This document shows positions 1-64,000 of a stretch of DNA of 64,000 nt, one piece after another (within the stretch, counting starts at the first letter, position 1; the number at the start of each line of letters is the position of its first letter). The position numbers were made by a program, and so were the translations under genes. Under the pieces are notes generated by a model. The model was not told where the DNA came from. It ran no database searches and saw nothing but the letters and a program-made list of their open reading frames with translations. This DNA comes from Chloroflexota bacterium (GTDB taxonomy: Bacteria; Chloroflexota; Limnocylindria; Limnocylindrales; CSP1-4). The DNA lies in assembly GCA_003152165.1 (NCBI GenBank), contig PLZO01000034.1:2264-66263 (forward strand). Direction: 5' to 3'.

Positions 1-313
1 AAGGCGGCCACGGCCCGCGTGGCCGCCACCAAAGTAATCAAGGGCACCGGGGCAAAGGTCTATGTCAGTAGTCGCCCGGATATGCCCGGGGTGCTGTTAT
101 TCAGTCGGGTCCCGCTGACCGGCCGCCAGGGCAAGAGCTGAAGATCGGACACGGTCCGCCGAGACGCCGGACGCCGACTCCGCCTTGAGGGGATGCCTCG
201 ACCGTCCGCCGGCGAGAGCGATCGGGAGGTAACCACCCGGCCCAGGGGACCCTTCTAAAACAGCTCGTTCGTAACCAGCCGGGTCCTCGGTTCAAATCCG
301 AGCGTCGGCTCCA
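1..313 (+). ncRNA. tmRNA (ssrA)-like 3' domain, partial (5' end lies upstream of window)
   Basis: T-arm ctcgg-ttcaaat-ccgag (286-302), acceptor 3' strand cgtcggc, discriminator t and CCA (303-313). Motif GCCTTGAGGGGATGCC at 183-198 resembles the 3' domain of mycobacterial ssrA. No matching 5' acceptor strand inside the window and too long for a tRNA, so a tmRNA whose 5' part is upstream is favoured. Confidence 0.4.
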
Positions 314-342
314 GCTTGTCCCGATCAAGGAAGCCGAGCCGT

Positions 343-1395
343 ATGCATGCGCTCAACGTCTCGCCGGCGTGCCTGCCCGTGGCCGACGCTCGGCGGCCCC
401 GGATCGGTCGAGCCATCCTCGGGGCGATGCTCGCCGCCGGGCTATTCGAGGTCTTTGCATTCGGAACGAAGGAGTTCCGGCCGCTCGGTGACCACGCGCC
501 ATGGATGGACGATCCGTACGACGTGGTGACCTCGTTCGCGATGTTCTTTCTCCCGATCGTCGGCGGCTTCTCGGCCGTTCGGCTGATGCTCTGCCGGCGC
601 TTAGAGCCCCTGCCACTGAGCCGCCTGGTTGACCTCGTCCACGGTTGCAATGTGCTCCTAGTCATCGCCATCGTCACGGCGGGATCCGATTGGATCGCCG
701 TGATCCTTGGAGCTGATCGCGGGTCCTGGAGCACGGTGACGCCCGCGCTCGTCGGTGCACTCGGCATCTTCACTGCTGGCCTGGCGCTCGGCGCCCTTGG
801 CCTGATCAGCGAGATCCGTCGGATGCCCACATTCGACCGGGCCGACCCGACTGCGTCTGATTGGCTCGCCGACGCCACCGCGCTGGCGAGCCGCATGAGC
901 CAGCGCCTGGGGCCGCTCGAACCGATCGGCACCGGCATCGTTCGGGCCGTCGATCGCTGGGCTTGGGCTTGGGTTCGGCGCCGACCAATCACGGCCGCCG
1001 TGCTGACGGCTGCAGGGTTCGCCGCCCTGTTCGATGTCGGTTCGCTCCGGGAGGGCTATTCGCTCCCGCTCCTTGTCTTCGTGCTCGTCGTCGCCTGGTG
1101 CGGGATGTTCGCCTTCCTCGTTGCTGTCGGGTCGTATCTGGGACTTGTTCGGTCGTCAGCTCGCCGCCCGGGGGCCAGCCGTCGGCAGCTCGACGCTGCG
1201 CTCCTTGGCTGCGCGAGCGTCCCGATCGTGTTGGCCTTCAGAGACTCACTCTGGGGGCTCGTCGGTACTTCGACGAGCCAAGCGGGTCTCGCCGACCTCG
1301 ATCGGCTCTTGATCTTCGTCGCGGCGTCGGTGATCTGCGCGACGCTTGTGACCGAGTCCATCGCCCATGTCCACGAGGCTTTGGGTCCGATGTAG
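343..1395 (+). CDS. polytopic integral membrane protein, unknown function
   Basis: ORF 316..1395 with about 8 hydrophobic segments. ATG at 343 preceded by aaggaag. No recognisable catalytic motif. Confidence 0.55.
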   Translation: MHALNVSPACLPVADARRPRIGRAILGAMLAAGLFEVFAFGTKEFRPLGDHAPWMDDPYDVVTSFAMFFLPIVGGFSAVRLMLCRRLEPLPLSRLVDLVHGCNVLLVIAIVTAGSDWIAVILGADRGSWSTVTPALVGALGIFTAGLALGALGLISEIRRMPTFDRADPTASDWLADATALASRMSQRLGPLEPIGTGIVRAVDRWAWAWVRRRPITAAVLTAAGFAALFDVGSLREGYSLPLLVFVLVVAWCGMFAFLVAVGSYLGLVRSSARRPGASRRQLDAALLGCASVPIVLAFRDSLWGLVGTSTSQAGLADLDRLLIFVAASVICATLVTESIAHVHEALGPM

Positions 1396-1827
1396 GCAGG
1401 CTCAGCCCCGGCCCGGTGCTCGGCCATCCACACAATCAACTCATCGCGTGGCAGCGAGGCTGTCGGCCGGAGCCGGTTCTATGCGGTCCGCCGTTCCAAC
1501 AGAAACAGGACTGCCGCCAATGCGAGCAGAACGAAGCCGGCGATCGCGACCGGCCGCCGCCTGCCGACTTCGGCCGACAGCGATGAGAAACGCAGAGATG
1601 ATCGCGAGGACCCATGCTGCGCGAGCCATCGCTGGACATCCTCCTCCTCGATGGGTGGTTTGAGATCAACGGGATCTGGTCCCGGCGGTCGTCAATGTCG
1701 CCGCGTTTCTCCTCGTCACGCTGATGACTCGGATCCGGCGCCGAGCGGTTCTCATACCCGTCTCAGGACAGCCAGCGATACCCTGAGCGCGAACGGCGCC
1801 CAGCCGACGAAGAAGGAGGCATCTCCG

Positions 1828-2361
1828 ATGGAGCGAGCGCTCGTCCGCGCCGTCATCTTGGCGGCCGGACTGATCCTTGTTGTTGGAGCCTGCACCGCGA
1901 CGGCCTCGCCGTCTCCGACGACCCCGCCGGCAAGTCCGTTGCCGTCCCTGGTGACCGCGGCGTCGCTTCCGCCGGTCCAACCGACGGCGGCCCCGACGGC
2001 GATCTCCTCGCCGGTCCCCTCCGCTTCACCGGCTCCGTCGGCCCCAGCGGGCCTCGCCGGGACGTGGAATGGGACGTGGCAGGACGTGACGCCTGACCAG
2101 GTGGCCGGCACATTCGCCCTGACCTGGACACAGAACGGGAGCACTCTGACTGGCAGCATCCTCGTCAAGGGGACTCCGTGTCTCACCGCCGCGGCCGTGA
2201 GCGGCACCATCAACGGGAGCACGATCAGTTTCGGAGCGGTCTCGGGTACCCAAACAGTCGTCTACGACGGCTCGATCAGCGGCACCACGATGACGGGGAC
2301 CTACACTGCCCCAGCCGCCTGCGTCGATGCCAAGGGCACCTGGACGGCCACCAAGAAGTAG
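1828..2361 (+). CDS. secreted lipoprotein with Pro/Ser/Thr-rich linker
   Basis: ATG 1828 preceded by gaaggagg. Signal peptide MERALVRAVILAAGLILVVGAC with lipobox VGAC, then a PT-rich low-complexity linker and a C-terminal beta-rich domain. Confidence 0.65.
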   Translation: MERALVRAVILAAGLILVVGACTATASPSPTTPPASPLPSLVTAASLPPVQPTAAPTAISSPVPSASPAPSAPAGLAGTWNGTWQDVTPDQVAGTFALTWTQNGSTLTGSILVKGTPCLTAAAVSGTINGSTISFGAVSGTQTVVYDGSISGTTMTGTYTAPAACVDAKGTWTATKK

Positions 2362-2843
2362 GTCGGGCGACCGTCCCGGCTCGGACGGCCGTGGACGTTC
2401 AAATGCCGACACCATTCACTCATAGCGTCGGCGCCAAGAAACCGCCGGGCACGAACCACCCTACTTGCGCCCATGTTGCACAGGCGGCGGAGAATGGCTG
2501 GGGTCGTCGTTAGCAGCAGGAGCGCAAGCGGTGTCAGAAGAACAGACCACAGACCAAGTCGGATCGGTCACCGGGAGTGCCCGCGATGCGACCGCGGCCG
2601 GCGACGCCGATGCCTTGGACCTTGCCAACCGGCTGAAAGCGATCGTAGCCGAACTCGAGACGGGCGTGCCCACCGAGCCGGGTGACCGATTGACGCCGAG
2701 CGAGAAGTTGCGGGCGATCGCCGACCTGATCGACGCGCGGCAACCGCGGCGCCACCGACCGAGAGCTAGGCGGCCTCAGCCGCTGCAACCGCCACCGGAC
2801 GCGACCGAGACAGGCCCCAGGTTCATCCGCAAGGGAGCGAGCA

Positions 2844-3080
2844 ATGAACGCCGAGACCACCGACGAGACCGTCGCCGAGTGGCTGTCGATGGCCGAGAAC
2901 CTGCGGGCGATCACGGCCGGGATCAAGACCGAAATCGAGATCAATGGCGGGGATGTCCGCGAGCCTGGCTACGAGGCGTCGATCAGGAGGCTCGAACAGG
3001 TCGCCGACTCCATCGAACAGCGTGGACGCGAGTACGCTGCGGCCCTCGCGCCTCACGGAGGCTTGGCCGATTCCATTTGA
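2844..3080 (+). CDS. small hypothetical protein (paralogous to a decayed ORF just upstream)
   Basis: 78-aa charged ORF. It shares the motif L-[KR]-A-I-[VT]-A-x-[LI]-[EK]-T with the ORF fragment at about 2531-2790 (LKAIVAELETGV vs LRAITAGIKTEI). Confidence 0.3.
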   Translation: MNAETTDETVAEWLSMAENLRAITAGIKTEIEINGGDVREPGYEASIRRLEQVADSIEQRGREYAAALAPHGGLADSI

Positions 3081-3678
3081 TCTCGGCCCTGCTAACACGA
3101 TGATGTCGTCGTGGGGGCGAGAGGCCGCCTAACGGGTCCCCTGCCTGCGCTCGCCAAGCCGTGGCCCAGCACCGAGGCGTCTGAAACAGCGCCCAGGCGC
3201 AGTGCGTGCCGCCGAAGCAGCCCGCGAGATCCTTGCGCGGCTGGGCGCGGGGCCGTTTCTCGATCGGCTCGAGGCGGCCGTGGCGCGTCCCTCGTCGTTC
3301 CGGATATGGAGTCAGGACTGGAGGACGGCCTGCGCCTCGCGGATCTCCGTAATCGGATCTCCGTGGCGGTGGATGATCTCCCAAGCGGCCTGTTCACGGC
3401 GCAAGACTGAGTCACGCGCACAGCGAGTGGAGCCGGCTGGTCGCGGCCTTCGACCAGCACCTCGCCGCGTTCGATCCACACGGCATAGGCCAGGTCACCG
3501 CTCGCGCCCGCGGCCAGCTCCTCGCTCGCGGACAGCTCACCACCGTCGTCGTCCGGCCGCGGGAAACCCCCGAGCGCATCGCGTCACGCGCTCAGGAGCG
3601 GCCAAGGTCGGTCGCGGCGACCGGTGTGGTCTGCCGCGTAGCTCAATCGCACATGCTGACGGGCCGGTCGACGTTGGG

Positions 3679-4287
3679 TCACAGCTTGCCGAGCGCGTCG
3701 AGGGCGAGGGTCTTGTTGGCGGCCTCGATCGCCCCATCGGACGAGCCGACTGGGAGGACCACCGCCGCCGTGTAGGCCTGTCCGCCTTTCTCAAACGTCA
3801 GGTTCGTCGAAACGCCGAGCCCGGTGATCGAGGAGTAGCAGGCCCCGTTTCCGATGCCGCTCAACTGTGTGATCGTGATCCCAGCCGCGGCATTCGACGT
3901 GCCGCCGCACAGGCTTGAGAAGGCCGTGCCGACGTCGATCGTGATGGTTGCCTGTTCACTCGGCACGCCACTCGACGGATACAACCAGGTACACCCCCGC
4001 GACCCCGAGGGCTGGCCCGGGCCGATCGATACGCCGAGTACGGCGCCGACCTCCGCTGGCGTCAGCAACGAGCAGGGGTCGGCTGTGGATCCGCCGCCCG
4101 GCGCGGCGGTCGCAGCGGATGCCGGTGTGCCGCTCGTGGGGGCCACGCTCGAGCCTCCACCTCCCGCGGCGGTCGGCGTTGGATTGGCACTCGAGCTGCA
4201 GGCGCCCGCTAGGAGACCGACGAGCAGGGCCACCGCGATGCCACGGCCGGCGGCCGTCGCCCATGCTCCGTTTGGGGTCGGGCGTAC
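3679..4287 (-). CDS. DUF3558-like lipoprotein
   Basis: Signal peptide ...GRGIAVALLVGLLAGAC-SSS lipobox. Mature part has DPCSLLTPAEV...GC...C pattern typical of actinobacterial DUF3558 lipoproteins. Start probably GTG near 4287 (the ORF track extends to 4413). Confidence 0.5.
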   Translation of the reverse strand, partial: VRPTPNGAWATAAGRGIAVALLVGLLAGACSSSANPTPTAAGGGGSSVAPTSGTPASAATAAPGGGSTADPCSLLTPAEVGAVLGVSIGPGQPSGSRGCTWLYPSSGVPSEQATITIDVGTAFSSLCGGTSNAAAGITITQLSGIGNGACYSSITGLGVSTNLTFEKGGQAYTAAVVLPVGSSDGAIEAANKTLALDALGKL

Positions 4288-4439
4288 CGAAGGGGGCCCG
4301 GCACGGTGGTCAGCCCAGGCGTCAGGCGAGGTTCCTTCGGCTTCAAGCTGGTGCTCAGGCCCGAGCACGAAGCGATTCATGCGACCCCTCCTTCTGCACC
4401 AAAGTGTCGGCAACCCGGGTCACGGCCCGACGATCATAC

Positions 4440-4770
4440 GAGCCGTATGCCGCTAATCCAAGTGCCCAGATCAAGATCAGTCCGGAGGGTCACCTCGAGC
4501 TGATCCGCTGGGCTCGTCGGTGGCGGGATCGGACGTGGGCGCTCGAGGACTGCCGCCACCTGACCCGACGCCTTGGAGCGGATCTGCTCAAAGGTGGGCG
4601 AGCAGGCGGTGCGCGTGCCACCCAAGCTTATGGCCGGCAGGACGGCGTGGAGCGCGAACTGCGCCTGCTCGTCGACTACCGGGTGGACCTGATCATCGAG
4701 CGGACCCGTCACCAGGCGCGGCTGCGCTGGTTCCTCGTCGAGCCATGTCAAGCGGGGACACAATTGGGGA
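4440..4770 (+). pseudogene. IS110-family transposase, N-terminal-region fragment (decayed)
   Basis: Translation GHLELIRWARRWRDRTWALEDCRHLTRRLGADLL ... PKLMAG (frame break) ... ERELRLLVDYRVDLIIERTRHQARLRWFL matches the conserved N-terminal DEDD-transposase region of IS110/IS116/IS902 elements. It has an internal deletion/frameshift and no start. Confidence 0.6.
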
Positions 4771-4999
4771 TTAGGGGGTCGCCGCCGCACGACCGGGCGG
4801 GCAACATCGCCCCATGAGGGGATAGGAACTCGAGCATCACGACTGGGGCCCGGATCACCCCCCATTTGAGGGATCACAAGGCCCTGCGCGGGTACTCGCC
4901 GACACTCGGCGCGACGAATGGAACCGCTGTGGCACCGGGGGCGTCTCCTGAGCATCCGGCCGCAGGTGCCGATCGCCACTGATCTCAGGAGCTACCTCG

Positions 5000-5677
5000 A
5001 TGGACCGCCTCGGCACTCCCCGAACCCTGATTGCCCGGCGACGCGCCGGCCTGCTCGTTCCCGTCTTGGCTATCCTGCTCGGCGGCTGTTCGGCGGCTGG
5101 GACACCTTCGAGTACACCCCAGTCGACGACTCCTGCCAGCTCCGAGCTGGGTGCCCCAGCCATCGGTGCCCCGGCTGCCAGCCTGGTCGGGCCGGGGGTC
5201 GCCCCGATCTCAAACGGGACGGCAACGAGCGGCGGGAGCGCAGGTGCGGGTTCCTCGGGCAGCGGGTCGGCGAGCGGCGCGATGATCTATCCGTATCCGG
5301 GCTTCGGCGGCAGCGCCGGTCTCGCCCCCGATCATGAGCTCGTCGTCAGCGGGACCGGCTGGGCGAGTGTGAAGGTTGATCTGAGCAACCGTGCCTCGGC
5401 CCAGCGCGATGCTCTGGCGGCCGCCCTGGCCGATGCGAAGTCGCAGGCCGTGGCGGCTGCTTCCGATGCCGGGGTCACCCTCGGCGGGGTCGTCTCGCTG
5501 AGCGTCTCGGTCGGCGGGAACTACGCGGTGCCGATCGGCGTGGTCGAATCGCCCGTGACTGGACCATCGACCGGCGGCGCCACGGCCGTCCCACCCGCGA
5601 CCACCGGATCCGCTCCGAACGAGCCGACAACCGAGCAACTCGAGGTCACGGTCACGGTCGCCTACTCGATCAGCTAG
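5000..5677 (+). CDS. lipoprotein with SIMPL (DUF541)-like domain
   Basis: Lipobox LLGGCSA, Gly/Ser-rich linker, then LVVSGTGWASVKVDLSNRASAQRDALAAALADAKSQAVAAASDAGVTLGGVVSLSV, resembling SIMPL/BP26 family. Confidence 0.55.
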   Translation: MDRLGTPRTLIARRRAGLLVPVLAILLGGCSAAGTPSSTPQSTTPASSELGAPAIGAPAASLVGPGVAPISNGTATSGGSAGAGSSGSGSASGAMIYPYPGFGGSAGLAPDHELVVSGTGWASVKVDLSNRASAQRDALAAALADAKSQAVAAASDAGVTLGGVVSLSVSVGGNYAVPIGVVESPVTGPSTGGATAVPPATTGSAPNEPTTEQLEVTVTVAYSIS

Positions 5678-6015
5678 TGTCGCGAATCGAAATTAGCTGG
5701 GCGCCTGCGGACCGCCTTGGCGAGGATCTCGTCGGCGGTCTTGACCCAGACGAACGGCGTCGCGCCGATGGTCCAGTTGGCGGTGAACAGCTCGATCTTG
5801 GCGATGAGCTCGTTGACCGAACCGACGCTGCCCCGGCGGAGCGCCCCTCGGGTGAGGATCCCGAACCACGTCTCGACCTGGTTCATCCACGACGCCGAGG
5901 TCGGGGTGAAATGGAAGGTGATCCGCGGATGACGCTCGAGCCAGGCGCGAACGTCGGGCGTCTTGTGGGACGACACGCCCTCGAGGACGACGTGGAGGAT
6001 CGTAGTTGCGATCGT
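5674..6015 (-). pseudogene. IS630-family transposase, C-terminal fragment
   Basis: ...SSHKTPDVRAWLERHPRITFHFTPTSASWMNQVETWFGILTRGALRRGSVGSVNELIAKIELFTANW...PFVWVKTADEILAKA is the IS630/Tc1-like DDE C-terminal region. The N-terminal about 230 aa are absent. Confidence 0.7.
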
Positions 6016-6329
6016 CATAATCGTCTCTCTATTTCCGCAAGGTGACACTAGCTGATCGAAACAAACCGCCGGCCCTTGACGCTCAACTAGGAACTGTGAG
6101 GACCAACGCGTCGTGCCCTTGCCGAAAGGGCCCTGTCCATAGAGAAGCATCGTCGGCAGGCAAAAGACCAGTCTTGTCGTGGCGGATCGTGTCTTCTACC
6201 ATGCCCGCGGAGGCACCCGGGCAGTGGGTTGATACTCCGGCATCGTCGGCGGGCAGCTGGATGTGAGCGCGGCACCCCGACCGTGAGAGGTCGTCACCGA
6301 GAAGTTGGTGGCGGCGGAGGGAGGCGGGT

Positions 6330-7772
6330 ATGGTCGAGCCGAGCGGTACTCCCGGACCCGAGGTCGGTGGGGAAGAGATCCTCGAGGCCCTGGGCTACAA
6401 GCAGGAACTGAGCCGAGCGATCGGTGTAGCCGGCACCCTTGCTCTGGTCCTGTCGGACATCACCCCGACCGCGTCCTTGCTGGTGATCGGACCCGTCGTC
6501 ATTGCAACGGCTGGCTCCGGCTCCCTGCTTGCCTATCTGCTCGGCTGCTTTATCGCCATTGCCGTCGCCCTATGCATGGGCGAGCTCGGTTCCATGTTTC
6601 CGGTGGCCGGCGGCCTCTATTCGATCGTGACCCGGGTCCTTGGCCGTCCGCTCGGATTCCTCGCCCTGCTCGACTACATCGGCCAGGCGATTTTCCTGCC
6701 GGCAAGTGTGGCGATCGGCATCGGTGTCTACGTCCAGGCCCTCAACCCGAACATTCCCTCGAACCTCGCCGCGGGCGTTGTGATGGTCTTGGTGACCCTC
6801 CTGGCGATCCTGAAGATCAACTTCAATGCCGTGGTCACTGGGATCTTTCTGTTGATCGAGCTGATCGTGGTGTCGGTGCTTGCCCTTGCCGGGTTCACCC
6901 ACCTCCACCAGCCCCTCTCGATCCTGACCAGCCCAGTGATGAGCGACGGGACCGCGGTTGGACTGGGCCTCGTATTCACCGCCGTCGCAACCGCGATGTT
7001 CTCGGTCAACGGCTACGACTCCGCGATCAACTTCTCAGAGGAGACCAAGGGCTCGGCGGCGCACGTTGGTCAGGCGGTGGTCATCGCGGCCCTGATCGGA
7101 ATCGGGTTCGAACTCATCCCGTTCATCGGGATCGTGTTCGGCGCACCCGACATGGCCAAGTTCATCCAGTCACCAACCCCACTCACCGACGTGGCCCGCT
7201 CGGCCTTTGGCGACACATTCGTCAACATCATCACCTATGGGGCGATCCTGGCGATCTTCAATGCCTCCCTGGCAATCACCCTCCAGTTCGCCCGAATCGT
7301 CTGGTCCAGCGGGCGTGACCGAGCGTGGCCCGGGCCGATTAGCGACGCGATCGCCCGGGTCCATCCGACGCTCCGCTCGCCCTGGGTCGCAACGCTGCTC
7401 GTGGGTGGACTGGCGACCATTCTGTGTATCCAGTCGAGTCTCGTCGCCGTGGTCACCTTCACGGCCGTGCTCCTCATCCTGCTGTACGCCTTGATCGCGA
7501 TCTCGGCCCTCGTCAGCCGGGTCCAGCAGAAGGGCCTGCCCCGACCATACAAGATGCCGTTCTGGCCGATCCCGCCGATCATCGCCCTGGTCGGTACCGG
7601 GATCGCGATCACGCAGCAGAAGCAAACCGACTTGATCATTGTCGGAGTGATCATCGTGGTCGGCGTCATCTACTACTTCGGATTCCTCCAGCCACGCAAG
7701 GACCGCTACTGGAGCATGACGACCGACCCAGCCACTGAACTCGCCAAACTCGAGGCCGAGCGCAAGGGCTGA
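6330..7772 (+). CDS. APC-family amino acid/polyamine permease
   Basis: 480 aa, 12 predicted TM segments, N-terminal region GVAGTLALVLSDITPTASLLVIGPVV...GELGSMFPVAGGLYS typical of the APC superfamily. Confidence 0.85.
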   Translation: MVEPSGTPGPEVGGEEILEALGYKQELSRAIGVAGTLALVLSDITPTASLLVIGPVVIATAGSGSLLAYLLGCFIAIAVALCMGELGSMFPVAGGLYSIVTRVLGRPLGFLALLDYIGQAIFLPASVAIGIGVYVQALNPNIPSNLAAGVVMVLVTLLAILKINFNAVVTGIFLLIELIVVSVLALAGFTHLHQPLSILTSPVMSDGTAVGLGLVFTAVATAMFSVNGYDSAINFSEETKGSAAHVGQAVVIAALIGIGFELIPFIGIVFGAPDMAKFIQSPTPLTDVARSAFGDTFVNIITYGAILAIFNASLAITLQFARIVWSSGRDRAWPGPISDAIARVHPTLRSPWVATLLVGGLATILCIQSSLVAVVTFTAVLLILLYALIAISALVSRVQQKGLPRPYKMPFWPIPPIIALVGTGIAITQQKQTDLIIVGVIIVVGVIYYFGFLQPRKDRYWSMTTDPATELAKLEAERKG

Positions 7773-7774
7773 CC

Positions 7775-8902
7775 ATGTCTCCCTTAGAGGCGACCAACGA
7801 GCCACGCGGGCGGATTCGCGAGTTCGGGTTGGTCGTTGGCCGACATCCGGCCGGCCCGCACAACGCGATCACGGACGTTCCTGGGGTGCGCGTCGGTCAT
7901 CGGACGGTGATCCGGGGCGAGCCCGGTGGTTCGGAATCGGTCATCCGGAGCGGCGTCACTGCGGTGATCCCCCACGGTGGCGACCTGTTCCGCGAGCGCG
8001 TCTACGCCGCGACATCGGTGTTCAACGGCTACGGCGAGGTGACCAGCAACATCGTCATCGACGAGTGGGGCATGATCGGTAGCCCGATCGTGATCACCGA
8101 CACGACCCATATCGGCCTCGGCTACGACGCCGTCTGCCGCTACATGGCCGACCGGGATGCCGCCGTCGGCGACCTCGACGTCGTGATCCCGGTCGTCGCC
8201 GAATGTGACGATGGGTTCCTGAACGATAACCGTGCCTTCGGCTTGGCCCGCGAGGATTTCTTCGCGGCGCTCGACGGAGCATCCGAGGGTCCGGTTCCAG
8301 AAGGCGCGGTGGGCGGCGCGACGGGCACCCAGCAATTCGACTTCAAGGGTGGCATCGGCACCGCCTCGCGGGTCCTCGACCTCAAGGGCCAATCCGTCAC
8401 CGTGGGCGTCCTGGTCAATACGAACTATGCGAACCGGCACCAACTCGAGATCCGGGGCGTCCCGGTCGGGCGCGAGATCACCGACCTGATGCCCGAGTAT
8501 CACAAGGAAGGTTCGTGCATCGCTGTGGTGGCCACCGACGCGCCACTCCATCCGCGCCAGCTCCGCCGGCTCGCCCGGCGGGTCGACGTAGGGCTGGCCC
8601 GGACTGGCTCGGTCGGCAACGATGGCTCGGGCGAGATCTTTATCGCCTTCTCCACGGCGAATCGGATTCCGCGGGAGACTCCTCGCCTGGGCCATCCGGT
8701 GGAGGTGATGGCCGAGGGCCAGTTCTGGACGCAGGGCTCGCCCATGGATCGGCTCTTCGAGGCCGTCGCAGACGCCACCGAGGAGGCCGCCCTCAATGCC
8801 CTGTTCCAGGCAACGACGATGCGCGGCCGGGACGGCCACGTACTCCACGCCCTGCCCATCGGCCGGACGCTCGACCTGCTGCACACCTGGAGGATCCTGT
8901 GA
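7775..8902 (+). CDS. peptidase S58 / DmpA-family L-aminopeptidase (D-Ala esterase/amidase)
   Basis: 375 aa. ITDVPGVRVGH...SGVTAVIPHGG...NGYGEVT...GSPIVITDT pattern of DmpA/ArgJ-fold P1 aminopeptidases. Start 3 nt after the permease stop. Confidence 0.75.
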   Translation: MSPLEATNEPRGRIREFGLVVGRHPAGPHNAITDVPGVRVGHRTVIRGEPGGSESVIRSGVTAVIPHGGDLFRERVYAATSVFNGYGEVTSNIVIDEWGMIGSPIVITDTTHIGLGYDAVCRYMADRDAAVGDLDVVIPVVAECDDGFLNDNRAFGLAREDFFAALDGASEGPVPEGAVGGATGTQQFDFKGGIGTASRVLDLKGQSVTVGVLVNTNYANRHQLEIRGVPVGREITDLMPEYHKEGSCIAVVATDAPLHPRQLRRLARRVDVGLARTGSVGNDGSGEIFIAFSTANRIPRETPRLGHPVEVMAEGQFWTQGSPMDRLFEAVADATEEAALNALFQATTMRGRDGHVLHALPIGRTLDLLHTWRIL

Positions 8903-9936
8903 CTGACTCTCCTGCGCCGCTCGCCGAGCGCTTCGTCCAGGACCCGGCGTCCTACGCCTGGACCTTTGGCGGCTATGACCCGATCCGCCGGGTGAAGCCC
9001 GGCGAGGTTCTCGACTTGTTCGTCGAGGACTGCTTTGCTGGGCGGATCCGGAGTACCGCGGATCTGCCTTCGAAGTCGATTGAGTTCCCGTTCATCAATC
9101 CCCAGACCGGGCCGTTCTACGTGGAGGGTGCCGAACCCGGCGACACGCTCGCGGTCCACCTGATCGACGTCCGGCCGGCCCGCGACTGGGCGGTCAGCGC
9201 TCACGTCCTCTTCTTCGGCTCCCTGACTGGCACGCGCTACACGGCCGGGCTCCAGGAGGCGCTCCCGGAGAAGGTCTGGCTCTACCGGGTCGACGCCGCG
9301 GCCAACGAGCTGACGTTCGATGCCCTTGAATCCGACTTCGAAATGCGCCTGCCGCTCGAGCCGTTCCACGGCACGATCGGGGTGGCACCGGCCGCCTTCG
9401 AGGTCCGCAATGTGCTCGTGCCCGAGGCGTTCGGGGGCAACATGGACTCGCCCGATGTGAAAGCCGGAACCACGATCTACCTCGGGGTGAACGTGCCCGG
9501 AGCGTTGTTCTCGCTCGGCGACGGCCACTACCGGATGGGCGAGGGCGAAGTCTGCGGCGCGGCCGTCGAGGGCGCGATGAACACGATCCTCACCGTCGAA
9601 GTCATCAAGGGCGTCTACTGCGAGTGGCCCCGTTTCGAAGACGACGACTCGATCATGGTCGCGGGTTCGTATCGGCCACTCGAGGACGCCTTCCGAATCG
9701 CCCATAGCCAACTCGTGAAGTGGATTTCGGCATCCGCTGGCCTGTCGATGTCTGACACGTACCAACTGGTCTCACAGATCGCCACGTCGAGGATCGCGAA
9801 CGTGGTCGATCCGAACTACACGATCGTGGCCCGAGCCCCGAAGCGGTTCTTGCCCCGGGACATTCCGTGGATGGGTGGCGTCCACGATCGCCTTCGGACG
9901 ATCGGGCGGACCGTCCTCGCGACCCAGGGACGGTGA
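8899..9936 (+). CDS. acetamidase/formamidase (FmdA_AmdA) family amidohydrolase
   Basis: GTG 8899 after ggagga, overlapping previous stop (GTGA). 345 aa with ...FPFINPQTGPFYVEGAEPGDTLAVHLIDV...NMDSPDVKAGTTIYLGVNVPGALFSLGDGHYRMGEGEVCGAAVE characteristic of formamidases. Confidence 0.8.
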   Translation: MTDSPAPLAERFVQDPASYAWTFGGYDPIRRVKPGEVLDLFVEDCFAGRIRSTADLPSKSIEFPFINPQTGPFYVEGAEPGDTLAVHLIDVRPARDWAVSAHVLFFGSLTGTRYTAGLQEALPEKVWLYRVDAAANELTFDALESDFEMRLPLEPFHGTIGVAPAAFEVRNVLVPEAFGGNMDSPDVKAGTTIYLGVNVPGALFSLGDGHYRMGEGEVCGAAVEGAMNTILTVEVIKGVYCEWPRFEDDDSIMVAGSYRPLEDAFRIAHSQLVKWISASAGLSMSDTYQLVSQIATSRIANVVDPNYTIVARAPKRFLPRDIPWMGGVHDRLRTIGRTVLATQGR

Positions 9937-10190
9937 CCCAGCCGCCCTCCGACGTCGCTGTCATTGGCGGAGGCATCGTCGGTGTCGCGACGGCCGATCG
10001 CGCAACCCAGCCTGTGTCCGGATGCGCCGGAGGCTATCCGGCCAACTAGCACCCCGTCCCGCCAAATCGGCTAGTTCTGATGGGGGAGTGACTCGGGGTC
10101 ATCGAGGGGAAGACCGCGAGCGGTAGACTTGGCGTGCACGAGTGCGGGTTGGAGCCATGCCGACCCGGCGTGCCGGAGGAGGGGTGCGCT

Positions 10191-12542
10191 GTGGACTCCC
10201 GTTTCCTGCGTGCGGCCGTGATGTCCGGCGCGCTGCTGGCCATGGTGGGGCCGGCGCTCAGCCTGGCGCCCTCCGCCTTCGCCCAGAGTGACCCGGCCAC
10301 GCCCACGACGAGCGCCTCGTCGACCGTGTACGACATCGGCTGGCCCCACGACGTCTCCTGGCCCCAGTGCAGTGGGTCGTACCCCGCCGCGCCCGCCTAT
10401 GCCATCGTGGGGGTGAACGGCGGGATCGCGTTCAGCCTCAATCCGTGTCTCGTGAGCGAACTCGCCTGGGCTGGCGGCGCAGGCGCCGGACTCTACGCCA
10501 ACACGGGCAACCCGGGCCCGGCGCTCTCATCACACTGGCCCCTGGGACAGGCGCTCCCGATGCGGTGCGATCCAGCCAATCCCGACACCGCCGCATGCGC
10601 CTATGACTATGGCTACAACGCGGCGGCCGACTCGTACAGCGATGCGGCGGCGGCGTTCGCTGCCCTCGGACTGTCGCAGTCCCCTGCAGGCAGCGCCTGG
10701 TGGCTCGACGTCGAGACGACGAATAGCTGGCGGACCGACGTCTCGCTCAACGTCGCGGATCTCGCGGGTGCGGTCGACTACCTCGGATCGGTGGCGAAGG
10801 TTGCGAGCATCGGGTTCTACTCGACCCAGTACCAGTGGGACGTGATCACCGGCGGGACGAGCACGTTCGCCGCGTACCCGAGCTGGGTCGCCGGCGCTTC
10901 GGACGCGCTCGGTGCGAGCATCAACTGCGGCGGGCCGGGGTTCACCGGCGGCGGGGTCGCGCTCTCGCAATATCCGTCCGCCGGGTTCGACGCGGACCTG
11001 CGCTGCAGCAGCGCCGCACAGGTGCTGACCACCATCACCCTGTCACCCGCCAGCGCCTCGGTGGGGACGGGCGGTTCACGGCTGCTGAGCGCGACGGGCC
11101 TCGACCAGTTCGGCCAACCGCTGTACCCGCAGCCATCGTTCACCTGGAGCGTGAGCGGCGGTGGGACGATCTCCACGGGCGGGCTGTTCACCGCGGCCGC
11201 CGCCGTCGGAGGCCCATTCACGGTGACCGCCTCGAGCGGCGCCCTGAGTGGCACGGCCAGCGTGACGGTGACGGCACCTCCTGTCCTGACCACCATCATC
11301 GTGGCTCCGGCCAGCACCTCGGTGCAGGTTGGTGAGACGCAGCAGTTCAGCGCAACCGGCCTCGATCAGTTCGGGCATCCACTCAACCCGCAGCCGACCT
11401 TCACCTGGTCCGCGAGCGGCGGCGGCACCATCGGCACGTCCGGCTTGTTCACCGCCGGTTCCACAGCGGGCGGGCCGTTCACGGTAACCGCGTCGAGCGG
11501 CAGCATCAGTGGCACGGCCAGCGCGACCGTCATCGTCGTGGGTGATGTTGCGACCGCCACGGGAGGCAACAACGATTACTCGATCGCGTACGGCCTGACC
11601 ACGCAGCCGGCGGGCGGCTCATATGCCCTCGACGGCACGAACGACGCGATCTCGGTTGCCGTCACGGACGCGGCGGGCAGCAGGATCGGGTCACACGTTT
11701 CCTTCAGCTACGCGTACACCCCGGCCCACATCTTCACGCTGGTCCTGGACAAGTACGACTCCACCAACAAGGTCTGGGGCTTCAACGCGACCTGCGCCGC
11801 GAATGGCAGCGCGACCGTGACGATCACGGTGAACAGCACGCTGTCGACCGCGACCGCCACCACGAGCGCGCTGACCCTCACTTGCGCGAAGGTGCTCACG
11901 TCCTCGGCGACCGGCACGTTCACCACGTCGGCCTCCGCGACCACCGTCGCTGCGAACGGGACGGCGACCATCACCGTCGCCGTCAGGGACGACAACGGGC
12001 TCGCCGCCCCTGACGGCACGCCGGTTATCGCCGTGACCAACGGCGTCGGCAACGTCGTCGGCTCCAGCGGGACCGTGGGCAACTCCACGACGTCCGATGG
12101 CGTGGCCACGTTCACCTACCTCGCCCCCGCCAATGCGGGCAGCGGTGCCGTGACCATGTCAGTGGCCAACGCGACGCCGGCCGCCCAGGTGCGCACCTTC
12201 ACCATCAGCACGTCGGCGCCGGCCGTCAGGTCCACGGCCGCCTCGGCCCTCGGAGTCACCAAGAGTGGCCCGTTCACCACGGCGACCAAGATCGCCAAGC
12301 TCGGCACGTACGTTACGCTGGAGGTCTCCCTCGGCGCCGCAGCGGCGGGCAAGCACGTCACCATCCAGGTTGCCGCCAAGACCCGAGGCGTCTGGAGCGC
12401 CTTCACGGCCCTCGCGGGCCTCGTCGCTGACAGCAACGGCCACGTGTTCTTCTACCGGAAGTCTGCATCCGCCGCGTGGCTGTCGATCCGGGGCGAGCTC
12501 GGCGGCGTCCGCTCGAACGCCGTCCAGGTTCGCTGGCGGTAG
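10191..12542 (+). CDS. large secreted protein: GH25/DUF1906-like N-terminal domain + two Big_2 (Ig-like) repeats + C-terminal Ig-like region
   Basis: GTG 10191. Signal peptide ...AAVMSGALLAMVGPALSLAPSAFAQ. N-terminal domain with DxSxxQ ... WWLDVE glycoside-hydrolase-like motifs. Two tandem 87-aa Ig-like repeats. Confidence 0.7.
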   Translation: MDSRFLRAAVMSGALLAMVGPALSLAPSAFAQSDPATPTTSASSTVYDIGWPHDVSWPQCSGSYPAAPAYAIVGVNGGIAFSLNPCLVSELAWAGGAGAGLYANTGNPGPALSSHWPLGQALPMRCDPANPDTAACAYDYGYNAAADSYSDAAAAFAALGLSQSPAGSAWWLDVETTNSWRTDVSLNVADLAGAVDYLGSVAKVASIGFYSTQYQWDVITGGTSTFAAYPSWVAGASDALGASINCGGPGFTGGGVALSQYPSAGFDADLRCSSAAQVLTTITLSPASASVGTGGSRLLSATGLDQFGQPLYPQPSFTWSVSGGGTISTGGLFTAAAAVGGPFTVTASSGALSGTASVTVTAPPVLTTIIVAPASTSVQVGETQQFSATGLDQFGHPLNPQPTFTWSASGGGTIGTSGLFTAGSTAGGPFTVTASSGSISGTASATVIVVGDVATATGGNNDYSIAYGLTTQPAGGSYALDGTNDAISVAVTDAAGSRIGSHVSFSYAYTPAHIFTLVLDKYDSTNKVWGFNATCAANGSATVTITVNSTLSTATATTSALTLTCAKVLTSSATGTFTTSASATTVAANGTATITVAVRDDNGLAAPDGTPVIAVTNGVGNVVGSSGTVGNSTTSDGVATFTYLAPANAGSGAVTMSVANATPAAQVRTFTISTSAPAVRSTAASALGVTKSGPFTTATKIAKLGTYVTLEVSLGAAAAGKHVTIQVAAKTRGVWSAFTALAGLVADSNGHVFFYRKSASAAWLSIRGELGGVRSNAVQVRWR
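11024..11540 (+). repeat. intragenic tandem repeat, 2 x about 260 bp (Big_2-like Ig domains)
   Basis: LTTITLSPASASVGTGGSRLLSATGLDQFGQPLYPQPSFTWSVSGGG...TVTASSGALSGTASVTVT followed by near-identical LTTIIVAPASTSVQVGETQQFSATGLDQFGHPLNPQPTFTWSASGGG...TVTASSGSISGTASATVIV. Confidence 0.8.
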
Positions 12543-13088
12543 GTCCGGGAGCGGGGTCATCCCAGGCGACTACGCCGTCGACTGGTCACCCGGACGGGTC
12601 CCGCAGCGACCCCTAGTGAAACACGTTGCGATCGATGGGCGGACCGAGTCTTGCCGCGTCGGGATCGGCGTGGGGCGATGCGTCCAGCCGCGATGGCCGC
12701 CAACCCCGAGGCCGACCGCTCCGCGACCAAGAGGAGGACAGCTCGGGCCAGTCGTGGTTTCGCTGCCACGCCCGAGAAGTCTAGAGTCGGCCCAGGATGA
12801 TCTTCGCGAGTTGGATCGTCTTGTCGGGGATCACGGTTGGAGCGTAGCCGAATCTCCCGACGGAAACGAGCCGGAGCCTAGCAACCGATTCGGGCCTTGC
12901 AATGCTAGGGTTGGTAGGGACCCTGAGCCAGCGTCGGGTCCGCCGTGGTTGGAGTCAGGGGCCTAGCAACCTACCGGGTGCCCGACGAGCACTCGGGCAG
13001 AGCTCGCCGGACGATTGCGCCGGTGAGAATTCGGGGGTATCGTCCTACCTGACCGCGCGGACAATCCGCGCCTGCAGCACAAGCGAGG

Positions 13089-13628
13089 TTGTTGCGCACA
13101 GCTCCTGATCGCGGAGCCACCGAGGCAACCCTGACGCACCGACCCACGGCCAAGACGGCCGAGGCGACCGGTGCGTTGTCGATTCCCGAGCCGACCAAGC
13201 TCACGGTGCTCGTCCCGACCGACGTGCGGCGCTGCAGCTCGAACCGCCGCGACGGTCAACCGTGCGAGGCGACGCCCGGCCGCGACGCGCCGTTCTGCTT
13301 CGTCCATGACCCGGCCAAGCGGGAGCTCGCCGCCGACGCGCGCCACCTCGGTGGCCTCCGTCGCCGGCGCGACAAGTCGCTCAAGCAGGAGTACGACGTC
13401 GGCGGAATCGAGACCGTCGTGGAGATCGGCCGCTATCTCGAAGTCGCCCTATCCGACTTGTTGGCACTGGACAACTCCGTCGCGCGCAACCGGGCGCTGA
13501 TTGCGGGGGTCCTGGCCGCGGTCCAACTCCACGAGCACGGCGAGCTCGCTGCCGAAGTCAGGGCCATCCGGGCCGAGCTCGATCAGATTGCCGCCGAGGC
13601 AGCCGACGAACAGGACCGCCCAGCATGA
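13089..13628 (+). CDS. phage-associated protein, possible terminase small subunit
   Basis: 179 aa. Cys-rich knuckle (RRCSSNRRDGQPCEATPGRDAPFCFVHDP) then helical C-terminus. Its stop overlaps the start of the terminase large subunit (ATGA). True start uncertain. Confidence 0.35.
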   Translation: MLRTAPDRGATEATLTHRPTAKTAEATGALSIPEPTKLTVLVPTDVRRCSSNRRDGQPCEATPGRDAPFCFVHDPAKRELAADARHLGGLRRRRDKSLKQEYDVGGIETVVEIGRYLEVALSDLLALDNSVARNRALIAGVLAAVQLHEHGELAAEVRAIRAELDQIAAEAADEQDRPA

Positions 13629-15016
13629 ACCTCCGGACCCAGATCGCCCAAGCCCGGCGCCAGCTCGCCAGTCAGGCACGCACCCTCAGTCGATCGCTCG
13701 ACGTCGGTCGCGCCGCCGCCTGGCTCGCCACGGCCCGGCCAGAACAGCTCCTCCCGCCCGGCCCCTGGCGGACCTGGTTCATCCGCGCCGGCCGGGGCTG
13801 GGGCAAGACCGTAACCGGTGCCCAGGCAGTCGCCACCCTCGTGCGCGCCGGGCTCGCCCGACGGATTGCGATCGTGGCTCGAACCGAGGACGACCTTCGG
13901 AACGTCGCGATCGCGGCGCTCCAGGATGCCTATGGCCCCGGCTTGCACTACTACCCGGCAACCCACCGCCTCGTCTTCGCGAACGGAGCGATCGGGTTTG
14001 GCTTCTCCGCCGGTCAGCCCGACGGCCCCCGGGGCTACGAGTTCGACCTCGTCTGGTTCGACGAATTGGCCGCGTTCCCGAATCCGGAGATCTACGACCA
14101 GTTTCAGTTCGCGCTGCGGATGCCGGGCGCCCGCCAGATCATCACCACGACCCCTCGGCCGACGCCATTGATCCGGGCCATCCTTGCGGATCCGACGACC
14201 CACGAAACCACCGGGAGGACAAGCGACAACGCGGTGAACCTCGACCGGGGATCGCTCGTGTCCTACGGGCAATACGAGGGAACGCGTCTCGGTCGTCAGG
14301 AGCTCGAGGGCGAGCTCCTCGACGAGCTCGATGGCGGACTGTGGAAGGCGAGCTGGATCGATGGGAACCGGGTGATGGCGCCACCTGAGTTGGTCCGGAC
14401 GGTTGTCGCGATCGATCCCGCAGTGGGCACCGGCCGCGGCTCGCACGAGGTCGGCATCGTCGTGGCCGCCAAAGGCATTGACGGCCATGCCTTTGTGCTC
14501 GCCGACCTGTCCGGGCGGATGGGCCCCGACGAGTGGGCGCGGCGTGCCGCCCACGCGGCGCGCTTCTGGGGCGCCGACGCTCTCGTCGCCGAACCCAATA
14601 ACGGCGGGGATTTGATCCGGACCGTCATCGAGGGCGTCGACTCGACCCTGCGCTACAAGGCGATCCGCTCGAGCGCGAGCAAGGTCCGCCGAGCCGAGCC
14701 GATCGCCGGATGGTATGAGCTCGGCAGAGTCCACCACGTCGATCGATTTGACCTGCTCGAGGACCAGCTGGTCACAGCTAACCTTGAGCACGACGAAGGG
14801 CCGAATGATCGTCTCGATGCCCTTGTCCTGGCGCTGACCGAGCTCGAACTCGGAGCTTCGGCCGTCGACGAGCCGGGGGTGATCCCATGGCAGTACGGGG
14901 TGTGGCCGTGTGTGTGCGGCCACCCCTTTTATTGGAAGCCGAACCGGCCGTGCCCGAAGTGCGGAACGCCGGCGGCGGCTACCTACGATGCGCCGATCAA
15001 CCGGAGCACTGGCTAG
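13625..15016 (+). CDS. phage terminase large subunit
   Basis: 463 aa. Walker A GRGWGKT. Terminase_6-like nuclease region ...QYEGTRLGRQELEGELLDELDGGLW. C-terminal CxC...CxxC zinc-ribbon extension (CVCGHPFYWKPNRPCPKCG). Confidence 0.85.
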   Translation: MNLRTQIAQARRQLASQARTLSRSLDVGRAAAWLATARPEQLLPPGPWRTWFIRAGRGWGKTVTGAQAVATLVRAGLARRIAIVARTEDDLRNVAIAALQDAYGPGLHYYPATHRLVFANGAIGFGFSAGQPDGPRGYEFDLVWFDELAAFPNPEIYDQFQFALRMPGARQIITTTPRPTPLIRAILADPTTHETTGRTSDNAVNLDRGSLVSYGQYEGTRLGRQELEGELLDELDGGLWKASWIDGNRVMAPPELVRTVVAIDPAVGTGRGSHEVGIVVAAKGIDGHAFVLADLSGRMGPDEWARRAAHAARFWGADALVAEPNNGGDLIRTVIEGVDSTLRYKAIRSSASKVRRAEPIAGWYELGRVHHVDRFDLLEDQLVTANLEHDEGPNDRLDALVLALTELELGASAVDEPGVIPWQYGVWPCVCGHPFYWKPNRPCPKCGTPAAATYDAPINRSTG

Positions 15017-15162
15017 GTCAAGACTCGCCCCAGATTCACCTCGGCGGACAGAGGCGCGCCGATCTTGCCGAGGATCAGGCCGAGCGTGGACAGCCTGCTG
15101 CGAGCGCCCGGCGGGGCATCGTCCACCGGGTCACTTGCAGCGCCGCCCGCCGCCGCTGAGTC

Positions 15163-15750
15163 CTACGGATGGCCGCCTGCGAACGAGCCATTGGCTTGGG
15201 CCGTGGCGCGCTGGAGGATGGCTGCCTTCTGGGCGTCGGCCTGGGCCTGGGTGATCGTGCCCTTGGCGACCTCGGCCGCAAGTTCGTTCGTCCCGTCGGC
15301 GACGAGCGCGTCGATGACGGTCTGCAATGGGACGTTGTGGGCCTTGGCCACGTCGGCGACCGTCTGGCCACCGGCCAGGGCCGTGTTGAGTTCGGCCTCG
15401 GTGATCCCGATCGTCGTGGCAACGACCGAGGTGTCGCTCACCGCTTCGTCATGACCGAAGCCTCCCGGGCCACCGGCGTGGTCGCCATCGTTGTCCGGCG
15501 TCGTACCGGTCGCTCCAGACGCAGGCGTTGCGGCGGGCAAGGAGGTTGTCGTCGTCGGGCTCGGTGAGGCCGCCGCCGCCGAAAGCGGCCCCAAGATCGC
15601 CGCGCCGGCGATCCCGCCAACGACGAGCGCCCCGACGATCTTGGCCCGCGCGGTCTTCCGACCTGGTTTGGGGGAAGCGCCTGATGCGGTCGGCCGCGGC
15701 GGAGCGGTGTAGTCGTCGATCGTCAGGGGATCTTGATCCATGTCATTCAT
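15163..15750 (-). CDS. single-pass membrane-anchored protein, unknown function
   Basis: ATG at 15750 (MNDMDQDP...) with gagga upstream. Pro-rich cytoplasmic N-terminus, one TM (IVGALVVGGIAGAAILGPL), extracytoplasmic PT-rich linker and C-terminal helical domain. Confidence 0.5.
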   Translation of the reverse strand: MNDMDQDPLTIDDYTAPPRPTASGASPKPGRKTARAKIVGALVVGGIAGAAILGPLSAAAASPSPTTTTSLPAATPASGATGTTPDNDGDHAGGPGGFGHDEAVSDTSVVATTIGITEAELNTALAGGQTVADVAKAHNVPLQTVIDALVADGTNELAAEVAKGTITQAQADAQKAAILQRATAQANGSFAGGHP

Positions 15751-15951
15751 TGGGTTCGTCCTCGGGTTCGCATCGCGGAGAGAGTGGGGTCGCTCCGCGG
15801 TCGACGTGAACCGCACGTCACGGTTCGTTGGACGACTCTCTGCCGTCTAGCCTTGCGATCGGATTACGGGTCGACGGACGCCGCAATGCGCGCTGACCCC
15901 ACCTCGATCGACTCGAAGCTGGAGCCCTCGAGCCCACGCCTATTTGTCTGG

Positions 15952-16060
15952 GGCGGGTTCCTGCTCAGCCAAGACCCGACGGAATGCCACCTCGGTCACG
16001 CGGTCGATTAAGGCCTCGAGTTCGGGATCGGTGAACACCCAGGAGCGTCCGCCGGTGCCC
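15952..16060 (-). repeat. copy 1 of a direct repeat encoding a gene 3'-end fragment (...SWVFTDPELEALIDRVTEVAFRRVLAEQEPAPDK*)
   Basis: Core 16001-16052 is about 85% identical at DNA level to 18040-18092. The encoded C-terminal peptides are similar over about 35 aa. The upstream ORF part looks like non-coding read-through. Confidence 0.6.
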
Positions 16061-16498
16061 TCGTAGGACGAGACGAGCTCGGACAAAGTCGGAGGCTCGT
16101 ATTGTCGGGAACGTCGCCCTTCGTCCACGAGCTCGTAGCCGTCTTGCCGATCGGTGCTTGCCCGGTCGAGCTCCGAGCTGAGCTGCCGCTTAACGCATCT
16201 GGACGCTCGCGGCTGAGGAACAGGGAGCTTGATGAGGGATTCTTGACACTTGTGTCCATCTCCAGGTGTCCGTCCGGCGGGCCGGAAGCACGCCAAGCGG
16301 TATCCTCGAGCCCCGGGCGGATGTATGACAATCACTCGGCCTACGGTCTACGTCGCCCTGGCCCAGTGACGCGGTTGCATCTCGCGACAGCCGATGCGGG
16401 GCTGGCCGGGTTCGACTGGGTCGTCGCGGCGGAGCATGCCATGGGTGGACCGCCCGTCCACGGACCCCGCCCTCGACGAAACCGCAAAGGAGTCGCCG

Positions 16499-17230
16499 AT
16501 GAGTGCACCGATCATCCTGGTCCCCGGGTTCTGGTTCGGAGCGTGGGCGTGGGACGAGGTGGCCGAGAAGCTCCGCGCTGACGGCCGTGACGTCACGGCG
16601 CTGACGCTGCCCGGCTTCGAGTCGGCCGACGCCGACCGGTCCTCAATCCATTTCGCCGACCACGTCGAAGCGATCGTCAGGGCGATCGATGCCGACGACG
16701 CTCCGGTCGTCCTTGCGGTCCACAGTGCCACCGGGTACTCGGGCTATGCGGCGAGTGACCGCGTGCCCGAGCGGATCGCCGCGATGGTCTACGTCGACAC
16801 CGCGCCCGGGAAGCCGCCGCTCGACCCCGACTTCGCCGACGTCGAGAAGCCGCTCGTCTGGGACGACCTCGCGGCCGAGGAGAACCTCGATGGCCTGTCC
16901 GAGGAGCAGCAGACCGAGTTCCGCGAGCGAGCGGTCCCGGTCCCCGGCGCCCTGCTGCGCGAGGGCTACGAGTTCACGAATGACGCTCGTCTGGACATCC
17001 CCTCGACGATCATCGCGACCGGGTACTCGGCGGCCGACTACCAGAAGTACGCGAAGGAGCACCCGGAGTGGTCGTTCCTCGCGGGGATCCCCGAGCTCCA
17101 CGATATCACCTGGATCGACCTGCCGACGAGCCACTGGCCGATGTGGTCGCGCCCGGCGGAGGTCTCCGCGATCATCGGTGAGGTTGCGACGAAGGCTGGC
17201 GCGGCGCACGCGGCCGGGGCGTCGCGATGA
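16499..17230 (+). CDS. alpha/beta-fold hydrolase (esterase-like)
   Basis: ATG 16499 after aaggag. MSAPIILVPGFWFGAWAWDEV...LAVHSATGYSGYAA (nucleophile-elbow-like)...SHWPMWSRP. Confidence 0.8.
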   Translation: MSAPIILVPGFWFGAWAWDEVAEKLRADGRDVTALTLPGFESADADRSSIHFADHVEAIVRAIDADDAPVVLAVHSATGYSGYAASDRVPERIAAMVYVDTAPGKPPLDPDFADVEKPLVWDDLAAEENLDGLSEEQQTEFRERAVPVPGALLREGYEFTNDARLDIPSTIIATGYSAADYQKYAKEHPEWSFLAGIPELHDITWIDLPTSHWPMWSRPAEVSAIIGEVATKAGAAHAAGASR

Positions 17231-17342
17231 CCTCGCTCCTCGACGATGCGTTCGCCCGCCACATCCGGGCAACGGAACGACTCCTCGACGCCTGCGCCAG
17301 GATCGAGGCTCCCAAGTTCGACCTGGGGGCCTACGGCGAGGC

Positions 17343-17885
17343 ATGCGGCCGGATGAGGGCCATCGAGGGGTGACGATCCGGCTCTTCTACGACCGCTGGC
17401 CGCAGTACGAGCGGCGTCTCGTCGAATCGATCCGGGACCTCACGCCCGAGCAGCTCGCGCTCCGGGCCGCGCCGGAGCACTGGCCCGTCTGGGCGATCGC
17501 CAGCCACGTGGCCGGCACGCGCGTCTACTGGCTGTGCCACGTGCTGGGCGAGCCGGGCGCCGAGACCACGCCGTTCACCGACCGCGACGGCGCTGGCTGG
17601 GAGGACGACCTCGATCACCCGCGCAGCGCGGCTGAGGTCGTCGGTGCGCTCGAAGTGACGTTCGAGATCATCGACGCTGCCCTCGACCGCTGGACGCCCG
17701 AGATGATGGGCGACACGGTCGAGCGCTCCTCCGGGGATGTGCGCCAGATCCACTCGCGGACGTCGATCCTCCAGCGCCTCCTAACGCATGAGGCGTACCA
17801 CGGTGGCGAGCTGGCCATCGCCCTCGGCAGCCACCATCTGGATCCGACGTTCATTTGGCGCGCGGACGACCCGCTCCAGTCCTGA
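17343..17885 (+). CDS. DinB_2 / DinB-YfiT-like metal-dependent hydrolase family protein
   Basis: ...VTIRLFYDRWPQYERRLVESIRDLTPEQLALRAAPEHWPVWAIASHVAGTRVYW...THEAYHGGELAIALG. Alternative GTG start at 17370. A 48-aa mini-ORF (17227-17373) upstream looks like a duplicated DinB N-terminal fragment. Confidence 0.6.
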   Translation: MRPDEGHRGVTIRLFYDRWPQYERRLVESIRDLTPEQLALRAAPEHWPVWAIASHVAGTRVYWLCHVLGEPGAETTPFTDRDGAGWEDDLDHPRSAAEVVGALEVTFEIIDAALDRWTPEMMGDTVERSSGDVRQIHSRTSILQRLLTHEAYHGGELAIALGSHHLDPTFIWRADDPLQS

Positions 17886-17984
17886 CGGCGTACGGCTCGA
17901 GGTATGCGGTAGATCGAGGCACGGGGTGCCCTGAGATCCAAACAGATCGACTTAAGCCGGATACCCTCGAGAGCTGGCTTACTT

Positions 17985-18098
17985 GTCCTCGGCGCGATTC
18001 TGTTCCGCCAGCACGCGGCGAACTGTCGTCTCGGACACACGATCGATTAGGGCCTCGAGTTCTGGATCGGTAAGTACCCAGGTGCGTCCGCTCGAGCG
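17985..18098 (-). repeat. copy 2 of the direct repeat (encodes ...TWVLTDPELEALIDRVSETTVRRVLAEQNRAEDK*), no start codon
   Basis: See copy 1. This copy has an upstream in-frame stop and no ATG/GTG/TTG, so it is a remnant. Confidence 0.6.
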
Positions 18099-18162
18099 AT
18101 CGTTCGGGTGATCACGATGGCTCGTCTTGTGCCGATCGGCCGAATCAGAAACGGATGCCTGG

Positions 18163-18579
18163 CTAGCTCAGATCCTCGCCCGCAATCCGGAGGAGGAGAT
18201 CGAGCAGGATCGAGCGCTCCTCCTCCGAGAGGCCTGCAAACGAGGCGCCCAGGACGGCGCTCGCGACCGGGAGCCCGGCGGCCAGGATCACCTCTCCGGC
18301 CGGAGTCAGGCGATGCTCGATCCGACGGCCGCGACCCGGTCGGCGGTCGATCAGCCCCTGGGCCACGAGCCGGTTGGCCAGCGTGCCGAACGCCTGGTCG
18401 CTCTGGAACGTCTCGATCGCGAGGGTGTGGGCCGAAGCGCCCGGAATCCGTCCGATCGCCCGCACGGCGTCCCACTGGGCGAGCGTCGTGCCGACCGCCG
18501 CCAGCCGGGAATCGAGGGCCCGGTGATGTCGGTACTGGACCTGCTTGATCCGCCGCCCGAGCGCTTGCACGTCAGCCAT
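18163..18579 (-). CDS. MarR-family transcriptional regulator
   Basis: 138 aa, winged-helix region ...LAQWDAVRAIGRIPGASAHTLAIETFQSDQAFGTLANRLVAQGLIDRRPGRGRRIEHRLTPAGE. Confidence 0.85.
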   Translation of the reverse strand: MADVQALGRRIKQVQYRHHRALDSRLAAVGTTLAQWDAVRAIGRIPGASAHTLAIETFQSDQAFGTLANRLVAQGLIDRRPGRGRRIEHRLTPAGEVILAAGLPVASAVLGASFAGLSEEERSILLDLLLRIAGEDLS

Positions 18580-18628
18580 TGACAGCAGTGTAGGGAGGTA
18601 CTAAGGTTGTGTATATCAGCTAGTTTAG

Positions 18629-19435
18629 ATGACGAGGACGAGGATCCGACCAATGACGACGACCATCCGAACTGTCTCCCTTCGTCCAGACTTGGCGATC
18701 ACCCTGTCCGAAGCCGGGGTTGGACGCACGGTGCTCAATCTCCACGGCGGCGGCGGCCCGTTTACCGTTGCCGCGATCGCTGACCACCTGGCCGAGACGA
18801 TGCGCGTGATCACCCCGACCCATCCGGGCTGGAACGGCACGAGCCGTCCGGACTGGCTGGCGCGGGTCGGCGATCTCGCCGGCGCGTACCTCGAGCTCCT
18901 CGAGGCCGAGGACCTGCGGGACGTCCTGGTCGTGGGCTCCTCACTCGGGGGCTGGATTGGGGCCGAGATCGCCGTTCGCGACCAGGGTGGCCGGGTGAGC
19001 GGCCTGATCCTGCTCGACGCCACGGGAATCCTCGTGGAGGGGCAACCGATCCGCGACTTCTTCGCCCTCGACGCCCGGGGGATCGCGGAGTACGCCTACT
19101 ACGACGCGGACCGCTTCTACTTGGACCCGGCCACGATCCCGCCCGAGCAAGCCGCACGCCAGCGGGCGAATATGGCCACGATGGGGGCCATTGCCGGCCC
19201 GATGTACGACCCCGAGCTTCTCGATCGCCTCGAGCAAGTGAGGATCCCGGTGCTCGTGGTCTGGGGTGAGGCCGACCGGATCGTCACTCCTGCCTACGGC
19301 GCGGCCTACGCCGCGGCATTCCCCGATGCGCGCTTCGAGCGCATCCCGAAGGCCGGCCATCTACCCCACATCGAACAGCCGATAGCGACGTTCACGGTCA
19401 TGGATGACTTCGTGCGCGTCCAGTCCTTGGTCTGA
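18629..19435 (+). CDS. alpha/beta-fold hydrolase
   Basis: LNLHGGGGPF...VVGSSLGGWIGAEIA (GxSxG)...VLVVWGEADRIV...GHLPHIEQP. Divergent from the MarR gene. Confidence 0.8.
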   Translation: MTRTRIRPMTTTIRTVSLRPDLAITLSEAGVGRTVLNLHGGGGPFTVAAIADHLAETMRVITPTHPGWNGTSRPDWLARVGDLAGAYLELLEAEDLRDVLVVGSSLGGWIGAEIAVRDQGGRVSGLILLDATGILVEGQPIRDFFALDARGIAEYAYYDADRFYLDPATIPPEQAARQRANMATMGAIAGPMYDPELLDRLEQVRIPVLVVWGEADRIVTPAYGAAYAAAFPDARFERIPKAGHLPHIEQPIATFTVMDDFVRVQSLV

Positions 19436-19614
19436 CCTGCGTTGCTGGGTCCCAGGAGGAGCCTGCTCGAGCGCCGGAGGCTCCAGGCGCCGGCGAGCAT
19501 GGCGACCCCCGTCCCGACGAAGTTGGTCCGCTGGATCCAGCCAGGTCAAACGTGGAGCCGCGCACTACGTCGGGCTCGGTCCAGGCCGCAGACCTGGCCC
19601 GGGCGAGCGATGCG

Positions 19615-20088
19615 TCAGCGAGTTTCGTCCAGTGGCTGCGGCGAGCCGGCGGCGATGTGGCCCACGAGGTCCGAGAGCAACCCAGTGAGTGTTTGCCGCT
19701 CAGTGAGTGTTAACCCGGCGAGGATCTCGTCGTCGACCTGACGGAACGCGCGGTCGACCTGGGCAAGCAGCTGCTCGCCGGGAGCCGCGAGCGCGACGAT
19801 CGCGCGCCTGCGGTCGGAGCGATCACGACGCCGCTCGATCAAGCCTGCGTCCTCGAGACTATTGAGGACCGCCACCAGGTTGGTGGCGTCGACGCACATC
19901 AGCTCCACCAGGGTCTGCTGGGCGGACGGACCGCGCTCGTGGAGATGCACGAGCGCCAGCACTTCATTGAGTCGGAGCCCGGTCGGCGCGACTGCCTCTT
20001 CGATGCGTCGTCGCGCTCCGCGGACGAGTTGGACCATCAGCAGGCTGCACGCTGCCCCGACGTCTGAGCGGGATTCAACGATGGTCAT
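19615..20088 (-). CDS. MarR-family transcriptional regulator
   Basis: 157 aa, ...LRLNEVLALVHLHERGPSAQQTLVELMCVDATNLVAVLNSLEDAGLIERRRDRSDRRRAIVALAAPGEQLL. Confidence 0.85.
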   Translation of the reverse strand: MTIVESRSDVGAACSLLMVQLVRGARRRIEEAVAPTGLRLNEVLALVHLHERGPSAQQTLVELMCVDATNLVAVLNSLEDAGLIERRRDRSDRRRAIVALAAPGEQLLAQVDRAFRQVDDEILAGLTLTERQTLTGLLSDLVGHIAAGSPQPLDETR

Positions 20089-20108
20089 TGGGGCGAGTGT
20101 ACCACATC

Positions 20109-20133
20109 AATCATTTGCACCGCGCAAATGATT
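20109..20133. promoter_or_regulatory. perfect 10-bp inverted repeat (aatcatttgc-N5-gcaaatgatt), candidate MarR operator, followed by TATAAC -10-like box
   Basis: Located in the 62-bp divergent intergenic region between MarR (19615-20088, -) and the LUD-domain gene (20151, +). Confidence 0.5.
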
Positions 20134-20150
20134 TGTGGTATAACACCACT

Positions 20151-20831
20151 ATGTCAACCGCAACGATCACCCGCGCCGACGGAACAAGCGTCAGCATCAC
20201 CCTTGCCGATCCGGGACCGCCCAACCTCGAATTCGAGCAACCCGCCGATCGGGCGCGGCTCGAACGGGTCGCCGCGGCACTCACGGCGAGGGGGTTTCAA
20301 GCGCAGGTCGCCGACAGCGCGGCCGCCGCGCGCGCGCTCGCTCTGGCCGGCATTCCCGAGGGCGCCGAGGTCCACATCGCCCTCTCGGAGACCATGCGCG
20401 AGCTTGGGATCACAGACGAAGTCGATGAGTCCGGCCGCTACGAGTCGGTCCGGACGCGATTGCGCGCTCTCGATCGCCAGACCCAGGGGCGCGAGATGCG
20501 CAAGCTCGGCGCCGCGCCGGACTACATGCTCGGGAGCGCCGCTGCGGTCACCGACGCCGGCGAAATCCTCGTGGCCTCAGGTTCCGGTAGCCAGCTTGGT
20601 GCGTACGCCTACGCCGCCGGGAGGCTCATCCTCGTGGTCGGCCACCAGAAGCTTGTGCGCGACATTGACGAGGGCCTCCGCCGCCTGCGCGAGTACAGCC
20701 TGCCCCGCGAATACGCGCGGATGCAGGGCCTAGGCCATCCGGGCAGCGCGCTCGGCAAGACCCTCATCCTGCACGAGGAACGTTCCGGTCGAACCCGCGT
20801 CATCCTCGTCCCCGAGACGCTCGGCCACTGA
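20151..20831 (+). CDS. LUD-domain (DUF162, LutC/YkgG-like) protein
   Basis: ...AAAVTDAGEILVASGSGSQLGAYAYAAGRLILVVGHQKLV... typical of LUD (lactate-utilisation) domain proteins. ATG 20151. Confidence 0.65.
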   Translation: MSTATITRADGTSVSITLADPGPPNLEFEQPADRARLERVAAALTARGFQAQVADSAAAARALALAGIPEGAEVHIALSETMRELGITDEVDESGRYESVRTRLRALDRQTQGREMRKLGAAPDYMLGSAAAVTDAGEILVASGSGSQLGAYAYAAGRLILVVGHQKLVRDIDEGLRRLREYSLPREYARMQGLGHPGSALGKTLILHEERSGRTRVILVPETLGH

Positions 20832-21007
20832 TCGAGCATCAGGGCTGCCGCCCCCACGAGGACCACCAGGAAGTCCGGACCCGATGGTCAGCTGGCGAAC
20901 GGGCGGCCGGCGGGCGCCGCCGGCTGGAACGGGGTGTCCTCTGCCGACGCCCGCCCGCAAGAGAAAAGTCCGGTGGGAACGCCCTGCCGTCCATTCCGGC
21001 CCACTCC

Positions 21008-21448
21008 CTAGCCCGCCGCCTGCTTCACCAGCGCGGCGATCCGCTCCTCGACCTGAGGCGTCAGCTCGAGCACCGCGAATGCGTTCGGCCACATCGCGCC
21101 GTCATCGAGGCGCGCGTCTGGCTGGAACCCCAACGTCGCGTACCGCACGTTGAACTTCGACGCCGCCTGGAAGAAGCAGATCGTCTTGCCATCCTTCGTA
21201 TAGGCCGGCATCCCGTACCAGGTCTTGCACGCGAGGGCCGGCGCCGCGGCCTTGACGACCTCGTGGATGCGCGCGGCCAAGGAGCGGTCCGGCTCCGGCA
21301 TCTCGGCGATCTTCGCGACGAGGTCCGCCTCGCCCTCGGCATTGTCGGCGCCGCGCTTGGCGGCCCGTTTGGCTTCCGCGACGGCCTCCTTCATCGCGGC
21401 CCGCTCTTCAGCAGTCCAGACATTGGATTTCGCGGTCTTCTGTGCCAT
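21008..21448 (-). CDS. DUF1801 (YdhG-like) domain protein
   Basis: 146 aa, ...ACKTWYGMPAYTKDGKTICFFQAASKFNVRYATLGF... Confidence 0.7.
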   Translation of the reverse strand: MAQKTAKSNVWTAEERAAMKEAVAEAKRAAKRGADNAEGEADLVAKIAEMPEPDRSLAARIHEVVKAAAPALACKTWYGMPAYTKDGKTICFFQAASKFNVRYATLGFQPDARLDDGAMWPNAFAVLELTPQVEERIAALVKQAAG

Positions 21449-21899
21449 GGCCGGTTTTACTCCTTGATCGGGTTCGTGGACGACAAGACGATGCTAGCCA
21501 CCCGCCGCCGTGTCGACTTCTCGAAACCTGATCGAGTGAAGCCCGGCCCGCCGTGGACGGGCCGTGCCACTCACTGGTGGGGGTCAGATGTCATCCGAGT
21601 GCACAGGTCCATACGCACGAAGCCACCTCATCAGCGAGATTGGTTCTAGGTTCACGTCTAATGCGTGCCGCAGGGCTCCCGGCGCGCGTCGAGGGTCGGC
21701 CTCAGCGGGCGCTTGATGAGCTCGGACGCGAGTCAACGGCGGGCTCAGAAGGACGGCGGGCCCCTTGCAGGCTCCGCCACAGCACCGAACCCGTCTGGGT
21801 CGAGGGGGCGGAGCAGCCCTCAGGAGAGCCGCTCGAAGCGCACCATCTCCGCAAGGGGTCGTCGGGCGGCGCCCAGTGCGGATTTCCCGAACTGTGGGC

Positions 21900-22300
21900 T
21901 TCGACCCTGGCGACGAGCTTGGCGATGGTCGACCTAGCTCGAGGTGCGCATCGACGCCGGTGAACGGGACTGCGGATCCTGCGCGTCGAGGATCGGTACA
22001 TCGCGCTTCTCTGCACTGTGCCCGGCATCAGCTGGGTCCTGGCCTCGACCAGCGCCTCCGAGATCGGCGACATCGAGCGGTTCGCCACGCCCAAGAAGCT
22101 GGCCGGGTCCACGGGCCTTTGCCCGATCGTCCGCCAGTCGGGCAACCGCGACGTCCGCGGGCCGCTCGCCAAGAATGGCCCCAAGTACCTCCGCTGGGCA
22201 CGCATCGAGGCAGCTACACCGGCCTGCCGCAATGCTCGGTATTACGAGCGCTGGCGCAATTGGCAACGGCGGCCCGTGGGCACCTGCCGGCTGAGTCAAG
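21900..22300 (+). pseudogene. IS110-family transposase, C-terminal (Transposase_20) fragment
   Basis: ...ALLCTVPGISWVLASTSASEIGDIERFATPKKLAGSTGLCPIVRQSGNRDVRGPLAKNGPKYLRWARIEAATPACRNARYYERW. Upstream helical part is frameshifted and there is no N-terminal catalytic domain. Confidence 0.65.
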
Positions 22301-22389
22301 TTGGAGCGTTCGCGGCGAGCCGTGCGACCTGGATCCTCAGGATTCCCGCTGCTTCATACTGCCCGTCAGTCCCAGCCGTGAGGAGAGCC

Positions 22390-23547
22390 GTGCGAATCTT
22401 CACTGACGCCGAGATGCGGCGGCGTCTCGAGCTCGTCAGCCGCGGCCTGCAGGAGCGTGGGGTGGAGGTCGCCGTCCTCCATACCCCGGACCACGTCTAC
22501 TACACGACGGCAGTTCCTCTCCTGTCGGCTTGGGGCCGACCGATGTGGGCGGTCGTCTGGGCGGACGGGCGTGTCGCGATCATCGGGGCGATGATCGAGA
22601 ACGAGACGATGGAGCGATACGCCTGGGCGGACGAGATTCGTGCCTACGACGATGAGGAGAACGTCTGGAGCGCGAGCCTCCGGATCGTCTCCGATCTCAT
22701 TGAGGGTCATCGTCGCACCCCTAGACGGATCGGTGTGGAGCGTCGCTTCCTCGCCGTTGACACGCGCGACGCCCTCGCGGGGCTCATCGACGCCGAGCAG
22801 GTCGATGTGGCGGACATCCTGTTTCAGGCTCGCCTCATCAAGAGCGACGAGGAGATCGCGCTCCTTCAGCTCGGCGGCGAGATCGGCAAGATCGGGGCAA
22901 ACGCATTCCTCGAGGCCCTCACCCCGGGCACAACGGAGCTCGCGATCGCGGGCCATGCCGTAGCAGAGATGAACCGCGCACTGGGTGCTCTCCACCCCGA
23001 TGCGGCTACCAGCAGTTACGCATATTGCCAGCTCGGCGAGCACACCCTCTCGCCGCATCGCCACCCTTCGAGCCGGCGTTTACGACCCGGGGACATCGTC
23101 GCACTCAACGTCTTCCCGGTCGTCTGGGGCTACTGCATGGAGCTCGAGCGCACGTATGTGTACGGCGACCCGACAGCGGACCAGCGAGCCGCGCTGACCG
23201 CGGCGACCGAGGCATTCGACGTGGCGAAGGGCCTGTACCGCCCGGGCAAATCGATTGCCGAGCTACATGCCGAAGCAACAGCCGTCCTGGAGCTGGCGGG
23301 TTTCGGCGCCTACGTCCGCCACGGCACGGGCCACGCGCACGGGATCATGGTCGGCGCCGCGGGTCGCGAGGAGCTGGGCGAGCTCCGGAGCTACAACCCA
23401 GGGATCGTGCGGCCGGGCATGGTCAATTCAATCGAGCCAGGGATTTACCTTCCGGGGCTCGGCGGGTTCCGGCACTCGGACGTAATGGTCGCGACGGAAG
23501 ACGGCGCGCGGCTCCTTACCGAGTTCCCGGTCGATGTGGCTTTGTAG
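22390..23547 (+). CDS. M24-family hydrolase (creatinase / Xaa-Pro aminopeptidase-like)
   Basis: GTG 22390 after aggag. N-terminal creatinase_N-like region then pita-bread domain ...HGTGHAHGIMVGAAGREELGELRSYNPGIVRPGMVNSIEPGIYLPGLGGFRHSDVMVATEDG. Confidence 0.75.
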   Translation: MRIFTDAEMRRRLELVSRGLQERGVEVAVLHTPDHVYYTTAVPLLSAWGRPMWAVVWADGRVAIIGAMIENETMERYAWADEIRAYDDEENVWSASLRIVSDLIEGHRRTPRRIGVERRFLAVDTRDALAGLIDAEQVDVADILFQARLIKSDEEIALLQLGGEIGKIGANAFLEALTPGTTELAIAGHAVAEMNRALGALHPDAATSSYAYCQLGEHTLSPHRHPSSRRLRPGDIVALNVFPVVWGYCMELERTYVYGDPTADQRAALTAATEAFDVAKGLYRPGKSIAELHAEATAVLELAGFGAYVRHGTGHAHGIMVGAAGREELGELRSYNPGIVRPGMVNSIEPGIYLPGLGGFRHSDVMVATEDGARLLTEFPVDVAL

Positions 23548-23616
23548 GACGGTGTCAGGTGGGATGGACCGGCGTGTGCCCGCGCTTGATCGGATCGTGC
23601 ACCGGCCGGCCACGCA

Positions 23617-24381
23617 CTACGGGGTAAATTCGCGCCGAATGATTGCTTCGATGCGATCAACGAGGTAGCCGAAGATCCGAGCGCCGATCGCTGGCGAGGC
23701 ACCGGTGGCGCCCCGGAGAACGCCCGAGGGCGGCACGAGCCCCGGCGGTTCGGGCAGCACCGTGTAGGTCGCCAAAGGCCAGCTGACGTCCGGTTCGATC
23801 CGGTCCGCGAGCACCCGGGCCGGGTCGAGAAACATCATGAGCGATGTCTCGACAACTCCAGCGTGCTCGGCCTCCCAGCCAGGGAATTGACCAGCGAAGA
23901 TCTCTTGCAGGTCCCCGATGGGGATCTGTTCCCACCAGTTCACGAGCAGAACTTTGACTTGGTTCCTCGGCAGCATCCGGACCGCGAGATCGATGCCTTC
24001 GATGCCGAAGTAGGTGTTCTCGTAATTGCCATTGAGGAAGAGGAAATTCGCCTGACCCTGGCGGGCCAGGTCGGTGATCAGATCCCGCACACAGCTGATG
24101 AAGGTTTGCCCGTCGAAGCTTGTTGTGCCCGGAAATAGCCCGCCGCCACCACTGCTCGGTTGGGACTTGTAGCCGTACTGGAACGAGGGCATCACAACGC
24201 CGTCGACGCGTTCGGCGAGCGCCAGCGCAAGTCGAGTAGGGACGACATTGTCGGTGTCCAGGGGGAGATGATAGCCGTGCTGCTCGACCGCACCCAACGG
24301 AACCAGGAGCGTCGTCTGTCCCAGGCGATCGCGAAACTCGGGCCAGGTCAGGTCGGCGGCAGAATGCAGGTCGCGCGTCAT
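23617..24381 (-). CDS. creatininase (creatinine amidohydrolase) family protein
   Basis: ATG 24381 after ggaggag. ...LLVPLGAVEQHGYHLPLDTDNVV...EHAGVVETSLMM... hallmark of the creatininase fold. Confidence 0.85.
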   Translation of the reverse strand: MTRDLHSAADLTWPEFRDRLGQTTLLVPLGAVEQHGYHLPLDTDNVVPTRLALALAERVDGVVMPSFQYGYKSQPSSGGGGLFPGTTSFDGQTFISCVRDLITDLARQGQANFLFLNGNYENTYFGIEGIDLAVRMLPRNQVKVLLVNWWEQIPIGDLQEIFAGQFPGWEAEHAGVVETSLMMFLDPARVLADRIEPDVSWPLATYTVLPEPPGLVPPSGVLRGATGASPAIGARIFGYLVDRIEAIIRREFTP

Positions 24382-24502
24382 CGAGACTCCTCCGACATCG
24401 CTCGCAGGGCTTGTCGTCTGGCGGCTACCAGCTCGATCCAAACATTGACACGAGCCGGACGAATCGTCAAAGTTGCACAATTCTTGTAGGTCGGAGGAGT
24501 TC

Positions 24503-25429
24503 GTGCCATCGCAAGGAGTGGGCGGTCTCGAGGGCGAGCCCGACCGCCAGCAACCTGCCGCCGGCACTGGGGTTGGATTCCGAGCGGTCGACCTGCCTGC
24601 GGTATTTGAGTTGCTGGCCAGAATCGGCCGAGCAGCAGTGGCGACGTTGGGGGCAGACTGCGAGGTCGTCGTCCACGATCTGCGCCATCCGGAACATTCC
24701 GTCGTGGCGATCAGCGGGAATTTGACCGGGCGCCAAGTGGGAGCTCCGATTCCCGACCCTCAGCTCCTGCCCGGCGAAGTGGACAAGTACACCGACGACG
24801 ATCTGCGCCATACGGCCACGACCCTCGCCGGACGAGAGCTCTTGGCCTCAACGGCCTGGGTTCGTGATACCCGCGGGCATATCGTCGGGGCGATCTGCAT
24901 CAACGTTGATCGTTCGGGCCTGGTGCAGGCACGTGACTTGATTGACGCCCACCTCGGGTCGGACGAACCCAATACCCGGCTTATCACGAGCTTTGCCTCG
25001 GACGTCGCGGAGTTCACCCAGGCGGCGGTTGCGTCTCTGATCGGACGTGGCCCCCGACGACGCCTCAATCGAGTCGAGCGGGTCGGATTGCTGCGGCGTC
25101 TCGATTCTGATGGCATCTTCGCCCTTCGAGGCGCGGCTGATGCCATCGCGACCGAGTTGGGTATCTCACGCTCGAGTATCTACACCGACCTTCGCGCAGC
25201 GCGAAAGCTGGGGACTGACATAGTTCCGGGAGTCGCGAAACTCAACGCCTCAAGGCCCGAAACCGCTCGGCGCGATTCGCGCGAGCCACGGCGGCTACTC
25301 ATGGCACCGGACAAGGAGGTGCGAGCCTCGCGTCACCTGACGCCTCTGAGCGAAGGAGGAAGAGCAAGGGGAACAGCCGGCAAGAATTCACGACGCGCAG
25401 CACGGGCCGCGCGACCGAAGACCGGATGA
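24503..25429 (+). CDS. YheO/DauR-like transcriptional regulator (PAS-like sensor + C-terminal HTH)
   Basis: GTG 24503 after ggaggag. ...LARIGRAAVATLGADCEVVVHDLRHPEHSVVAISGNLTGRQVGAPI... and C-terminal HTH ...AIATELGISRSSIYTDLRAARKLG. Confidence 0.6.
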   Translation: MPSQGVGGLEGEPDRQQPAAGTGVGFRAVDLPAVFELLARIGRAAVATLGADCEVVVHDLRHPEHSVVAISGNLTGRQVGAPIPDPQLLPGEVDKYTDDDLRHTATTLAGRELLASTAWVRDTRGHIVGAICINVDRSGLVQARDLIDAHLGSDEPNTRLITSFASDVAEFTQAAVASLIGRGPRRRLNRVERVGLLRRLDSDGIFALRGAADAIATELGISRSSIYTDLRAARKLGTDIVPGVAKLNASRPETARRDSREPRRLLMAPDKEVRASRHLTPLSEGGRARGTAGKNSRRAARAARPKTG

Positions 25430-25519
25430 ACGTCTGAACTCGGCTTCGCCGCTCGTCCAACGAGACGGCCGCATTTGTCCTACGCCCGACGGCAAAGAAA
25501 TCGGAGGCAGGAGGATCTC

Positions 25520-27091
25520 ATGGCGGAACCACGGGTAGGGAGCACCCCGGGTCTATTCGTCCGACAAAGCTCGGGGCTCGTTCGAGACATTGGCACGCGC
25601 GACACCATCTTCTACGGCCTCAATGCGATCACGATCGCCTACGTCACCTTCACGATGACCTCATGGGCCTTCTATCCGGGCGCCTCCTATGAGTGGTCGA
25701 CCGTTCTGACTACCGTGGGCGCTATCGGGGTCGGCGTGGTCTACGCGCTCCTCGCGGGTGTTTACCCGCGATCCGGCGGCGAGTATGTCTTCCTCTCCCG
25801 GATTGTCCGGCCCGACCTTGGCTTCGTCGTCAGCTTCGTCCAAACATTCTGGTACATCTTCTACTTCGGGGTGAATGGAGCGTTCTTCTCCATCTATGGC
25901 TTGGCGCCGATGTTCAGCACCCTCGGACTGCAAACGGGCAATACCGCGCTGACGAACATCGGCGCGTGGTTTGCCCAGCCGACCGGAATCTTCGTCGCGG
26001 GCACAGCGGTGCTCGTGGTGGTGGCGTTCATGATCTTCCGCGGCATGCGTTCCTACTTCACGTTCCAGCGTTGGGGAACGATCATCGGGTTGGCGAGCGC
26101 GGCCTTGACGATCTTGGTGCTCGCACTGGGCGCGGTCGGCGTCTTCCATTTCCAGGCGAGCTTCGACGCACTGGCCGGATCAGGTTCGTTCCAGAAGGTG
26201 GTCACCGGGGTGACCGTGCCCGGGTACACCTTGCCGGCCACGCTCAACTTCATGGTCTGGCCGGCCTTCTCGATCATCTTCTCGGTCAACATGGTTGCGT
26301 TCAGTGGCGAGATTAAGCACATTGGCCGAGGCCCCCTACTCGGGATCGTCGGCTCGATGCTGCTCGCGGGGCTGATCTTCATCGCCTTCATGTTTTTCGC
26401 GCGCGGCGCGATGAGTGATCAGTTCATGATCGGGGCCGTCACGACGACGAGTTTCCCCCTGCCGATTGCACCGTTCATCAACTCCCTGGCATCGATTCTG
26501 GTCGGGAATCCTCTCCTGACGATCTTGATGAATCTCTGGGTGATCCTGATCATTCCGTACGCCCTGGGCAGCAACATCATCTACGCTTCGCGTGCGCTGC
26601 TGGCTTGGTCGATCGATGGGATCGCACCGACCAAGTTGGGCGAAGTCTCGGAGCGCTACCACTCACCCGTGGTCGCGATTCTCGTGGTGGCGGTCTTGTC
26701 GGAAGTATGGCTGATCATCTACGCGTTCACCACGCTCGTGACCGTCCTCTCGGGCCTCCTGGGATTTTCCATCGCATTCCTCGTGGTCAGCCTGACCGGA
26801 ATCGCCTTTCCGTACGTCAAGCGCGAAGTCTTTGAGCGATCGCCGGCCGCGGTGCGCGTCGGTGGCGTCCCGGTGATCACGATTGCTGCGGTCGTAGGCG
26901 CAGTCTTCTCCGGGTTCCTGTTCTACCGGGCCATCGTCGACCAGACGTTTGGTGCCAGCACGACGTTCTCGATCGAGGTCACGGTGGCTGCCTTTGTGGG
27001 TGGCTTCGTTTGGTTTTACGGTGCCCGGATGTACCGGCGCGGGCGAGGGACGCCGGTGGACAACGTCTTTAAGGAAATCCCGATCGAGTGA
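25520..27091 (+). CDS. APC-family amino acid permease
   Basis: ATG 25520 after aggagg. 523 aa, 12-13 TM segments. Confidence 0.85.
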   Translation: MAEPRVGSTPGLFVRQSSGLVRDIGTRDTIFYGLNAITIAYVTFTMTSWAFYPGASYEWSTVLTTVGAIGVGVVYALLAGVYPRSGGEYVFLSRIVRPDLGFVVSFVQTFWYIFYFGVNGAFFSIYGLAPMFSTLGLQTGNTALTNIGAWFAQPTGIFVAGTAVLVVVAFMIFRGMRSYFTFQRWGTIIGLASAALTILVLALGAVGVFHFQASFDALAGSGSFQKVVTGVTVPGYTLPATLNFMVWPAFSIIFSVNMVAFSGEIKHIGRGPLLGIVGSMLLAGLIFIAFMFFARGAMSDQFMIGAVTTTSFPLPIAPFINSLASILVGNPLLTILMNLWVILIIPYALGSNIIYASRALLAWSIDGIAPTKLGEVSERYHSPVVAILVVAVLSEVWLIIYAFTTLVTVLSGLLGFSIAFLVVSLTGIAFPYVKREVFERSPAAVRVGGVPVITIAAVVGAVFSGFLFYRAIVDQTFGASTTFSIEVTVAAFVGGFVWFYGARMYRRGRGTPVDNVFKEIPIE

Positions 27092-27215
27092 CAGGCGCGG
27101 CTGGATCGCATTCCTAGGTCATCTTTGTTGAATCGCGCGGAGGCGATCCCAGGGAGGGGGCTTCGGGAGCGGCGGGCAGGCGTGGCCGGCTCGCCGCTCC
27201 CCACGCATTCACAAC

Positions 27216-28202
27216 GTGAAACCGTATTTGTTGGGTCGGGGGACCAAGGCTAGCGTGCGCTTGTACTTTTGTTCCGATATCCACGGCTCCGAGGTGTGCT
27301 GGCGCAAGTTCCTCGCTGCGCCGGCGTTCTACGGGGCCGACGTCATCGTCGTCGGCGGCGACATCACGGGCAAATTCATCGTGCCGATCCAGCGGGAGCG
27401 GAATGGGCACGCTCAGGCAGAATTCCTTGGAGTCGTTCGGCGGACGAGGACCGAAGCGGACTTGGCCACGCTCAAGCGCCGGATCGCCGACGCCGGCCAG
27501 TACGCGTACGAGACGACATCTGAGGAATACGCCGTTTTGGCAGCCGATCCCACAGCGATCGACGGGCTCTTTCAGCGCCTCGTGGCAGAGCGCATCTCGG
27601 GCTGGCTGCAGATGGCCGACGATCGGCTACGGGACTCGGGCGTGCGCTGTTTGGTGAGCGGCGGCAATGACGACTTTTTCTCGGTGGACGAGGCGCTTTC
27701 CCGGTCCTCGCTGATCGAGGATCCGAACGGTCGTCGGCTGGACCTGCCCGACGACGTCGAGATGATCGGAATGGGCTACGGCAACTTGACCCCGTGGGCT
27801 TGCCCACGCGACATCCCGGAGGATGAGCTTGCGGCAAGGATCGCTCCGTTGGCCGAAGCGATCAGGAACCCGAGCCGGGCCGTGTTCAACTTTCACGTGC
27901 CACCTTTTGATAGCGGGCTCGATACGGCGCCGAAACTCGACGCGCAGTTGCGCATGACGATGACCGGGTCGGGACCTGAGATGGTGCCCGTGGGGAGCAC
28001 GGCCGTGCGCGACGCGATCATCCGGTATCGGCCGATGCTGGCGCTGCACGGCCACATCCACGAGTCGAAAGGGGTGCGCCAGGTCGGGCCGACAACGGTC
28101 GTCAACCCAGGTAGCGAATACGCGGAGGGCGTGCTCAACGGTGCGGTGATCGAAATCGACCGCAAGGTGGGTGTCCGAAGCGTGCAACTAGTATCTGGCT
28201 GA
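27216..28202 (+). CDS. calcineurin-like metallophosphoesterase
   Basis: ...RLYFCSDIHGSE...VIVVGGDITGKF...LVSGGNDD...ALHGHIHES motifs (DxH, GDxxD, GNH[DE], GHxH). Confidence 0.75.
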   Translation: MKPYLLGRGTKASVRLYFCSDIHGSEVCWRKFLAAPAFYGADVIVVGGDITGKFIVPIQRERNGHAQAEFLGVVRRTRTEADLATLKRRIADAGQYAYETTSEEYAVLAADPTAIDGLFQRLVAERISGWLQMADDRLRDSGVRCLVSGGNDDFFSVDEALSRSSLIEDPNGRRLDLPDDVEMIGMGYGNLTPWACPRDIPEDELAARIAPLAEAIRNPSRAVFNFHVPPFDSGLDTAPKLDAQLRMTMTGSGPEMVPVGSTAVRDAIIRYRPMLALHGHIHESKGVRQVGPTTVVNPGSEYAEGVLNGAVIEIDRKVGVRSVQLVSG

Positions 28203-29368
28203 TGCCCGACTTGCCGATCGGGCAGTTTGTGGCGCGCGACGGGATGATTGACCTCGCGTGGGGTCATCCGAGTCCCGAGCTGCTGCCTGTAGATGGGTTA
28301 CGCCGGGCAGCCGACCGCGTATTGGACCGCTATGGAACGGATGCCCTGACCTACGGCTACGCTGCAGGCCCCGGGCCACTCATCGACTGGGTCTGCGACC
28401 GTCTTGGCGCGATCGATGACCGCGCGCCGGCGCCGGAGTCGGTCCTGATCACCGGCGGCAACTCTCACGCTCTCGATCAAGTGGCGACGCTTCTCACAGA
28501 GCCTGGTGACTGCGTCCTGGTCGAGTCACCGACGTACCATCTGGCGGTTCGGATCCTCCGTGACCATCCCGTCGAGCTCGTCCCGGTGCCGAGCGACGCC
28601 GAGGGCCTCCGGGTGGATGCGCTTCCCGAGACGACGGCGGCAATCCGGCGTCGCGGCGGTCGGGTGCGCCTACTGTACTGCGTGCCGACCTTCAGTAACC
28701 CGACGGGCGTTTCGTTAGCGCCCGAGCGTCGTCGCCAGCTCGTCGAGTTTGCCGCCGCGGAGGAAGTCGTCATCGTCGAGGATGATGCGTACCGCGAACT
28801 CTCCTACGACGGTCCGGCGCTTCCATCGTTGTGGAGCCTTGCGGCACCGGGAACCGTCGTCCGACTCGGATCGTTCAGCAAGTCGCTCGCTCCTGGGCTC
28901 CGCGCCGGCTACCTCACCGCAAATGCCGACATTGTCGATAGGTTCCGCGACGGCGGCTTGCTCGATTCTGGCGGCGGCGTCAGCCATTTCACCTCCCTCA
29001 TGGTGGCCGAATTCGGGCGCACGGGCGAATACGCCACCAATGTCGAGCACCTCCGAGCGGCCTACTGCGAGCGGCGCGACGCCCTGACTACCGCGTTATT
29101 GGCCGAGCTCGGAAGTGAAGTCGAATGGCGATTGCCCGAGGGCGGGTATTTCTTGTGGATCGCGCTCCGGCGTGAGGTCGATGCCCGCGCCCTGCTACCG
29201 CGGGCCGAAGCGGCCGGCACGTCATTCATGCCCGGCCCAACATTCTTCCTCGAGCCCGACGATGCCGACGGGCGTAGGTCGCTGCGGGTCGCGTTCACCC
29301 GGTATCCCCCGGCCGTGCTTGCCGAGGCAGCCCGACGGCTTGCGCGGGCGATCCACGGGTCGCCCTGA
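28202..29368 (+). CDS. PLP-dependent aminotransferase, class I/II (2-aminoadipate/MocR-C-like)
   Basis: ...LTYGYAAGPGPL...LITGGNSHALDQ...FSNPTGVSL...VIVEDDAYREL...RLGSFSKSLAPGLRAGYL. Confidence 0.85.
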   Translation: MPDLPIGQFVARDGMIDLAWGHPSPELLPVDGLRRAADRVLDRYGTDALTYGYAAGPGPLIDWVCDRLGAIDDRAPAPESVLITGGNSHALDQVATLLTEPGDCVLVESPTYHLAVRILRDHPVELVPVPSDAEGLRVDALPETTAAIRRRGGRVRLLYCVPTFSNPTGVSLAPERRRQLVEFAAAEEVVIVEDDAYRELSYDGPALPSLWSLAAPGTVVRLGSFSKSLAPGLRAGYLTANADIVDRFRDGGLLDSGGGVSHFTSLMVAEFGRTGEYATNVEHLRAAYCERRDALTTALLAELGSEVEWRLPEGGYFLWIALRREVDARALLPRAEAAGTSFMPGPTFFLEPDDADGRRSLRVAFTRYPPAVLAEAARRLARAIHGSP

Positions 29369-29980
29369 CGGCCCAACCCTGATAAGGCCCTCACCGGGAC
29401 GCTGCCGAATCGGCATCCATCATCTATTCGAATCGTGCATCGCGAAGTGCCCGAATAACGACGAGTGGGAGGATCGCGCCGGCGTCCCGTCGACGCGATC
29501 GACGCGAGGGACCCTCGGTGGTGGGGTCGACAGCGGGGATGGCGAACCGTTTGGATCGCCCGAGGCCGCCCACTCACATCTTGGTCGGCTCTGGCATTGC
29601 TCAGACATTTGTGCCGAGCACGTACCGAATGCTTGCCGAGAGCACCCTTGGGGACGGCGACTACTGGTCGTCCGCCAAGTTGGTGCCGGTGCTCCGACCG
29701 TTTCTCGTCAACGGCTGAGGGAGCAAGTGCCGGCGTAGCGTGCCGTTACGGGCCGAACCGCCGGACGCGCATCCACATCGATCGGAATGCGTCGTCTCAG
29801 GCGGCACGTTAGGGGGTGGTTATCGTGAGTCCCGAGGTCCGCTACGGGCGGAGGTGCCTCCGAGGTTCGCCTCAATTGGGATGTTGGCCTGACCGATCTA
29901 GGCAGGGGCGTCAGGTAGCGTGACCGGAGAGTGGCGGCACCGCTACGCTTGCAGAGGTCTCGACAAGCATGTGCACTTAG

Positions 29981-32260
29981 GTGGGGGCCCTCGTGTCAGG
30001 AGACGACCAGCGGCGCCGCCAACTCTGGCAGCTGGCGGATGAGCTCCGCGGTTCCACCGAGGGCCGAAGCCGACTAAGCCTGCTCCGCGAAGCCGCTCTC
30101 CGTGGTTTGATGCCGACCTGGCGTGACCAGGCAGAGCTGGCGGCAGCCGCGGGGGTCGAGGATTCCGTAGATCCGTCGATCGTCGCCGACTTCCTGCTCG
30201 CCCTGACGGACCGCGAGGCGCCGAAACGCGTCCTTGACCCCTGGGCCGGACTCGGCGTGACGCTCGCGGCGCTCGAGTCGGAAGGCCGCGTTCGATCGGG
30301 CGTCGCGATAGAGATCAACCAGGACATCTACGAGCTCGTCATGGCGCTCCGTGGAGGATCGCGGATCCAGTGGCTGCTCGGCGACGCGTCGGAAATTCTG
30401 GCCGATGGACTCGATCCCTTCGATCTGATCGTTGGCTTCCCGCCGATCAACCTTCGGCCTGCGGTGCTCGAGACGCAGAGGCCCCACATCAGACTGAGGT
30501 CGAGCAAGACGTACACGATGCTCGTCCAGGCGGCGCTCGTCCTTGGGCCTGCGGGGGTTCTCGTGGCAGTCCTGCCAGAGAGCTTCTTCGGGAGCCCCAA
30601 CCTGGCGGTGCGCGAGGCGCTCAAGGCCGCGTCCGTCTTCCCAGTCGCCTCTTTTGCGTTGCCGCGCAGGGTCTTCTCGACCTCGATCGCGATGAGCCTG
30701 GTCGTCTTTGGCCGCGAGGCCGACAAATCTCTGTTTGTCGCTGAGCTCGATCCATCAACAGACATGGTGGCGGTCGTCTCTAACTTCCGTGCGCGGAACG
30801 AGGGTGTCCTCCCTCAGCTCGGCCGGCTCGTCACGAGGGCGTCGTTCATATCCTGGCGAGGCGTCATTGGGGACTCGGAGATTCGCGACGCGGCACGGGC
30901 CGCAGGTCTTGAAGCGGTCCCGTTCTCAACGCTCTGCTCTGAGTTCCATGCTCCGCGAAGAGCAGGCGATCCCTTTGCTCCCAAGCCGAACAGCGTCTAT
31001 CTCCCCAAGCTCGGGACGTCGCCAGCCGTCACTACTATCGATCAGCTCGAGATCAAACCGCAGAACTACCTCCAGCTCGTCGTTCGACCCGACCTAGCCG
31101 ATCCCGCATACGTGGCAGGGTTCCTCAACTCGCAACTGGGCCGCAAGATCCGCGACAGATACGCAACTGGAACCTACATCCCGCAGATCTCGCTTATGAG
31201 TCTTCGGGACGGCTTCGCATATCTCCCTCCATCTCTCCATCAGCAACGAGCCACGGTCGTTATCGCGCGAACCTTGACCGAGCTTCGCCACTCGATGCAA
31301 AGCCTCGATCGTGAGCTTTGGGAGCGACCACTCGCGGCCCGCCGAGTCGAGATGGAGCTCCACGAGCTCTTGGAGGGTGACGGGTCGGAGCGGTGGATGG
31401 AGTCGCTTCCGTTTCCTCTGGCGTCGCTCCTCTGGCTCTATCAGGCGACCGACGATCCCGAGCGCCGATGCAGGAATCTGGTTCGTTTCTTCGAGGGTGC
31501 AACCCTATTCCTCGTCGACCTCCACCTTAGTGCGTTGCGGGGCGATCCCGGCTTGCTTGGCAGCGCAATCGGGCACGGGAGACGGGATGCGGAGATCTAC
31601 TCCAGAGGATCGATCGGAATCTGGGCAGACCTACTCGCGCGGCTAGCCAAGCGCACACGCGAGCTTCTGGCCACCGACTCCTCACGCATCCTCGAGCTCT
31701 TCCGGGTCAGTGATCCTTTGCGGCTTGCTTCTGTTGCGAGCAGGCCCGTCGTCACCGCCCTCTTGCAGGATGGCGCCGGGTATCGTCGGGACTGGATAGG
31801 GCATGCTGCGGTGGCAGGCGTGCCAGAGTGGGAGCGCCGACTCTCACAAGCTGAGGCGACCCTTGCTCGATTTCGTGACGGTCTGGGCGAAGCCTTCGTG
31901 GGATGGGACCTCATTCGACCCGGTCAAGGCCGTAACCATGGAGGCGTCATCACAACCGCAATCGAACAGCTTGTCGGGTCGCGGAGCCACTTTCGGGAAG
32001 GCACCGTTGAGCTCCGTCAGCTTCCCGAAGATGGCGGCCTCTATATGCGCGAGGCGGGGGCCAGTCTGCTACTGCAGCTTGGTCCGCTGTTCCGAATGCG
32101 TCGGAGCCCGGAAACCGCGCAAGATGCGTGCTACTTCTACGATCGGCTTCAGCCGGAAGGCGTCCGCTGGGTGTCCCATCACTACGAGCCCCAACCCGAA
32201 GAGGTTCGCCCCGATAGCGAGGTGGTCCAGCTCATCGCGGAGCTCAACGCATTTGGTTGA
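29981..32260 (+). CDS. methyltransferase-like (gamma-class fold, catalytic tetrad FPPI) - HsdS-like TRD - unknown 400-aa C-terminal domain fusion protein
   Basis: Motif I VLDPWAGLGVTLAAL, acidic loop GVAIEINQD, motif IV position DLIVGFPPI (F and I replace the conserved N/D and aromatic residue). TRD-like segment ...IPQISLMSLRDGFAYLPPSLHQQRATVVIARTLTEL (HsdS consensus LPP..EQ..I). Lies immediately upstream of hsdM. Confidence 0.7.
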   Translation: MGALVSGDDQRRRQLWQLADELRGSTEGRSRLSLLREAALRGLMPTWRDQAELAAAAGVEDSVDPSIVADFLLALTDREAPKRVLDPWAGLGVTLAALESEGRVRSGVAIEINQDIYELVMALRGGSRIQWLLGDASEILADGLDPFDLIVGFPPINLRPAVLETQRPHIRLRSSKTYTMLVQAALVLGPAGVLVAVLPESFFGSPNLAVREALKAASVFPVASFALPRRVFSTSIAMSLVVFGREADKSLFVAELDPSTDMVAVVSNFRARNEGVLPQLGRLVTRASFISWRGVIGDSEIRDAARAAGLEAVPFSTLCSEFHAPRRAGDPFAPKPNSVYLPKLGTSPAVTTIDQLEIKPQNYLQLVVRPDLADPAYVAGFLNSQLGRKIRDRYATGTYIPQISLMSLRDGFAYLPPSLHQQRATVVIARTLTELRHSMQSLDRELWERPLAARRVEMELHELLEGDGSERWMESLPFPLASLLWLYQATDDPERRCRNLVRFFEGATLFLVDLHLSALRGDPGLLGSAIGHGRRDAEIYSRGSIGIWADLLARLAKRTRELLATDSSRILELFRVSDPLRLASVASRPVVTALLQDGAGYRRDWIGHAAVAGVPEWERRLSQAEATLARFRDGLGEAFVGWDLIRPGQGRNHGGVITTAIEQLVGSRSHFREGTVELRQLPEDGGLYMREAGASLLLQLGPLFRMRRSPETAQDACYFYDRLQPEGVRWVSHHYEPQPEEVRPDSEVVQLIAELNAFG

Positions 32261-32302
32261 CGTGGCGCTGAAGCGACAAGAGACCGCCGGAGGTTCGATG
32301 CT

Positions 32303-33844
32303 GTGGATGTAGGTCAACTCGAGGGCTGGCTATGGGACGCCGCCTGCGAGATCCGAGGCCCCCTCGACGCCCCCAAGTACAAGGACTACATCCTCCCGCT
32401 CGTCTTCCTCAAGCGTCTCTCCGACGTGTTCGACGACGAGGTGGAAGGGTTGGGAGCGGAGTTCGGCGACCCGAAGGCGGCGGCCAGCCTCGTCGATGGG
32501 GACCATGCCTTGGTCCGCTTCTACCTCCCCGAGGCGGCCCGCTGGCCGAGCATCGCGCGCCGGACGACGGGCCTCGGTGAACACCTGACCGACGCGGTGC
32601 GGGCCGTCGCTCGGGAGAACCCTCGGCTCCAGGGCGTCATCGACGTGGTTGACTTCAACGCCACGACCGCCGGCCAGCGGATCGTTGACGATCAGCGGCT
32701 GGCAGCGTTGGTTCAGGTTCTCGGACGCCACCGCCTCGGCCTCCGCGATGTTGAGCCGGACCTCCTGGGCCGTGCCTACGAGTACCTCCTTCGCAAGTTC
32801 GCAGAGGGTCAAGGCCAGTCCGCCGGGGAGTTCTACACGCCCCGCGAGGTTGGCATCCTCATGGCCCGGCTGCTCGATCCCCAGCCGGGGATGGAAGTCT
32901 ACGACCCCTGCTGTGGCTCGAGCGGCCTCCTCATCAAGTGCCACCTCCGCCTGCTCGAGACCCACGGTGTCGAGGCGAACGGGCATCGACGCTTCCCTTC
33001 GGGCGTGGCTCCTCTTCGCCTGTTCGGACAGGAGATCAACCCATCCACGTTCGCGATAAGCCGGATGAACGCCTTTATCCACGATATGGACGCCGACATC
33101 GCCCTCGGAGACACCATGCGGAGTCCCAAGTTCACGGACGACGATGGTCGGCTTCATCGGTTCGACATAGTCACGGCGAACCCGATGTGGAATCAGGACT
33201 TTCCTCAGTCCACCTATGAGACTGACCCGTACCAAAGGTTCGAGTGGGGTGCGCCTCCGTCATCCACGGCCGACTGGGGCTGGGTCCAGCACATGTATCG
33301 GTCGCTGAACGATCAGGGTCGAATGGCGGTCGTTCTCGACACGGGGGCGGCATCAAGGGGGTCTGGCTCGGAGGGATCGAACCGGGAGCGCGATATTCGC
33401 AAGCGGTTCGTAGAACAGGATCTCGTGGAGGCTGTAGTCCTCCTGCCAGAGAACATGTTCTACAACACCCCGGCACCGGCCATCGTGGCGGTTGTCAACC
33501 GGCGGAAACGCCACCCTGGAGAGATCCTCTTCATCAACGCTTCGGCGCAGTTTGAGAAGGGTAGGCCGAAGAACTATATCGCCGAGAAGCACCTCGACCA
33601 GTTGCGCCAGGTGTTCGAGGACTGGGCTTCGCAGCCAGGACTGTCTGCGGTTGTGGCGACATTGGCCGTATCCGACAACGAATACAACCTCGCACCCAGT
33701 CGATACGTAGCTACCGAGGGTGCCGTCGATGAGTTGCCCCTGGCAGACGCAGTCCTACTTCTGGCTGAGGCCGAGGAAGACCGCGCCGACGCCGACCGTA
33801 GGTTGAAGGCCGTCCTCGACCGACTTGGAGGCGGCATTGAGTGA
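32303..33844 (+). CDS. hsdM: type I restriction-modification system methyltransferase subunit
   Basis: HsdM_N (KYKDYILPLVFLKRLSD), AdoMet motif VYDPCCGSSG, motif IV ANPMW (atypical, usually NPPF). Precedes hsdS and hsdR. Confidence 0.9.
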   Translation: MDVGQLEGWLWDAACEIRGPLDAPKYKDYILPLVFLKRLSDVFDDEVEGLGAEFGDPKAAASLVDGDHALVRFYLPEAARWPSIARRTTGLGEHLTDAVRAVARENPRLQGVIDVVDFNATTAGQRIVDDQRLAALVQVLGRHRLGLRDVEPDLLGRAYEYLLRKFAEGQGQSAGEFYTPREVGILMARLLDPQPGMEVYDPCCGSSGLLIKCHLRLLETHGVEANGHRRFPSGVAPLRLFGQEINPSTFAISRMNAFIHDMDADIALGDTMRSPKFTDDDGRLHRFDIVTANPMWNQDFPQSTYETDPYQRFEWGAPPSSTADWGWVQHMYRSLNDQGRMAVVLDTGAASRGSGSEGSNRERDIRKRFVEQDLVEAVVLLPENMFYNTPAPAIVAVVNRRKRHPGEILFINASAQFEKGRPKNYIAEKHLDQLRQVFEDWASQPGLSAVVATLAVSDNEYNLAPSRYVATEGAVDELPLADAVLLLAEAEEDRADADRRLKAVLDRLGGGIE

Positions 33845-34997
33845 GGGCTGGACAACGGTCCCGTTCGACGAGGCCTTTCGGGGGAAACCGCGTGGCCGTG
33901 AGATACCCCAAATCGAGACTCGCAAAGTACGGTCCAAGGGCCAATGGCCAGTCATTGGGCAGGGTGCTGGTCAGATAGAGGGCTATACCGACGATGGGAC
34001 CTTGTTGTTTCCGGACGATCTCCTGCCGGTGATTCTCTATGGGCCGCACACCAGGCGGATCAAGCTCGTGACCCATCCCTTCGTAGCCGGTCCGAACGTC
34101 CGCTTCATGTGGCCGGCCTCGGACTACGACGCAGAGTTCTCCTACTACATGGCCTCCGCTGCAGATGTGCCTTCGAGGGGATACAACGACCATTTCACGC
34201 TGTTCAGGCAGCAGATGTTTGCGAGACCCACGCTCAGGGAGCAGCGTGTGATTGCTACGGCCCTCCGCGAGGCCAGACTCGCTCATCAAGCTACCGAGCG
34301 TGTCCTGTCGGCCGTTCGTCAGCTCAGGGCCAGCATGCTGGAGCGTCTCTTTGCTGGAGGGGTTGGGTCCACGACTTCTGAGACTGTGGTCGGGGCGTGG
34401 CCGATGCGTTCGCTCGGTCAGATGGTCCATCCGGACCGCCCTATCTGCTACGGGATCGTCCAACCCGGTCCCGACGTTCGCGACGGCGTTCCATTCGTCA
34501 ACCTCACGGATTGCCACGACGGCGAGATTGACGTCGGTCGCCTAAAGCGAACCAGTACAGACATCGCCGCGAGAAACTCGCGATCCCGACTCCAGGCGGG
34601 CGACGTGTTGGTCTCAATTCGGGCCACGGCCGGCAGGATCGCGGTTGTTCCGCCGGAGCTGGACGGTGCCTTCACAACACGCGGGATGGCCCGAGTTAGC
34701 CCGGCCCCATGGGCGGACTCCCATTTCATCTCGTACTACCTGCAGACCTCGGCGGCCCAAGCGTTCCTAAGGTCGTCCATGCGGGGCGTCGCCCTTCGGC
34801 AAGTGAACATCAGAGACCTCAGGCAGATGCCCGCGCCAGCACCCCCGCTTGAGATCCAGACCCAGATCGCAGGTGCCCTCCAGGACGTAGATGCGAAGCT
34901 TCTCGCCGAGAAATCTCGGAGTGCAGCTCTGGAAACCCTGTTCTCCGTCCTTCTGCGTGGCCTGACAAGTGGGCGGATCCAGGTTTCGGATTCGTGA
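33825..34997 (+). CDS. hsdS: type I restriction-modification system specificity subunit
   Basis: Two TRDs separated by conserved helical spacers (...LREQRVIATALREA... and ...PLEIQTQIAGAL...). TTG start overlapping hsdM by 20 nt. Confidence 0.85.
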   Translation: MEAALSEGWTTVPFDEAFRGKPRGREIPQIETRKVRSKGQWPVIGQGAGQIEGYTDDGTLLFPDDLLPVILYGPHTRRIKLVTHPFVAGPNVRFMWPASDYDAEFSYYMASAADVPSRGYNDHFTLFRQQMFARPTLREQRVIATALREARLAHQATERVLSAVRQLRASMLERLFAGGVGSTTSETVVGAWPMRSLGQMVHPDRPICYGIVQPGPDVRDGVPFVNLTDCHDGEIDVGRLKRTSTDIAARNSRSRLQAGDVLVSIRATAGRIAVVPPELDGAFTTRGMARVSPAPWADSHFISYYLQTSAAQAFLRSSMRGVALRQVNIRDLRQMPAPAPPLEIQTQIAGALQDVDAKLLAEKSRSAALETLFSVLLRGLTSGRIQVSDS

Positions 34998-37879
34998 AGT
35001 CGCTCGCCTCGGAACGAGATGTTGTGCAGGCGTCCTTGGTTCGCTATGCGATCAGCGTCGGATGGGAGTACAAGAGCCGTGACGACTCAGTCACCCTCCG
35101 ACGCGGCGAGACAGGGGTCGTATTCCACGACATTCTCGTCGAGCAGCTCCAACGCCTGAACCCCGGTGTGGTGGATCGCGCCCGAGCGGAGGACCTTGTG
35201 GGCCGCCTGGTGCGCGTTCGCCCGACCATCGAGGGGAACCTCGACGCGTGGGAATACCTCCGCGGCCTCAAGACGGTCTTCGTCCCCAATGAGAATCGCG
35301 AACGGAATGTCCGTGTCGCTGACCTGGAGGACATCGGGCGCAACGTATTCCATGTGACAGACGAGTTCTCGTTTACGAACGGGACGAAGACCATCCGCCC
35401 GGACGTAGTTCTCCTTGTCAATGGCATTCCGGTCGTCGTGGTCGAAGCGAAGGCGGTCACGAAGCAGGGTGGAATTGCTGCGGCCCTCGACCAACTGGTC
35501 CGATATCACCGTGAAGGTCCCGAGCTGCTGGCACTCGTCCAGCTTCAGACGCTTACCCAGCTCGTTCGCTTCTACTACGGCGCGACTTGGTCTTTCTCAT
35601 CGAAGTACCTATTCGACTGGCGCGACGAGGCAACGGGGAACTACGAGATGCTCGTTGAGTCGTTCCTTGACCCACGTCGAGTTCTCCGAGTCATCTCGGA
35701 TTTCATCCTCTTCACTCGCACCGACGAGGAGCTGTCCAAGGTCGTCCTGCGTCCCCACCAGATCAGAGCGGTCGAGCATGTCGTTGAGCGGATTGCCGAT
35801 AAGGACCAATCCCGCGGCCTTGTCTGGCACACCCAGGGGAGTGGAAAGACCTACTCGATGCTCGTAGCGGCGAAGAAGGTCATCGAGTCGCCTATCTTCG
35901 AGAACCCGACCGTCCTTATCCTCGTGGACCGCAACGAGCTGGAGGCGCAGCTCTTCGGGAACCTCGAAGCGGTCGGCTTCGGACACGTCGAGCTCGCCGA
36001 GTCGAAGCGCCACCTCCGGGATCTCCTGACCCACGACCACCGAGGGCTGATCGTCTCGACGATCCACAAGTTCGACGGGATGCCACCTCGCGTCACCGAG
36101 CGCGAGAACGTCGTGGTGCTGGTCGATGAAGCCCATCGGACGACCGGGGGCGACCTTGGCAACTACCTAATGGGCGCGCTGCCAAATGCCACCTACATCG
36201 GGTTTACGGGAACGCCTATAGACAGGTCCGCACAGGGCAAAGGCACATTCAAGACCTTTGGGGGAGGCGATCCGAGGGGTTACCTCGACAGGTACTCGAT
36301 CCGCGAGTCGATCACCGATGGCACTACGGTGCCCCTCCACTATGCCCTGGCTCCGAACGAGCTCCAGGTGGACCGTGAGGTACTCGAGCGGGAGTTCCTC
36401 TCGCTGGCTGAGCTCGAGGGTGTCAGCGATATCGACGAGCTGGACCGGGTCCTCCAGCGGGCGGTGACGCTTAGGAACATGCTCAAGAACCCGGATCGGG
36501 TCGAGAAGGTCGCGACCTACGTCGCCGAGCATTTCCGCTCCAACGTGGAGCCGATGGGCTTCAAGGCGTTCCTCGTCGGCGTAGATCGAGACGCCTGTTG
36601 CCGCCTGAAAGTCGCCCTCGATCGGCATTTGCCGCCTGGCTACTCGAAGGTCGTCATCTCCGCAGCTCAGAACGACCCTGCTGAGATTGCCGCCTTCCAC
36701 ATTTCCCACGAGGAAGAGCGACAGGTTCGCCGCTTGTTCCGCAAGGCCGATGAGCTACCCAAGATCCTGATCGTGACGGAGAAGCTCCTTACCGGTTTCG
36801 ACGCCCCGATCCTCTACGCGATGTACCTCGACAAGCCGATGCGTGACCACGTGCTGCTCCAGGCGATTGCACGGGTGAACCGACCCTACGAAGACGGCGA
36901 CGGGCGGCGGAAGACTTCTGGGTTGGTCCTCGACTTCGTCGGCATTTTCGAGAAGCTCGAGCGGGCGCTGGCATTCGACTCCGAGGATGTCGCCGGACTT
37001 GTCGAGGACCTCGACGTTCTCCGCCGGCAGTTCGAGCGGCTGCTCGCAAGCGGTCGGACGAAGTACCTGGCGCTCGGAGAAGGGCTGATGGCTGACAAGA
37101 TCGTCGAGGCTGTCCTCCTCGCCTTCCGGGATGCCGAGGCCCGCGACGCCTTCTACGCCTTCTACCGCGAGCTCGAGGAGCTATACGAGATCCTCTCTCC
37201 CGACCAATTCCTCAGGCCCTTCATCGACGACTTCGGGCGCCTTTCGGAGATCTACCGCCTGCTTCGCGCCTCCTACGAGCCCAGCTTGGACGTGACCCAC
37301 AGCTTCCTCCGCAAGACGGCCGCCCTCGTCCAGGAGCAGACCCACACAGGCACGATCCGTGAGGTCGAGGAGGTCTACGTCCTCAATGAGGGCGTGATTG
37401 ACGTCCTCGCGGACCCAGACAAGCCCGAGGTGATCAAGGTCTTCAACCTTCTGAAGGTGCTGGATCAGCAGGCTCGCGATCGTTCTAAGGAGGCTCCGTA
37501 CCTCATCCCGATCGGGGAACGGGCGGAAGAGGTGGCTCGAGCGTTCGAGGATCGGCAACTTACGACGCAGCAGGCTCTCGATGAGCTGACCGGGCTGCTC
37601 AACGAAGCACGCGAAGCCGACTCCTCTCGGGAGGCATCCGACTTTTCCGTGGAAGGGTTTTCGGTCTTCTGGCTCCTAAAGCGCATTGGAGTGGTCGACG
37701 CTGAACCCATCGCCAGATCTGTCGAGGCGGTCTTCGTCGAGCATCCGTACTGGCGGCAGAGCGCGACGCAAGAACGCGACGTGCGTCGCGACCTCTATAA
37801 GTCGCTCATCGAAGCCAAGGTGACGGAGGTCGGGGACGTTGTTGGATATCTCCTGAGCGTCCTTCGCAGGTCAGCGTGA
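34994..37879 (+). CDS. hsdR: type I restriction enzyme endonuclease/helicase subunit
   Basis: 961 aa. N-terminal PD-(D/E)xK region, Walker A HTQGSGKTYSM, DEAH (LVDEAHRT), helicase C motifs. Overlaps hsdS stop. Confidence 0.9.
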   Translation: MKSLASERDVVQASLVRYAISVGWEYKSRDDSVTLRRGETGVVFHDILVEQLQRLNPGVVDRARAEDLVGRLVRVRPTIEGNLDAWEYLRGLKTVFVPNENRERNVRVADLEDIGRNVFHVTDEFSFTNGTKTIRPDVVLLVNGIPVVVVEAKAVTKQGGIAAALDQLVRYHREGPELLALVQLQTLTQLVRFYYGATWSFSSKYLFDWRDEATGNYEMLVESFLDPRRVLRVISDFILFTRTDEELSKVVLRPHQIRAVEHVVERIADKDQSRGLVWHTQGSGKTYSMLVAAKKVIESPIFENPTVLILVDRNELEAQLFGNLEAVGFGHVELAESKRHLRDLLTHDHRGLIVSTIHKFDGMPPRVTERENVVVLVDEAHRTTGGDLGNYLMGALPNATYIGFTGTPIDRSAQGKGTFKTFGGGDPRGYLDRYSIRESITDGTTVPLHYALAPNELQVDREVLEREFLSLAELEGVSDIDELDRVLQRAVTLRNMLKNPDRVEKVATYVAEHFRSNVEPMGFKAFLVGVDRDACCRLKVALDRHLPPGYSKVVISAAQNDPAEIAAFHISHEEERQVRRLFRKADELPKILIVTEKLLTGFDAPILYAMYLDKPMRDHVLLQAIARVNRPYEDGDGRRKTSGLVLDFVGIFEKLERALAFDSEDVAGLVEDLDVLRRQFERLLASGRTKYLALGEGLMADKIVEAVLLAFRDAEARDAFYAFYRELEELYEILSPDQFLRPFIDDFGRLSEIYRLLRASYEPSLDVTHSFLRKTAALVQEQTHTGTIREVEEVYVLNEGVIDVLADPDKPEVIKVFNLLKVLDQQARDRSKEAPYLIPIGERAEEVARAFEDRQLTTQQALDELTGLLNEAREADSSREASDFSVEGFSVFWLLKRIGVVDAEPIARSVEAVFVEHPYWRQSATQERDVRRDLYKSLIEAKVTEVGDVVGYLLSVLRRSA

Positions 37880-38340
37880 CACCCGAACTTCAGCAGGTCG
37901 AAGCCGTCTCCGCCGCCAGCTTTAGGCGGGACGTTAGGGTCTGGTCAAAGCGGGTCGGCGTCGAGATCCGCGAGATTCGGCTTCGGCCCATGAAGCGAAA
38001 GGTCGCGTCGGCATCGTCAAGTGGCCGGCTCACGTTCGATGTCGGGCTTCTTACCGAGCCTGCCGATCGTCGAGCCGAGGTCGTCGTTCATGAACTCGTC
38101 CATCTGCGGGTCGGCAACCACGGCGTGCTATTCCGGAGCCTCGTCCGTGCTCACCTCGCTGAGCAACAGCTGGGTCACCGTCGACGCGACAGAACCCATG
38201 TGCCGCCTCGAAACGAGGTTCGAGCGCCTTCGCAGACGAGGGGCCGAGCTGGCGCAACGGGATTTGCAAAACCCGAGCAGGTACGTCTCGATTCGTGTCG
38301 TCATCGTTTGGGAACGTCAGAGAACAGGCCGACTCGGTAG
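37876..38340 (+). CDS. YgjP/DUF45-like metal-dependent hydrolase, C-terminal half only
   Basis: ...WSKRVGVEIREIRLRPMKRKVASASSSGRLTFDVGLLTEP...VVVHELVHLRVGNHG (HExxH). Family often accompanies type I R-M operons. N-terminal half absent and C-terminal tail looks degenerate. Confidence 0.55.
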   Translation: MTPELQQVEAVSAASFRRDVRVWSKRVGVEIREIRLRPMKRKVASASSSGRLTFDVGLLTEPADRRAEVVVHELVHLRVGNHGVLFRSLVRAHLAEQQLGHRRRDRTHVPPRNEVRAPSQTRGRAGATGFAKPEQVRLDSCRHRLGTSENRPTR

Positions 38341-38634
38341 AGTCCGACCATCGGCTGGCTCCGGCCAGAATGGGCCCAACTAGGGCCACCCCGGGGCCGC
38401 CCTGCCGGAGTTTGCAACGGCGAGCGGACGTTCGGCGCGTCGCTGGCGGCGACTTCGACGGCCTTGGCGACGTCGCGCCCGTCGACAGGGCACCCGCGCT
38501 GACCACGAAGGCCGCCTCGGTCTACTTTCCGGACGCGCTCATGCCCATTGCTTCCCACGCCCACCTCGAGCACTTCTGGGTCCTCCTGGGAGGTGCGAAT
38601 GTCAAGCGAAAACAGGACCACTCGTGATGGCGAA

Positions 38635-39976
38635 AAGCAGGACCACCTTGACGTTGCGTGGACCTGGGTTAGCTGAGCGTTGGCGACCTCCTTCGATCAG
38701 TCGGGGTTGGGCGTGACGGGGACCTCGTCGAACCGGCCCTCGCGGGCCGCGAGGCTCTCGCGGAAGCGGTAGGACGAGCCCCGGAACTCGAGCACGTGGC
38801 AGCGGTGGGTGAGCCGGTCGAGGAGCACCGCGGTCAGCCGCTCATCGCCGGCGAAGACGCTCGTCCAGTCGGCGAACTCGAGGTTGCTCGTGATGATCAG
38901 GGCACCCCGGGTATAGCGGTGGGCAAGCAGGGTGAAGAGCAGCTGACTTTGGGCGTGCTCAAGGAGCTCGGGCACCAGGGCGCTCATGGGCGAGACCCGA
39001 GCAGACGGCTGTACAGACCGACATCGCCGGCCGGGACGCCACGTTGACCAATGCCGCTGGGAACGGGATGCGTGGGCTGCTCGTGGCCAGCGTCCCGGTG
39101 AGCGCCGCGCGGACGCCCGCGGCCGTCACGTCGCCCCGGGCCAGGGCGGTGGCGCAGGCCGCCCGCGAGCGGACCGGCTCGACGTCGGCGCCCAGAGCGC
39201 AGATCGCGAGGAACGCGCGATGGGCCTGTCGCCGGTCATCGGGGTGGGCCGCCTCGAGGGCGTCGAGGATGGCCTACGCTTCGGCCGGGAAGGCCGCCTG
39301 GCGGACCGGGATCGCGTTGGCGAAGGCACCGGGCTTGCCCACGAGTGCCGGCAGGTAATGCCAGAAGTCGGTGGTGAGCGTCCCCTTGGCCGTCGCCCGC
39401 GGGTGACTCGCGACCTGGCCCGTCCCCGTCCACAGCTCGACCGATCTGGCGTACGCCCGCAGCCACAGGGCGGCGCCGGCATGGCGGACCGGGACCGAGT
39501 AGCGGCTGCCGTCGACGGCGACGAGGGCCTGGGCCGATGCCCGGACCGGATGACGGGTGCACGGCAGGAACGGTCGGACCGGGAGCGGGGCGAGCAGGGG
39601 CCGCTCGGCGGCGAAGCGCTGGCCGACGGTGTCGGTCTGGCGCGCCCGGTGCTTCCGTTCGTCGGCCGCGGTCTCGCGGGCCAGACGCGCGTTGAGCTCG
39701 TCGAACGAGTCAACCTCGGGGACCGGCACGAGGTACATCCGCCGGGCATAGCCGACGAGCCCCTCGACGAGGCCCTTCTCATGACCCTCGCCCGTCGTGC
39801 AGTCCGGCTGTGGTGGAAGGCTCGGGCGAGCTCGCGGATGCTCGACCCTTCACGGAAATGGGCGTACCGGATCCGCTCGATATCGACCATCTTGATCAAC
39901 CTTTCCTCCAGGACGGCTGCGGCGTTGAACACCGGCACCGTACTGGTTGACTGGGGGGTCAAGGTGGTCCTGCTTT
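38635..39976 (-). mobile_element. IS21-family insertion sequence, internally deleted (defective istA + istB fragment) with intact terminal inverted repeats
   Basis: 18/18-bp terminal inverted repeats: aaagcaggaccaccttga (38635-38652) and tcaaggtggtcctgcttt (39959-39976). IstA N-terminal HTH (MVDIERIRYAHFREGSSIRELARAF) and C-terminal region (...YSVPVRHAGAALWLRAY...) in different frames. IstB only as C-terminal 96 aa (QLLFTLLAHRYTRGALIITSNLEFADWTSVFAGDERLTAVLLDRLTHRCHVLEF). Element is about 1.3 kb versus more than 2 kb expected. Confidence 0.75.
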
Positions 39977-40142
39977 AGGCGATCATTCCGCCCCTGAGTG
40001 GGTCCGTTTCACGCTATCACTCACATGTACTGGTTCACGAGCGAGTCGGTGACCCCACGCGCGAGGTCTCGGACGAACCGTTGGACAGAGTCGGCCATGG
40101 GCGAAATCGTAGCGGTGCGTTTCGGCCACGAGAGGAGGTGAT

Positions 40143-40484
40143 GTGGCACCCGAAGGCTGGGCCGTCACGATAGACCCACTTATCGTTACAAGCGCGAGGG
40201 CCTTGCGGGCGGAGCAGGGTCCGCGGGGTATCGTCGGGCACAGCAATCATAGGCCCGTGCTTGCACAGTGCCTCGAGGTTCTCGTCAGGGGCGATCGTTG
40301 GCGATCGATGCCCTACGTCGCCGCGGCGGAGCTGGGCCGGGCATCGGAGTTCTTGAGGGTTGCAGATCCCGACACTCAGGCCGTGGCCGGGCGGATCGTG
40401 AAACTCCTCAGTGAGCAGGGCTTCCCCGACTACCGCGACCTGCTCCCGTCCGCCGGCGAATGTCGCTATTCACCCGTAGCGTGA
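40143..40484 (+). CDS. hypothetical protein
   Basis: 113-aa ORF, GTG 40143 after gaggagg. No recognisable motif. Convergent with and overlapping the 3' end of the GmrSD-like gene by 19 nt. Confidence 0.35.
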   Translation: MAPEGWAVTIDPLIVTSARALRAEQGPRGIVGHSNHRPVLAQCLEVLVRGDRWRSMPYVAAAELGRASEFLRVADPDTQAVAGRIVKLLSEQGFPDYRDLLPSAGECRYSPVA

Positions 40485-43438
40485 ACCTGGGGCTCGCTGG
40501 TGCCCACGCCAAGAGCTCGCTCGAGGTAGGCGATGGTTTCGGGGTCCCGCAACTTGCACGCCGGCATCTCGTTGGTGAACAGACCGGTCCGCCAGATCGC
40601 CCCGGTGATCGGGCGCGTCGCACTCCACTCCACCCGAACGAGGTACTCACGGAGGGCGGGGTCCTCAGCGTTATGCGACAGCTTCGCTCGGTCGACTAGC
40701 GGTGCCTCCAGGATCGGCACGGTCCGCCCGTCGACTTGGACGGCGTACTCAGTCACAGGTCGCAGCGCGTCCTTGACGATGCCGACGCCGACGTAACCCT
40801 GGACCGGGTACGGCTTGTAGAGGAACACGCGAGCCCCCGGAACGAGGTTCTCGAAGGGCTTCGAGTAAAAGGTGCCGCCGCCGGCGGAGACGAAACCGTA
40901 CCGCTCGGCATCCTCCCACGAGCGATCCCCGATCGTGACGTAGAAGTCGCGTCCATTCCACGGCGGCCGCGGCGTATCTTCGGTCGCTACCGTAACCGCG
41001 TCGGCCATCAGCTCCTCGAGGCGATCGACAATGGCCTCGATTTCTCGGGCATACAGCTGCGTCGGGCCGGCCGGCCCAAGGAGTCGCTCGACCGACGCTG
41101 GCTCAAGCCCAAAGAAGGTTTGGAACGCCTGGGCAGCGCACCAGAGGTCGACACGGTCGTCTCCGCGGATCGATAGCGTGAAGAGGGCCCGCGACCGGTT
41201 GGCCAGGGGCGCAAACATCAGGCTGCGCTTCCAGGGCCGTGGATAGAGGCCGCAGCTGACCGCGCCCTCAACCACCGCCAGAAGAGCGGTCCGAATGGCG
41301 GGGTCGTTCGCCTCGTCAACCACACGCTCGACCCCGACTCGCGACCATTGCAGCTCCTCGTGGCCGTCTTCGGTTTGCCGCTCGAACGATTGTCGGATGA
41401 GCGCCATGACGTCTTCGAGGTCGTCGAAGGTCACGAGACGTACCTCGACCCTCCCTGTGCCCCAGCGACCGACGCCGGTGACATCCCGACCGAGGCCCGC
41501 GGGGTCGTCGAGCTGGTCAATCGCAATGTCGAGATACAGCTTGAGATCGTTGAGCTGCGGAACGACCTCGACGAAGTTCGACGAGAACTTGAAAGCGATG
41601 TACTGCTTACGCACCTCCTCGAGGACGCCGGTATCGAGGTTGTAGATGCGCTTGCGAAGCTCGTCGTAGAGGGGGCCCAACGGGCCGCCGAGCGACGGGT
41701 GATCGTCCAGTGTGTACACGGCACCCGGTTTGGTCTTCCGGTACTTCGCCAGCGTTTCCTCTGAGAGCTTGGGCGCGGGCCAGATCTGGAGCGCCAGGTC
41801 GGCGAGCAGCTCGGCACGTTGCTGGATCTCCTGCTCATTCCAGTGGTCGAGTTTCGCGAGATACTGGTTGAGCCGAAGATGGCTGTCCCGGAACCCTCCC
41901 TTGATCGTCAACTTCTCGGCGAACGGCCTATCGCTGAGCTCCGAGTTGTACCCGGTTAGGGTCACGTTGCCAACCGTGTGCAGCCATCGCTCGTGCACCG
42001 CCTTCCAGTCGATCCCTAGTTCTTCCTGCCACTCCGGGGACAGGTCAGGGTTCTGGGGCATGACGTGCTCGATCGTGTAGCTGTCGACGTCGATTGGTTC
42101 CTTGTGGTCGAAGTTCTCGAGCTTACGCAGGAGGTAGTTGCGACTGCGGAAGTTGTAGACATCCTTGACGATGAAGGCGTTTCTGAACTCTTCGTCGGTT
42201 GGCATCCGAGCGTACGATTCCCTGAGCAGGAAGGCGGCCTTCAGACTCTCGACGTAGTGGGTCCCGTCGATCTCCGTCGCGAGCGCGGCAAAGGTCTTGT
42301 TGAGAATGTTGGTCGGGATTCCTGTGATCGCCCGACGAAAGACATAACTCTCCACGAGCCTGACGACCTCGATCAGCTCGGAATCATCGATCGTGCCGGT
42401 TTCGTGGTCGTGCAGGACGTCGAGGAGGAACGGATACGCGACATCAACCTTCAGCTGATTGAGATCAGCGATAGCGGCGTGGAGAACCATGTCCTCGGCG
42501 CGGCCGAAGGCGAGCTTGACCCAGTTCTTCGAGTGAGAGTAGGCGTCCGCGACGAGCTCCGCCTTGGATGACTCCTTCGCCCGATCCAGCAACTTGAAGC
42601 TCTCGTAGACGCGGTCGATCCGCGGGATCTGACCCGTCTTCATTGTCAGGTAGTCACGCATGAAGCGGTCGAATAGGTCCTGCTGGTCAGCCGGGAAGGA
42701 CTGCTCGAGCGGATACCACGACGTGGAGTAGATCTGGGCTTGTTCCTTGGACGGCAGACCCATGAGCACGTAGTTACGGATCAGGTCTGCCTGTGAGAGA
42801 TCGAGACCGGTCGAGTTCAGGCTCTCGAAAATGAGCTGCGGATTGTCGTGGTCGCGCTCAAGGGCGATGTCGACGATTAGCAGTTTCTCGATGCCCGTCA
42901 GCACGGATGGGAGCGGCAGGGTTGTCCGTCGCAACTGATCCACGAACAGGCGGTAGGTATCGACGAGTCTGGGCGCCTGGCCAGGATCGATCTCCCGACC
43001 GTCGACGAGCCGCATGAAGGTGTCGCGATCCCCTTTTGTGAGGAGGAGTTTGTAGCGAGCCTCGACACCCGCGTCCTCATCGTCCTCCTGCAGCAAGTAA
43101 TCCCTGACGATCCGATGGGCCGTCGCCTTTGACGCCTCCTCGCCTCCGTTGAGCGCGTGAGCCAGAGCAAGCAGAATGAGCGAGACCGTGGTCAGTCGTT
43201 GCTGACCATCGATGACTTCGATCCGATTCGATCCGGTTACGACGTAGATACCGGTATCGATGTAGACGATCGAGCCGACGAAGTGGGCGCCCACGTCTCC
43301 ACTCGAGGCGCGGACGATATCGCTCCAGAGTTGGTCGCACTGCTCGCGCGTCCAGCTGTACGTGCGCTGATAGATCGGAATCTCAAGCTGGTCGCTCTTC
43401 TTCAGAAACTTGAGGAAGTTGGCCTCGGCTGCTTTCAC
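40466..43438 (-). CDS. GmrSD-like type IV (modification-dependent) restriction endonuclease, DUF262 + DUF1524, with about 400-aa C-terminal extension
   Basis: N-terminal DUF262/ParB-like (IPIYQRTYSWTREQCDQLWSDI...IDGQQRLTTVSLIL), DUF1524 HNH-like (TIEHVMPQNPD...WLHTVGNVTLTGYN). C-terminal region contains a beta-rich module (WNGRDFYVTIGDRSWEDAERYGFVSAGGG...GYVGVGIV) of unknown function. Confidence 0.85.
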   Translation of the reverse strand: MKAAEANFLKFLKKSDQLEIPIYQRTYSWTREQCDQLWSDIVRASSGDVGAHFVGSIVYIDTGIYVVTGSNRIEVIDGQQRLTTVSLILLALAHALNGGEEASKATAHRIVRDYLLQEDDEDAGVEARYKLLLTKGDRDTFMRLVDGREIDPGQAPRLVDTYRLFVDQLRRTTLPLPSVLTGIEKLLIVDIALERDHDNPQLIFESLNSTGLDLSQADLIRNYVLMGLPSKEQAQIYSTSWYPLEQSFPADQQDLFDRFMRDYLTMKTGQIPRIDRVYESFKLLDRAKESSKAELVADAYSHSKNWVKLAFGRAEDMVLHAAIADLNQLKVDVAYPFLLDVLHDHETGTIDDSELIEVVRLVESYVFRRAITGIPTNILNKTFAALATEIDGTHYVESLKAAFLLRESYARMPTDEEFRNAFIVKDVYNFRSRNYLLRKLENFDHKEPIDVDSYTIEHVMPQNPDLSPEWQEELGIDWKAVHERWLHTVGNVTLTGYNSELSDRPFAEKLTIKGGFRDSHLRLNQYLAKLDHWNEQEIQQRAELLADLALQIWPAPKLSEETLAKYRKTKPGAVYTLDDHPSLGGPLGPLYDELRKRIYNLDTGVLEEVRKQYIAFKFSSNFVEVVPQLNDLKLYLDIAIDQLDDPAGLGRDVTGVGRWGTGRVEVRLVTFDDLEDVMALIRQSFERQTEDGHEELQWSRVGVERVVDEANDPAIRTALLAVVEGAVSCGLYPRPWKRSLMFAPLANRSRALFTLSIRGDDRVDLWCAAQAFQTFFGLEPASVERLLGPAGPTQLYAREIEAIVDRLEELMADAVTVATEDTPRPPWNGRDFYVTIGDRSWEDAERYGFVSAGGGTFYSKPFENLVPGARVFLYKPYPVQGYVGVGIVKDALRPVTEYAVQVDGRTVPILEAPLVDRAKLSHNAEDPALREYLVRVEWSATRPITGAIWRTGLFTNEMPACKLRDPETIAYLERALGVGTSEPQVHATGE

Positions 43439-43899
43439 CCGTGCTCCCTTGAGCTTCGACAGCGGCCGGGCGACATTCCGACCGGACCCTCAACGAGGTG
43501 AGCGCGGACCATGCTTCCTCGATCCCAGGCCTCGATCTGAGGGCGAATGGCATCTCGGTCCCAGGCGGCAAGCGCCTCAGCGAACGTTCGAGTCGAGACA
43601 GCCATCACAACCCCATGCGGTGCTCCCGTGCCAGCGCGGGAGCACTAGCTTACGCGACCGAGTTTAGACGGCGTCAGAGATCATTCGTGCCTAGCTTTCC
43701 GTTCACGCACAGCCGGAAGATCAAAGAGGCGACCTCAAAGGGAGGAGGCTCATGGCGATTGCCCACTCCGCCCAGGCGACCCCGAACGCGGCCGCATCCC
43801 GCTAGTCTTTGCCAGGCAGCGCAGCACGACGAGGCGCCTGAGTTCCTGGATCTCGGCGGTCGACAGCACTCGTGGTTGCCCCCGGATGTACAGAGGAAG

Positions 43900-44340
43900 G
43901 CCACGCCCGGAGACGATCCGAATGCCGGCCACGCTCCGGAGGAAGAAGGGCAGGTCAGCCCGGTGCGCACAGACGACCGGAATGACCCGCGACGAAACCC
44001 TCAGACGCCAGCGGGTCAAGGTGGTCCGCAGTCCGCTGCTCGCCCGCCGCTCCGGTCGCCCACGCCGTGGTCGACTGTCGGGGCACGATCGCTTCGAGCA
44101 GGTCCGCCGCCCACGAGCGCGTCCGACACCACCTCGCGGCCTCACTCTCGCCGAAGTCGCGCGGCTGCTCGCGGTCATCCCCGAGATACCGACGGGCTTG
44201 CTCGATCGCGTGGTCACCATCACGGCGCTCCTCACCGGGCTCCGCCGCACGGAGCTTCGGGATTTGCGCATCGTCGGCCTGGTACCCGGACAGGCCGCCC
44301 GCTACGAGGTCTCGACCAAGGGGAGTGGCCTCCGCGCTGG
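43900..44340 (+). pseudogene. tyrosine recombinase/integrase fragment
   Basis: ...RGLTLAEVARLLAVIPEIPTGLLDRVVTITALLTGLRRTELRDLRI... = start of the catalytic domain of phage-type integrases. Truncated after about 70 aa and N-terminal domain degraded. Confidence 0.45.
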
Positions 44341-44388
44341 GGACTCCCGGCTCCCGCGTAGCAGGCCACCCTAGCCGCCAGGCTCGCC

Positions 44389-44778
44389 TTGGGCCGGGGC
44401 GTCGTGTGGGCGGCGGCCGATCGGACGGATCTTCTCCCAATTACCCTGAATAAGTCGGACACCGATTACTCCGTTACCACCAGGTACGACGACTACCCAA
44501 TCTCGCAGACCCGATTTCATTGGGAATCTCAGTCATGGACCGCGACAGCCTCTCCGACCGGGCAGCGATACATCAACCACGTCGCGCGCGGGTCGAAGGT
44601 CGTCCTCTTCGTGCGAAAGAGCCGCCCCGACGAGCGTGACGTGACTGGTCCGTATCTCTCATTGGGTCTAGCGCGGCACGTCGGTCACAAATCAGACCCA
44701 CCTATGCAGATCGACTGGGAACTTGACCGACTGATGCCGGTTGAGATCTACGAACACGCCAGGGTTGCTGCTGGGTAG
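44389..44778 (+). pseudogene. DUF3427-like C-terminal fragment (remnant of a PLD-helicase-DUF3427 type III-like restriction protein)
   Basis: ...FHWESQSWTA...QRYINHVARGSKVVLFVRKSRPDERDVTGPYLSLGLARHVGHKSDPPMQIDWELDRLMPVEIY resembles the C-terminus of DUF3427 domains. No upstream helicase/PLD part is present. Confidence 0.35.
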
Positions 44779-44896
44779 ATAGCCGCGAAAATAGGCCTAC
44801 CTCCAGCCCTGGATGCATCCCGGCAGCCGCGCGAGCCGTGTACCTTTGGGGCAGCTCTACCTTGCCTATCGGCCGAAATCGCAGGAGGGACGATCG

Positions 44897-45673
44897 TTGA
44901 CCACGTTCGAGCAGGGCTTCGAAGACACGGAGCGCGCCGCTGATGCAGCCGCGAAAGCCGTGGGGAGCCTTCTTGCCGCGGCCAAGCAGCTCAAGAAGGC
45001 TGCCCACGAAGGGGACACCGGGGCGATCCGCAAGTCCTCGGAACGCCTGGGCCTCGCGATCGACGCGGTCCGCCAGGAAGTGGTGAACGCGCGTGGCACG
45101 TGGCCGTTCGGCGAGGACGCTGAGGACGAGTATTTGAGGAATGAATACGAGTCGGAGCTGATGGCGGCTGCGCGCGCGTCGGGGCTGCGCATGGATCAGC
45201 GCGATGGCCGCCTGCTCGCGTTCCCATCGATCGTGCGCGTTATCCCGGCCGATAGGTCTCTTCGGATCGACCGAAAACGGGTTCTGTCGATCCGGCCGTC
45301 TCGGATCATTGCGGCGCTGAAGGCCAATCAGACGAAGAAGCCGCGGTTCGCGCCGGATAGGTTCCTCGAGTCCCTGTTCCGCGCCTATCGCTTGATTGCT
45401 GGCCCAGACACTCAAGGCTCGACCCAAGCCTTGGCCGACGTCTACGAGGCCTTCACGCTACTGCCCGGTGCGACTGCCGAATATGGGCAGAGTGACTTTG
45501 CAAGGGATCTTTTCATCCTCGATCGAAGTGGTCTAACCAGAACAAAGTCGGGTGCCTCGTTCTCATTGCCCGCGAGCACGGGCACGAAAGGCGCGAAGGG
45601 AACCTTCACGTTCGTCGCCCCTGAAGGCGAATTGATCACCTACTTCGGCGTATGGTTCGGGCCGGCGTTGTGA
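44897..45673 (+). CDS. hypothetical protein, first gene of BrxD-like four-gene operon (gene A)
   Basis: TTG 44897 after caggaggga (ORF track extends to ATG 44813). Helical N-terminus, no known motif. Stop overlaps start of gene B (GTGA). Confidence 0.55.
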   Translation: MTTFEQGFEDTERAADAAAKAVGSLLAAAKQLKKAAHEGDTGAIRKSSERLGLAIDAVRQEVVNARGTWPFGEDAEDEYLRNEYESELMAAARASGLRMDQRDGRLLAFPSIVRVIPADRSLRIDRKRVLSIRPSRIIAALKANQTKKPRFAPDRFLESLFRAYRLIAGPDTQGSTQALADVYEAFTLLPGATAEYGQSDFARDLFILDRSGLTRTKSGASFSLPASTGTKGAKGTFTFVAPEGELITYFGVWFGPAL

Positions 45674-46647
45674 CCCTCTCGATGGGCGCTGATGCCTGGG
45701 TTGAGTTTCTCGAGTCGGAATACATGGCCAGTTTCATCAAGGACGGTGGCTCCGCGATCAAGTTCGCGGTCCCGCTCGACGGGGACGCTGCTGGTGCCCT
45801 ATCCAACGCCATCGACGAGCGCGCAACTCAACTCGGCTACGTCGTCGCTGGCGTCGATTCCGCCTTGACGCGGGTGCACATGGTCGACCAGTTGTTCTTC
45901 TCGGTAGCCGAGCAGGTCCCTTGGCGCGAGACAGTCGAGCGTGTCGTGGCCCGTCTGGCCGAAGCCGAGCGATACGCTCCGGCTACGTCAGGTGACGGAC
46001 CCTTGTTTCGGCGATTAGCCGAGGCGAACGACCTTGATCCGGATTTTCTGCTCATGAACCTGCGTCGCAAGATCGAGTCCCACGTCTTCCGCCATAAGGG
46101 CATGGCAAAGGATTTTCGTGTCGCGATGACCCAACTCGCGGTCGCCGAACTCGCGGGGGCACAGGAGGCCACGACGGTTCATAGCGTTCTGACCGATTGG
46201 CTCTGCGGACGCAATCGAGCGGTCAGCGCGGTCAAGCCGTACCACATCTTCACCCGAATCAATCGTACGAACGCTCGCTACTTTTTCGAATCGCTTCTGG
46301 TGTGGCTGGCGTTTGCAGGGTACTCAGGTCTGATCCTCACGCTCGACATCAGCCGTCTCTCCGTGGTTCGGAACCCGCGAGATGAGCGCGTCTATTACAC
46401 CAAGGCGGGCGTACTCGACGCCTACGAACTCCTCCGCCAATTCATCGATGGCACGGACCGACTCGAACATTGTTTGATCGTCGTTGTGCCCGATCCGGCT
46501 TTTCTTGACGAGGACCTCAACGGGCGCGGGATCGGTGCCTACGAGGCCCTCAAGTTTCGCGTTTACGATGAGGTTCGCGATCGAACGCTCGTCAATCCGA
46601 TGGCGTCTTTGGTTCGCCTAACGCGATCCGAGGGGGAAGCCCAATGA
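45670..46647 (+). CDS. hypothetical protein, gene B. Possible degenerate P-loop/Walker-B-like paralogue of the BrxD-like ATPase
   Basis: About 325 aa. DGGSAIKFAVPLDG (degenerate P-loop-like), LILTLDISRL (Walker-B-like hhhhD). Stop overlaps start of gene C (ATGA). Confidence 0.6.
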   Translation: MTLSMGADAWVEFLESEYMASFIKDGGSAIKFAVPLDGDAAGALSNAIDERATQLGYVVAGVDSALTRVHMVDQLFFSVAEQVPWRETVERVVARLAEAERYAPATSGDGPLFRRLAEANDLDPDFLLMNLRRKIESHVFRHKGMAKDFRVAMTQLAVAELAGAQEATTVHSVLTDWLCGRNRAVSAVKPYHIFTRINRTNARYFFESLLVWLAFAGYSGLILTLDISRLSVVRNPRDERVYYTKAGVLDAYELLRQFIDGTDRLEHCLIVVVPDPAFLDEDLNGRGIGAYEALKFRVYDEVRDRTLVNPMASLVRLTRSEGEAQ

Positions 46648-47963
46648 CCAGCAACCTGGCGAGTATCCCGGATCGACGCGCGATTGAAGCCTTAAGAAAC
46701 GGTGTTCCGAACCGAGATGCGGTTCGAGTTCTCGGCTGCAACCAGCCCGACGTGGAGGCGCGGTTCTCAGCCCAGCTCTCCGGAGTTCCGGCGGCGACCG
46801 ACGCCGATAGTCAGGTCCCCGGAATGCTTGTGGCCGGTGGCTTCGGCAGTGGCAAGTCCCACTTGCTCGAGTACCTCGAGCACCTCGGGCTGTCCGAAAA
46901 CTTTGTCGTCAGTCGAGTGGTCATCAGCAAGGAGACGCCGCTCTTCGACCCCGCCAAAGTATTCCGAGCAGCCGTTGAATCCGCTTCTGTCCCAGGTCAA
47001 ACTGGCATAGCGATCCCAGAGGTTGCCCTTCGACTGCGGCCGGATTCCCATTCATATGCCAGCCTGTACAAGTGGGCGAATCACCCGGATTCCAATATGG
47101 CGGCGATCTTTCCCGCGACCCTGATGCTCCATGAGCGTCTGAATAACGACCCAGAGCTGACCGAACTGATCCAGAATTTCTGGGCGGGTGATCCCCTTCC
47201 AATCGCGAAGCTGCGTGATGGGCTTCGACAGATTGGGGAGGCGGCGGCGTTTTCCCTCAAGGCCGTCAAAGCCAAGGAACTCACGGAGCAGAGGTTTCGG
47301 TTTGTCGCTCGCCTGATGCAGGGAGCCGGTTACCGGGGCTGGATCCTGCTGATTGACGAAGTGGAACTCGTCGGCCGGTACAGCCTTGTACAGCGCGGCA
47401 GGTCCTACGCGGAGCTGGCCCGCTGGATGGGCAAGATCGAAGGCCTACAAATCCCCGGGATCACCACGGTAGCGGCGATCACGGACGACTTTGCGTTGGC
47501 TGTCCTGAAAAGGAAGGGCGATGGCGACTACGTAGGGCCCAGGCTTCGCGACAAAGGTACCGATGAGTACCTCGCGTTGGCGCCGCGAGCCGAGGCCGGG
47601 ATGAGGATCATCGAGCGCGACGCAATAACGCTCCAACCCCCAACCGAAGAGATGCTTCTCGAGACGTACGAGCGACTGAAGGGCATTCATGCGCGCGCGT
47701 ACACGTGGGACCCACCTTCCATCGCAGCTGCTGACCTTGCAATGCGCCGAGCAATGCGTTCTCACGTCCGTCGTTGGATGAACGAATGGGACCTCAAGCG
47801 ACTCTACCCGGGCGCATCCGTTAGCACCGAGGAGCAGGAGTTGCGCCCGACCTACGAGGAGGACGTCGTGCTCGAAGAGCAGTCGCCCGACGACGAGGAG
47901 CGCGAGGTGAAGCCCGACGTAGGCTATGAGGCTCTGATCCGCGCCTTGGAGGAACAGCCCTGA
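46644..47963 (+). CDS. BrxD (DUF2791)-like P-loop ATPase, gene C
   Basis: 439 aa. N-terminal AIEALRNGVPNRDAVRVLGCNQ motif, Walker A VAGGFGSGKSHLL, Walker B GWILLIDEVELVG. Matches BREX BrxD family, but no pglZ/pglX/brxC in the window. Confidence 0.8.
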   Translation: MTSNLASIPDRRAIEALRNGVPNRDAVRVLGCNQPDVEARFSAQLSGVPAATDADSQVPGMLVAGGFGSGKSHLLEYLEHLGLSENFVVSRVVISKETPLFDPAKVFRAAVESASVPGQTGIAIPEVALRLRPDSHSYASLYKWANHPDSNMAAIFPATLMLHERLNNDPELTELIQNFWAGDPLPIAKLRDGLRQIGEAAAFSLKAVKAKELTEQRFRFVARLMQGAGYRGWILLIDEVELVGRYSLVQRGRSYAELARWMGKIEGLQIPGITTVAAITDDFALAVLKRKGDGDYVGPRLRDKGTDEYLALAPRAEAGMRIIERDAITLQPPTEEMLLETYERLKGIHARAYTWDPPSIAAADLAMRRAMRSHVRRWMNEWDLKRLYPGASVSTEEQELRPTYEEDVVLEEQSPDDEEREVKPDVGYEALIRALEEQP

Positions 47964-48016
47964 GCATTCCGTTTCGCGACCTGCGGGAAGAGGCGCCCCG
48001 AGGTCTGATTGGGTAT

Positions 48017-48502
48017 TTGAAGTTCGTCGAAGAAGCCGAGTTCCGAGGAATGCGAGGTGCCTTATTCGTCGTCAACAGCCGGGCTGAGCCCCTCGACTTC
48101 AGTTTTGCCCGGATCGACATCCACGCGTCCTTTCTGTGGCGGGCCGGGGAACTGAAGCGCCAAGCTGTCGCGGCGCTGATGCGCACGCTTTTTACAGCCG
48201 CGATCCACGTCCCGGATCTGCTGATCGCATTGGCAGATGAGGTACCCCCAACGATCTTCGCCGAGGACCTCGCCGTCATGATCGCGGTCTGTCGGGTGGC
48301 TGGCGCAGGTGCGCTGGCCTACGCCTCAACGGAGGCCCTCGAGGAACTGCCCGATGCGCAGCACATCTTCTGGGCGGGCCCACCCCCGGTTAGCGGCTCG
48401 GTCGTTCGCGAGTTGTTGGACGCGCTGGTGGCTCGCGGCGGACTGATCGAGCCATTTGATCGGGCTGAACTGGGTCTTGGGGAGGCCTACGCATCGAGCT
48501 GA
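48017..48502 (+). CDS. hypothetical small protein, gene D
   Basis: 161 aa (alternative ATG 48050). No recognisable motif. 54 nt downstream of gene C. Confidence 0.5.
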   Translation: MKFVEEAEFRGMRGALFVVNSRAEPLDFSFARIDIHASFLWRAGELKRQAVAALMRTLFTAAIHVPDLLIALADEVPPTIFAEDLAVMIAVCRVAGAGALAYASTEALEELPDAQHIFWAGPPPVSGSVVRELLDALVARGGLIEPFDRAELGLGEAYASS

Positions 48503-48822
48503 GCAGCTGGTGGCGCGACCGGAGGCCGCCCGAGCGCGCGAACTGGTGGAGTCGACGGCGGCGAGCGACGCCTGAGCCAGCTTTACATTGGGCGCTCCTG
48601 TCAACCACGCCTTTGCCGGCCTCGACGCAGCGCATCGAATTGGGGGGCACCACTCAGGCTGCCTGGCTGCTAACGAGGGATCGCGTAGCCGAAGTTACGG
48701 GTTCGACCGTCCGGATCGATGTCAGACCTCTAACGACAGGGCAGATTTCCGGCCGAACCTCCGGCGCCCAGCGAGACTCGGAAATGGCAACTGGGGCTCG
48801 TCCGGAGGCAAAGGAGTCTGAG

Positions 48823-50634
48823 ATGTCCCTCACGGATCGCCTCAGACTTGTGCTCGCTCCGCCTCTCGAGAGTTTCCTGCCCGGATCCGGGACTGCGCTC
48901 GAATGGCCCGCCGACCTCCTGCCTTTTCAACTCGAAGGCGTCAGAACCCTGATCGGCTCGGATCGACTGCTCCTCGCTGACGACATGGGCCTCGGGAAGA
49001 CCGTTCAGGCGATTGCGGCGATGAGGGTTCTGTGCCACCAAGGGGTCGTGACACACGCTTTTCTCGTCGTGCCTGCAAGCCTGCTGGACCAATGGCGACG
49101 AGAAATCGACAAATGGGCGCCAGAACTCCGAGCAATCATCGTCCGGGGAAGCCCAACCGAGCGCGCCTGGCAGTGGCGGGCCGAGGCGCACGTGACGCTC
49201 GTTGGTTACGAAACCCTCAGGGCCGATTACACAGAGAATCCTGACTCGCCCCCGCGTCGCCGCCTTTGGGATCTAGTCGTTCTAGACGAAGCGCAGAAGA
49301 TCAAGAATCGCGACGTCGAAGTCAGTCGGGAAACGAAGGGTCTACGAAGGCGGCGGTCCTGGGCGATGACCGGCACCCCGCTTGAGAACAGAATCGACGA
49401 TCTCGCCTCGATCCTCGAGTTTGTCGACCACATCGACGGTGAGCCGGTACCGCATTTCGTTCCAGGCCCCGAATTGCTCGCCCGGCACGCTGAACTTCAG
49501 CTACGGCGCCGCAAGGCGGACGTACTTACTCAACTACCTCCGAAGCAGGTGATCGATATCACTCTGCCCTTGTTGCCGCGACAACAGGAGACCTACGCGA
49601 GAGCTGAGCGAGATGGGATTGTTGAGTTGACCGCGAAGGGTGAAACGATTCAGATCCAGCACGTTCTTGCCCTGATCACTCGGCTCAAGCAAATCTGCAA
49701 TATCGACCCAACGTCGAACGAGTCCGCCAAGCTATCAGACGTCCGCGAGCGGCTGCGGGTGCTCGGCGAGGAAGGTCACCGAGCACTCTTGTTCTCCCAA
49801 TACACCGACGACACCTTCGGCGTAGCCGCAATCGCCCGCGAACTTGACGAGTTCCGCCCCCTGACGTTTACCGGGGGAATGAGTAGTGCCACCAGAGACC
49901 AGACCATCCGAGACTTCAAGGAGGATCCGCTTCGCAAGATCCTGATCCTGTCGCTCAAGGCAGGTGGCGTTGGCTTGAACCTGCAAGAAGCCTCGTATGT
50001 CTTTCACATCGATCGGTGGTGGAACCCGGCCGTTGAGCGACAGGCAGAGGATCGAACTCACCGAATGGGTCAATTGGTCCCCGTCACGGTATTCAAGTAC
50101 ACCTGCGAAGCCACAATTGAAGAGCGAATACAAACGATCCTCGCGACCAAGCAGCAGCTCTTCGATGAGATCATCGACGATGTGAGTCTCGACGTGGCTT
50201 CACGACTGACTTCGGATGAGTTGTTTGGGCTATTCGGACTCACGAGGCCGGGCAAGACGCCTGACCCGGACCCGACCAAGCGATCGTCCGGCGTGGAGTT
50301 CGAGGAGCGATGCGCACGGGTTCTTGAGGCTCGGGGTTGGAAGGTCACACGGACCCCGCGGAGCCGGGACGGGGGTGTCGATCTGATCGCGGACCACGTC
50401 GACGAGGTCGGACTCGCACAAAGGCTCTTCGTGCAGTGCAAGGATCACGCCCGCCCTGTCGGGGTCGAAGTGGTTCGAGAACTGATTGGGGTTCTACCCG
50501 CGGGCCAGCCAATTCATGCAATCCTCGCCGCTCGGAGCGGAGTCACAGCTGATGCTCAGGCGCTTGCCAATCGCCGAGGAGTGAAGGTTTGGGACGAGGA
50601 CGAGCTCGCGAACCTCGAACGTCAAGGCACTTAG
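48823..50634 (+). CDS. SNF2-family helicase fused to C-terminal Mrr-like (Mrr_cat) restriction endonuclease domain
   Basis: ATG 48823 after aaggag. SNF2 motifs LADDMGLGKTVQ, DEAQ (VVLDEAQKIKN), QAEDRTHRMGQ. C-terminal ...GWKVTRTPRSRDGGVDLIADHVDEVGLAQRLFVQCKDHARPVGVEVVREL = Mrr catalytic core. Confidence 0.85.
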   Translation: MSLTDRLRLVLAPPLESFLPGSGTALEWPADLLPFQLEGVRTLIGSDRLLLADDMGLGKTVQAIAAMRVLCHQGVVTHAFLVVPASLLDQWRREIDKWAPELRAIIVRGSPTERAWQWRAEAHVTLVGYETLRADYTENPDSPPRRRLWDLVVLDEAQKIKNRDVEVSRETKGLRRRRSWAMTGTPLENRIDDLASILEFVDHIDGEPVPHFVPGPELLARHAELQLRRRKADVLTQLPPKQVIDITLPLLPRQQETYARAERDGIVELTAKGETIQIQHVLALITRLKQICNIDPTSNESAKLSDVRERLRVLGEEGHRALLFSQYTDDTFGVAAIARELDEFRPLTFTGGMSSATRDQTIRDFKEDPLRKILILSLKAGGVGLNLQEASYVFHIDRWWNPAVERQAEDRTHRMGQLVPVTVFKYTCEATIEERIQTILATKQQLFDEIIDDVSLDVASRLTSDELFGLFGLTRPGKTPDPDPTKRSSGVEFEERCARVLEARGWKVTRTPRSRDGGVDLIADHVDEVGLAQRLFVQCKDHARPVGVEVVRELIGVLPAGQPIHAILAARSGVTADAQALANRRGVKVWDEDELANLERQGT

Positions 50635-50685
50635 TGGATCCAGAGATCTACTCAGTTTCCCGACCTGAGCGAGAGTAGGTGCGTC

Positions 50686-51942
50686 GTGACCAGTGACTTC
50701 TCCTGGCTCGACTACTCGGCGCGGGACCAGAGGCTCATGCTGGAGCTGATCGATCAGATCCGCGAGCCGGGCACCCTCGACGAGCTCGGCCTCGGCACCA
50801 TCCGCGACGGGTTCGCCGACTACCTATTCCCTGGCGTCAGCACACTGCAGACGCGGGCCCGGTATCTACTCTTCATCCCCTGGATTTTCCGGCAGCTGGA
50901 GGATGACCGACAGGTCTCCAGCGCCGTCATCGGCCGCCTATCTCGGGACCGGCAGGCGGACCTCGTGGACGCGCTCGAGAACGGGAACGAGTCCGAGGGC
51001 GTCATCGGGATCTCCGCCCGACGAAGACTTCGGCGACCGCCTGCTGACATCTACTGGGGCGCGCTCGGTCAGTACGGGATCAGGCGCTATCCCGGGTCAC
51101 TTGGCGCGTACTTCGCGTGGATCGATCGGTGGCGCGAGGGACACGTCCGTTTCAGGCAGACTCGCCGCGGCGACGGCGGCGAGCTGGTCGACGTCTCCGA
51201 GCCGAACTGGCACGCCCTGCCAAACCGACCTTCTGACCTGCTCACCGAAGCCACCTTCGCGCTGTCGTCCGAAGAGGCGCGGTTCCTCGGGGAGAGGATC
51301 CTCCTGTCCTGCCCGGGATCGCTGCTAGCGTATTGTCTGCGAAACAGGGACGTAACCCTCCAGGCCATCGAGCGCCCCGCCGACATTCCCGGGCTCGACG
51401 GGGAATTGGCGTCCGTGGCCCGCGAATCTGGCAACTTCGCTCGCGTGCTTCGGGGCGCAATGCTCCTTTACAACCTCATGCTTGCAGAGCAGCGTCACGA
51501 GGACGCCGATCCGAACGCCGCATCCCGCGCCCAGGATGCGGACCGGATCGAACGATTCCGGGCGAGGTTGGGTGAGTGGGCTGCCCTTGAGATCTCACCG
51601 CGACTCGGGGAGCTTCGGACGTGGCTTTCCAGCGGCACTTTCCGCGCCATGGTCCCGATGATTGCCTCCAGATCCGGGCAGGCGGCCGACTTCGCGAACG
51701 ACTGGATCAGCATCGCGTTGGTCGATCCGAGCGTCCTCGCAGACAACCCTGCTGCCCGTGCCGCCGTGAGCCACCGCGAGCGAAGGGTCAAACGCCTGCG
51801 TTCGCGCTTCGCCAACGCCACTGCCCTCGCGAACTGGAGCGGGGGCTCCGGGACAGGCGAAATGACCTACCGCTGGACCAACGCTCGGTTGCTTCTGACG
51901 GACATTGCTGCGGGGATTGCCCAGGAGCGCGTGGGTGGCTGA
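50686..51942 (+). CDS. hypothetical protein (418 aa), no recognised domain
   Basis: GTG 50686. Conserved-looking N-terminus SWLDYSARDQRLMLELIDQIREPGTLDELGLGTIRDGFADYLFPGVSTLQTRARYLLFIPWIF. Stop overlaps start of PLD gene by 8 nt. Confidence 0.6.
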   Translation: MTSDFSWLDYSARDQRLMLELIDQIREPGTLDELGLGTIRDGFADYLFPGVSTLQTRARYLLFIPWIFRQLEDDRQVSSAVIGRLSRDRQADLVDALENGNESEGVIGISARRRLRRPPADIYWGALGQYGIRRYPGSLGAYFAWIDRWREGHVRFRQTRRGDGGELVDVSEPNWHALPNRPSDLLTEATFALSSEEARFLGERILLSCPGSLLAYCLRNRDVTLQAIERPADIPGLDGELASVARESGNFARVLRGAMLLYNLMLAEQRHEDADPNAASRAQDADRIERFRARLGEWAALEISPRLGELRTWLSSGTFRAMVPMIASRSGQAADFANDWISIALVDPSVLADNPAARAAVSHRERRVKRLRSRFANATALANWSGGSGTGEMTYRWTNARLLLTDIAAGIAQERVGG

Positions 51943-53851
51943 GGGCACTCTCACGGGTGCGGAGCGCGATTCCTCTCCCGTGCTCCAGCCTCGCCACCGG
52001 GGGCTCCTATTCGAGGCGTTGCGGCCGCCCGCCGGATATCAGCTCGAACGAGCCGTCGGGACGACGTTCACGCTCGACCTCCTCGCGCTGCTCGTGCCAC
52101 CGGTGGCATTCGCCAACTTCGATACCGAGGGCGTCGACGGCACGCCGCTGGCGAATCCTGTCGCCATCTTTGAGGCCGCCCGTCGCAACGCTCCTTTGAT
52201 CACGGTGTTCTGCCAAGCGGGCGAGATCCGTGTCCCCGCCTTCCGACCCGAGTTCGCCTTCCTTGAGCAGGCGGTAGTCGCGGTCAGGCCGCCTCGACCC
52301 GGCGGCATCTTCCACCCGAAGGTCTGGGTGGTCCGCTACGGACCAACGGCCGAGCTCCGTGCCGCCTCGAGTGCTGGGCTGCGCTACCGGTTCCTTTGCC
52401 TATCGCGGAACCTGACCTTCGATCACTCGTGGGACACGCTTCTTCGGCTTGATGGCGTTGCAGCATCCAAGCCCAGATACGTGAACCGGTCGCTCTCCGC
52501 ATTCGTGCGGGCACTCCCTGGGCTCGCCGTCCAACCGATCGGAGACCGAGGTCGGGCAGTGGGTGAGCTCGCCGGTGACCTCGAGACCGTGGATTGGGAC
52601 CGGCTGCCAGATCCGCTGCGGCTCTCGTCGTTCTGGCCCATGGGGCTCGACGGGCGTGCGCCAGCACCTTTTGGCAGCCATCCCGACGGTCGGATGCTGG
52701 TGGTGTCTCCATTTGCGACCGGAAGAGCACTCGACGCTCTCCTCCGAGGTCGCCCCGATTCCGTGCTCGTCACGCGCGCGTCGACCTTGCGTGCCCTGGG
52801 CCGCGAGGGTGTGGCACCTGCCGAGCGGACGTGCGTGCTCCAGCCGGGTCTCGCGATGGCCGCCGACGATGACGAGGCAGGGGCGGGGCCACAGACGGTC
52901 GAGGCATCCGACCTCCAGGATCTCCACGCCAAGCTGTACGCGATTGACACGCCTGAAGGCGCCCGGGTGTGGACCGGCTCAGCCAATGCGACTGATGCCG
53001 GGTTCGGGGGCAACGTCGAGTTCCTTGTCGAGATGCGCTCGGCGGACTCGCGGCACACGGTCGCGGCCATGCTCGAGCCCGGTCCTCCCGACGAGCCGAG
53101 TTTTGGCAGCATGCTCGAGGACTGGGCGGTCCAGGGTCAGCCTGAGGAGGAGACGGAGGCCGACAAGGCCGATCGGACGCTCGGGGCGATCGCAAGGGTA
53201 CTGGGCGGGCTGGACTGGCAGGCACGGGTACGCCGGACAGGTGACGACAAGTTCACCGTGGCGGTGAGGGCGAGCGGGGCCGGCCTGCCCATCAAGCTGC
53301 CCGGCCTGACGGCCTCCCTCAACATGATGGCGTCCGACGGCCGACCGGGCGAAGCTATCAACCTCCGCGCCCGGACGGTCCGCTCGTCGTTCAACTGCAC
53401 GTTCCAGCACCTAAGCGCGTTCTTCGCGGTCCGCCTCCACTTGGCGACCGGCACAGCGGAGAGGACCCGATCGATCCTGATCGTCACGGAGTTTGTCGGG
53501 GCGCCCGCTGACCGTCTCGCCCGCCTCCAGGCGGCGGGCCTCCGGGGCGACGGCTTCTACCGCCTCATGCTCCTCCTCCTTGGGGCTGCGGACCCAACCG
53601 GTGGAGACGCCGTCGAGCTGAACAATGGGGGCGGGTGGTTCGGATCACCCACCTCCTCACCCGGCGGCCAGGAGACGCTGCTGGAGCCGTTGCTTCAGAT
53701 GCTGGCAAGGGCGCCCGAGCGTCTCGATGAGCTTGAGAAGGTGCTTGCTGGTCTGCGTCGGACGCCCGAGGGCAGGAACATACTGCCGCCCGGCTGGACC
53801 GACCTTTGGGATGCCGTGACCACGGCCAGGCGGGGGAGACGCCGCCCGTGA
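51935..53851 (+). CDS. phospholipase D-family nuclease with two HKD motifs (648 aa)
   Basis: HKD-1 GIFHPKVWVVRY, HKD-2 LHAKLYAIDTPEGARVWTGSANATDAGF. Long non-PLD N- and C-terminal regions. Stop overlaps helicase start (GTGA). Confidence 0.8.
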   Translation: MAEGTLTGAERDSSPVLQPRHRGLLFEALRPPAGYQLERAVGTTFTLDLLALLVPPVAFANFDTEGVDGTPLANPVAIFEAARRNAPLITVFCQAGEIRVPAFRPEFAFLEQAVVAVRPPRPGGIFHPKVWVVRYGPTAELRAASSAGLRYRFLCLSRNLTFDHSWDTLLRLDGVAASKPRYVNRSLSAFVRALPGLAVQPIGDRGRAVGELAGDLETVDWDRLPDPLRLSSFWPMGLDGRAPAPFGSHPDGRMLVVSPFATGRALDALLRGRPDSVLVTRASTLRALGREGVAPAERTCVLQPGLAMAADDDEAGAGPQTVEASDLQDLHAKLYAIDTPEGARVWTGSANATDAGFGGNVEFLVEMRSADSRHTVAAMLEPGPPDEPSFGSMLEDWAVQGQPEEETEADKADRTLGAIARVLGGLDWQARVRRTGDDKFTVAVRASGAGLPIKLPGLTASLNMMASDGRPGEAINLRARTVRSSFNCTFQHLSAFFAVRLHLATGTAERTRSILIVTEFVGAPADRLARLQAAGLRGDGFYRLMLLLLGAADPTGGDAVELNNGGGWFGSPTSSPGGQETLLEPLLQMLARAPERLDELEKVLAGLRRTPEGRNILPPGWTDLWDAVTTARRGRRRP

Positions 53852-56800
53852 CGTACGAACCGATCGCACCCCGGTCCCTCGCGGCGCTCAAGCCCTTCCA
53901 GCGGGAGACGGTGCGCTACGTGTTCGAACGCCTGCACGGCGACGACGAGCCGGTCGACCGGTTCCTCGTCGCCGACGAGGTTGGGCTGGGCAAGACGCTC
54001 GTCGCGCGCGGTGTCATCGCGCGAACGATCGACCGCATTCGCGAAGGCGGCGAGCGCCGGATCGACATTGTCTACATCAGCTCGAACGCCGACATCGCGG
54101 CCCAGAACCTGCAGAAGCTCCATCCCGACGGCCACACCGCCCGTGACTTCGCGATGCGAGTCACGTTGCTGCCCGCGCGAACTGGGTCGCTCGATAGCAG
54201 TGACCTCAACTTCGTCTCCTTCACTCCTGGGACGAGCTTCAGCCTCGGCGACCAGTTTGGGCGCCGGGACGAGCGGCTCGTCTTGTACCGGATGCTGCGC
54301 TCCGCCTGGGGCGGTGACGCCATGGACGCACCAGGCGTGGCTCGGATCCTGCGAGGTGACGCTGGTCTTGACGCGTTCCTGCGAGACGCCGCGTGGTTCC
54401 GCGAGCACCCGGCTGGGCTGGACGCCACGATGGTGTCGGCATTCGCCGCGGAGCTGGCGCGACGGGAGGTCGAGGACCTGATGCCCGGGGGACGGCCGAT
54501 CCGGAGGGAGTTTGCCGAGCTCGCGGCGACCCTCACCTCGGATGACGACGACCAACGGCATCGAGCCGAGCGGGCCCACCTCGTCGGCGGGCTCCGGGCG
54601 ATCCTCGCCAGGACATGCATCACGGCAATGCAGCCAGCGCTGATCATCCTCGACGAGTTCCAGCGCTACCGTTCCGTACTTGTGTTGCCTGAGCAGCCGA
54701 CCGAGGATCAGCGGCTTGCGCATGCGCTCTTCCTCGAGCTGGGCGCGAACTCGAAGACCCTTCTCCTTTCGGCGACCCCATATCGGATGTACACGCTGTC
54801 AGATGAGACCGACTCCGACGACCACTACGGCGACTTCATCAAGACGATGGAGTATCTGCTTGGGGGCGAAGGAGCCCGAGCCCTGGGTGACAACCTCCGG
54901 GCCTATCGAGATGCGCTCCTGGCCATCGACCGCCTAGACCCCGACGAGCTAGCGACGGTGCGGGACGCGGTCGTTGCGAGGCTGCGGCGCGTGATGTGTC
55001 GGACCGAGCGTCTCGCCGTGGAAGACAAGCGCGGGGGAATGCTCGACGCTGGCGAGCCCCGGACGTCCGCAGTCACTCCGGCCGACCTGCGCGCGTTCGT
55101 GGCCCTGGACACTGTCAGCCGCGACCTCAAGGCTGCGGGCGACGCCGTCGAATACTGGAAGTCGACGCCGTATGCCCTGTCCTTCATGGAGTCCTACGAC
55201 GTGCGGGCGCGACTGAACGCCCGCCGCTCGAGCCTCTCCCCGGCAGTCGAGAACGTGCTGCGCCTGGGCGACGGCATCCTCCGCACCCGCAACATCAGGG
55301 GCTACCGCCCGGTCGACGAAGGGAACCCTCGTCTTCGCGCCCTGGCGTCAGAGCTCCTTCGTACCGACACGACACAGCCGATCTGGATCCCGCCGTCCCT
55401 GGCCTACTACGGCCTGGAGGGGCACTTTGCGCCTGCGGCGGCCATTGGGTTCACCAAGCGCCTTGTCTTCTCCGCCTGGACCGCGGTCCCACAAGCCATC
55501 GCGTCCCTGCTGTCGTATCGCGTGGAGCGCGGGATGCTCCACCAGCATTTCGAGACCAACCAGCTCGTCGAGGGCGAGCACAAGCCGAGGACGCTGCTCA
55601 CCTTCAGGAGCCTGGACGAGCGCGCTGCTTCGATGACCTCGTTCCTCCTGCTCTACCCGAGCCTGGCCCTCGCCCGGTTGGGTGACCCGCTCCTGCTCGG
55701 CGCCGCAGGCACGCGATCGGCGTCCGAGGTTCGGGACCTGGCGGCGTCCGCGATCGCCGCCGCGCTCGACGAGATTCTGCCGCCCGAGGACGAGAGCGAC
55801 GATCGGACGAACCCCGCTTGGTACTGGGTCGCCCCGCTGCTCCTCGATCGTGCACTCGTCCCCGACACGGTCAGGGGCTTCTTCGGGCCGAACCATCGCG
55901 AAACGGCCGGCTCCTGGGCGACCCTGAAGCCGGGCGCTGAGGAGCGCGATGACGCCGGTAATCTCGCGCTCCACGTGGCCGCCGCAGCGGACGTGCTCGG
56001 TGGAAACCTCCCGAATGGCCGGCGTCCGCGAGACCTCGCGAGCGTCCTCGCCCGCCTTGCCGTCGGTGGGCCTGCAGTCTGCGCCCTGCGGGCACTCTGG
56101 CGGCCTCTCTCGGAGGCTGATCGCGCGGACCCCAGGACTCTACGTGCCGCCGCCCGGGTCGCTTGGGGGTTCAGGAGCCTCTACCGGCAGCCCGAGGTCG
56201 CCGCGATGATCCGCGGTTCCACGCCCGAGGATGCCTATTGGCGTAGCGTCACGGACTACAACATCGGGGGCTGCCTGCAGGCCGTGCTCGACGAGTACGC
56301 CCACGTTCTGCCCGACGTTATGGGCCACCTCCCAGGCGACAGCACGCTCCTCGACGTGGCCGACGCGATAGCTGCCGCGATGTACCGGGCGCTGACTTTG
56401 CGCACTGCCCGCTACGGCTTCACGGACCTCACGACCAAGACCTGGCATAAGGAGCGACGGCGACCCACGATCGGAGCCCGGTTCGCACTTCGGTTTGGAG
56501 TGGACGCAACCGACGAAGCCAACGAGATCCAGCGCTCGACGAACGTGCGGGAGGCCTTCAATTCGCCGTTCTGGCCGTTCGTCCTCGCCACGACGTCGAT
56601 CGGCCAGGAAGGCCTTGACTTCCACGTCTACTGCCACCGGGTGGTGCATTGGAACCTGCCGGCCAACCCAGTCGATCTGGAGCAGCGGGAAGGAAGGGTT
56701 CATCGCTACAAGGGCCACGCTCTTCGCCGCAACATCGCGGACCGCTACGCCGCGGCCGCATTCGACGGCGGGGCCGACCCGTGGGGTCAGTTGTTCCGTG

Positions 56801-57141
56801 CCGCGGCGGACACGGACGAGGCAAGGGCGAGCAACGGCTTGATCCCGTTCTGGATCTCCACAGGCCCGTTCAAGATCGAGCGTGACATCCCGGTCCTGCC
56901 TTTCAGTCGCGAGATTGAGCGCTATGAGCGCTTGCGAAGGTCACGAGCCGTCTACCGGCAGGTGATCGGGCAGGTCGCGCAGGAGGATCTCGTGGACTAC
57001 CTGCTTCGTCTGGGATCGGCTCGCGAGGTGCGGATGTCCCAGGCGGACCTCGCCGTTCGGCTCGAGGCGCTGCGGATCGACCTAGCGCCGCCGCCTCCGT
57101 CCGCACCCGACGGAGCGGTGGGCGACCCAATCGTCGAGTGA
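53848..57141 (+). CDS. large SNF2-like SF2 helicase (1111 aa)
   Basis: Motif I VADEVGLGKTLVA, motif II LIILDEFQRYRS, helicase-C/motif VI SIGQEGLDFH...QREGRVHRYKG. About 600-aa insertion between motifs II and VI. Confidence 0.8.
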   Translation: MTYEPIAPRSLAALKPFQRETVRYVFERLHGDDEPVDRFLVADEVGLGKTLVARGVIARTIDRIREGGERRIDIVYISSNADIAAQNLQKLHPDGHTARDFAMRVTLLPARTGSLDSSDLNFVSFTPGTSFSLGDQFGRRDERLVLYRMLRSAWGGDAMDAPGVARILRGDAGLDAFLRDAAWFREHPAGLDATMVSAFAAELARREVEDLMPGGRPIRREFAELAATLTSDDDDQRHRAERAHLVGGLRAILARTCITAMQPALIILDEFQRYRSVLVLPEQPTEDQRLAHALFLELGANSKTLLLSATPYRMYTLSDETDSDDHYGDFIKTMEYLLGGEGARALGDNLRAYRDALLAIDRLDPDELATVRDAVVARLRRVMCRTERLAVEDKRGGMLDAGEPRTSAVTPADLRAFVALDTVSRDLKAAGDAVEYWKSTPYALSFMESYDVRARLNARRSSLSPAVENVLRLGDGILRTRNIRGYRPVDEGNPRLRALASELLRTDTTQPIWIPPSLAYYGLEGHFAPAAAIGFTKRLVFSAWTAVPQAIASLLSYRVERGMLHQHFETNQLVEGEHKPRTLLTFRSLDERAASMTSFLLLYPSLALARLGDPLLLGAAGTRSASEVRDLAASAIAAALDEILPPEDESDDRTNPAWYWVAPLLLDRALVPDTVRGFFGPNHRETAGSWATLKPGAEERDDAGNLALHVAAAADVLGGNLPNGRRPRDLASVLARLAVGGPAVCALRALWRPLSEADRADPRTLRAAARVAWGFRSLYRQPEVAAMIRGSTPEDAYWRSVTDYNIGGCLQAVLDEYAHVLPDVMGHLPGDSTLLDVADAIAAAMYRALTLRTARYGFTDLTTKTWHKERRRPTIGARFALRFGVDATDEANEIQRSTNVREAFNSPFWPFVLATTSIGQEGLDFHVYCHRVVHWNLPANPVDLEQREGRVHRYKGHALRRNIADRYAAAAFDGGADPWGQLFRAAADTDEARASNGLIPFWISTGPFKIERDIPVLPFSREIERYERLRRSRAVYRQVIGQVAQEDLVDYLLRLGSAREVRMSQADLAVRLEALRIDLAPPPPSAPDGAVGDPIVE

Positions 57142-57281
57142 CAAGGCCACGACCCGCAGCCAATTGCCGACACAAGAGACGCCTCGTGGGAGTGCGCTTC
57201 GTCGACGGGTGTCCGGCCACTCATTCGGAAAGAGCTCGCATTACTCCGTGCTCGTTCGATGGTTTCTCGCGCCACGCCCAC

Positions 57282-57509
57282 CTACGCTGCCTCGTCGAGC
57301 ACCGGACTCTCCGGGCTCGGCGACCTTGCGGAGCGGACCAGCGGAGGATCGCGGACGTAGAGGCAGAGCGGGGCCGCAGGAGTGGCACCACAAGTCCCTT
57401 GGTTCGACTCGACGGGGCCTCGCTCGAGCGAGATTCCAGCGAGCTCGGTGGCGGTCATCTCGAGACCCGTCTTCTTGAGGAAGGCAATCGCCGGCCTCAT
57501 CAATGACAT
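57282..57509 (-). CDS. small ORF, possible HTH-like protein (uncertain, maybe frameshifted)
   Basis: MSLMRPAIAFLKKTGLEMTATELAGISLERG... in the 594-bp gap between the helicase gene and the GIY-YIG gene. Low-complexity C-terminus. Confidence 0.2.
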   Translation of the reverse strand: MSLMRPAIAFLKKTGLEMTATELAGISLERGPVESNQGTCGATPAAPLCLYVRDPPLVRSARSPSPESPVLDEAA

Positions 57510-57734
57510 TCTCTGCCTCGGAAGCCTGTATTGGCCTGGCGCGGGGAAGAACAGGCGTTATGGTTGCCCTTCACCCGGAAATGGCCTGGTGGCACACGAG
57601 ATGGATGTCGGCGCGCCTGAAGGCCTGCTCCACGGGTACACGCGGAGCAGGTAGCCGTTCGCCTTCGACGTTGTCGTGGTGGACTCGACCAAGTCCTACA
57701 TGTCGTTGTGCTTGCCGCCGGTCTTAGAGGTCTG

Positions 57735-59816
57735 ATGAACAAAGAAGTCGAATTATTTCTACATCCAGCCCAGGTCCTGCGTCGTACCGAGGCTCTCGCG
57801 TCTCCGAGCCCAGTACCGACGGTCGGCGGTGTTTACGGCTGGTGGTTTCGAACCCTTCCAGCCCCGCTGGACACCGCTGCCTGCGCCACTCAGGATGGCC
57901 TGACCCTACTGTACGTGGGGATCAGCCCGACTATCCCGCCGGCGACGGGTCGGCCGGCCAGCCAGCAGACACTGCGAGCCAGGATCCGGACCCACTACAC
58001 CGGCAATGCTGAGGCTTCGACCCTCCGAAAGACATTGGGCTGCCTGCTGGCCGATGAGCTCGGCATCGAGCTCAGGCGTGTTGGCTCCGGCACTCGGATG
58101 ACCTTCCTGGCCGGCGAGGCCAACTTGTCAGCCTGGATGGCCGAGAACGCCCTCGTGAGCTGGGTCACGCACCCGAGTCCCTGGGAGTTCGAGGACGAGT
58201 TGATCGCAACCTTGGATCTCCCGCTCAACCTCCTTGGTAACTCTAGGCACGCCTTCCACCCAGAGCTATCCCAAATTCGGTCGGCCGCCGTCGGCCGAGC
58301 CAAGGCTCTGCCTGTGATCCCCAATCCGGGCGTAGGGGGTCACTTTGTGGAGGAGCCATCAGGGACTAGCAATCGCTTCGGGGCACGGATTGTCGCTGAC
58401 GGGGCAGGAGAAGATTGCGCTGCCCTCGGACGTCTGGTGCTAACGGGTGTGGCAGCTAGAGCAGATCGTGCCTCGATCGACGATTCGCGGCTCATGCTCG
58501 CCGCAGCTCTCCGAGCACTACGCCAGGACGAGCGGCGCATCGACATCCTCGTGACTCCTGCGGGCTTTGTCGAACGGAGCCTGGACGGGGCGTGGTCCGG
58601 CGAACAGGGCTGGGACTCGAGCCAGGCTGACTTCGATCGCCTTGCAACCAGTGCCGCGTCGGTCGCGACCGAGCTGATGACTCCTGACTTGTGCGAGTTG
58701 GCCCTCGAAGTGGTTGACCACATTGTGCTGGGGATCGACGTCTGGCCGACTGACGATCCCGAACTTCATGGTGAGGTCGCTTGCCTCTATGACGTCCAGA
58801 CGGGCGCCGTTCGCCCCGTCACAGGGAAGTCGTACCCAACCACGGGTCAGCAACGCGACCTCATTCGGAATCCCGGCGCGCAATCCCATGTCATTGAGGT
58901 TGGCGACGAGCGCCTGGCAATCTTGGTTTGCTTCGATCTGGCCGCCTGGAGCCCGCGAGCTAATGCCAACGCAAAAGGCATCCGGGCGGGCACCTGGCAG
59001 GCGATGCAGGAGGCCGTCTCTAAGTCCCGGCCCACCCTGGCCGTCCAGCTGCCGCACACGGTGAGTAACTCCCGAACGTGGACTGCCGCTTGGGCTGCGT
59101 TCGAACGAAATGCGGGACCGGAGTTCCGAGCAGGTACGACTGCAATTCGTCACCTCGACCAGCAGTACAAGCCCGTTCCTGGTCCATTCGATCCGACACT
59201 ATTGGAAGGATCGGGTACCGGTGAGCGCGTGGTGGATATTGTCGTCGGCGGCAGGATCGAAATGATGACCCCAGCTGGCTCGTCGAGTCGAGGGCGCCAG
59301 CCAGTCAAGCGGTCGTCGACTGCGTCACGAGCTCGCACGCCGGGCAGGAACCCTGAGCGTGGAGTCGGGCTCGCGCGCACCGCACTCGAAGTCTTCCAAG
59401 CACGAATCGGCGCGTATCCGGATGGGATCCGGATTAAGGAGCTCGCGGACGAGCTGGGTCGGGCGGACAAGCCAATCTTCGGCGCCCGCCCACTCGTGAC
59501 GCTGCAAAGTGCCCTCAATGCTTCGCAGGCGCACGGCGTCTGGCACCGCAAGGCGGGGGCACTCTGGGTTGCCGGCAGCGGAAACTCCAGGATGGAGAGT
59601 GGTCTGTCCGGGCGAGCCCTGGCGGAAGCCCTCTACGGTTTCGTGGTGGTGCACTATCCCGATCATATCTTCCACTACGGGAAGACCCTAGATGAACTCG
59701 AGCGTTCAGGGATAAAGGTCAGAGGGACGGGCAACACGATGCGAGCGGCCCTAGCTGGAGCGCCGAAACGCTTCGAGCACATCCCAGGTCGTAGCGGCAA
59801 CTGGCGCTGGAAGTAA
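57735..59816 (+). CDS. three-domain protein: GIY-YIG-like nuclease domain + carbon-nitrogen hydrolase-like domain + C-terminal HARE-HTH-like domain
   Basis: N-term GVYGWWF...LLYVGIS...LRARIRTHY...STLRKTLGCLL (GIY-YIG/T5orf172-like). Middle IDILVTPAGFV / TGKSYPT / RLAILVCFDLAAW resembles CN-hydrolase E-K-C triad positions with Glu replaced by Ala. C-term GIRIKELADELGRADKPIFGARPLVTLQSAL (HARE-HTH-like). Confidence 0.6.
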   Translation: MNKEVELFLHPAQVLRRTEALASPSPVPTVGGVYGWWFRTLPAPLDTAACATQDGLTLLYVGISPTIPPATGRPASQQTLRARIRTHYTGNAEASTLRKTLGCLLADELGIELRRVGSGTRMTFLAGEANLSAWMAENALVSWVTHPSPWEFEDELIATLDLPLNLLGNSRHAFHPELSQIRSAAVGRAKALPVIPNPGVGGHFVEEPSGTSNRFGARIVADGAGEDCAALGRLVLTGVAARADRASIDDSRLMLAAALRALRQDERRIDILVTPAGFVERSLDGAWSGEQGWDSSQADFDRLATSAASVATELMTPDLCELALEVVDHIVLGIDVWPTDDPELHGEVACLYDVQTGAVRPVTGKSYPTTGQQRDLIRNPGAQSHVIEVGDERLAILVCFDLAAWSPRANANAKGIRAGTWQAMQEAVSKSRPTLAVQLPHTVSNSRTWTAAWAAFERNAGPEFRAGTTAIRHLDQQYKPVPGPFDPTLLEGSGTGERVVDIVVGGRIEMMTPAGSSSRGRQPVKRSSTASRARTPGRNPERGVGLARTALEVFQARIGAYPDGIRIKELADELGRADKPIFGARPLVTLQSALNASQAHGVWHRKAGALWVAGSGNSRMESGLSGRALAEALYGFVVVHYPDHIFHYGKTLDELERSGIKVRGTGNTMRAALAGAPKRFEHIPGRSGNWRWK

Positions 59817-59834
59817 TGCAAGGCGGGGGGTCAT

Positions 59835-62800
59835 TTGCGCACTGTTGACGGCGAGGTTCTCTTCAGCCCGACCGACCTGGTCGGGTTTCTCGCCTGCGGC
59901 CACCTCACGCAGCTTGATCGAGCAAGCTTTGCCGGACTGATCGAGAAGTCCAAGAAGGTCGATGAGGAGCTGCAACTCCTCATCGATAAGGGCCGCGAGC
60001 ACGAGACGAGGTACTTGGGGCTGCTTGCGGCCGAAGGGCTCGGCGTTACCGATATCGACGACGGCGACCACTCGGCCGCCGGTCTCCTCGCGGCTCGCGA
60101 GCGGACCATCGAGGCGATGCATCGCGGGGACGATGTGATCTACCAGGCCACATTCATCGAGGGTGGCTGGTCAGGCCAGGCGGACTTTCTCCGTCGCATC
60201 GATCAGCCAGGGGCCCCTAGCCGTCTCGGGGCATGGATCTATGAGCCCGAGGACACCAAGCTCGCGCTATCGGCGAAAGCGGGAGCTCTCGTCCAGCTTC
60301 TGACCTACGCGAGGATGGTTGAGGCCGTCCAAGGAATTGCGCCCGAGCGTGTGCACGTTGTGCTCGGTCGGGCGGAGGTCACGAAGGCATCATTCCGAGT
60401 TGCTGACTACGGTGCTTATCACCGGCTCGTCACACGCAGGTTCGAGGACCTTGTCCTCCGCGGCGAGCCTCCTACCGCCGAACTCCTTCATGTGGTTCCT
60501 GATCCGGTCGAGCACTGTGGCGTTTGCTCTTGGGCTCAGCACTGCCGTGATTTGCGCTATCGAGCAGGCCACCTGTCGAGGGTCTCGTTCATCCGACGCG
60601 ACCAGATCGAGGATCTCCGTGCGGCCGGGATCCCCACGATATGGGTGCTGGGCGGGCTTGGCGATCCTCTTCCTCGGGTCAAAGGCATCGCCGTTGACGT
60701 CCTGGCCCGACTCCAGGACCAGGCGGGTATGCAGCTCGAAGAAGCCCGGACTCGCGTCCGGTTCCACAAGATCCTCGAACACCCCGAACCGCCGCCAGAA
60801 CGCGGCCTTCTCAGCCTCCCTGAGCCATCGCCACTCGACGTCTTCTTTGATTTTGAGGGCGACCGGTTCGCACTCGACGATGGCTTGGAGTACCTCTTTG
60901 GTTGGGTCGAAGCCCCCGGCCCTGGCACTGAGCCGGCGGACGCTGCCTTCAGCACGCTCTGGGCACACGACCGAGTGCAAGAGAAGCAGGCGCTCGAAGC
61001 CTTCGTCGACTACGTGTCCGAACGCCGAGTGCGCGACCCCGGAATGCATGTCTACCACTACGCGCCATATGAGCCGACCACCCTCCACCGGCTGACGCAG
61101 CTCCACGGGACGCGCCAGGAGGAGCTCGACGTTCTGCTCCGTGCTGGCGTGTTCGTCGACCTCTACCGAGTCGTGCGTCAGGGGGTCCGCGTTTCGTCCG
61201 AGTCGTATTCGATCAAACGTCTCGAGCCGCTCTACGCACTCACCCGTGACGCGGACGGGATCGCCAAGGCACTCTCGAGCATGATCGCTTACGAGCGCTG
61301 GCTGCGTGATCGAGACCAGGCGATCCTCGACGACATCGCCGACTACAACCGGGACGACTGCGTGTCGACCCTGATGCTGCGCGACTGGCTCGAGGAGCGC
61401 CGTATCGAGTTGATCCAACGGCTCGGCCGAGACCCAGGCCGGCCGGTCCCGGGCTCTAGTGAGCCGTCAGATGCGCTACGAGCGACCGATGACGAGACTG
61501 CCAGCGTACGCGCCGCGCTCACCGCCGACATTCCGCCGGAAACGCTGGACACAGACGCACTCGATCCCGAACGTCAGGCGCGACGCCTTCTTGCGAACCT
61601 GCTGGGTTGGCACCGGCGTGAAGCGCGGGCGGACTGGTTCGAATGGTTCCGCCTTCGCGACCTGGGCGCCGACGATCTCGTCCGTGACAGCACCGCGCTC
61701 GGCGTCAATGGCTTCGAGGGCCAGGTCGGGCTGGAGGCGAAGTCGAAGCTCTTCCGTTGGCTCTTCGATCCAGAGCAGGAAACGAAGCTTCGCGAAGGCG
61801 CAGAGGTCGTTGCCGCTCCCGGACTTGACCCGACCAACATGAGCACGATCGGCGTAGTCCGTCGCCTTGATCTTGACCTGGGTGTGATTGAGATCAAGAT
61901 CGGGCCGAAAAAGGAGCGCCTGGACCTGGACCAGATCACCGGATTCCTCCCCGATACGCCGTTCCGATCAGGCCCACAGTCCGATTCGGTCTTGGGGCTC
62001 GGCAAATGGGTCGTTGAAAACGCGATCGCCGCCGATGGGCCGAGTCGGGCGGTTCGCGACGTCCTACTCGATCGGCCACCGCGGATTTCTGGGATCACTC
62101 CCGGGGCGCCACTAGTCCCGGACGGTCACGCTCCCAACCTCGCGGCTCGCGAACTTGCGCTGGCTCTTGACCATTCGTATCTGGCGATTCAAGGTCCGCC
62201 GGGCTCGGGAAAGACGTATGTCGGGGCAGCTATCGTCCTCGACCTCGTGCGTCCGCGCCCGGGCCACCAGAGGCGGGTCGTGGGCATTACGGCGTTCAGC
62301 CACGCAGCGATTGGCAACCTGCTGGCGGAGATCGTCCGCCAATCGAAAGGGCAATCGCCCGTCCGGATTCTCCAGAAGGCCGGCGAGAACGAGTGGTGTC
62401 GACTCGACGCGGTCGAGTGTACGAACGACAACCAAGTAGTGGAAGCCCGCTTGGCCGCGGGGGATGTCGACATCGTCGCTGGGACCTCCTGGCTTTGGAG
62501 TCGGCCCGAGCTGGTCGAAGCGGTCGATACGCTCGTCGTCGACGAGGCGGGGCAGGTGTCGCTCGCGAACCTGGTTGCGTCCGGCCGGGCAGCCCGCAAC
62601 CTCGTCCTTCTTGGGGATCCCCAGCAGCTGTCACAGCCGGTCAAGGGAGCCCATCCTCCCGGCGCCGAGAAGAGCGCTCTCGAGCATGTCGTAGGGAATC
62701 ACGAGGCGATTCCGGCGGATCGCGGGGTGTTCCTCGCGACCACTCGCCGCCTTCACCCGTCGATTTGCTCGTTCACGTCAGAGCTCTTCTATGACGGACG

Positions 62801-63365
62801 GCTGAGGTCGATGGACGGTCTCGAGCTGCAGTCAATTCTTTCGGACGACCCAATCCTCGGTGGTGACGGGTTGCGGTGGGTCCCCGTGGAGCACGTCGGG
62901 CGGACGAACTTCTCGTCTGAGGAGGTCGACGTTGTTGCGTCGCTCGTCAGCGAGTTGCTTACCAAGAAGTGGCGCGACCGCGACAAGAATGTCCAGCCTA
63001 TTCAGCCGAAGGACATCCTCGTTGTCTCGCCGTACAACGCTCAAGTGGTGCTGCTGCACAAGGCGCTGCCGGCCCATGTCCGCGTCGGCACTGTCGACAA
63101 GTTCCAGGGCAAGGAAGCGCCGGTCGTCATTTATTCGATGGCGACGTCGACTCCGGACGACATGCCTCGCGACATGTCGTTTCTCTTTAGCCGGAACCGC
63201 TTCAACGTGGCCACATCGCGCGCCCAGGCCCACGTCATCCTTGTTTGCAACCCGGCGCTCCTCACCGTCCCCTGCAAAACCCCGGAGCAGATGCGTTTGG
63301 CGAACGTCCTTGCGCGTTTCGTCGAGCTGGCGGGCGAATCGGCTACACGAACCGATCCCACCTAA
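59835..63365 (+). CDS. TM0106-family RecB-like nuclease + RNase H-like domain + C-terminal Upf1/DNA2-like SF1 helicase (1176 aa)
   Basis: N-terminal Cas4/RecB-like PD-(D/E)xK with CxxC...C cluster, central ...VYHYAPYEPTTL... exonuclease-like fold, C-terminal AAA_11/AAA_12: QGPPGSGKTYV, DEAGQ, GDPQQL, VDKFQGKEAPVVIYS, RFNVATSRAQ. Confidence 0.85.
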   Translation: MRTVDGEVLFSPTDLVGFLACGHLTQLDRASFAGLIEKSKKVDEELQLLIDKGREHETRYLGLLAAEGLGVTDIDDGDHSAAGLLAARERTIEAMHRGDDVIYQATFIEGGWSGQADFLRRIDQPGAPSRLGAWIYEPEDTKLALSAKAGALVQLLTYARMVEAVQGIAPERVHVVLGRAEVTKASFRVADYGAYHRLVTRRFEDLVLRGEPPTAELLHVVPDPVEHCGVCSWAQHCRDLRYRAGHLSRVSFIRRDQIEDLRAAGIPTIWVLGGLGDPLPRVKGIAVDVLARLQDQAGMQLEEARTRVRFHKILEHPEPPPERGLLSLPEPSPLDVFFDFEGDRFALDDGLEYLFGWVEAPGPGTEPADAAFSTLWAHDRVQEKQALEAFVDYVSERRVRDPGMHVYHYAPYEPTTLHRLTQLHGTRQEELDVLLRAGVFVDLYRVVRQGVRVSSESYSIKRLEPLYALTRDADGIAKALSSMIAYERWLRDRDQAILDDIADYNRDDCVSTLMLRDWLEERRIELIQRLGRDPGRPVPGSSEPSDALRATDDETASVRAALTADIPPETLDTDALDPERQARRLLANLLGWHRREARADWFEWFRLRDLGADDLVRDSTALGVNGFEGQVGLEAKSKLFRWLFDPEQETKLREGAEVVAAPGLDPTNMSTIGVVRRLDLDLGVIEIKIGPKKERLDLDQITGFLPDTPFRSGPQSDSVLGLGKWVVENAIAADGPSRAVRDVLLDRPPRISGITPGAPLVPDGHAPNLAARELALALDHSYLAIQGPPGSGKTYVGAAIVLDLVRPRPGHQRRVVGITAFSHAAIGNLLAEIVRQSKGQSPVRILQKAGENEWCRLDAVECTNDNQVVEARLAAGDVDIVAGTSWLWSRPELVEAVDTLVVDEAGQVSLANLVASGRAARNLVLLGDPQQLSQPVKGAHPPGAEKSALEHVVGNHEAIPADRGVFLATTRRLHPSICSFTSELFYDGRLRSMDGLELQSILSDDPILGGDGLRWVPVEHVGRTNFSSEEVDVVASLVSELLTKKWRDRDKNVQPIQPKDILVVSPYNAQVVLLHKALPAHVRVGTVDKFQGKEAPVVIYSMATSTPDDMPRDMSFLFSRNRFNVATSRAQAHVILVCNPALLTVPCKTPEQMRLANVLARFVELAGESATRTDPT

Positions 63366-63426
63366 GGACTCGCCGAGAGCGCGGAACCTTGTACTCACCG
63401 GTCTCACCTGCACGTAGACTGCGAAT

Positions 63427-63864
63427 ATGGCCAGATACCCAGAACGCCCCCTTCCGTGGGTCTCGAAGCCCTATGGTCCTGACGAGGACGCTTGGGACGA
63501 GGCCAAGGACCAAGCCCGTCGTACCATCTATCGTTGGGCCGCCGAAGGCCGTTACGGCACATACACCGATCTCGTCCGCGAGGTCACCGCCATCGAGTGG
63601 CTGGATGGTGCATTTACCCACCACGGCACACAAATAGGAGTGCTCCTGGGACAGGTGTCGATGGAGGAGCTGGACCGAATCGAGGATCGTCCGCTGCTAT
63701 CTGCTCTCGTGGTTGGCAAGGAGGAGAGCATGCCAACAAGCGGCTTCTGGGGGATGCTCCAGGAGCTCGGTATCGAGGATCCGGCCACCGAAATGGGTAG
63801 GCTCGAATTCTGGTCGAATGAGGTTAAGTTGGCGTTGGGCTACTACGGCTCCCGCCTCCCGTGA
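63427..63864 (+). CDS. hypothetical protein
   Basis: 145-aa ORF co-oriented 62 nt after the RecB/SF1 gene. No recognised motif. Confidence 0.45.
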   Translation: MARYPERPLPWVSKPYGPDEDAWDEAKDQARRTIYRWAAEGRYGTYTDLVREVTAIEWLDGAFTHHGTQIGVLLGQVSMEELDRIEDRPLLSALVVGKEESMPTSGFWGMLQELGIEDPATEMGRLEFWSNEVKLALGYYGSRLP

Positions 63865-64000
63865 CAGCAGGGAGATCTCTTGGCGTCTTCGCGGTCGACA
63901 GTGGAACGCTGGGAGTCCGCGATCCGGCCAGGACAGGCCTCAAAGCGGAGTGGAGATGCCGAAACCAGATATAGCTTCGCGTGAGCTCCCGCTTGATGAG

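What the first reader, a model, noticed from the sequence alone, without database searches (positions are those of the whole stretch)
48823..57141. SNF2-Mrr fusion, unknown 418-aa protein, 648-aa double-HKD PLD nuclease and 1111-aa SNF2-like helicase: tightly coupled nuclease-helicase array
Four co-directional genes with 52-nt, 8-nt-overlap and 4-nt-overlap junctions. The array combines two different SNF2-like motors (one fused to an Mrr catalytic domain, one with a 600-aa insertion between motifs II and VI), a PLD nuclease far larger than DISARM DrmC, and a protein of no recognisable family. Composition is reminiscent of DISARM (SNF2 + PLD + helicase) or helicase-PLD systems (Mokosh/Azaca-like), but DUF1998 (DrmB) and a methyltransferase are absent and gene sizes/domains do not fit. 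It may be a distinct system or the effector half of the BrxD-like module upstream (320-bp gap with room for a promoter).
Basis: partly seen in the sequence, partly recalled or inferred. Interest (0 to 1): 0.7.

Follow-up and report, generated by a model that had tools for sequence, protein, structure and literature searches.

The report
Azaca operon beside another system's nuclease
The four genes are not one new system. Three form an ordinary copy of the known anti-phage system Azaca, and the SNF2-Mrr gene is the last gene of a separate five-gene module that happens to sit next to it.

Summary
The four co-directional genes are real and intact, but they are two independently mobile cassettes. 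Genes 2-4 (50686-57141) match the PADLOC ZacA, ZacB and ZacC models over their full length (E = 2e-109, 4e-142 and 0). Their sizes equal the family medians, all catalytic motifs are present, and the A-B-C order holds in every Azaca locus sampled that was long enough to show it. None of the 80 loci carries an SNF2-Mrr or BrxD-like neighbour.

The SNF2-Mrr gene is the fifth gene of a conserved module: a 258-aa protein, two BrxD-like proteins, a 161-aa protein, then SNF2-Mrr. All 21 orthologous loci with upstream DNA show this module.

DNA synteny places the seam inside the 51-nt spacer. One relative is colinear with window 44855-50628 only. Another is colinear with 50665-57171 only.

The "320-bp gap" upstream is coding. 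It encodes a conserved N-terminal extension under purifying selection, with CTG at 48499 where orthologues have ATG or GTG.

Verdict: known system plus neighbour; low interest. The five-gene module itself appears unnamed and may deserve its own look.

The parts
48499..50634 (+). SNF2-Mrr fusion: motor plus PD-(D/E)xK nuclease. It is the fifth and last gene of the upstream five-gene module and is not part of Azaca. The most likely start is CTG 48499 (711 aa).
   Evidence: Pfam SNF2-rel_dom 2.9e-45, Helicase_C 8.4e-19 and Mrr_cat 4.4e-25. Matches to PADLOC ZorD and DpdE models are only partial. Orthologues are 60-92% identical and mostly 711-723 aa. All 21 orthologue loci with upstream DNA carry the module genes. 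The sequence shows intact motifs: DDMGLGKT, DEAQKIKN, QAEDRTHRMGQ, and GGVD...VQCK in the Mrr domain.
48499..48822 (+). Conserved N-terminal extension of SNF2-Mrr, with the motif WWRDRxPPxRxxWWxRRRRxxPEPxLxW.
   Evidence: The frame is open from 48469. The stretch is 51% identical over 135 aa to P0002. CTG 48499 aligns with the GTG or ATG start of orthologues and overlaps the TGA stop of the 161-aa gene. dN/dS is 0.34 against L169, which also has CTG, and 0.32-0.43 against orthologues that start with GTG or ATG.
50629..50664 (.). Seam between two independently mobile cassettes. It spans the last 6 nt of the SNF2-Mrr gene (50629-50634) and the first 30 nt of the 51-nt spacer.
   Evidence: L169 is colinear with window 44855-50628 (86.7% nt) and unrelated beyond. 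L164 is colinear with window 50665-57171 (91.1% nt) and unrelated outside. No terminal repeats were found. No terminator-like site was found in the spacer.
50686..51942 (+). zacA: DUF6361 protein, 418 aa, all-alpha.
51935..53851 (+). zacB: PLD-family nuclease, 638 aa, with two HxK motifs in one chain plus a C-terminal region of about 260 aa.
   Evidence: PADLOC ZacB 3.9e-142, full length. Pfam PLDc_2 covers the second motif only. Residues that are at least 95% conserved across 54 family members are all present in the window: H127-P-K129, R158-N159, H331-A-K333, G348-S349, N351.
53848..57141 (+). zacC: SF2 helicase/ATPase, 1097 aa, with a large conserved insertion between the two RecA lobes.
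   Evidence: PADLOC ZacC E = 0, 1053 bits, covering 8-1015 of the 1019-position profile. The family-conserved motifs are present: G46-L-G-K49-T50, D269-E-F-Q272, S308-A-T310, Q946-R-E-G-R950. Many conserved residues also lie inside the insertion.
44897..48502 (+). The other four genes of the module that owns SNF2-Mrr:
- 258-aa protein, 44897-45673, starting at TTG.
- BrxD-like protein without a Walker A motif, 45652-46647.
- BrxD-like ATPase with GSGKS and DEVE motifs, 46644-47963.
- 161-aa protein, 48017-48502.
   Evidence: Pfam BrxC_BrxD 2.9e-12 and 2.1e-18. The 258-aa and 161-aa proteins have no Pfam or PADLOC match. The start of the 258-aa gene was set from homologues and the AGGAGG site. 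Order and strand are conserved in L001, L003, L085, L086, L088, L089, L093-L095, L098, L100, L115 and L167-L169.

Best explanation
The region holds two separate anti-phage modules placed end to end in a defence island.

(1) 50686-57141 is a canonical, intact Azaca operon (zacA-zacB-zacC). By analogy with the studied Bacillus system, the three proteins form one complex. ZacC uses ATP (its Walker A motif is required) to engage DNA. It licenses ZacB, a two-HxK PLD nuclease, to cut double-stranded phage DNA through a phosphohistidine intermediate. ZacA, an all-alpha protein, is an obligatory but non-catalytic subunit. The cassette carries no methyltransferase, so self is probably spared because the target carries a phage-specific feature. 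The studied system prefers glucosyl-hydroxymethylcytosine T4 DNA. This makes Azaca functionally closer to a modification-dependent (type IV-like) restriction complex than to DISARM.

(2) 48499-50634 (SNF2-Mrr) is the effector gene of the upstream five-gene module. That module has two ORC/Cdc6-type BrxD-like proteins, only one of which has an intact P-loop, and two small proteins. SNF2-Mrr is presumably recruited or loaded by the ATPase pair, translocates on DNA, and cuts with its Mrr domain.

The two modules may share a transcript here. The conserved Azaca cassette begins only 21 nt before zacA, and no terminator was found in the spacer. That would be an accident of juxtaposition.

Shown: identity of the genes, intact motifs, independent distribution, and the synteny seam. 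Inferred: every biochemical step, which is transferred from the preprint or from domain knowledge.
For: - HMM matches: full-length PADLOC matches to ZacA (2.2e-109), ZacB (3.9e-142) and ZacC (E = 0), and Pfam DUF6361.
- Family statistics from 45 complete loci: median lengths are 410, 637 and 1091 aa, and the catalytic residues are conserved.
- Azaca loci: the 80 loci found with a ZacA profile span many phyla and archaea. All that are long enough show A-B-C in this order, and none has a full-length SNF2-Mrr, BrxD-like, 258-aa or 161-aa neighbour.
- Closest Azaca relatives: the closest relative (92% ZacA, L164/L165) and a 63% relative (L166) keep the 8-nt and 4-nt overlaps but have entirely different upstream genes.
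- SNF2-Mrr orthologues (at least 46% identity): all 21 loci with upstream DNA carry the module genes in the same order. 18 come, and three more are L167-L169. More distant SNF2-Mrr proteins (42% identity or less) do not carry them.
- Seam: the synteny break lies at 50629-50664.
- Opposite strand: in L092 an Azaca operon lies next to SNF2-Mrr on the opposite strand.
- Mechanism: it is taken from bioRxiv 10.1101/2025.07.10.664194. That preprint reports that all three Zac proteins are needed for cleavage, that the ZacC Walker A motif and the ZacB active site are required, that T4 DNA is preferred, and that defence against T4 exceeds 10^6-fold.
- Attribution: Azaca is credited to Millman et al. 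2022 and reported as enriched in Actinobacteria.
Against: - No experiment exists on this locus.
- The target specificity of this high-GC variant is unknown.
- Preference for modified DNA has been shown only for one Bacillus system, in a preprint.
- The 51-nt spacer has no recognisable terminator or promoter, so co-transcription of all eight genes cannot be excluded.
- Azaca lies within 10 kb of the five-gene module in 3 of about 16 informative loci: the window, L092 and L169. That is more than random placement would give.
Confidence: 0.92

Rival explanations
1. One reading: the four genes form one tightly coupled nuclease-helicase system. It would be either new or a DISARM-like variant, in which two SNF2-like motors cooperate with the Mrr and PLD nucleases.
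For: The genes are co-directional, with a 51-nt spacer and overlapping junctions. No terminator was found between SNF2-Mrr and zacA. The domain palette resembles DISARM.
Against: None of 80 Azaca loci has the SNF2-Mrr gene. No other SNF2-Mrr orthologue locus with downstream DNA has a co-directional, adjacent Azaca. One has it convergent and one has it 5.2 kb away. The synteny seam lies in the spacer. ZacB matched only the ZacB model, not DrmC, and ZacC's matches to DrmA and DrmD models are local, covering about 50 aa. No DrmB (MZB/DUF1998) or methyltransferase lies in 44.8-63.4 kb.
Confidence: 0.03
2. Two distinct modules that nevertheless cooperate. The five-gene SNF2-Mrr module and Azaca would be preferred partners, for example with complementary target ranges or one backing up the other. 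That would explain their repeated co-location.
For: Azaca lies within 10 kb of the module in the window, L092 and L169. These loci involve two Azaca lineages: those of L092 and L169 are 58-69% identical to each other and 41-48% identical to the window's. They show three different arrangements.
Against: The arrangement is not fixed: adjacent and co-directional, convergent, or separated by three genes. None of 80 diverse Azaca loci, and none of 3 close Azaca relatives, has the module. All three positive loci come from closely related SNF2-Mrr lineages (78-92% identity), so shared host clade and island crowding are sufficient explanations. Other neighbours include BREX, type I R-M, Mrr and NERD helicases.
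Confidence: 0.08
3. The SNF2-Mrr gene here is decaying. Its ancestral start codon is lost (GTG or ATG changed to CTG), so the module is inactive or makes only an N-terminally truncated 603-aa protein from ATG 48823.
For: CTG sits at the position of the orthologues' start codon. An internal ATG at 48823 has a strong AAGGAG site in the window. Public gene callers chose that start.
Against: The CTG is shared with L169 across 13% nucleotide divergence. Even so, the extension stays open in both and has dN/dS 0.34, like lineages that start with GTG or ATG. The CTGA overlap with the upstream stop codon favours coupled re-initiation. The rest of the gene is under strong constraint (dN/dS 0.13).
Confidence: 0.2

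Closest known systems
Azaca (ZacABC; Millman et al. 2022; biochemistry in bioRxiv 10.1101/2025.07.10.664194)
   Same: All three proteins match over their full length. The gene order is the same, the junctions overlap tightly, the sizes equal the family medians, and the PLD and helicase motifs are conserved. This locus is a member.
   Different: Nothing structural differs. It is a high-GC lineage. ZacA is 92% identical to a metagenomic relative and about 33-42% identical to the ZacA of the 80 species-representative genomes sampled. It sits directly behind another system's last gene. Its target specificity is untested.
DISARM (DrmA, DrmB, DrmC plus DrmD/DrmMI or DrmE/DrmMII)
   Same: It has a superficially similar palette: an SF2/SNF2 helicase, a PLD nuclease and a large helicase, all within a defence island.
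   Different: There is no DrmB (DUF1998/MZB) and no methyltransferase. ZacB did not match the DrmC model. ZacC matches DrmA and DrmD models only over about 50 residues of the C-lobe. ZacA has no counterpart in DISARM.
Mokosh and single-gene PLD-helicase systems
   Same: A PLD nuclease is paired with a helicase/NTPase.
   Different: Mokosh uses SF1 helicases. Its models did not match ZacB or ZacC. The PLD_Helicase and NF042964 models match only about 40 residues of ZacC, at 34 bits against a cut-off of 1100.
Zorya type I ZorD (SNF2 helicase with Mrr-like nuclease)
   Same: Gene 1 has the same core architecture, SNF2 motor plus C-terminal Mrr. It matches ZorD models at up to 240 bits.
   Different: Only the C-terminal two thirds of the ZorD profiles are matched. 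No ZorA, ZorB or ZorC genes are present. The partners are BrxD-like ATPases instead, and the N-terminal extension is different.
Shango (TerB protein, ATPase, helicase) and the BrxD-BrxHI dyad of type 2 BREX
   Same: A BrxD/ORC-Cdc6-type ATPase is genetically coupled to an SF2 helicase. This suggests a loader-and-motor logic for the module that owns gene 1.
   Different: No TerB domain was detected. There are two BrxD-like paralogues, one lacking Walker A. The helicase is an SNF2 type fused to Mrr. The module has no PglZ, PglX or BrxC. BrxD equivalog scores are 40-55 bits against a cut-off of 350.

Membership tests
Azaca | ZacA, a DUF6361 protein | tested here: met
   PADLOC ZacA 2.2e-109, full length. 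Pfam DUF6361 at 183 bits against a cut-off of 25.
Azaca | ZacB, a PLD-family nuclease with an intact HxK active site | tested here: met
   PADLOC ZacB 3.9e-142, full length. H127/K129, H331/K333 and G348-S-x-N351 are conserved in at least 95% of 54 members and are present here.
Azaca | ZacC, an SF2 helicase with Walker A and B motifs | tested here: met
   PADLOC ZacC at 1053 bits, full length. GLGKT, DEFQ, SAT and QREGR are conserved and present.
Azaca | The three genes are adjacent, in the order A-B-C, on one strand | tested here: met
   Window overlaps of 8 nt and 4 nt. The same order occurs in every one of the 80 loci long enough to show it, and in L164-L166.
Azaca | Confers phage resistance; DNA cleavage depends on ZacABC | not testable with these tools
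   Known only for homologues.
DISARM | DrmB, a DUF1998/MZB protein | tested here: not met
   No MZB or DrmB match among the ORFs scanned between 44.8 and 63.4 kb (every ORF of 280 aa or more plus the 161-aa and 122-aa ORFs). A tblastn search of the whole window with an MZB protein found nothing at E = 1e-8 or better.
DISARM | DrmC PLD nuclease and DrmA helicase | tested here: not met
   ZacB matched only the ZacB model. ZacC matched a DrmA model only over residues 912-958.
DISARM | Adjacent DNA methyltransferase (DrmMI or DrmMII) | tested here: not met
   The nearest methyltransferase is hsdM of a type I R-M system at 32303-33844. None lies in 44.8-63.4 kb.
Mokosh | MkoA plus MkoB, or the MkoC fusion | tested here: not met
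   ZacB and ZacC gave no Mko matches. Only the unrelated 1176-aa helicase at 59835-63365 partly matches MkoA and MkoC.
Zorya type I | ZorA, ZorB and ZorC accompanying ZorD | tested here: not met
   SNF2-Mrr matches ZorD profiles only from about position 440 onward. The four upstream module genes gave no ZorA, ZorB or ZorC match.
Shango | TerB-domain protein SngA | tested here: not met
Shango | SngB ATPase | tested here: inconclusive
   The 439-aa BrxD-like protein matches SngB only over residues 61-98, the P-loop, at E = 8e-8.
BREX type 2 | BrxD within an operon that also has PglZ, PglX, BrxC, PglW and BrxHI | tested here: not met
   NCBIfam BrxD scores are 40.5 and 54.9 bits against a cut-off of 350. 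No PglZ, PglX or BrxC was found among the ORFs scanned between 22 and 64 kb.

The most novel reading that the evidence does not exclude
The SNF2-Mrr gene is the motor-nuclease effector of a five-gene defence system that has not yet been named. That system has two ORC/Cdc6-type BrxD-like proteins, two small proteins with no recognisable family, and a conserved Trp/Arg-rich N-terminal extension on the effector. Its repeated co-location with Azaca would reflect a functional partnership rather than island crowding. The co-location is seen in 3 of about 16 informative loci, with two Azaca lineages and three arrangements.

The weaker half of this reading is that the five-gene module is a real and still unnamed defence system. 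I put that at roughly 0.5 on its own. The partnership is what makes the reading novel for this finding.
Probability: 0.08. Interest if true: 0.6.

Novelty: already known. Interest (0 to 1): 0.17.

Why it matters
As posed, it matters little. The apparent new four-gene nuclease-helicase array resolves into a textbook Azaca operon plus the tail gene of a neighbouring module. It should not be counted as a new system.

The work still yields useful points:
- The locus gives a clean natural example of defence cassettes being swapped as units, with a seam mapped to about 36 nt.
- The Azaca cassette travels without a conserved promoter of its own.
- The annotation of the SNF2-Mrr gene should probably be corrected to a CTG start, a 108-codon extension, and no intergenic gap.
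- The upstream five-gene module built around a BrxD-like pair and SNF2-Mrr is widespread and highly conserved. It has no model in PADLOC 2.0 and no description in the literature searched, so it deserves separate evaluation.

Tried and rejected
- Sequence searches of ZacA (as a profile), ZacB and ZacC against all PDB chains found nothing, so no solved Azaca structure is available for comparison.
- The promoter and terminator scan of 44-58 kb found no promoter-like sites and fewer terminator-like sites than shuffled controls. It is uninformative for a genome of about 65% GC.
- The search for terminal direct or inverted repeats at the Azaca cassette ends found none of 9 nt or more.
- The tRNA scan for an island integration site found none in the window.
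- Literature searches for the five-gene module (DUF2791 with SNF2; BrxD, SNF2 and Mrr; BrxD-like; a 2026 BREX-diversity paper; a 2025 modularity-network preprint) found no description.
- I tested whether the NERD-helicase and UvrD/PDDEXK genes found upstream of the closest Azaca relatives are part of Azaca. They are specific to that lineage and are absent from most of the 80 loci and from the window.
- I considered the 122-aa ORF at 57138-57506, whose start overlaps the zacC stop in a GTGA, as a fourth Azaca gene. I rejected it because it matches no family, is Arg-rich, and lies beyond the end of cassette homology at 57171.
- The organism could not be named.
Full report
**1. Observation**

Reading the junctions gives the following.
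- SNF2-Mrr ends at TAG 50632-50634 and the next gene starts at GTG 50686, leaving a 51-nt spacer.
- The third gene starts at GTG 51935, seven bases after an AGGAG. It overlaps the TGA at 51940-51942 by 8 nt.
- The fourth gene starts at GTG 53848, in a GTGA overlap with the previous stop.
- These starts give proteins of 418, 638 and 1097 aa, which are exactly the lengths in the public gene calls.

**2. Genes 2-4 are Azaca**

PADLOC models match over their full length. ZacA scores 2.2e-109 (1-394 of 396 profile positions). ZacB scores 3.9e-142 (2-585 of 586). ZacC scores E = 0 and 1053 bits (8-1015 of 1019). Pfam places the "unknown" 418-aa protein in DUF6361 at 183 bits.

I kept the best 80, which span many bacterial phyla and methanogenic archaea. 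In every locus with enough sequence the order is zacA-zacB-zacC.

From 45 complete loci the median lengths are 410, 637 and 1091 aa, so the window's 418, 638 and 1097 fit exactly. Residues conserved in at least 95% of members are all present in the window:
- ZacB: H127-x-K129, R158-N159, H331-x-K333, G348-S349, N351. The second motif is canonical, HxK(x)4D...GSxN. The first keeps H, K and N.
- ZacC: Walker A G46-L-G-K49-T50, D269-E-F-Q272, S308-A-T310, Q946-R-E-G-R950.

Many conserved residues lie inside the roughly 570-aa region between the two lobes. The "insertion" is therefore a family trait and not a peculiarity of this locus. Pfam does not call ZacC an SNF2 protein. Its cross-matches to DrmD, DpdE and BrxHII models cover only about 50 residues of the C-lobe.

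**3. Gene 1 belongs to the upstream module**

The SNF2-Mrr protein has thousands of relatives. The closest are 60-92% identical across Chloroflexota, Bacillota and other groups, and are typically 711-723 aa long.

Gene neighbourhoods from exact-protein look-ups show one recurring operon: a protein of about 260 aa, a BrxC_BrxD protein of about 325 aa, a BrxC_BrxD protein of about 430 aa, a protein of 134-180 aa, then SNF2-Mrr. This holds for L001 and L003, for the degraded L002, and for L167, L168 and L169.

A metagenome scan added L084-L101 and L115. With tblastn and locus-derived HMMs, all 18 orthologue loci that have at least 500 nt of upstream DNA carry the module genes. L167-L169 raise the count to 21 of 21. 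More distant SNF2-Mrr proteins (42% identity or less) lack these genes.

Conversely, none of the 80 Azaca loci has a full-length SNF2-Mrr, a BrxD-like gene, or either small gene.

**4. The seam**

blastn against the closest relatives of each half settles the question.
- L169 (SNF2-Mrr 92% aa) is colinear with window 44855-50628 at 86.7% nt and with nothing adjacent. In L169 the module follows BREX genes (PglX, PglZ, BrxL) and is followed directly by a nuclease-helicase of the RNase_H_2 + AAA_11/12 type (the same architecture as the window's 1176-aa TM0106 RecB-like helicase at 59835-63365).
- L164/L165 (ZacA 92% aa) are colinear with window 50665-57171 at 91.1% nt. There Azaca follows a NERD helicase, a UvrD/PDDEXK protein and a small MZB ORF, and it precedes an inverted hsdR.
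- A 63% relative, L166, has Azaca followed by BREX. The 8-nt and 4-nt overlaps are kept in all of these.

The junction between the cassettes therefore lies in 50629-50664. No terminal repeats flank the cassette.

Cassette homology begins only 21 nt before zacA. Azaca therefore seems to travel without a conserved promoter, and in this window it may be read through from the upstream operon. That is an inference, and the motif scan was uninformative.

**5. The "gap" is coding**

The SNF2-Mrr frame is open from 48469. The stretch 48499-48822 encodes a homologue of the N-terminal extension seen in orthologues, 51% identical over 135 aa to P0002. A WW...WW.RRRR..PEP motif is recognisable even in relatives whose SNF2-Mrr core is only 62-70% identical.

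Orthologues start with GTG or ATG in a GTGA/ATGA overlap with the upstream stop codon. The window and L169 have CTGA instead.

dN/dS of the extension is 0.34 between these two CTG-bearing sequences. Against lineages that start with GTG or ATG it is 0.32-0.43. The rest of the gene gives 0.06-0.13. The extension is therefore still under selection. I favour a CTG-initiated, translationally coupled product of 711 aa, and keep initiation at ATG 48823 (which has an AAGGAG site) as an alternative or additional start.

**6. Mechanism**

For Azaca I rely on bioRxiv 10.1101/2025.07.10.664194. It reports the following for the Bacillus system:
- ZacA, ZacB and ZacC are all required for cleavage.
- The ZacC Walker A motif and the ZacB active site are essential.
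- The complex prefers T4 (glucosyl-hmC) DNA.
- Defence against T4 exceeds 10^6-fold.
- Mutations of conserved ZacA residues did not abolish activity.

The window's proteins retain all the relevant motifs, so the same ATP-dependent helicase-PLD complex is the best-supported mechanism. What this variant recognises is unknown.

The ZacA model is confident (pLDDT 85) and all-alpha, but it has no informative structural neighbour. No Azaca protein has a sequence relative in the PDB.

For the five-gene module the mechanism is inferred from domains only. It has one intact BrxD-like ATPase (GSGKS, DEVE), one paralogue without a P-loop, and an SNF2 motor fused to an Mrr nuclease with an intact D...QxK motif. 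The BrxD-BrxHI loader idea in PMC12839542 is the nearest published analogy.

**7. Comparison with known systems**

DISARM, Mokosh, Zorya, Shango and type 2 BREX each fail at least one defining feature that I tested. Details are in the membership table. Azaca meets every feature that could be tested. It is credited to Millman et al. 2022 and is reported as enriched in Actinobacteria.

**8. Residual oddities**

Azaca lies within 10 kb of the module in the window, in L092 (convergent) and in L169 (5.2 kb downstream). Two Azaca lineages are involved. This is more than random placement would give. It is also compatible with related hosts and a crowded, rearranging island. The window island additionally holds type I R-M, GmrSD, GIY-YIG and nuclease-helicase genes.

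The five-gene module has no PADLOC model for its two small proteins, and I found no literature description of it.

**9. Verdict**

The interpretation as one novel array is not upheld. The region is a known system (Azaca) abutting the effector gene of a separate module. Interest for this finding is low. The neighbouring module is the part worth a separate look.

Noticed in passing
window 44897-50634: A conserved five-gene module: a 258-aa protein, a BrxD-like protein without Walker A, a BrxD-like ATPase, a 161-aa protein, and SNF2-Mrr. It occurs across several phyla at 46-92% identity. The two small proteins have no Pfam or PADLOC model, and no paper was found. It may be an unnamed defence system.
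   Followed up: partly
window 48499-48501 (also L169 9932-9934): CTG replaces the ATG or GTG start of SNF2-Mrr orthologues, in a CTGA overlap with the upstream stop codon. The 108-codon extension behind it remains under purifying selection. Public annotation starts 324 nt downstream.
   Followed up: yes
L092 1-7260; L169 17267-21520: Azaca operons of a different lineage lie near the same five-gene module. One is convergent and adjacent. The other is co-directional, 5.2 kb downstream, beyond a helicase, a 197-aa gene and an Mrr gene.
   Followed up: partly
window 59835-63365; L169 12075-15587; L085 1-1866: A 1176-aa protein combining a TM0106-type RecB-like nuclease, an RNase H-like domain and an SF1 helicase (partly MkoA-like). 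Homologues recur next to the five-gene module: immediately downstream in L169 (44% aa) and inverted upstream in L085 (74% aa).
   Followed up: no
window 57708-59816: A 702-aa protein with an N-terminal GIY_YIG_2 domain and a long uncharacterised remainder. It lies 18 nt upstream of the 1176-aa helicase and may form a pair with it. It has no PADLOC match.
   Followed up: no
window 40466-43438 (minus strand): A 990-aa GmrSD-type protein with GmrSD_N, GmrSD_C and DUF5655 domains, plus a C-terminal region matching PADLOC PDC-S11. It has a strong full-length match to PADLOC 'Orf5' (1e-168).
   Followed up: no
window 29981-38340: A type I R-M operon: hsdM 32303-33844, hsdS 33825-34997, hsdR 34994-37879, and a YgjP-like metallopeptidase at 37876-38340. 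It is preceded by a 759-aa protein with weak mad2 and methyltransferase-like matches. This marks the left part of the defence island.
   Followed up: no
L164 1566-7434; L166 3857-9943; L019 4426-4734; L033 1246-1530: The closest relatives of this Azaca lineage have a NERD helicase and a UvrD/PDDEXK protein of about 1230 aa directly upstream. Small MZB (DUF1998)-like ORFs lie upstream of zacA in three loci (immediately upstream in L164 and L019, about 1 kb upstream in L033). The domain is the one found in DISARM DrmB. None of this is present in the window.
   Followed up: partly
window 57142-57707: A 566-bp stretch after zacC has no convincing gene. The 122-aa ORF whose start overlaps the zacC stop is Arg-rich, matches no family, and lies outside the conserved cassette.
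   Followed up: partly
window 22018-23547: The longest ORF here joins about 70 residues of an IS110-family Transposase_20 match to a creatinase/M24 peptidase. This suggests an IS remnant just upstream of a metabolic gene, about 8 kb before the defence island.
   Followed up: no

Follow-up and report, generated by a model that had tools for sequence, protein, structure and literature searches.

Within the 64,000-nt stretch of DNA that we analyzed (the window), one gene joins a GIY-YIG nuclease domain, a domain of nitrilase-superfamily fold and two tandem winged helices, and we tentatively propose, with confidence somewhat short of even, that it encodes a self-contained restriction-like DNA-targeting defense enzyme in which the nuclease and the nitrilase-like domain are coupled. 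The first-pass annotation did not recognize this three-part architecture, and we likewise find it absent from PADLOC, NCBIfam and the searchable literature, with the full fusion present in approximately 15 proteins in 5.8 billion. The nitrilase-like domain belongs to a far larger, unnamed family whose members repeatedly occur next to, or in one protein with, endonuclease-type domains (DUF7255, GIY_YIG_2) and a ScoMcrA head domain. The features of the locus are as follows:

57142..57734, no strand assigned: upstream gap of 593 nt, nothing recognizable
57735..59816, + strand: complete CDS with GIY_YIG_2, nitrilase-like domain and tandem winged helix (ORF list, homologue alignment, AF2 model)
57828..58283, + strand: GIY_YIG_2 nuclease domain, residues 32-183 (Pfam PF20815, E=2.9e-31)
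58371..59267, + strand: nitrilase-superfamily-fold domain of an unnamed family, residues ~213-511
58554..58568, + strand: TPAGF, residues 274-278, where nitrilases have the "PE" catalytic Glu (low-stringency hhalign)
58827..58829, + strand: Lys365 in TGKSYP, candidate catalytic lysine (conservation, strand position)
58929..58937, + strand: Cys399-Phe400-Asp401 (TGC TTC GAT), candidate nucleophile elbow (hhalign, codons read)
59268..59354, + strand: disordered Arg/Ser/Pro-rich linker, residues 512-540 (pLDDT <50, weakly conserved in the alignment)
59355..59813, + strand: two tandem winged-helix domains, residues ~541-615 and 622-693
59835..63365, + strand: facultative partner of 1176 aa, TM0106 RecB-like nuclease, RNase_H_2 and SF1 helicase (TIGR03491 E=7.8e-70; AAA_11, AAA_12, RNase_H_2)

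The gene is a real open reading frame of 693 codons plus a stop. The longest frame in the ORF list runs from a GTG at 57708 to 59816 (702 aa) and contains the ATG at 57735 that gives the 693-aa product, and we take 57735 as the likely start of the CDS because close homologues begin at the equivalent position in the homologue alignment. All of the motifs quoted in the first-pass annotation are present in the translation, i.e., GVYGWWF (residues 32-38), LLYVGIS (58-64), TPAGF (274-278), GKSYP (364-368) and ILVCFDL (396-402). The AlphaFold (AF2) model consists of three confident blocks, with a pLDDT of 80 for the whole protein, and of 87 with a pTM of 0.88 for the middle domain modeled alone. This model, the 16 homologues at 49-67% identity and the Pfam GIY_YIG_2 score together indicate that the gene is more than a chance frame.

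Two of the three domain calls made previously, GIY-YIG and nitrilase-like, hold. The N-terminal region matches positions 1-152 of the 153 in PF20815, with a score of 108.9 bits against a cut-off of 22.4, and carries the full nuclease motif set, comprising Y34 (in GVY), Y60 (in YVG), R83, H87, N91, E128, E153 and N165. The last six of these residues are invariant among 10 diverged GIY_YIG_2 proteins, and their catalytic roles are presumed by analogy with the spacing in I-TevI.

The middle domain adopts the four-layer alpha-beta-beta-alpha sandwich that characterizes the nitrilase fold, as the earlier reading of a nitrilase-like region had anticipated, and at the level of sequence it has no match in Pfam, NCBIfam, PADLOC or PDB profile searches. 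No nitrilase is found among the PDB profile search matches of this domain, and none of 50 diverse family members matches Pfam CN_hydrolase (PF00795), even at E<=10. Identity to canonical nitrilase amidases is 10-16%, and hhalign comparison of the family with E. coli YafV, with or without homologues of the latter, returns probabilities of 9-14%; a YafV-seeded database search gave only homologues at >=75% identity, so the nitrilase profile was not deepened. The mapping of the catalytic residues onto those of nitrilases, made through these weak profile alignments, is correspondingly weak.

Within these limits, the catalytic "PE" Glu of nitrilases appears to be replaced, as had been claimed: TPAGF, which the AF2 model places at the end of strand E268-273, pairs with YafV LPEMF in a weak, low-stringency hhalign alignment, a register that rests on this low-confidence alignment and on strand position. 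Across 73 family members this position is Gly in 53 and Ala in 20, giving a family consensus of TP[GA]GF. Retention of the Cys is also borne out, in that the family motif GCHDL pairs with YafV VCYDL (hhalign probability 13.5%, E=0.0021), a weak but consistent match to the nucleophile elbow C-[WYF]-[DE]. The family elbow reads C-H-D (C in 72, H in 66 and D in all 73 members), and the window copy alone has a Phe (F400) in place of the near-invariant His beside the Cys. The proposal that GKSYP supplies the catalytic Lys is plausible, since K365 is Lys in 72 of the 73 diverse members (99%) and directly follows strand E359-364 in the model, but hhalign sets the YafV Lys opposite Q372-Q373, which leaves the register ambiguous between K365 and Q372.

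A search with the middle domain identified a family of at least 456 clusters at 50% identity, in both bacteria and archaea (E<1e-3). Loci gathered by scanning genomes with a two-motif DNA pattern were true family members in 120 of 120 cases, with E values of 1e-30 to 1e-112, and came from many bacterial phyla and from archaea. Seven residues (R233, D335, K365, P368, H385, C399 and D401) do not vary among 50 diverse members; conservation of K365, C399, D401, D335, H385 and H441 reaches or approaches 97-100% in bacterial and archaeal members, whose mean identity is ~26%; and D335, E347, H385 and H441 are invariant residues additional to the nitrilase set. As judged from these alignments, loss of the first Glu is ancestral to the family of at least 456 clusters and is not local decay. 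The domain had been described as possibly inactive or repurposed; of the two terms "repurposed" fits better, because the Glu loss is ancestral and the Lys, Cys, Asp and additional His, Asp and Glu residues are near-invariant. Nitrilase-type chemistry is not thereby assured, since the canonical general-base Glu is missing. The family is cellular and not viral: we found one member in 2.9 million viral contigs and rejected a phage origin on that basis.

Many members of this family are joined to nuclease or restriction modules. For example, 72 of 119 loci contain DUF7255, a ScoMcrA-type head domain, or both, fused to or adjacent to the nitrilase-like domain. A DUF7255-like domain is present in 50 of the 119 (fused in 34, adjacent in 16), and the head-domain HMM matches 57, in 18 of which the head is the sole module. 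In the remaining 47 loci (~40%), of which 14 are truncated, neither a nuclease nor a head module is seen, and coupling to a nuclease is therefore frequent and not obligatory. The head domain, which has no match in Pfam, aligns with ScoMcrA (5zmm_A, residues 6-93, E=5.6e-5). DUF7255 is probably a Vsr/DUF559-like endonuclease, as suggested by the alignment of its core with the DUF559 catalytic motif of E. coli YcjD (hhalign probability 13.7%, weak); a PDB search with DUF7255 was empty and hhalign against Vsr was not significant. In one metagenome contig, a separate nitrilase-like gene overlaps a GIY_YIG_2 gene.

The C-terminus had been assigned to the HARE-HTH kind of winged helix. Our analysis confirms the winged helix-turn-helix fold, in two copies, with generic winged helices such as Zalpha, H1/H5, ESCRT-II and Fur as the top structural matches, but lends no support to the HARE-HTH identity: 10 C-terminal sequences gave no match to HARE-HTH (PF05066) in Pfam at E<=10, and hhalign against the N-terminal domain of B. 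subtilis RpoE delta (sequence verified against PDB 6zfb) returned a probability of 0.4%. A PDB profile search of this region returned only a chance match to TraC.

The window gene lies in a defense island, flanked by the Azaca genes (ZacABC) and the RecB/SF1 gene; Type I R-M, GmrSD and BrxD-like genes are close by. The loci of its homologues contain NACHT, NERD-UvrD, HEPN-MNT, DUF1156/DUF499, SNF2 and methylase genes. At every locus examined the fusion protein is in a defense-type neighborhood, with varied neighbors and a patchy distribution across genomes; the evidence for a defense role that comes from island location is circumstantial. The protein itself matches no PADLOC defense model, and we see neither a cognate methyltransferase nor a gene for self-protection. 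Although the gene is on the same strand and in the same island as Azaca, 593 nt away, we rejected membership in that system, as PADLOC reports no Zac match for it while matching its neighbors strongly to ZacA, ZacB and ZacC, and none of the 8 other loci contains Zac genes.

The nitrilase domain of DRT1/UG5 is described as a canonical CN_hydrolase domain that has the usual catalytic residues and is linked to a reverse transcriptase. It is through DRT1/UG5, where a nitrilase-superfamily domain stands beside a nucleic-acid-handling domain in an anti-phage protein (PMC13275509; PMC13436386), that nitrilase-fold domains have only recently entered the anti-phage field, and in DRT1 this domain is the defense effector, with its substrate unknown (PMC13275509). 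The window protein likewise pairs a nitrilase-superfamily domain with a nucleic-acid-handling domain, but it has no reverse transcriptase (Pfam, PADLOC), no CN_hydrolase match and no first Glu, and its partner is a GIY-YIG nuclease. The middle-domain family thus represents a second, sequence-unrecognizable branch of the nitrilase superfamily, and its association with DNA endonuclease modules and Type IV restriction modules, and not with a reverse transcriptase, argues that the substrate is DNA or attached to DNA. Compared with canonical amidases (Nesterenkonia 3hkx, E. coli YafV), the family has Gly or Ala for Glu together with its extra invariant residues, and is fused to DNA-directed modules and not placed in metabolic operons. 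Other family members resemble the modification-dependent Type IV enzyme ScoMcrA in carrying an N-terminal head domain and an endonuclease-type domain, whereas head, SBD, SRA and HNH domains are all absent from the window protein (Pfam, PADLOC, structure model), which has GIY-YIG and winged helices in their place. The GIY-YIG restriction endonucleases Eco29kI, Hpy188I and Cfr42I are Type II enzymes of small size, each accompanied by a methyltransferase; in Hpy188I and Cfr42I every monomer has a single active site, and dimers or tetramers are needed for double-strand cuts. By analogy with these enzymes we propose a defense use for the GIY-YIG catalytic domain of the window protein, which differs from them in having no cognate methylase, in belonging to Pfam GIY_YIG_2 and in carrying two extra modules. 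The searchable literature contains no paper naming "DUF7255" or "GIY_YIG_2", and no GIY-YIG and nitrilase combination in a defense protein.

If the window gene encodes a self-contained restriction-like enzyme, the winged helices would bind DNA, the GIY-YIG domain would nick or cleave it, and the nitrilase-like domain would be an active Cys/Lys enzyme, either acting on a nucleic-acid substrate or being gated by it. Most plausibly, this domain would hydrolyze a C-N-linked group of the amide or nitrile type carried by modified foreign DNA, or catalyze another thiol-dependent step. The same domain may also provide a dimer or tetramer platform that pairs two single-site GIY-YIG domains for double-strand cleavage, and in some genomes, including that of the window, the enzyme may cooperate with the adjacent RecB-like nuclease/SF1 helicase. 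A bolder reading, which we regard as improbable, is that the nitrilase-fold family as a whole forms a new class of DNA-directed, Glu-less Cys/Lys "C-N hydrolase" that licenses an attached endonuclease (GIY-YIG or DUF7255). Such an enzyme might recognize or strip amide- or nitrile-type hypermodifications of phage DNA, with 7-deazaguanine derivatives and amide-linked thymidine or adenine adducts as candidates, or might act covalently on DNA; if true, restriction would proceed by erasing DNA modifications or would depend on them, a previously undescribed mechanism. The fusion gene points to an unstudied enzyme activity tied to DNA restriction and would serve as a compact test case, one gene plus an optional helicase partner, of a nitrilase fold with Cys and Lys but no Glu beside a nuclease, and definition of the family would name hundreds of "hypothetical" genes and give a functional lead for DUF7255.

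Other explanations give the nitrilase-like domain a different role. In abortive infection, it would be a toxic effector degrading an essential small molecule, a role that has been proposed for DRT1, with the GIY-YIG domain and winged helices serving as a sensor or anchor for phage DNA. All family members share this domain, and their nuclease modules are variable or absent (none in 47 of 119 loci, the head alone in 18); the Cys/Lys core of the domain is strongly conserved, and the nitrilase domain of DRT1 is itself an effector (PMC13275509). We consider this explanation unlikely, however, as the fully kept GIY-YIG motif set argues for a functional nuclease rather than a sensor alone, the recurrent partners are DNA-restriction modules and not signaling or sensor domains, and the canonical Glu is missing. 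The loss of this general-base Glu across the whole family, and the absence from the window copy of the His beside the Cys, would also suit a non-catalytic scaffold (pseudoenzyme) for GIY-YIG oligomerization, perhaps one that binds a ligand or a DNA modification; GIY-YIG restriction enzymes such as Hpy188I and Cfr42I need dimers or tetramers to cut both strands. Nitrilase-fold proteins, for their part, are obligate oligomers (PMC13275509). To this scaffold role we also assign a low probability: conservation of K365, C399, D401, D335, H385 and H441 at or close to 97-100% would be difficult to account for if the domain had neither a catalytic nor a precise ligand-binding role, and free-standing family members of ~300 aa exist that have no nuclease.

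Our survey also bears on whether the gene acts alone. The first-pass annotation had raised co-occurrence with the neighboring RecB/SF1 gene as a point to check, and adjacency is seen in 2 of 9 independent loci. In an obligate two-gene system, the RecB-like/RNase_H_2/SF1 helicase would unwind foreign DNA or translocate along it, with the GIY-YIG/nitrilase-like protein as its effector. In the window the helicase gene starts at 59835, after a gap of 18 nt and on the same strand; in the second locus a 74%-identical orthologue abuts the orthologue of the fusion protein, again on the same strand and with a 1-nt overlap, so that adjacency is kept despite a reversed gene order. The other 7 independent fusion loci have no helicase and have unrelated neighbors, and helicases are in any case common in defense islands, which makes an obligate pair unlikely. 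GIY-YIG domains also occur in repair enzymes (UvrC, Slx1) and in homing endonucleases, and the gene might then have no role in defense, encoding an enzyme of DNA repair or DNA processing, or a selfish endonuclease of the homing type, that lies in a variable island by chance; one homologue operon includes a UDG-family gene, and no defense library matches the protein. This we judge highly unlikely given the rare and patchy distribution, the varied defense-type neighbors at every locus examined, the Type IV restriction-type modules that are the other partners of the family, and the lack of any intron, intein or repeat context noted at the loci read.

Upstream of the gene, a 594-bp gap had been suggested to hold its own promoter and a divergent small ORF. 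The gap itself is present, measuring 593 nt, but these two elements are unsupported, as we found no consensus promoter or terminator in 57142-57734, no Rfam match in the gap and no Pfam match for its small ORFs. Similarity of the gap to other loci by tblastx is marginal. The homologue loci likewise have gaps of 300-600 nt upstream of the fusion gene, and the 593-nt region is presumed to be the gene's own promoter region.

The target gene lies in an open reading frame at 57708..59816 (+) with an ATG at 57735, the position equivalent to the start of its close homologues in our alignment, and encodes a protein of 693 aa that we rate as a putative defence-island multidomain nuclease, built around a nitrilase-superfamily branch that has not been described before. 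The AlphaFold model (16 homologues as input, pLDDT 80) contains three folded blocks (residues 1-198, 213-511 and 541-693) with disordered linkers between them, and the sole Pfam match is GIY_YIG_2 (PF20815; residues 32-183, E=2.9e-31). This match confirmed the N-terminal GIY-YIG domain proposed in a first-pass annotation, and the motifs quoted there are all found in the translation: GVYGWWF (32-38), LLYVGIS (58-64), TPAGF (274-278), GKSYP (364-368) and ILVCFDL (396-402). Alignment with diverged GIY_YIG_2 proteins, in which the partners include methyltransferase, HAD or other domains, showed that R83, H87, N91, E128, E153 and N165 are invariant, with the GVY and YVG tyrosines also present. This residue pattern is as expected of an active nuclease, with catalytic roles presumed by analogy with I-TevI.

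Modelled by itself, the middle domain gave a pLDDT of 87 and a pTM of 0.88. Its nitrilase relationship is invisible to every sequence method; Pfam CN_hydrolase matched 0 of 50 diverse family members even at E<=10, and PDB profile searches with the domain found no nitrilase. Alignment of the family profile with E. coli YafV using hhalign was confined to the strand of the nucleophile, GCHDL against VCYDL (probability 13.5%), and at low stringency also placed TPAGF opposite YafV LPEMF, i.e., Ala or Gly would stand in the place of the catalytic Glu, whereas the register of the catalytic Lys is ambiguous (K365 or Q372). These alignments lend weak support to a mapping onto the nitrilase active site in which the Cys is kept and the Glu lost, as first annotated, and in which retention of the Lys is only probable. 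Immediately after the conserved Cys, the target carries Phe400 (TTC, 58932-58934), where every one of the 15 close homologues has His, as do 66 of the 73 diverse members. A single sequencing error at this codon is unlikely, since TTC is two base changes from a His codon, and Phe400 need not inactivate the domain, because canonical nitrilases have W, Y or F here.

Searching 1.84 billion representatives exhaustively with an HMM of the middle domain, we identified 456 clusters at E<1e-3 (373 at E<1e-10), most members being free-standing proteins of 280-320 aa, and others having a ~80-aa zinc-ribbon or ~300-aa N-terminal extension. Conserved in 73 diverse members (window numbering) are R233, TP[GA]GF (274-278), G292-W293, D335, E347, TGKSYP (363-368), Q372, H385, C399-H400-D401, R408, H441, W449, W453 and D501. 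Conservation of TP[GA]GF across these members argues that the Glu-less motif is ancestral to the family, and its position beside nearly invariant polar residues argues for an active site that was repurposed and not decayed, which favours the second of the two options, inactive or repurposed, left by the first-pass annotation. Scanning the GTDB species genomes with a DNA pattern of two motifs gave at least 120 loci, and every one of the 120 matches listed is a true member (E 1e-30 to 1e-112). Hosts among the matches listed include bacteria (Polyangia, Pseudomonadales, Alphaproteobacteria, Bacteroidota, Chloroflexota, Planctomycetota and Acidobacteriota) and archaea (Methanocella, Aenigmatarchaeota and Bathyarchaeia); of 2.9 million viral contigs, a single one carries a family member.

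Among the matches listed, 50 of 119 loci (for example L013, L018, L034, L040, L054 and L089, within the set L010-L129) contain a DUF7255-like domain, fused N-terminally in 34 and in an adjacent gene in 16. The DUF7255 core, cDF..IvEFDExQH...YRDEQRAWYD, aligns weakly with the catalytic motif lDF..vvElDGgQH of the DUF559 protein YcjD (hhalign, 13.7%), from which we infer a Vsr/DUF559-like endonuclease. An N-terminal domain of ~85 aa can precede DUF7255 and, in 18 loci among the matches listed, stands directly before the nitrilase-like domain. It matches the head domain of ScoMcrA, a Type IV restriction enzyme (5zmm_A residues 6-93, E=5.6e-5), and also gives a weak PADLOC mREase_IV match. Together, DUF7255 and/or the head domain occur in 72 of 119 loci among the matches listed. 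Separately, the related protein P0020 joins GIY_YIG_2 to a stretch resembling the ScoMcrA head domain.

The C-terminus of the target was modelled as two helix-helix-helix-hairpin units. A HARE-HTH identity was not borne out, with no Pfam match at E<=10 and an hhalign probability of 0.4% against the RpoE delta N-terminal domain (sequence checked against PDB 6zfb). This tandem winged helix is also free-standing, at about 156 aa and with 46-58% identity to the target C-terminus. One such protein, P0297 (L140 8001-8471; about 156 aa, 51% identical), has a UvrD helicase on one side and SNF2-NOV_C/GmrSD_N/DUF1156 genes on the other, with a phage-type integrase adjoining. Some relatives of the target, P0015 and P0016, have a Cys-rich C-terminus (..GVICGKCNRAM) in place of winged helices. 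A split version of the architecture lies on a metagenome contig (L008 19-1958), where the gene for the closest non-fused relative, P0023, a free-standing nitrilase-like protein of 312 aa, overlaps the beginning of one encoding a 334-aa GIY_YIG_2 protein, and the link between these two domains is therefore independent of the fusion. Each of the three modules of the target can thus stand apart from the others, and all are found repeatedly in defence-type surroundings.

The region around the target is a defence island, containing the following genes.

Defence-related genes in the window
32303-37879, Type I RM operon hsdM/hsdS/hsdR, farther upstream of the target
40466-43438, minus strand, GmrSD gene
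45652-47963, two overlapping BrxC/D-like ATPase ORFs (331 and 439 aa), both matching BrxC_BrxD
48613-50634, same strand as ZacA and directly upstream of it, SNF2 helicase gene with C-terminal Mrr_cat nuclease, ZorD/DpdE-like in PADLOC
50686-51942, ZacA of Azaca (PADLOC E=2e-109)
51905-53851, ZacB of Azaca (PADLOC E=4e-142)
53806-57141, ZacC of Azaca (PADLOC E=0)
59835-63365, TM0106-type RecB-like nuclease with RNase_H_2 and AAA_11/AAA_12 SF1-helicase domains (TIGR03491 E=7.8e-70)

The SNF2-Mrr_cat gene and ZacABC may form a four-gene Azaca variant, and the two BrxC_BrxD ORFs, the only BREX-related genes observed, may represent a BREX-type ATPase that is split or duplicated.

Full-length homologues of the fusion number about 15 among 5.8 billion proteins (55-67% identity), one being from a Chloroflexota MAG. 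We compared the neighbourhoods of nine independent loci, window included.

Genes beside the fusion gene
Window: Azaca and helicase
L003: helicase orthologous to that of the window
L001: SNF2/RapA_C helicase, methylase, RelA_SpoT
L002: MazE-PIN
L005: NACHT, NERD-UvrD
L006: DUF499/DUF1156/SNF2-NOV_C
L132: HEPN-MNT, N6/N4 methylase
L134: NERD/UvrD_C
L135: 294-aa gene of unknown function and UDG-family gene

No partner common to all nine loci was found, so the fusion gene probably acts autonomously. The RecB-like/SF1 helicases of the window (1176 aa) and L003 are 74% identical and abut the fusion gene on the same strand, 18 nt after its stop in the window and with a 1-nt overlap in L003, in opposite order, which suggests a facultative functional pairing. 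Co-occurrence with this gene, raised in the first-pass annotation, holds in these two loci and fails in the other seven, and an obligate pairing is rather unlikely. In L135 (2511-4141), the 294-aa gene starts 27 nt after the homologue P0005 and is followed by an overlapping gene of the uracil-DNA glycosylase superfamily; this set may be an operon tying P0005 to DNA base chemistry.

Tentatively, we favour a general model in which the winged helices would bind DNA, the GIY-YIG domain would cleave it, and the nitrilase-like domain would add a substrate-directed, Cys/Lys-dependent activity on nucleic acid or an attached group. Modified foreign DNA is the most attractive target, because the nitrilase-like family is tied to Type IV-type modules. 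Single-site GIY-YIG nucleases need an oligomeric platform, which the nitrilase-like domain may also provide; that it is purely a scaffold, with its polar residues so well kept, we consider improbable. We consider a DRT1-like abortive-infection effector just as improbable, and a non-defence role very unlikely. The target matches no PADLOC or NCBIfam model. DRT1/UG5 proteins share a nitrilase part, but the target lacks their RT. As for the other nearest described proteins, the target is not a member of the GIY-YIG restriction enzymes, lacks the head, SBD, SRA and HNH domains of ScoMcrA-type Type IV enzymes, and has neither the CN_hydrolase profile match of canonical nitrilase-superfamily amidases nor a Zac match to Azaca. 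The searchable literature held no mention of DUF7255 or GIY_YIG_2 and no defence protein combining GIY-YIG with nitrilase. Our analysis leaves the first-pass interpretation largely standing, except for its HARE-HTH label and its suggestion that the upstream gap may hold a promoter and a divergent small ORF.

This gap (57142-57734, 593 nt), preceded by the gene for a 1111-aa helicase, has neither a promoter nor a terminator of consensus type and gives no Rfam match. In tblastx its similarity to the NERD/UvrD-type genes flanking homologues in L134 and L005 is only marginal (E about 1e-3), so the gap could represent what is left of a decayed gene. ORFs of 759 aa (29981-32260, directly upstream of the Type I RM operon) and 145 aa (63427-63864, downstream of the helicase gene) have no Pfam match, and a single ORF at 22018-23547 reads in frame from an N-terminal Transposase_20 domain of the IS110 type into Creatinase_N and Peptidase_M24, and may be an insertion remnant or have a mis-called start.
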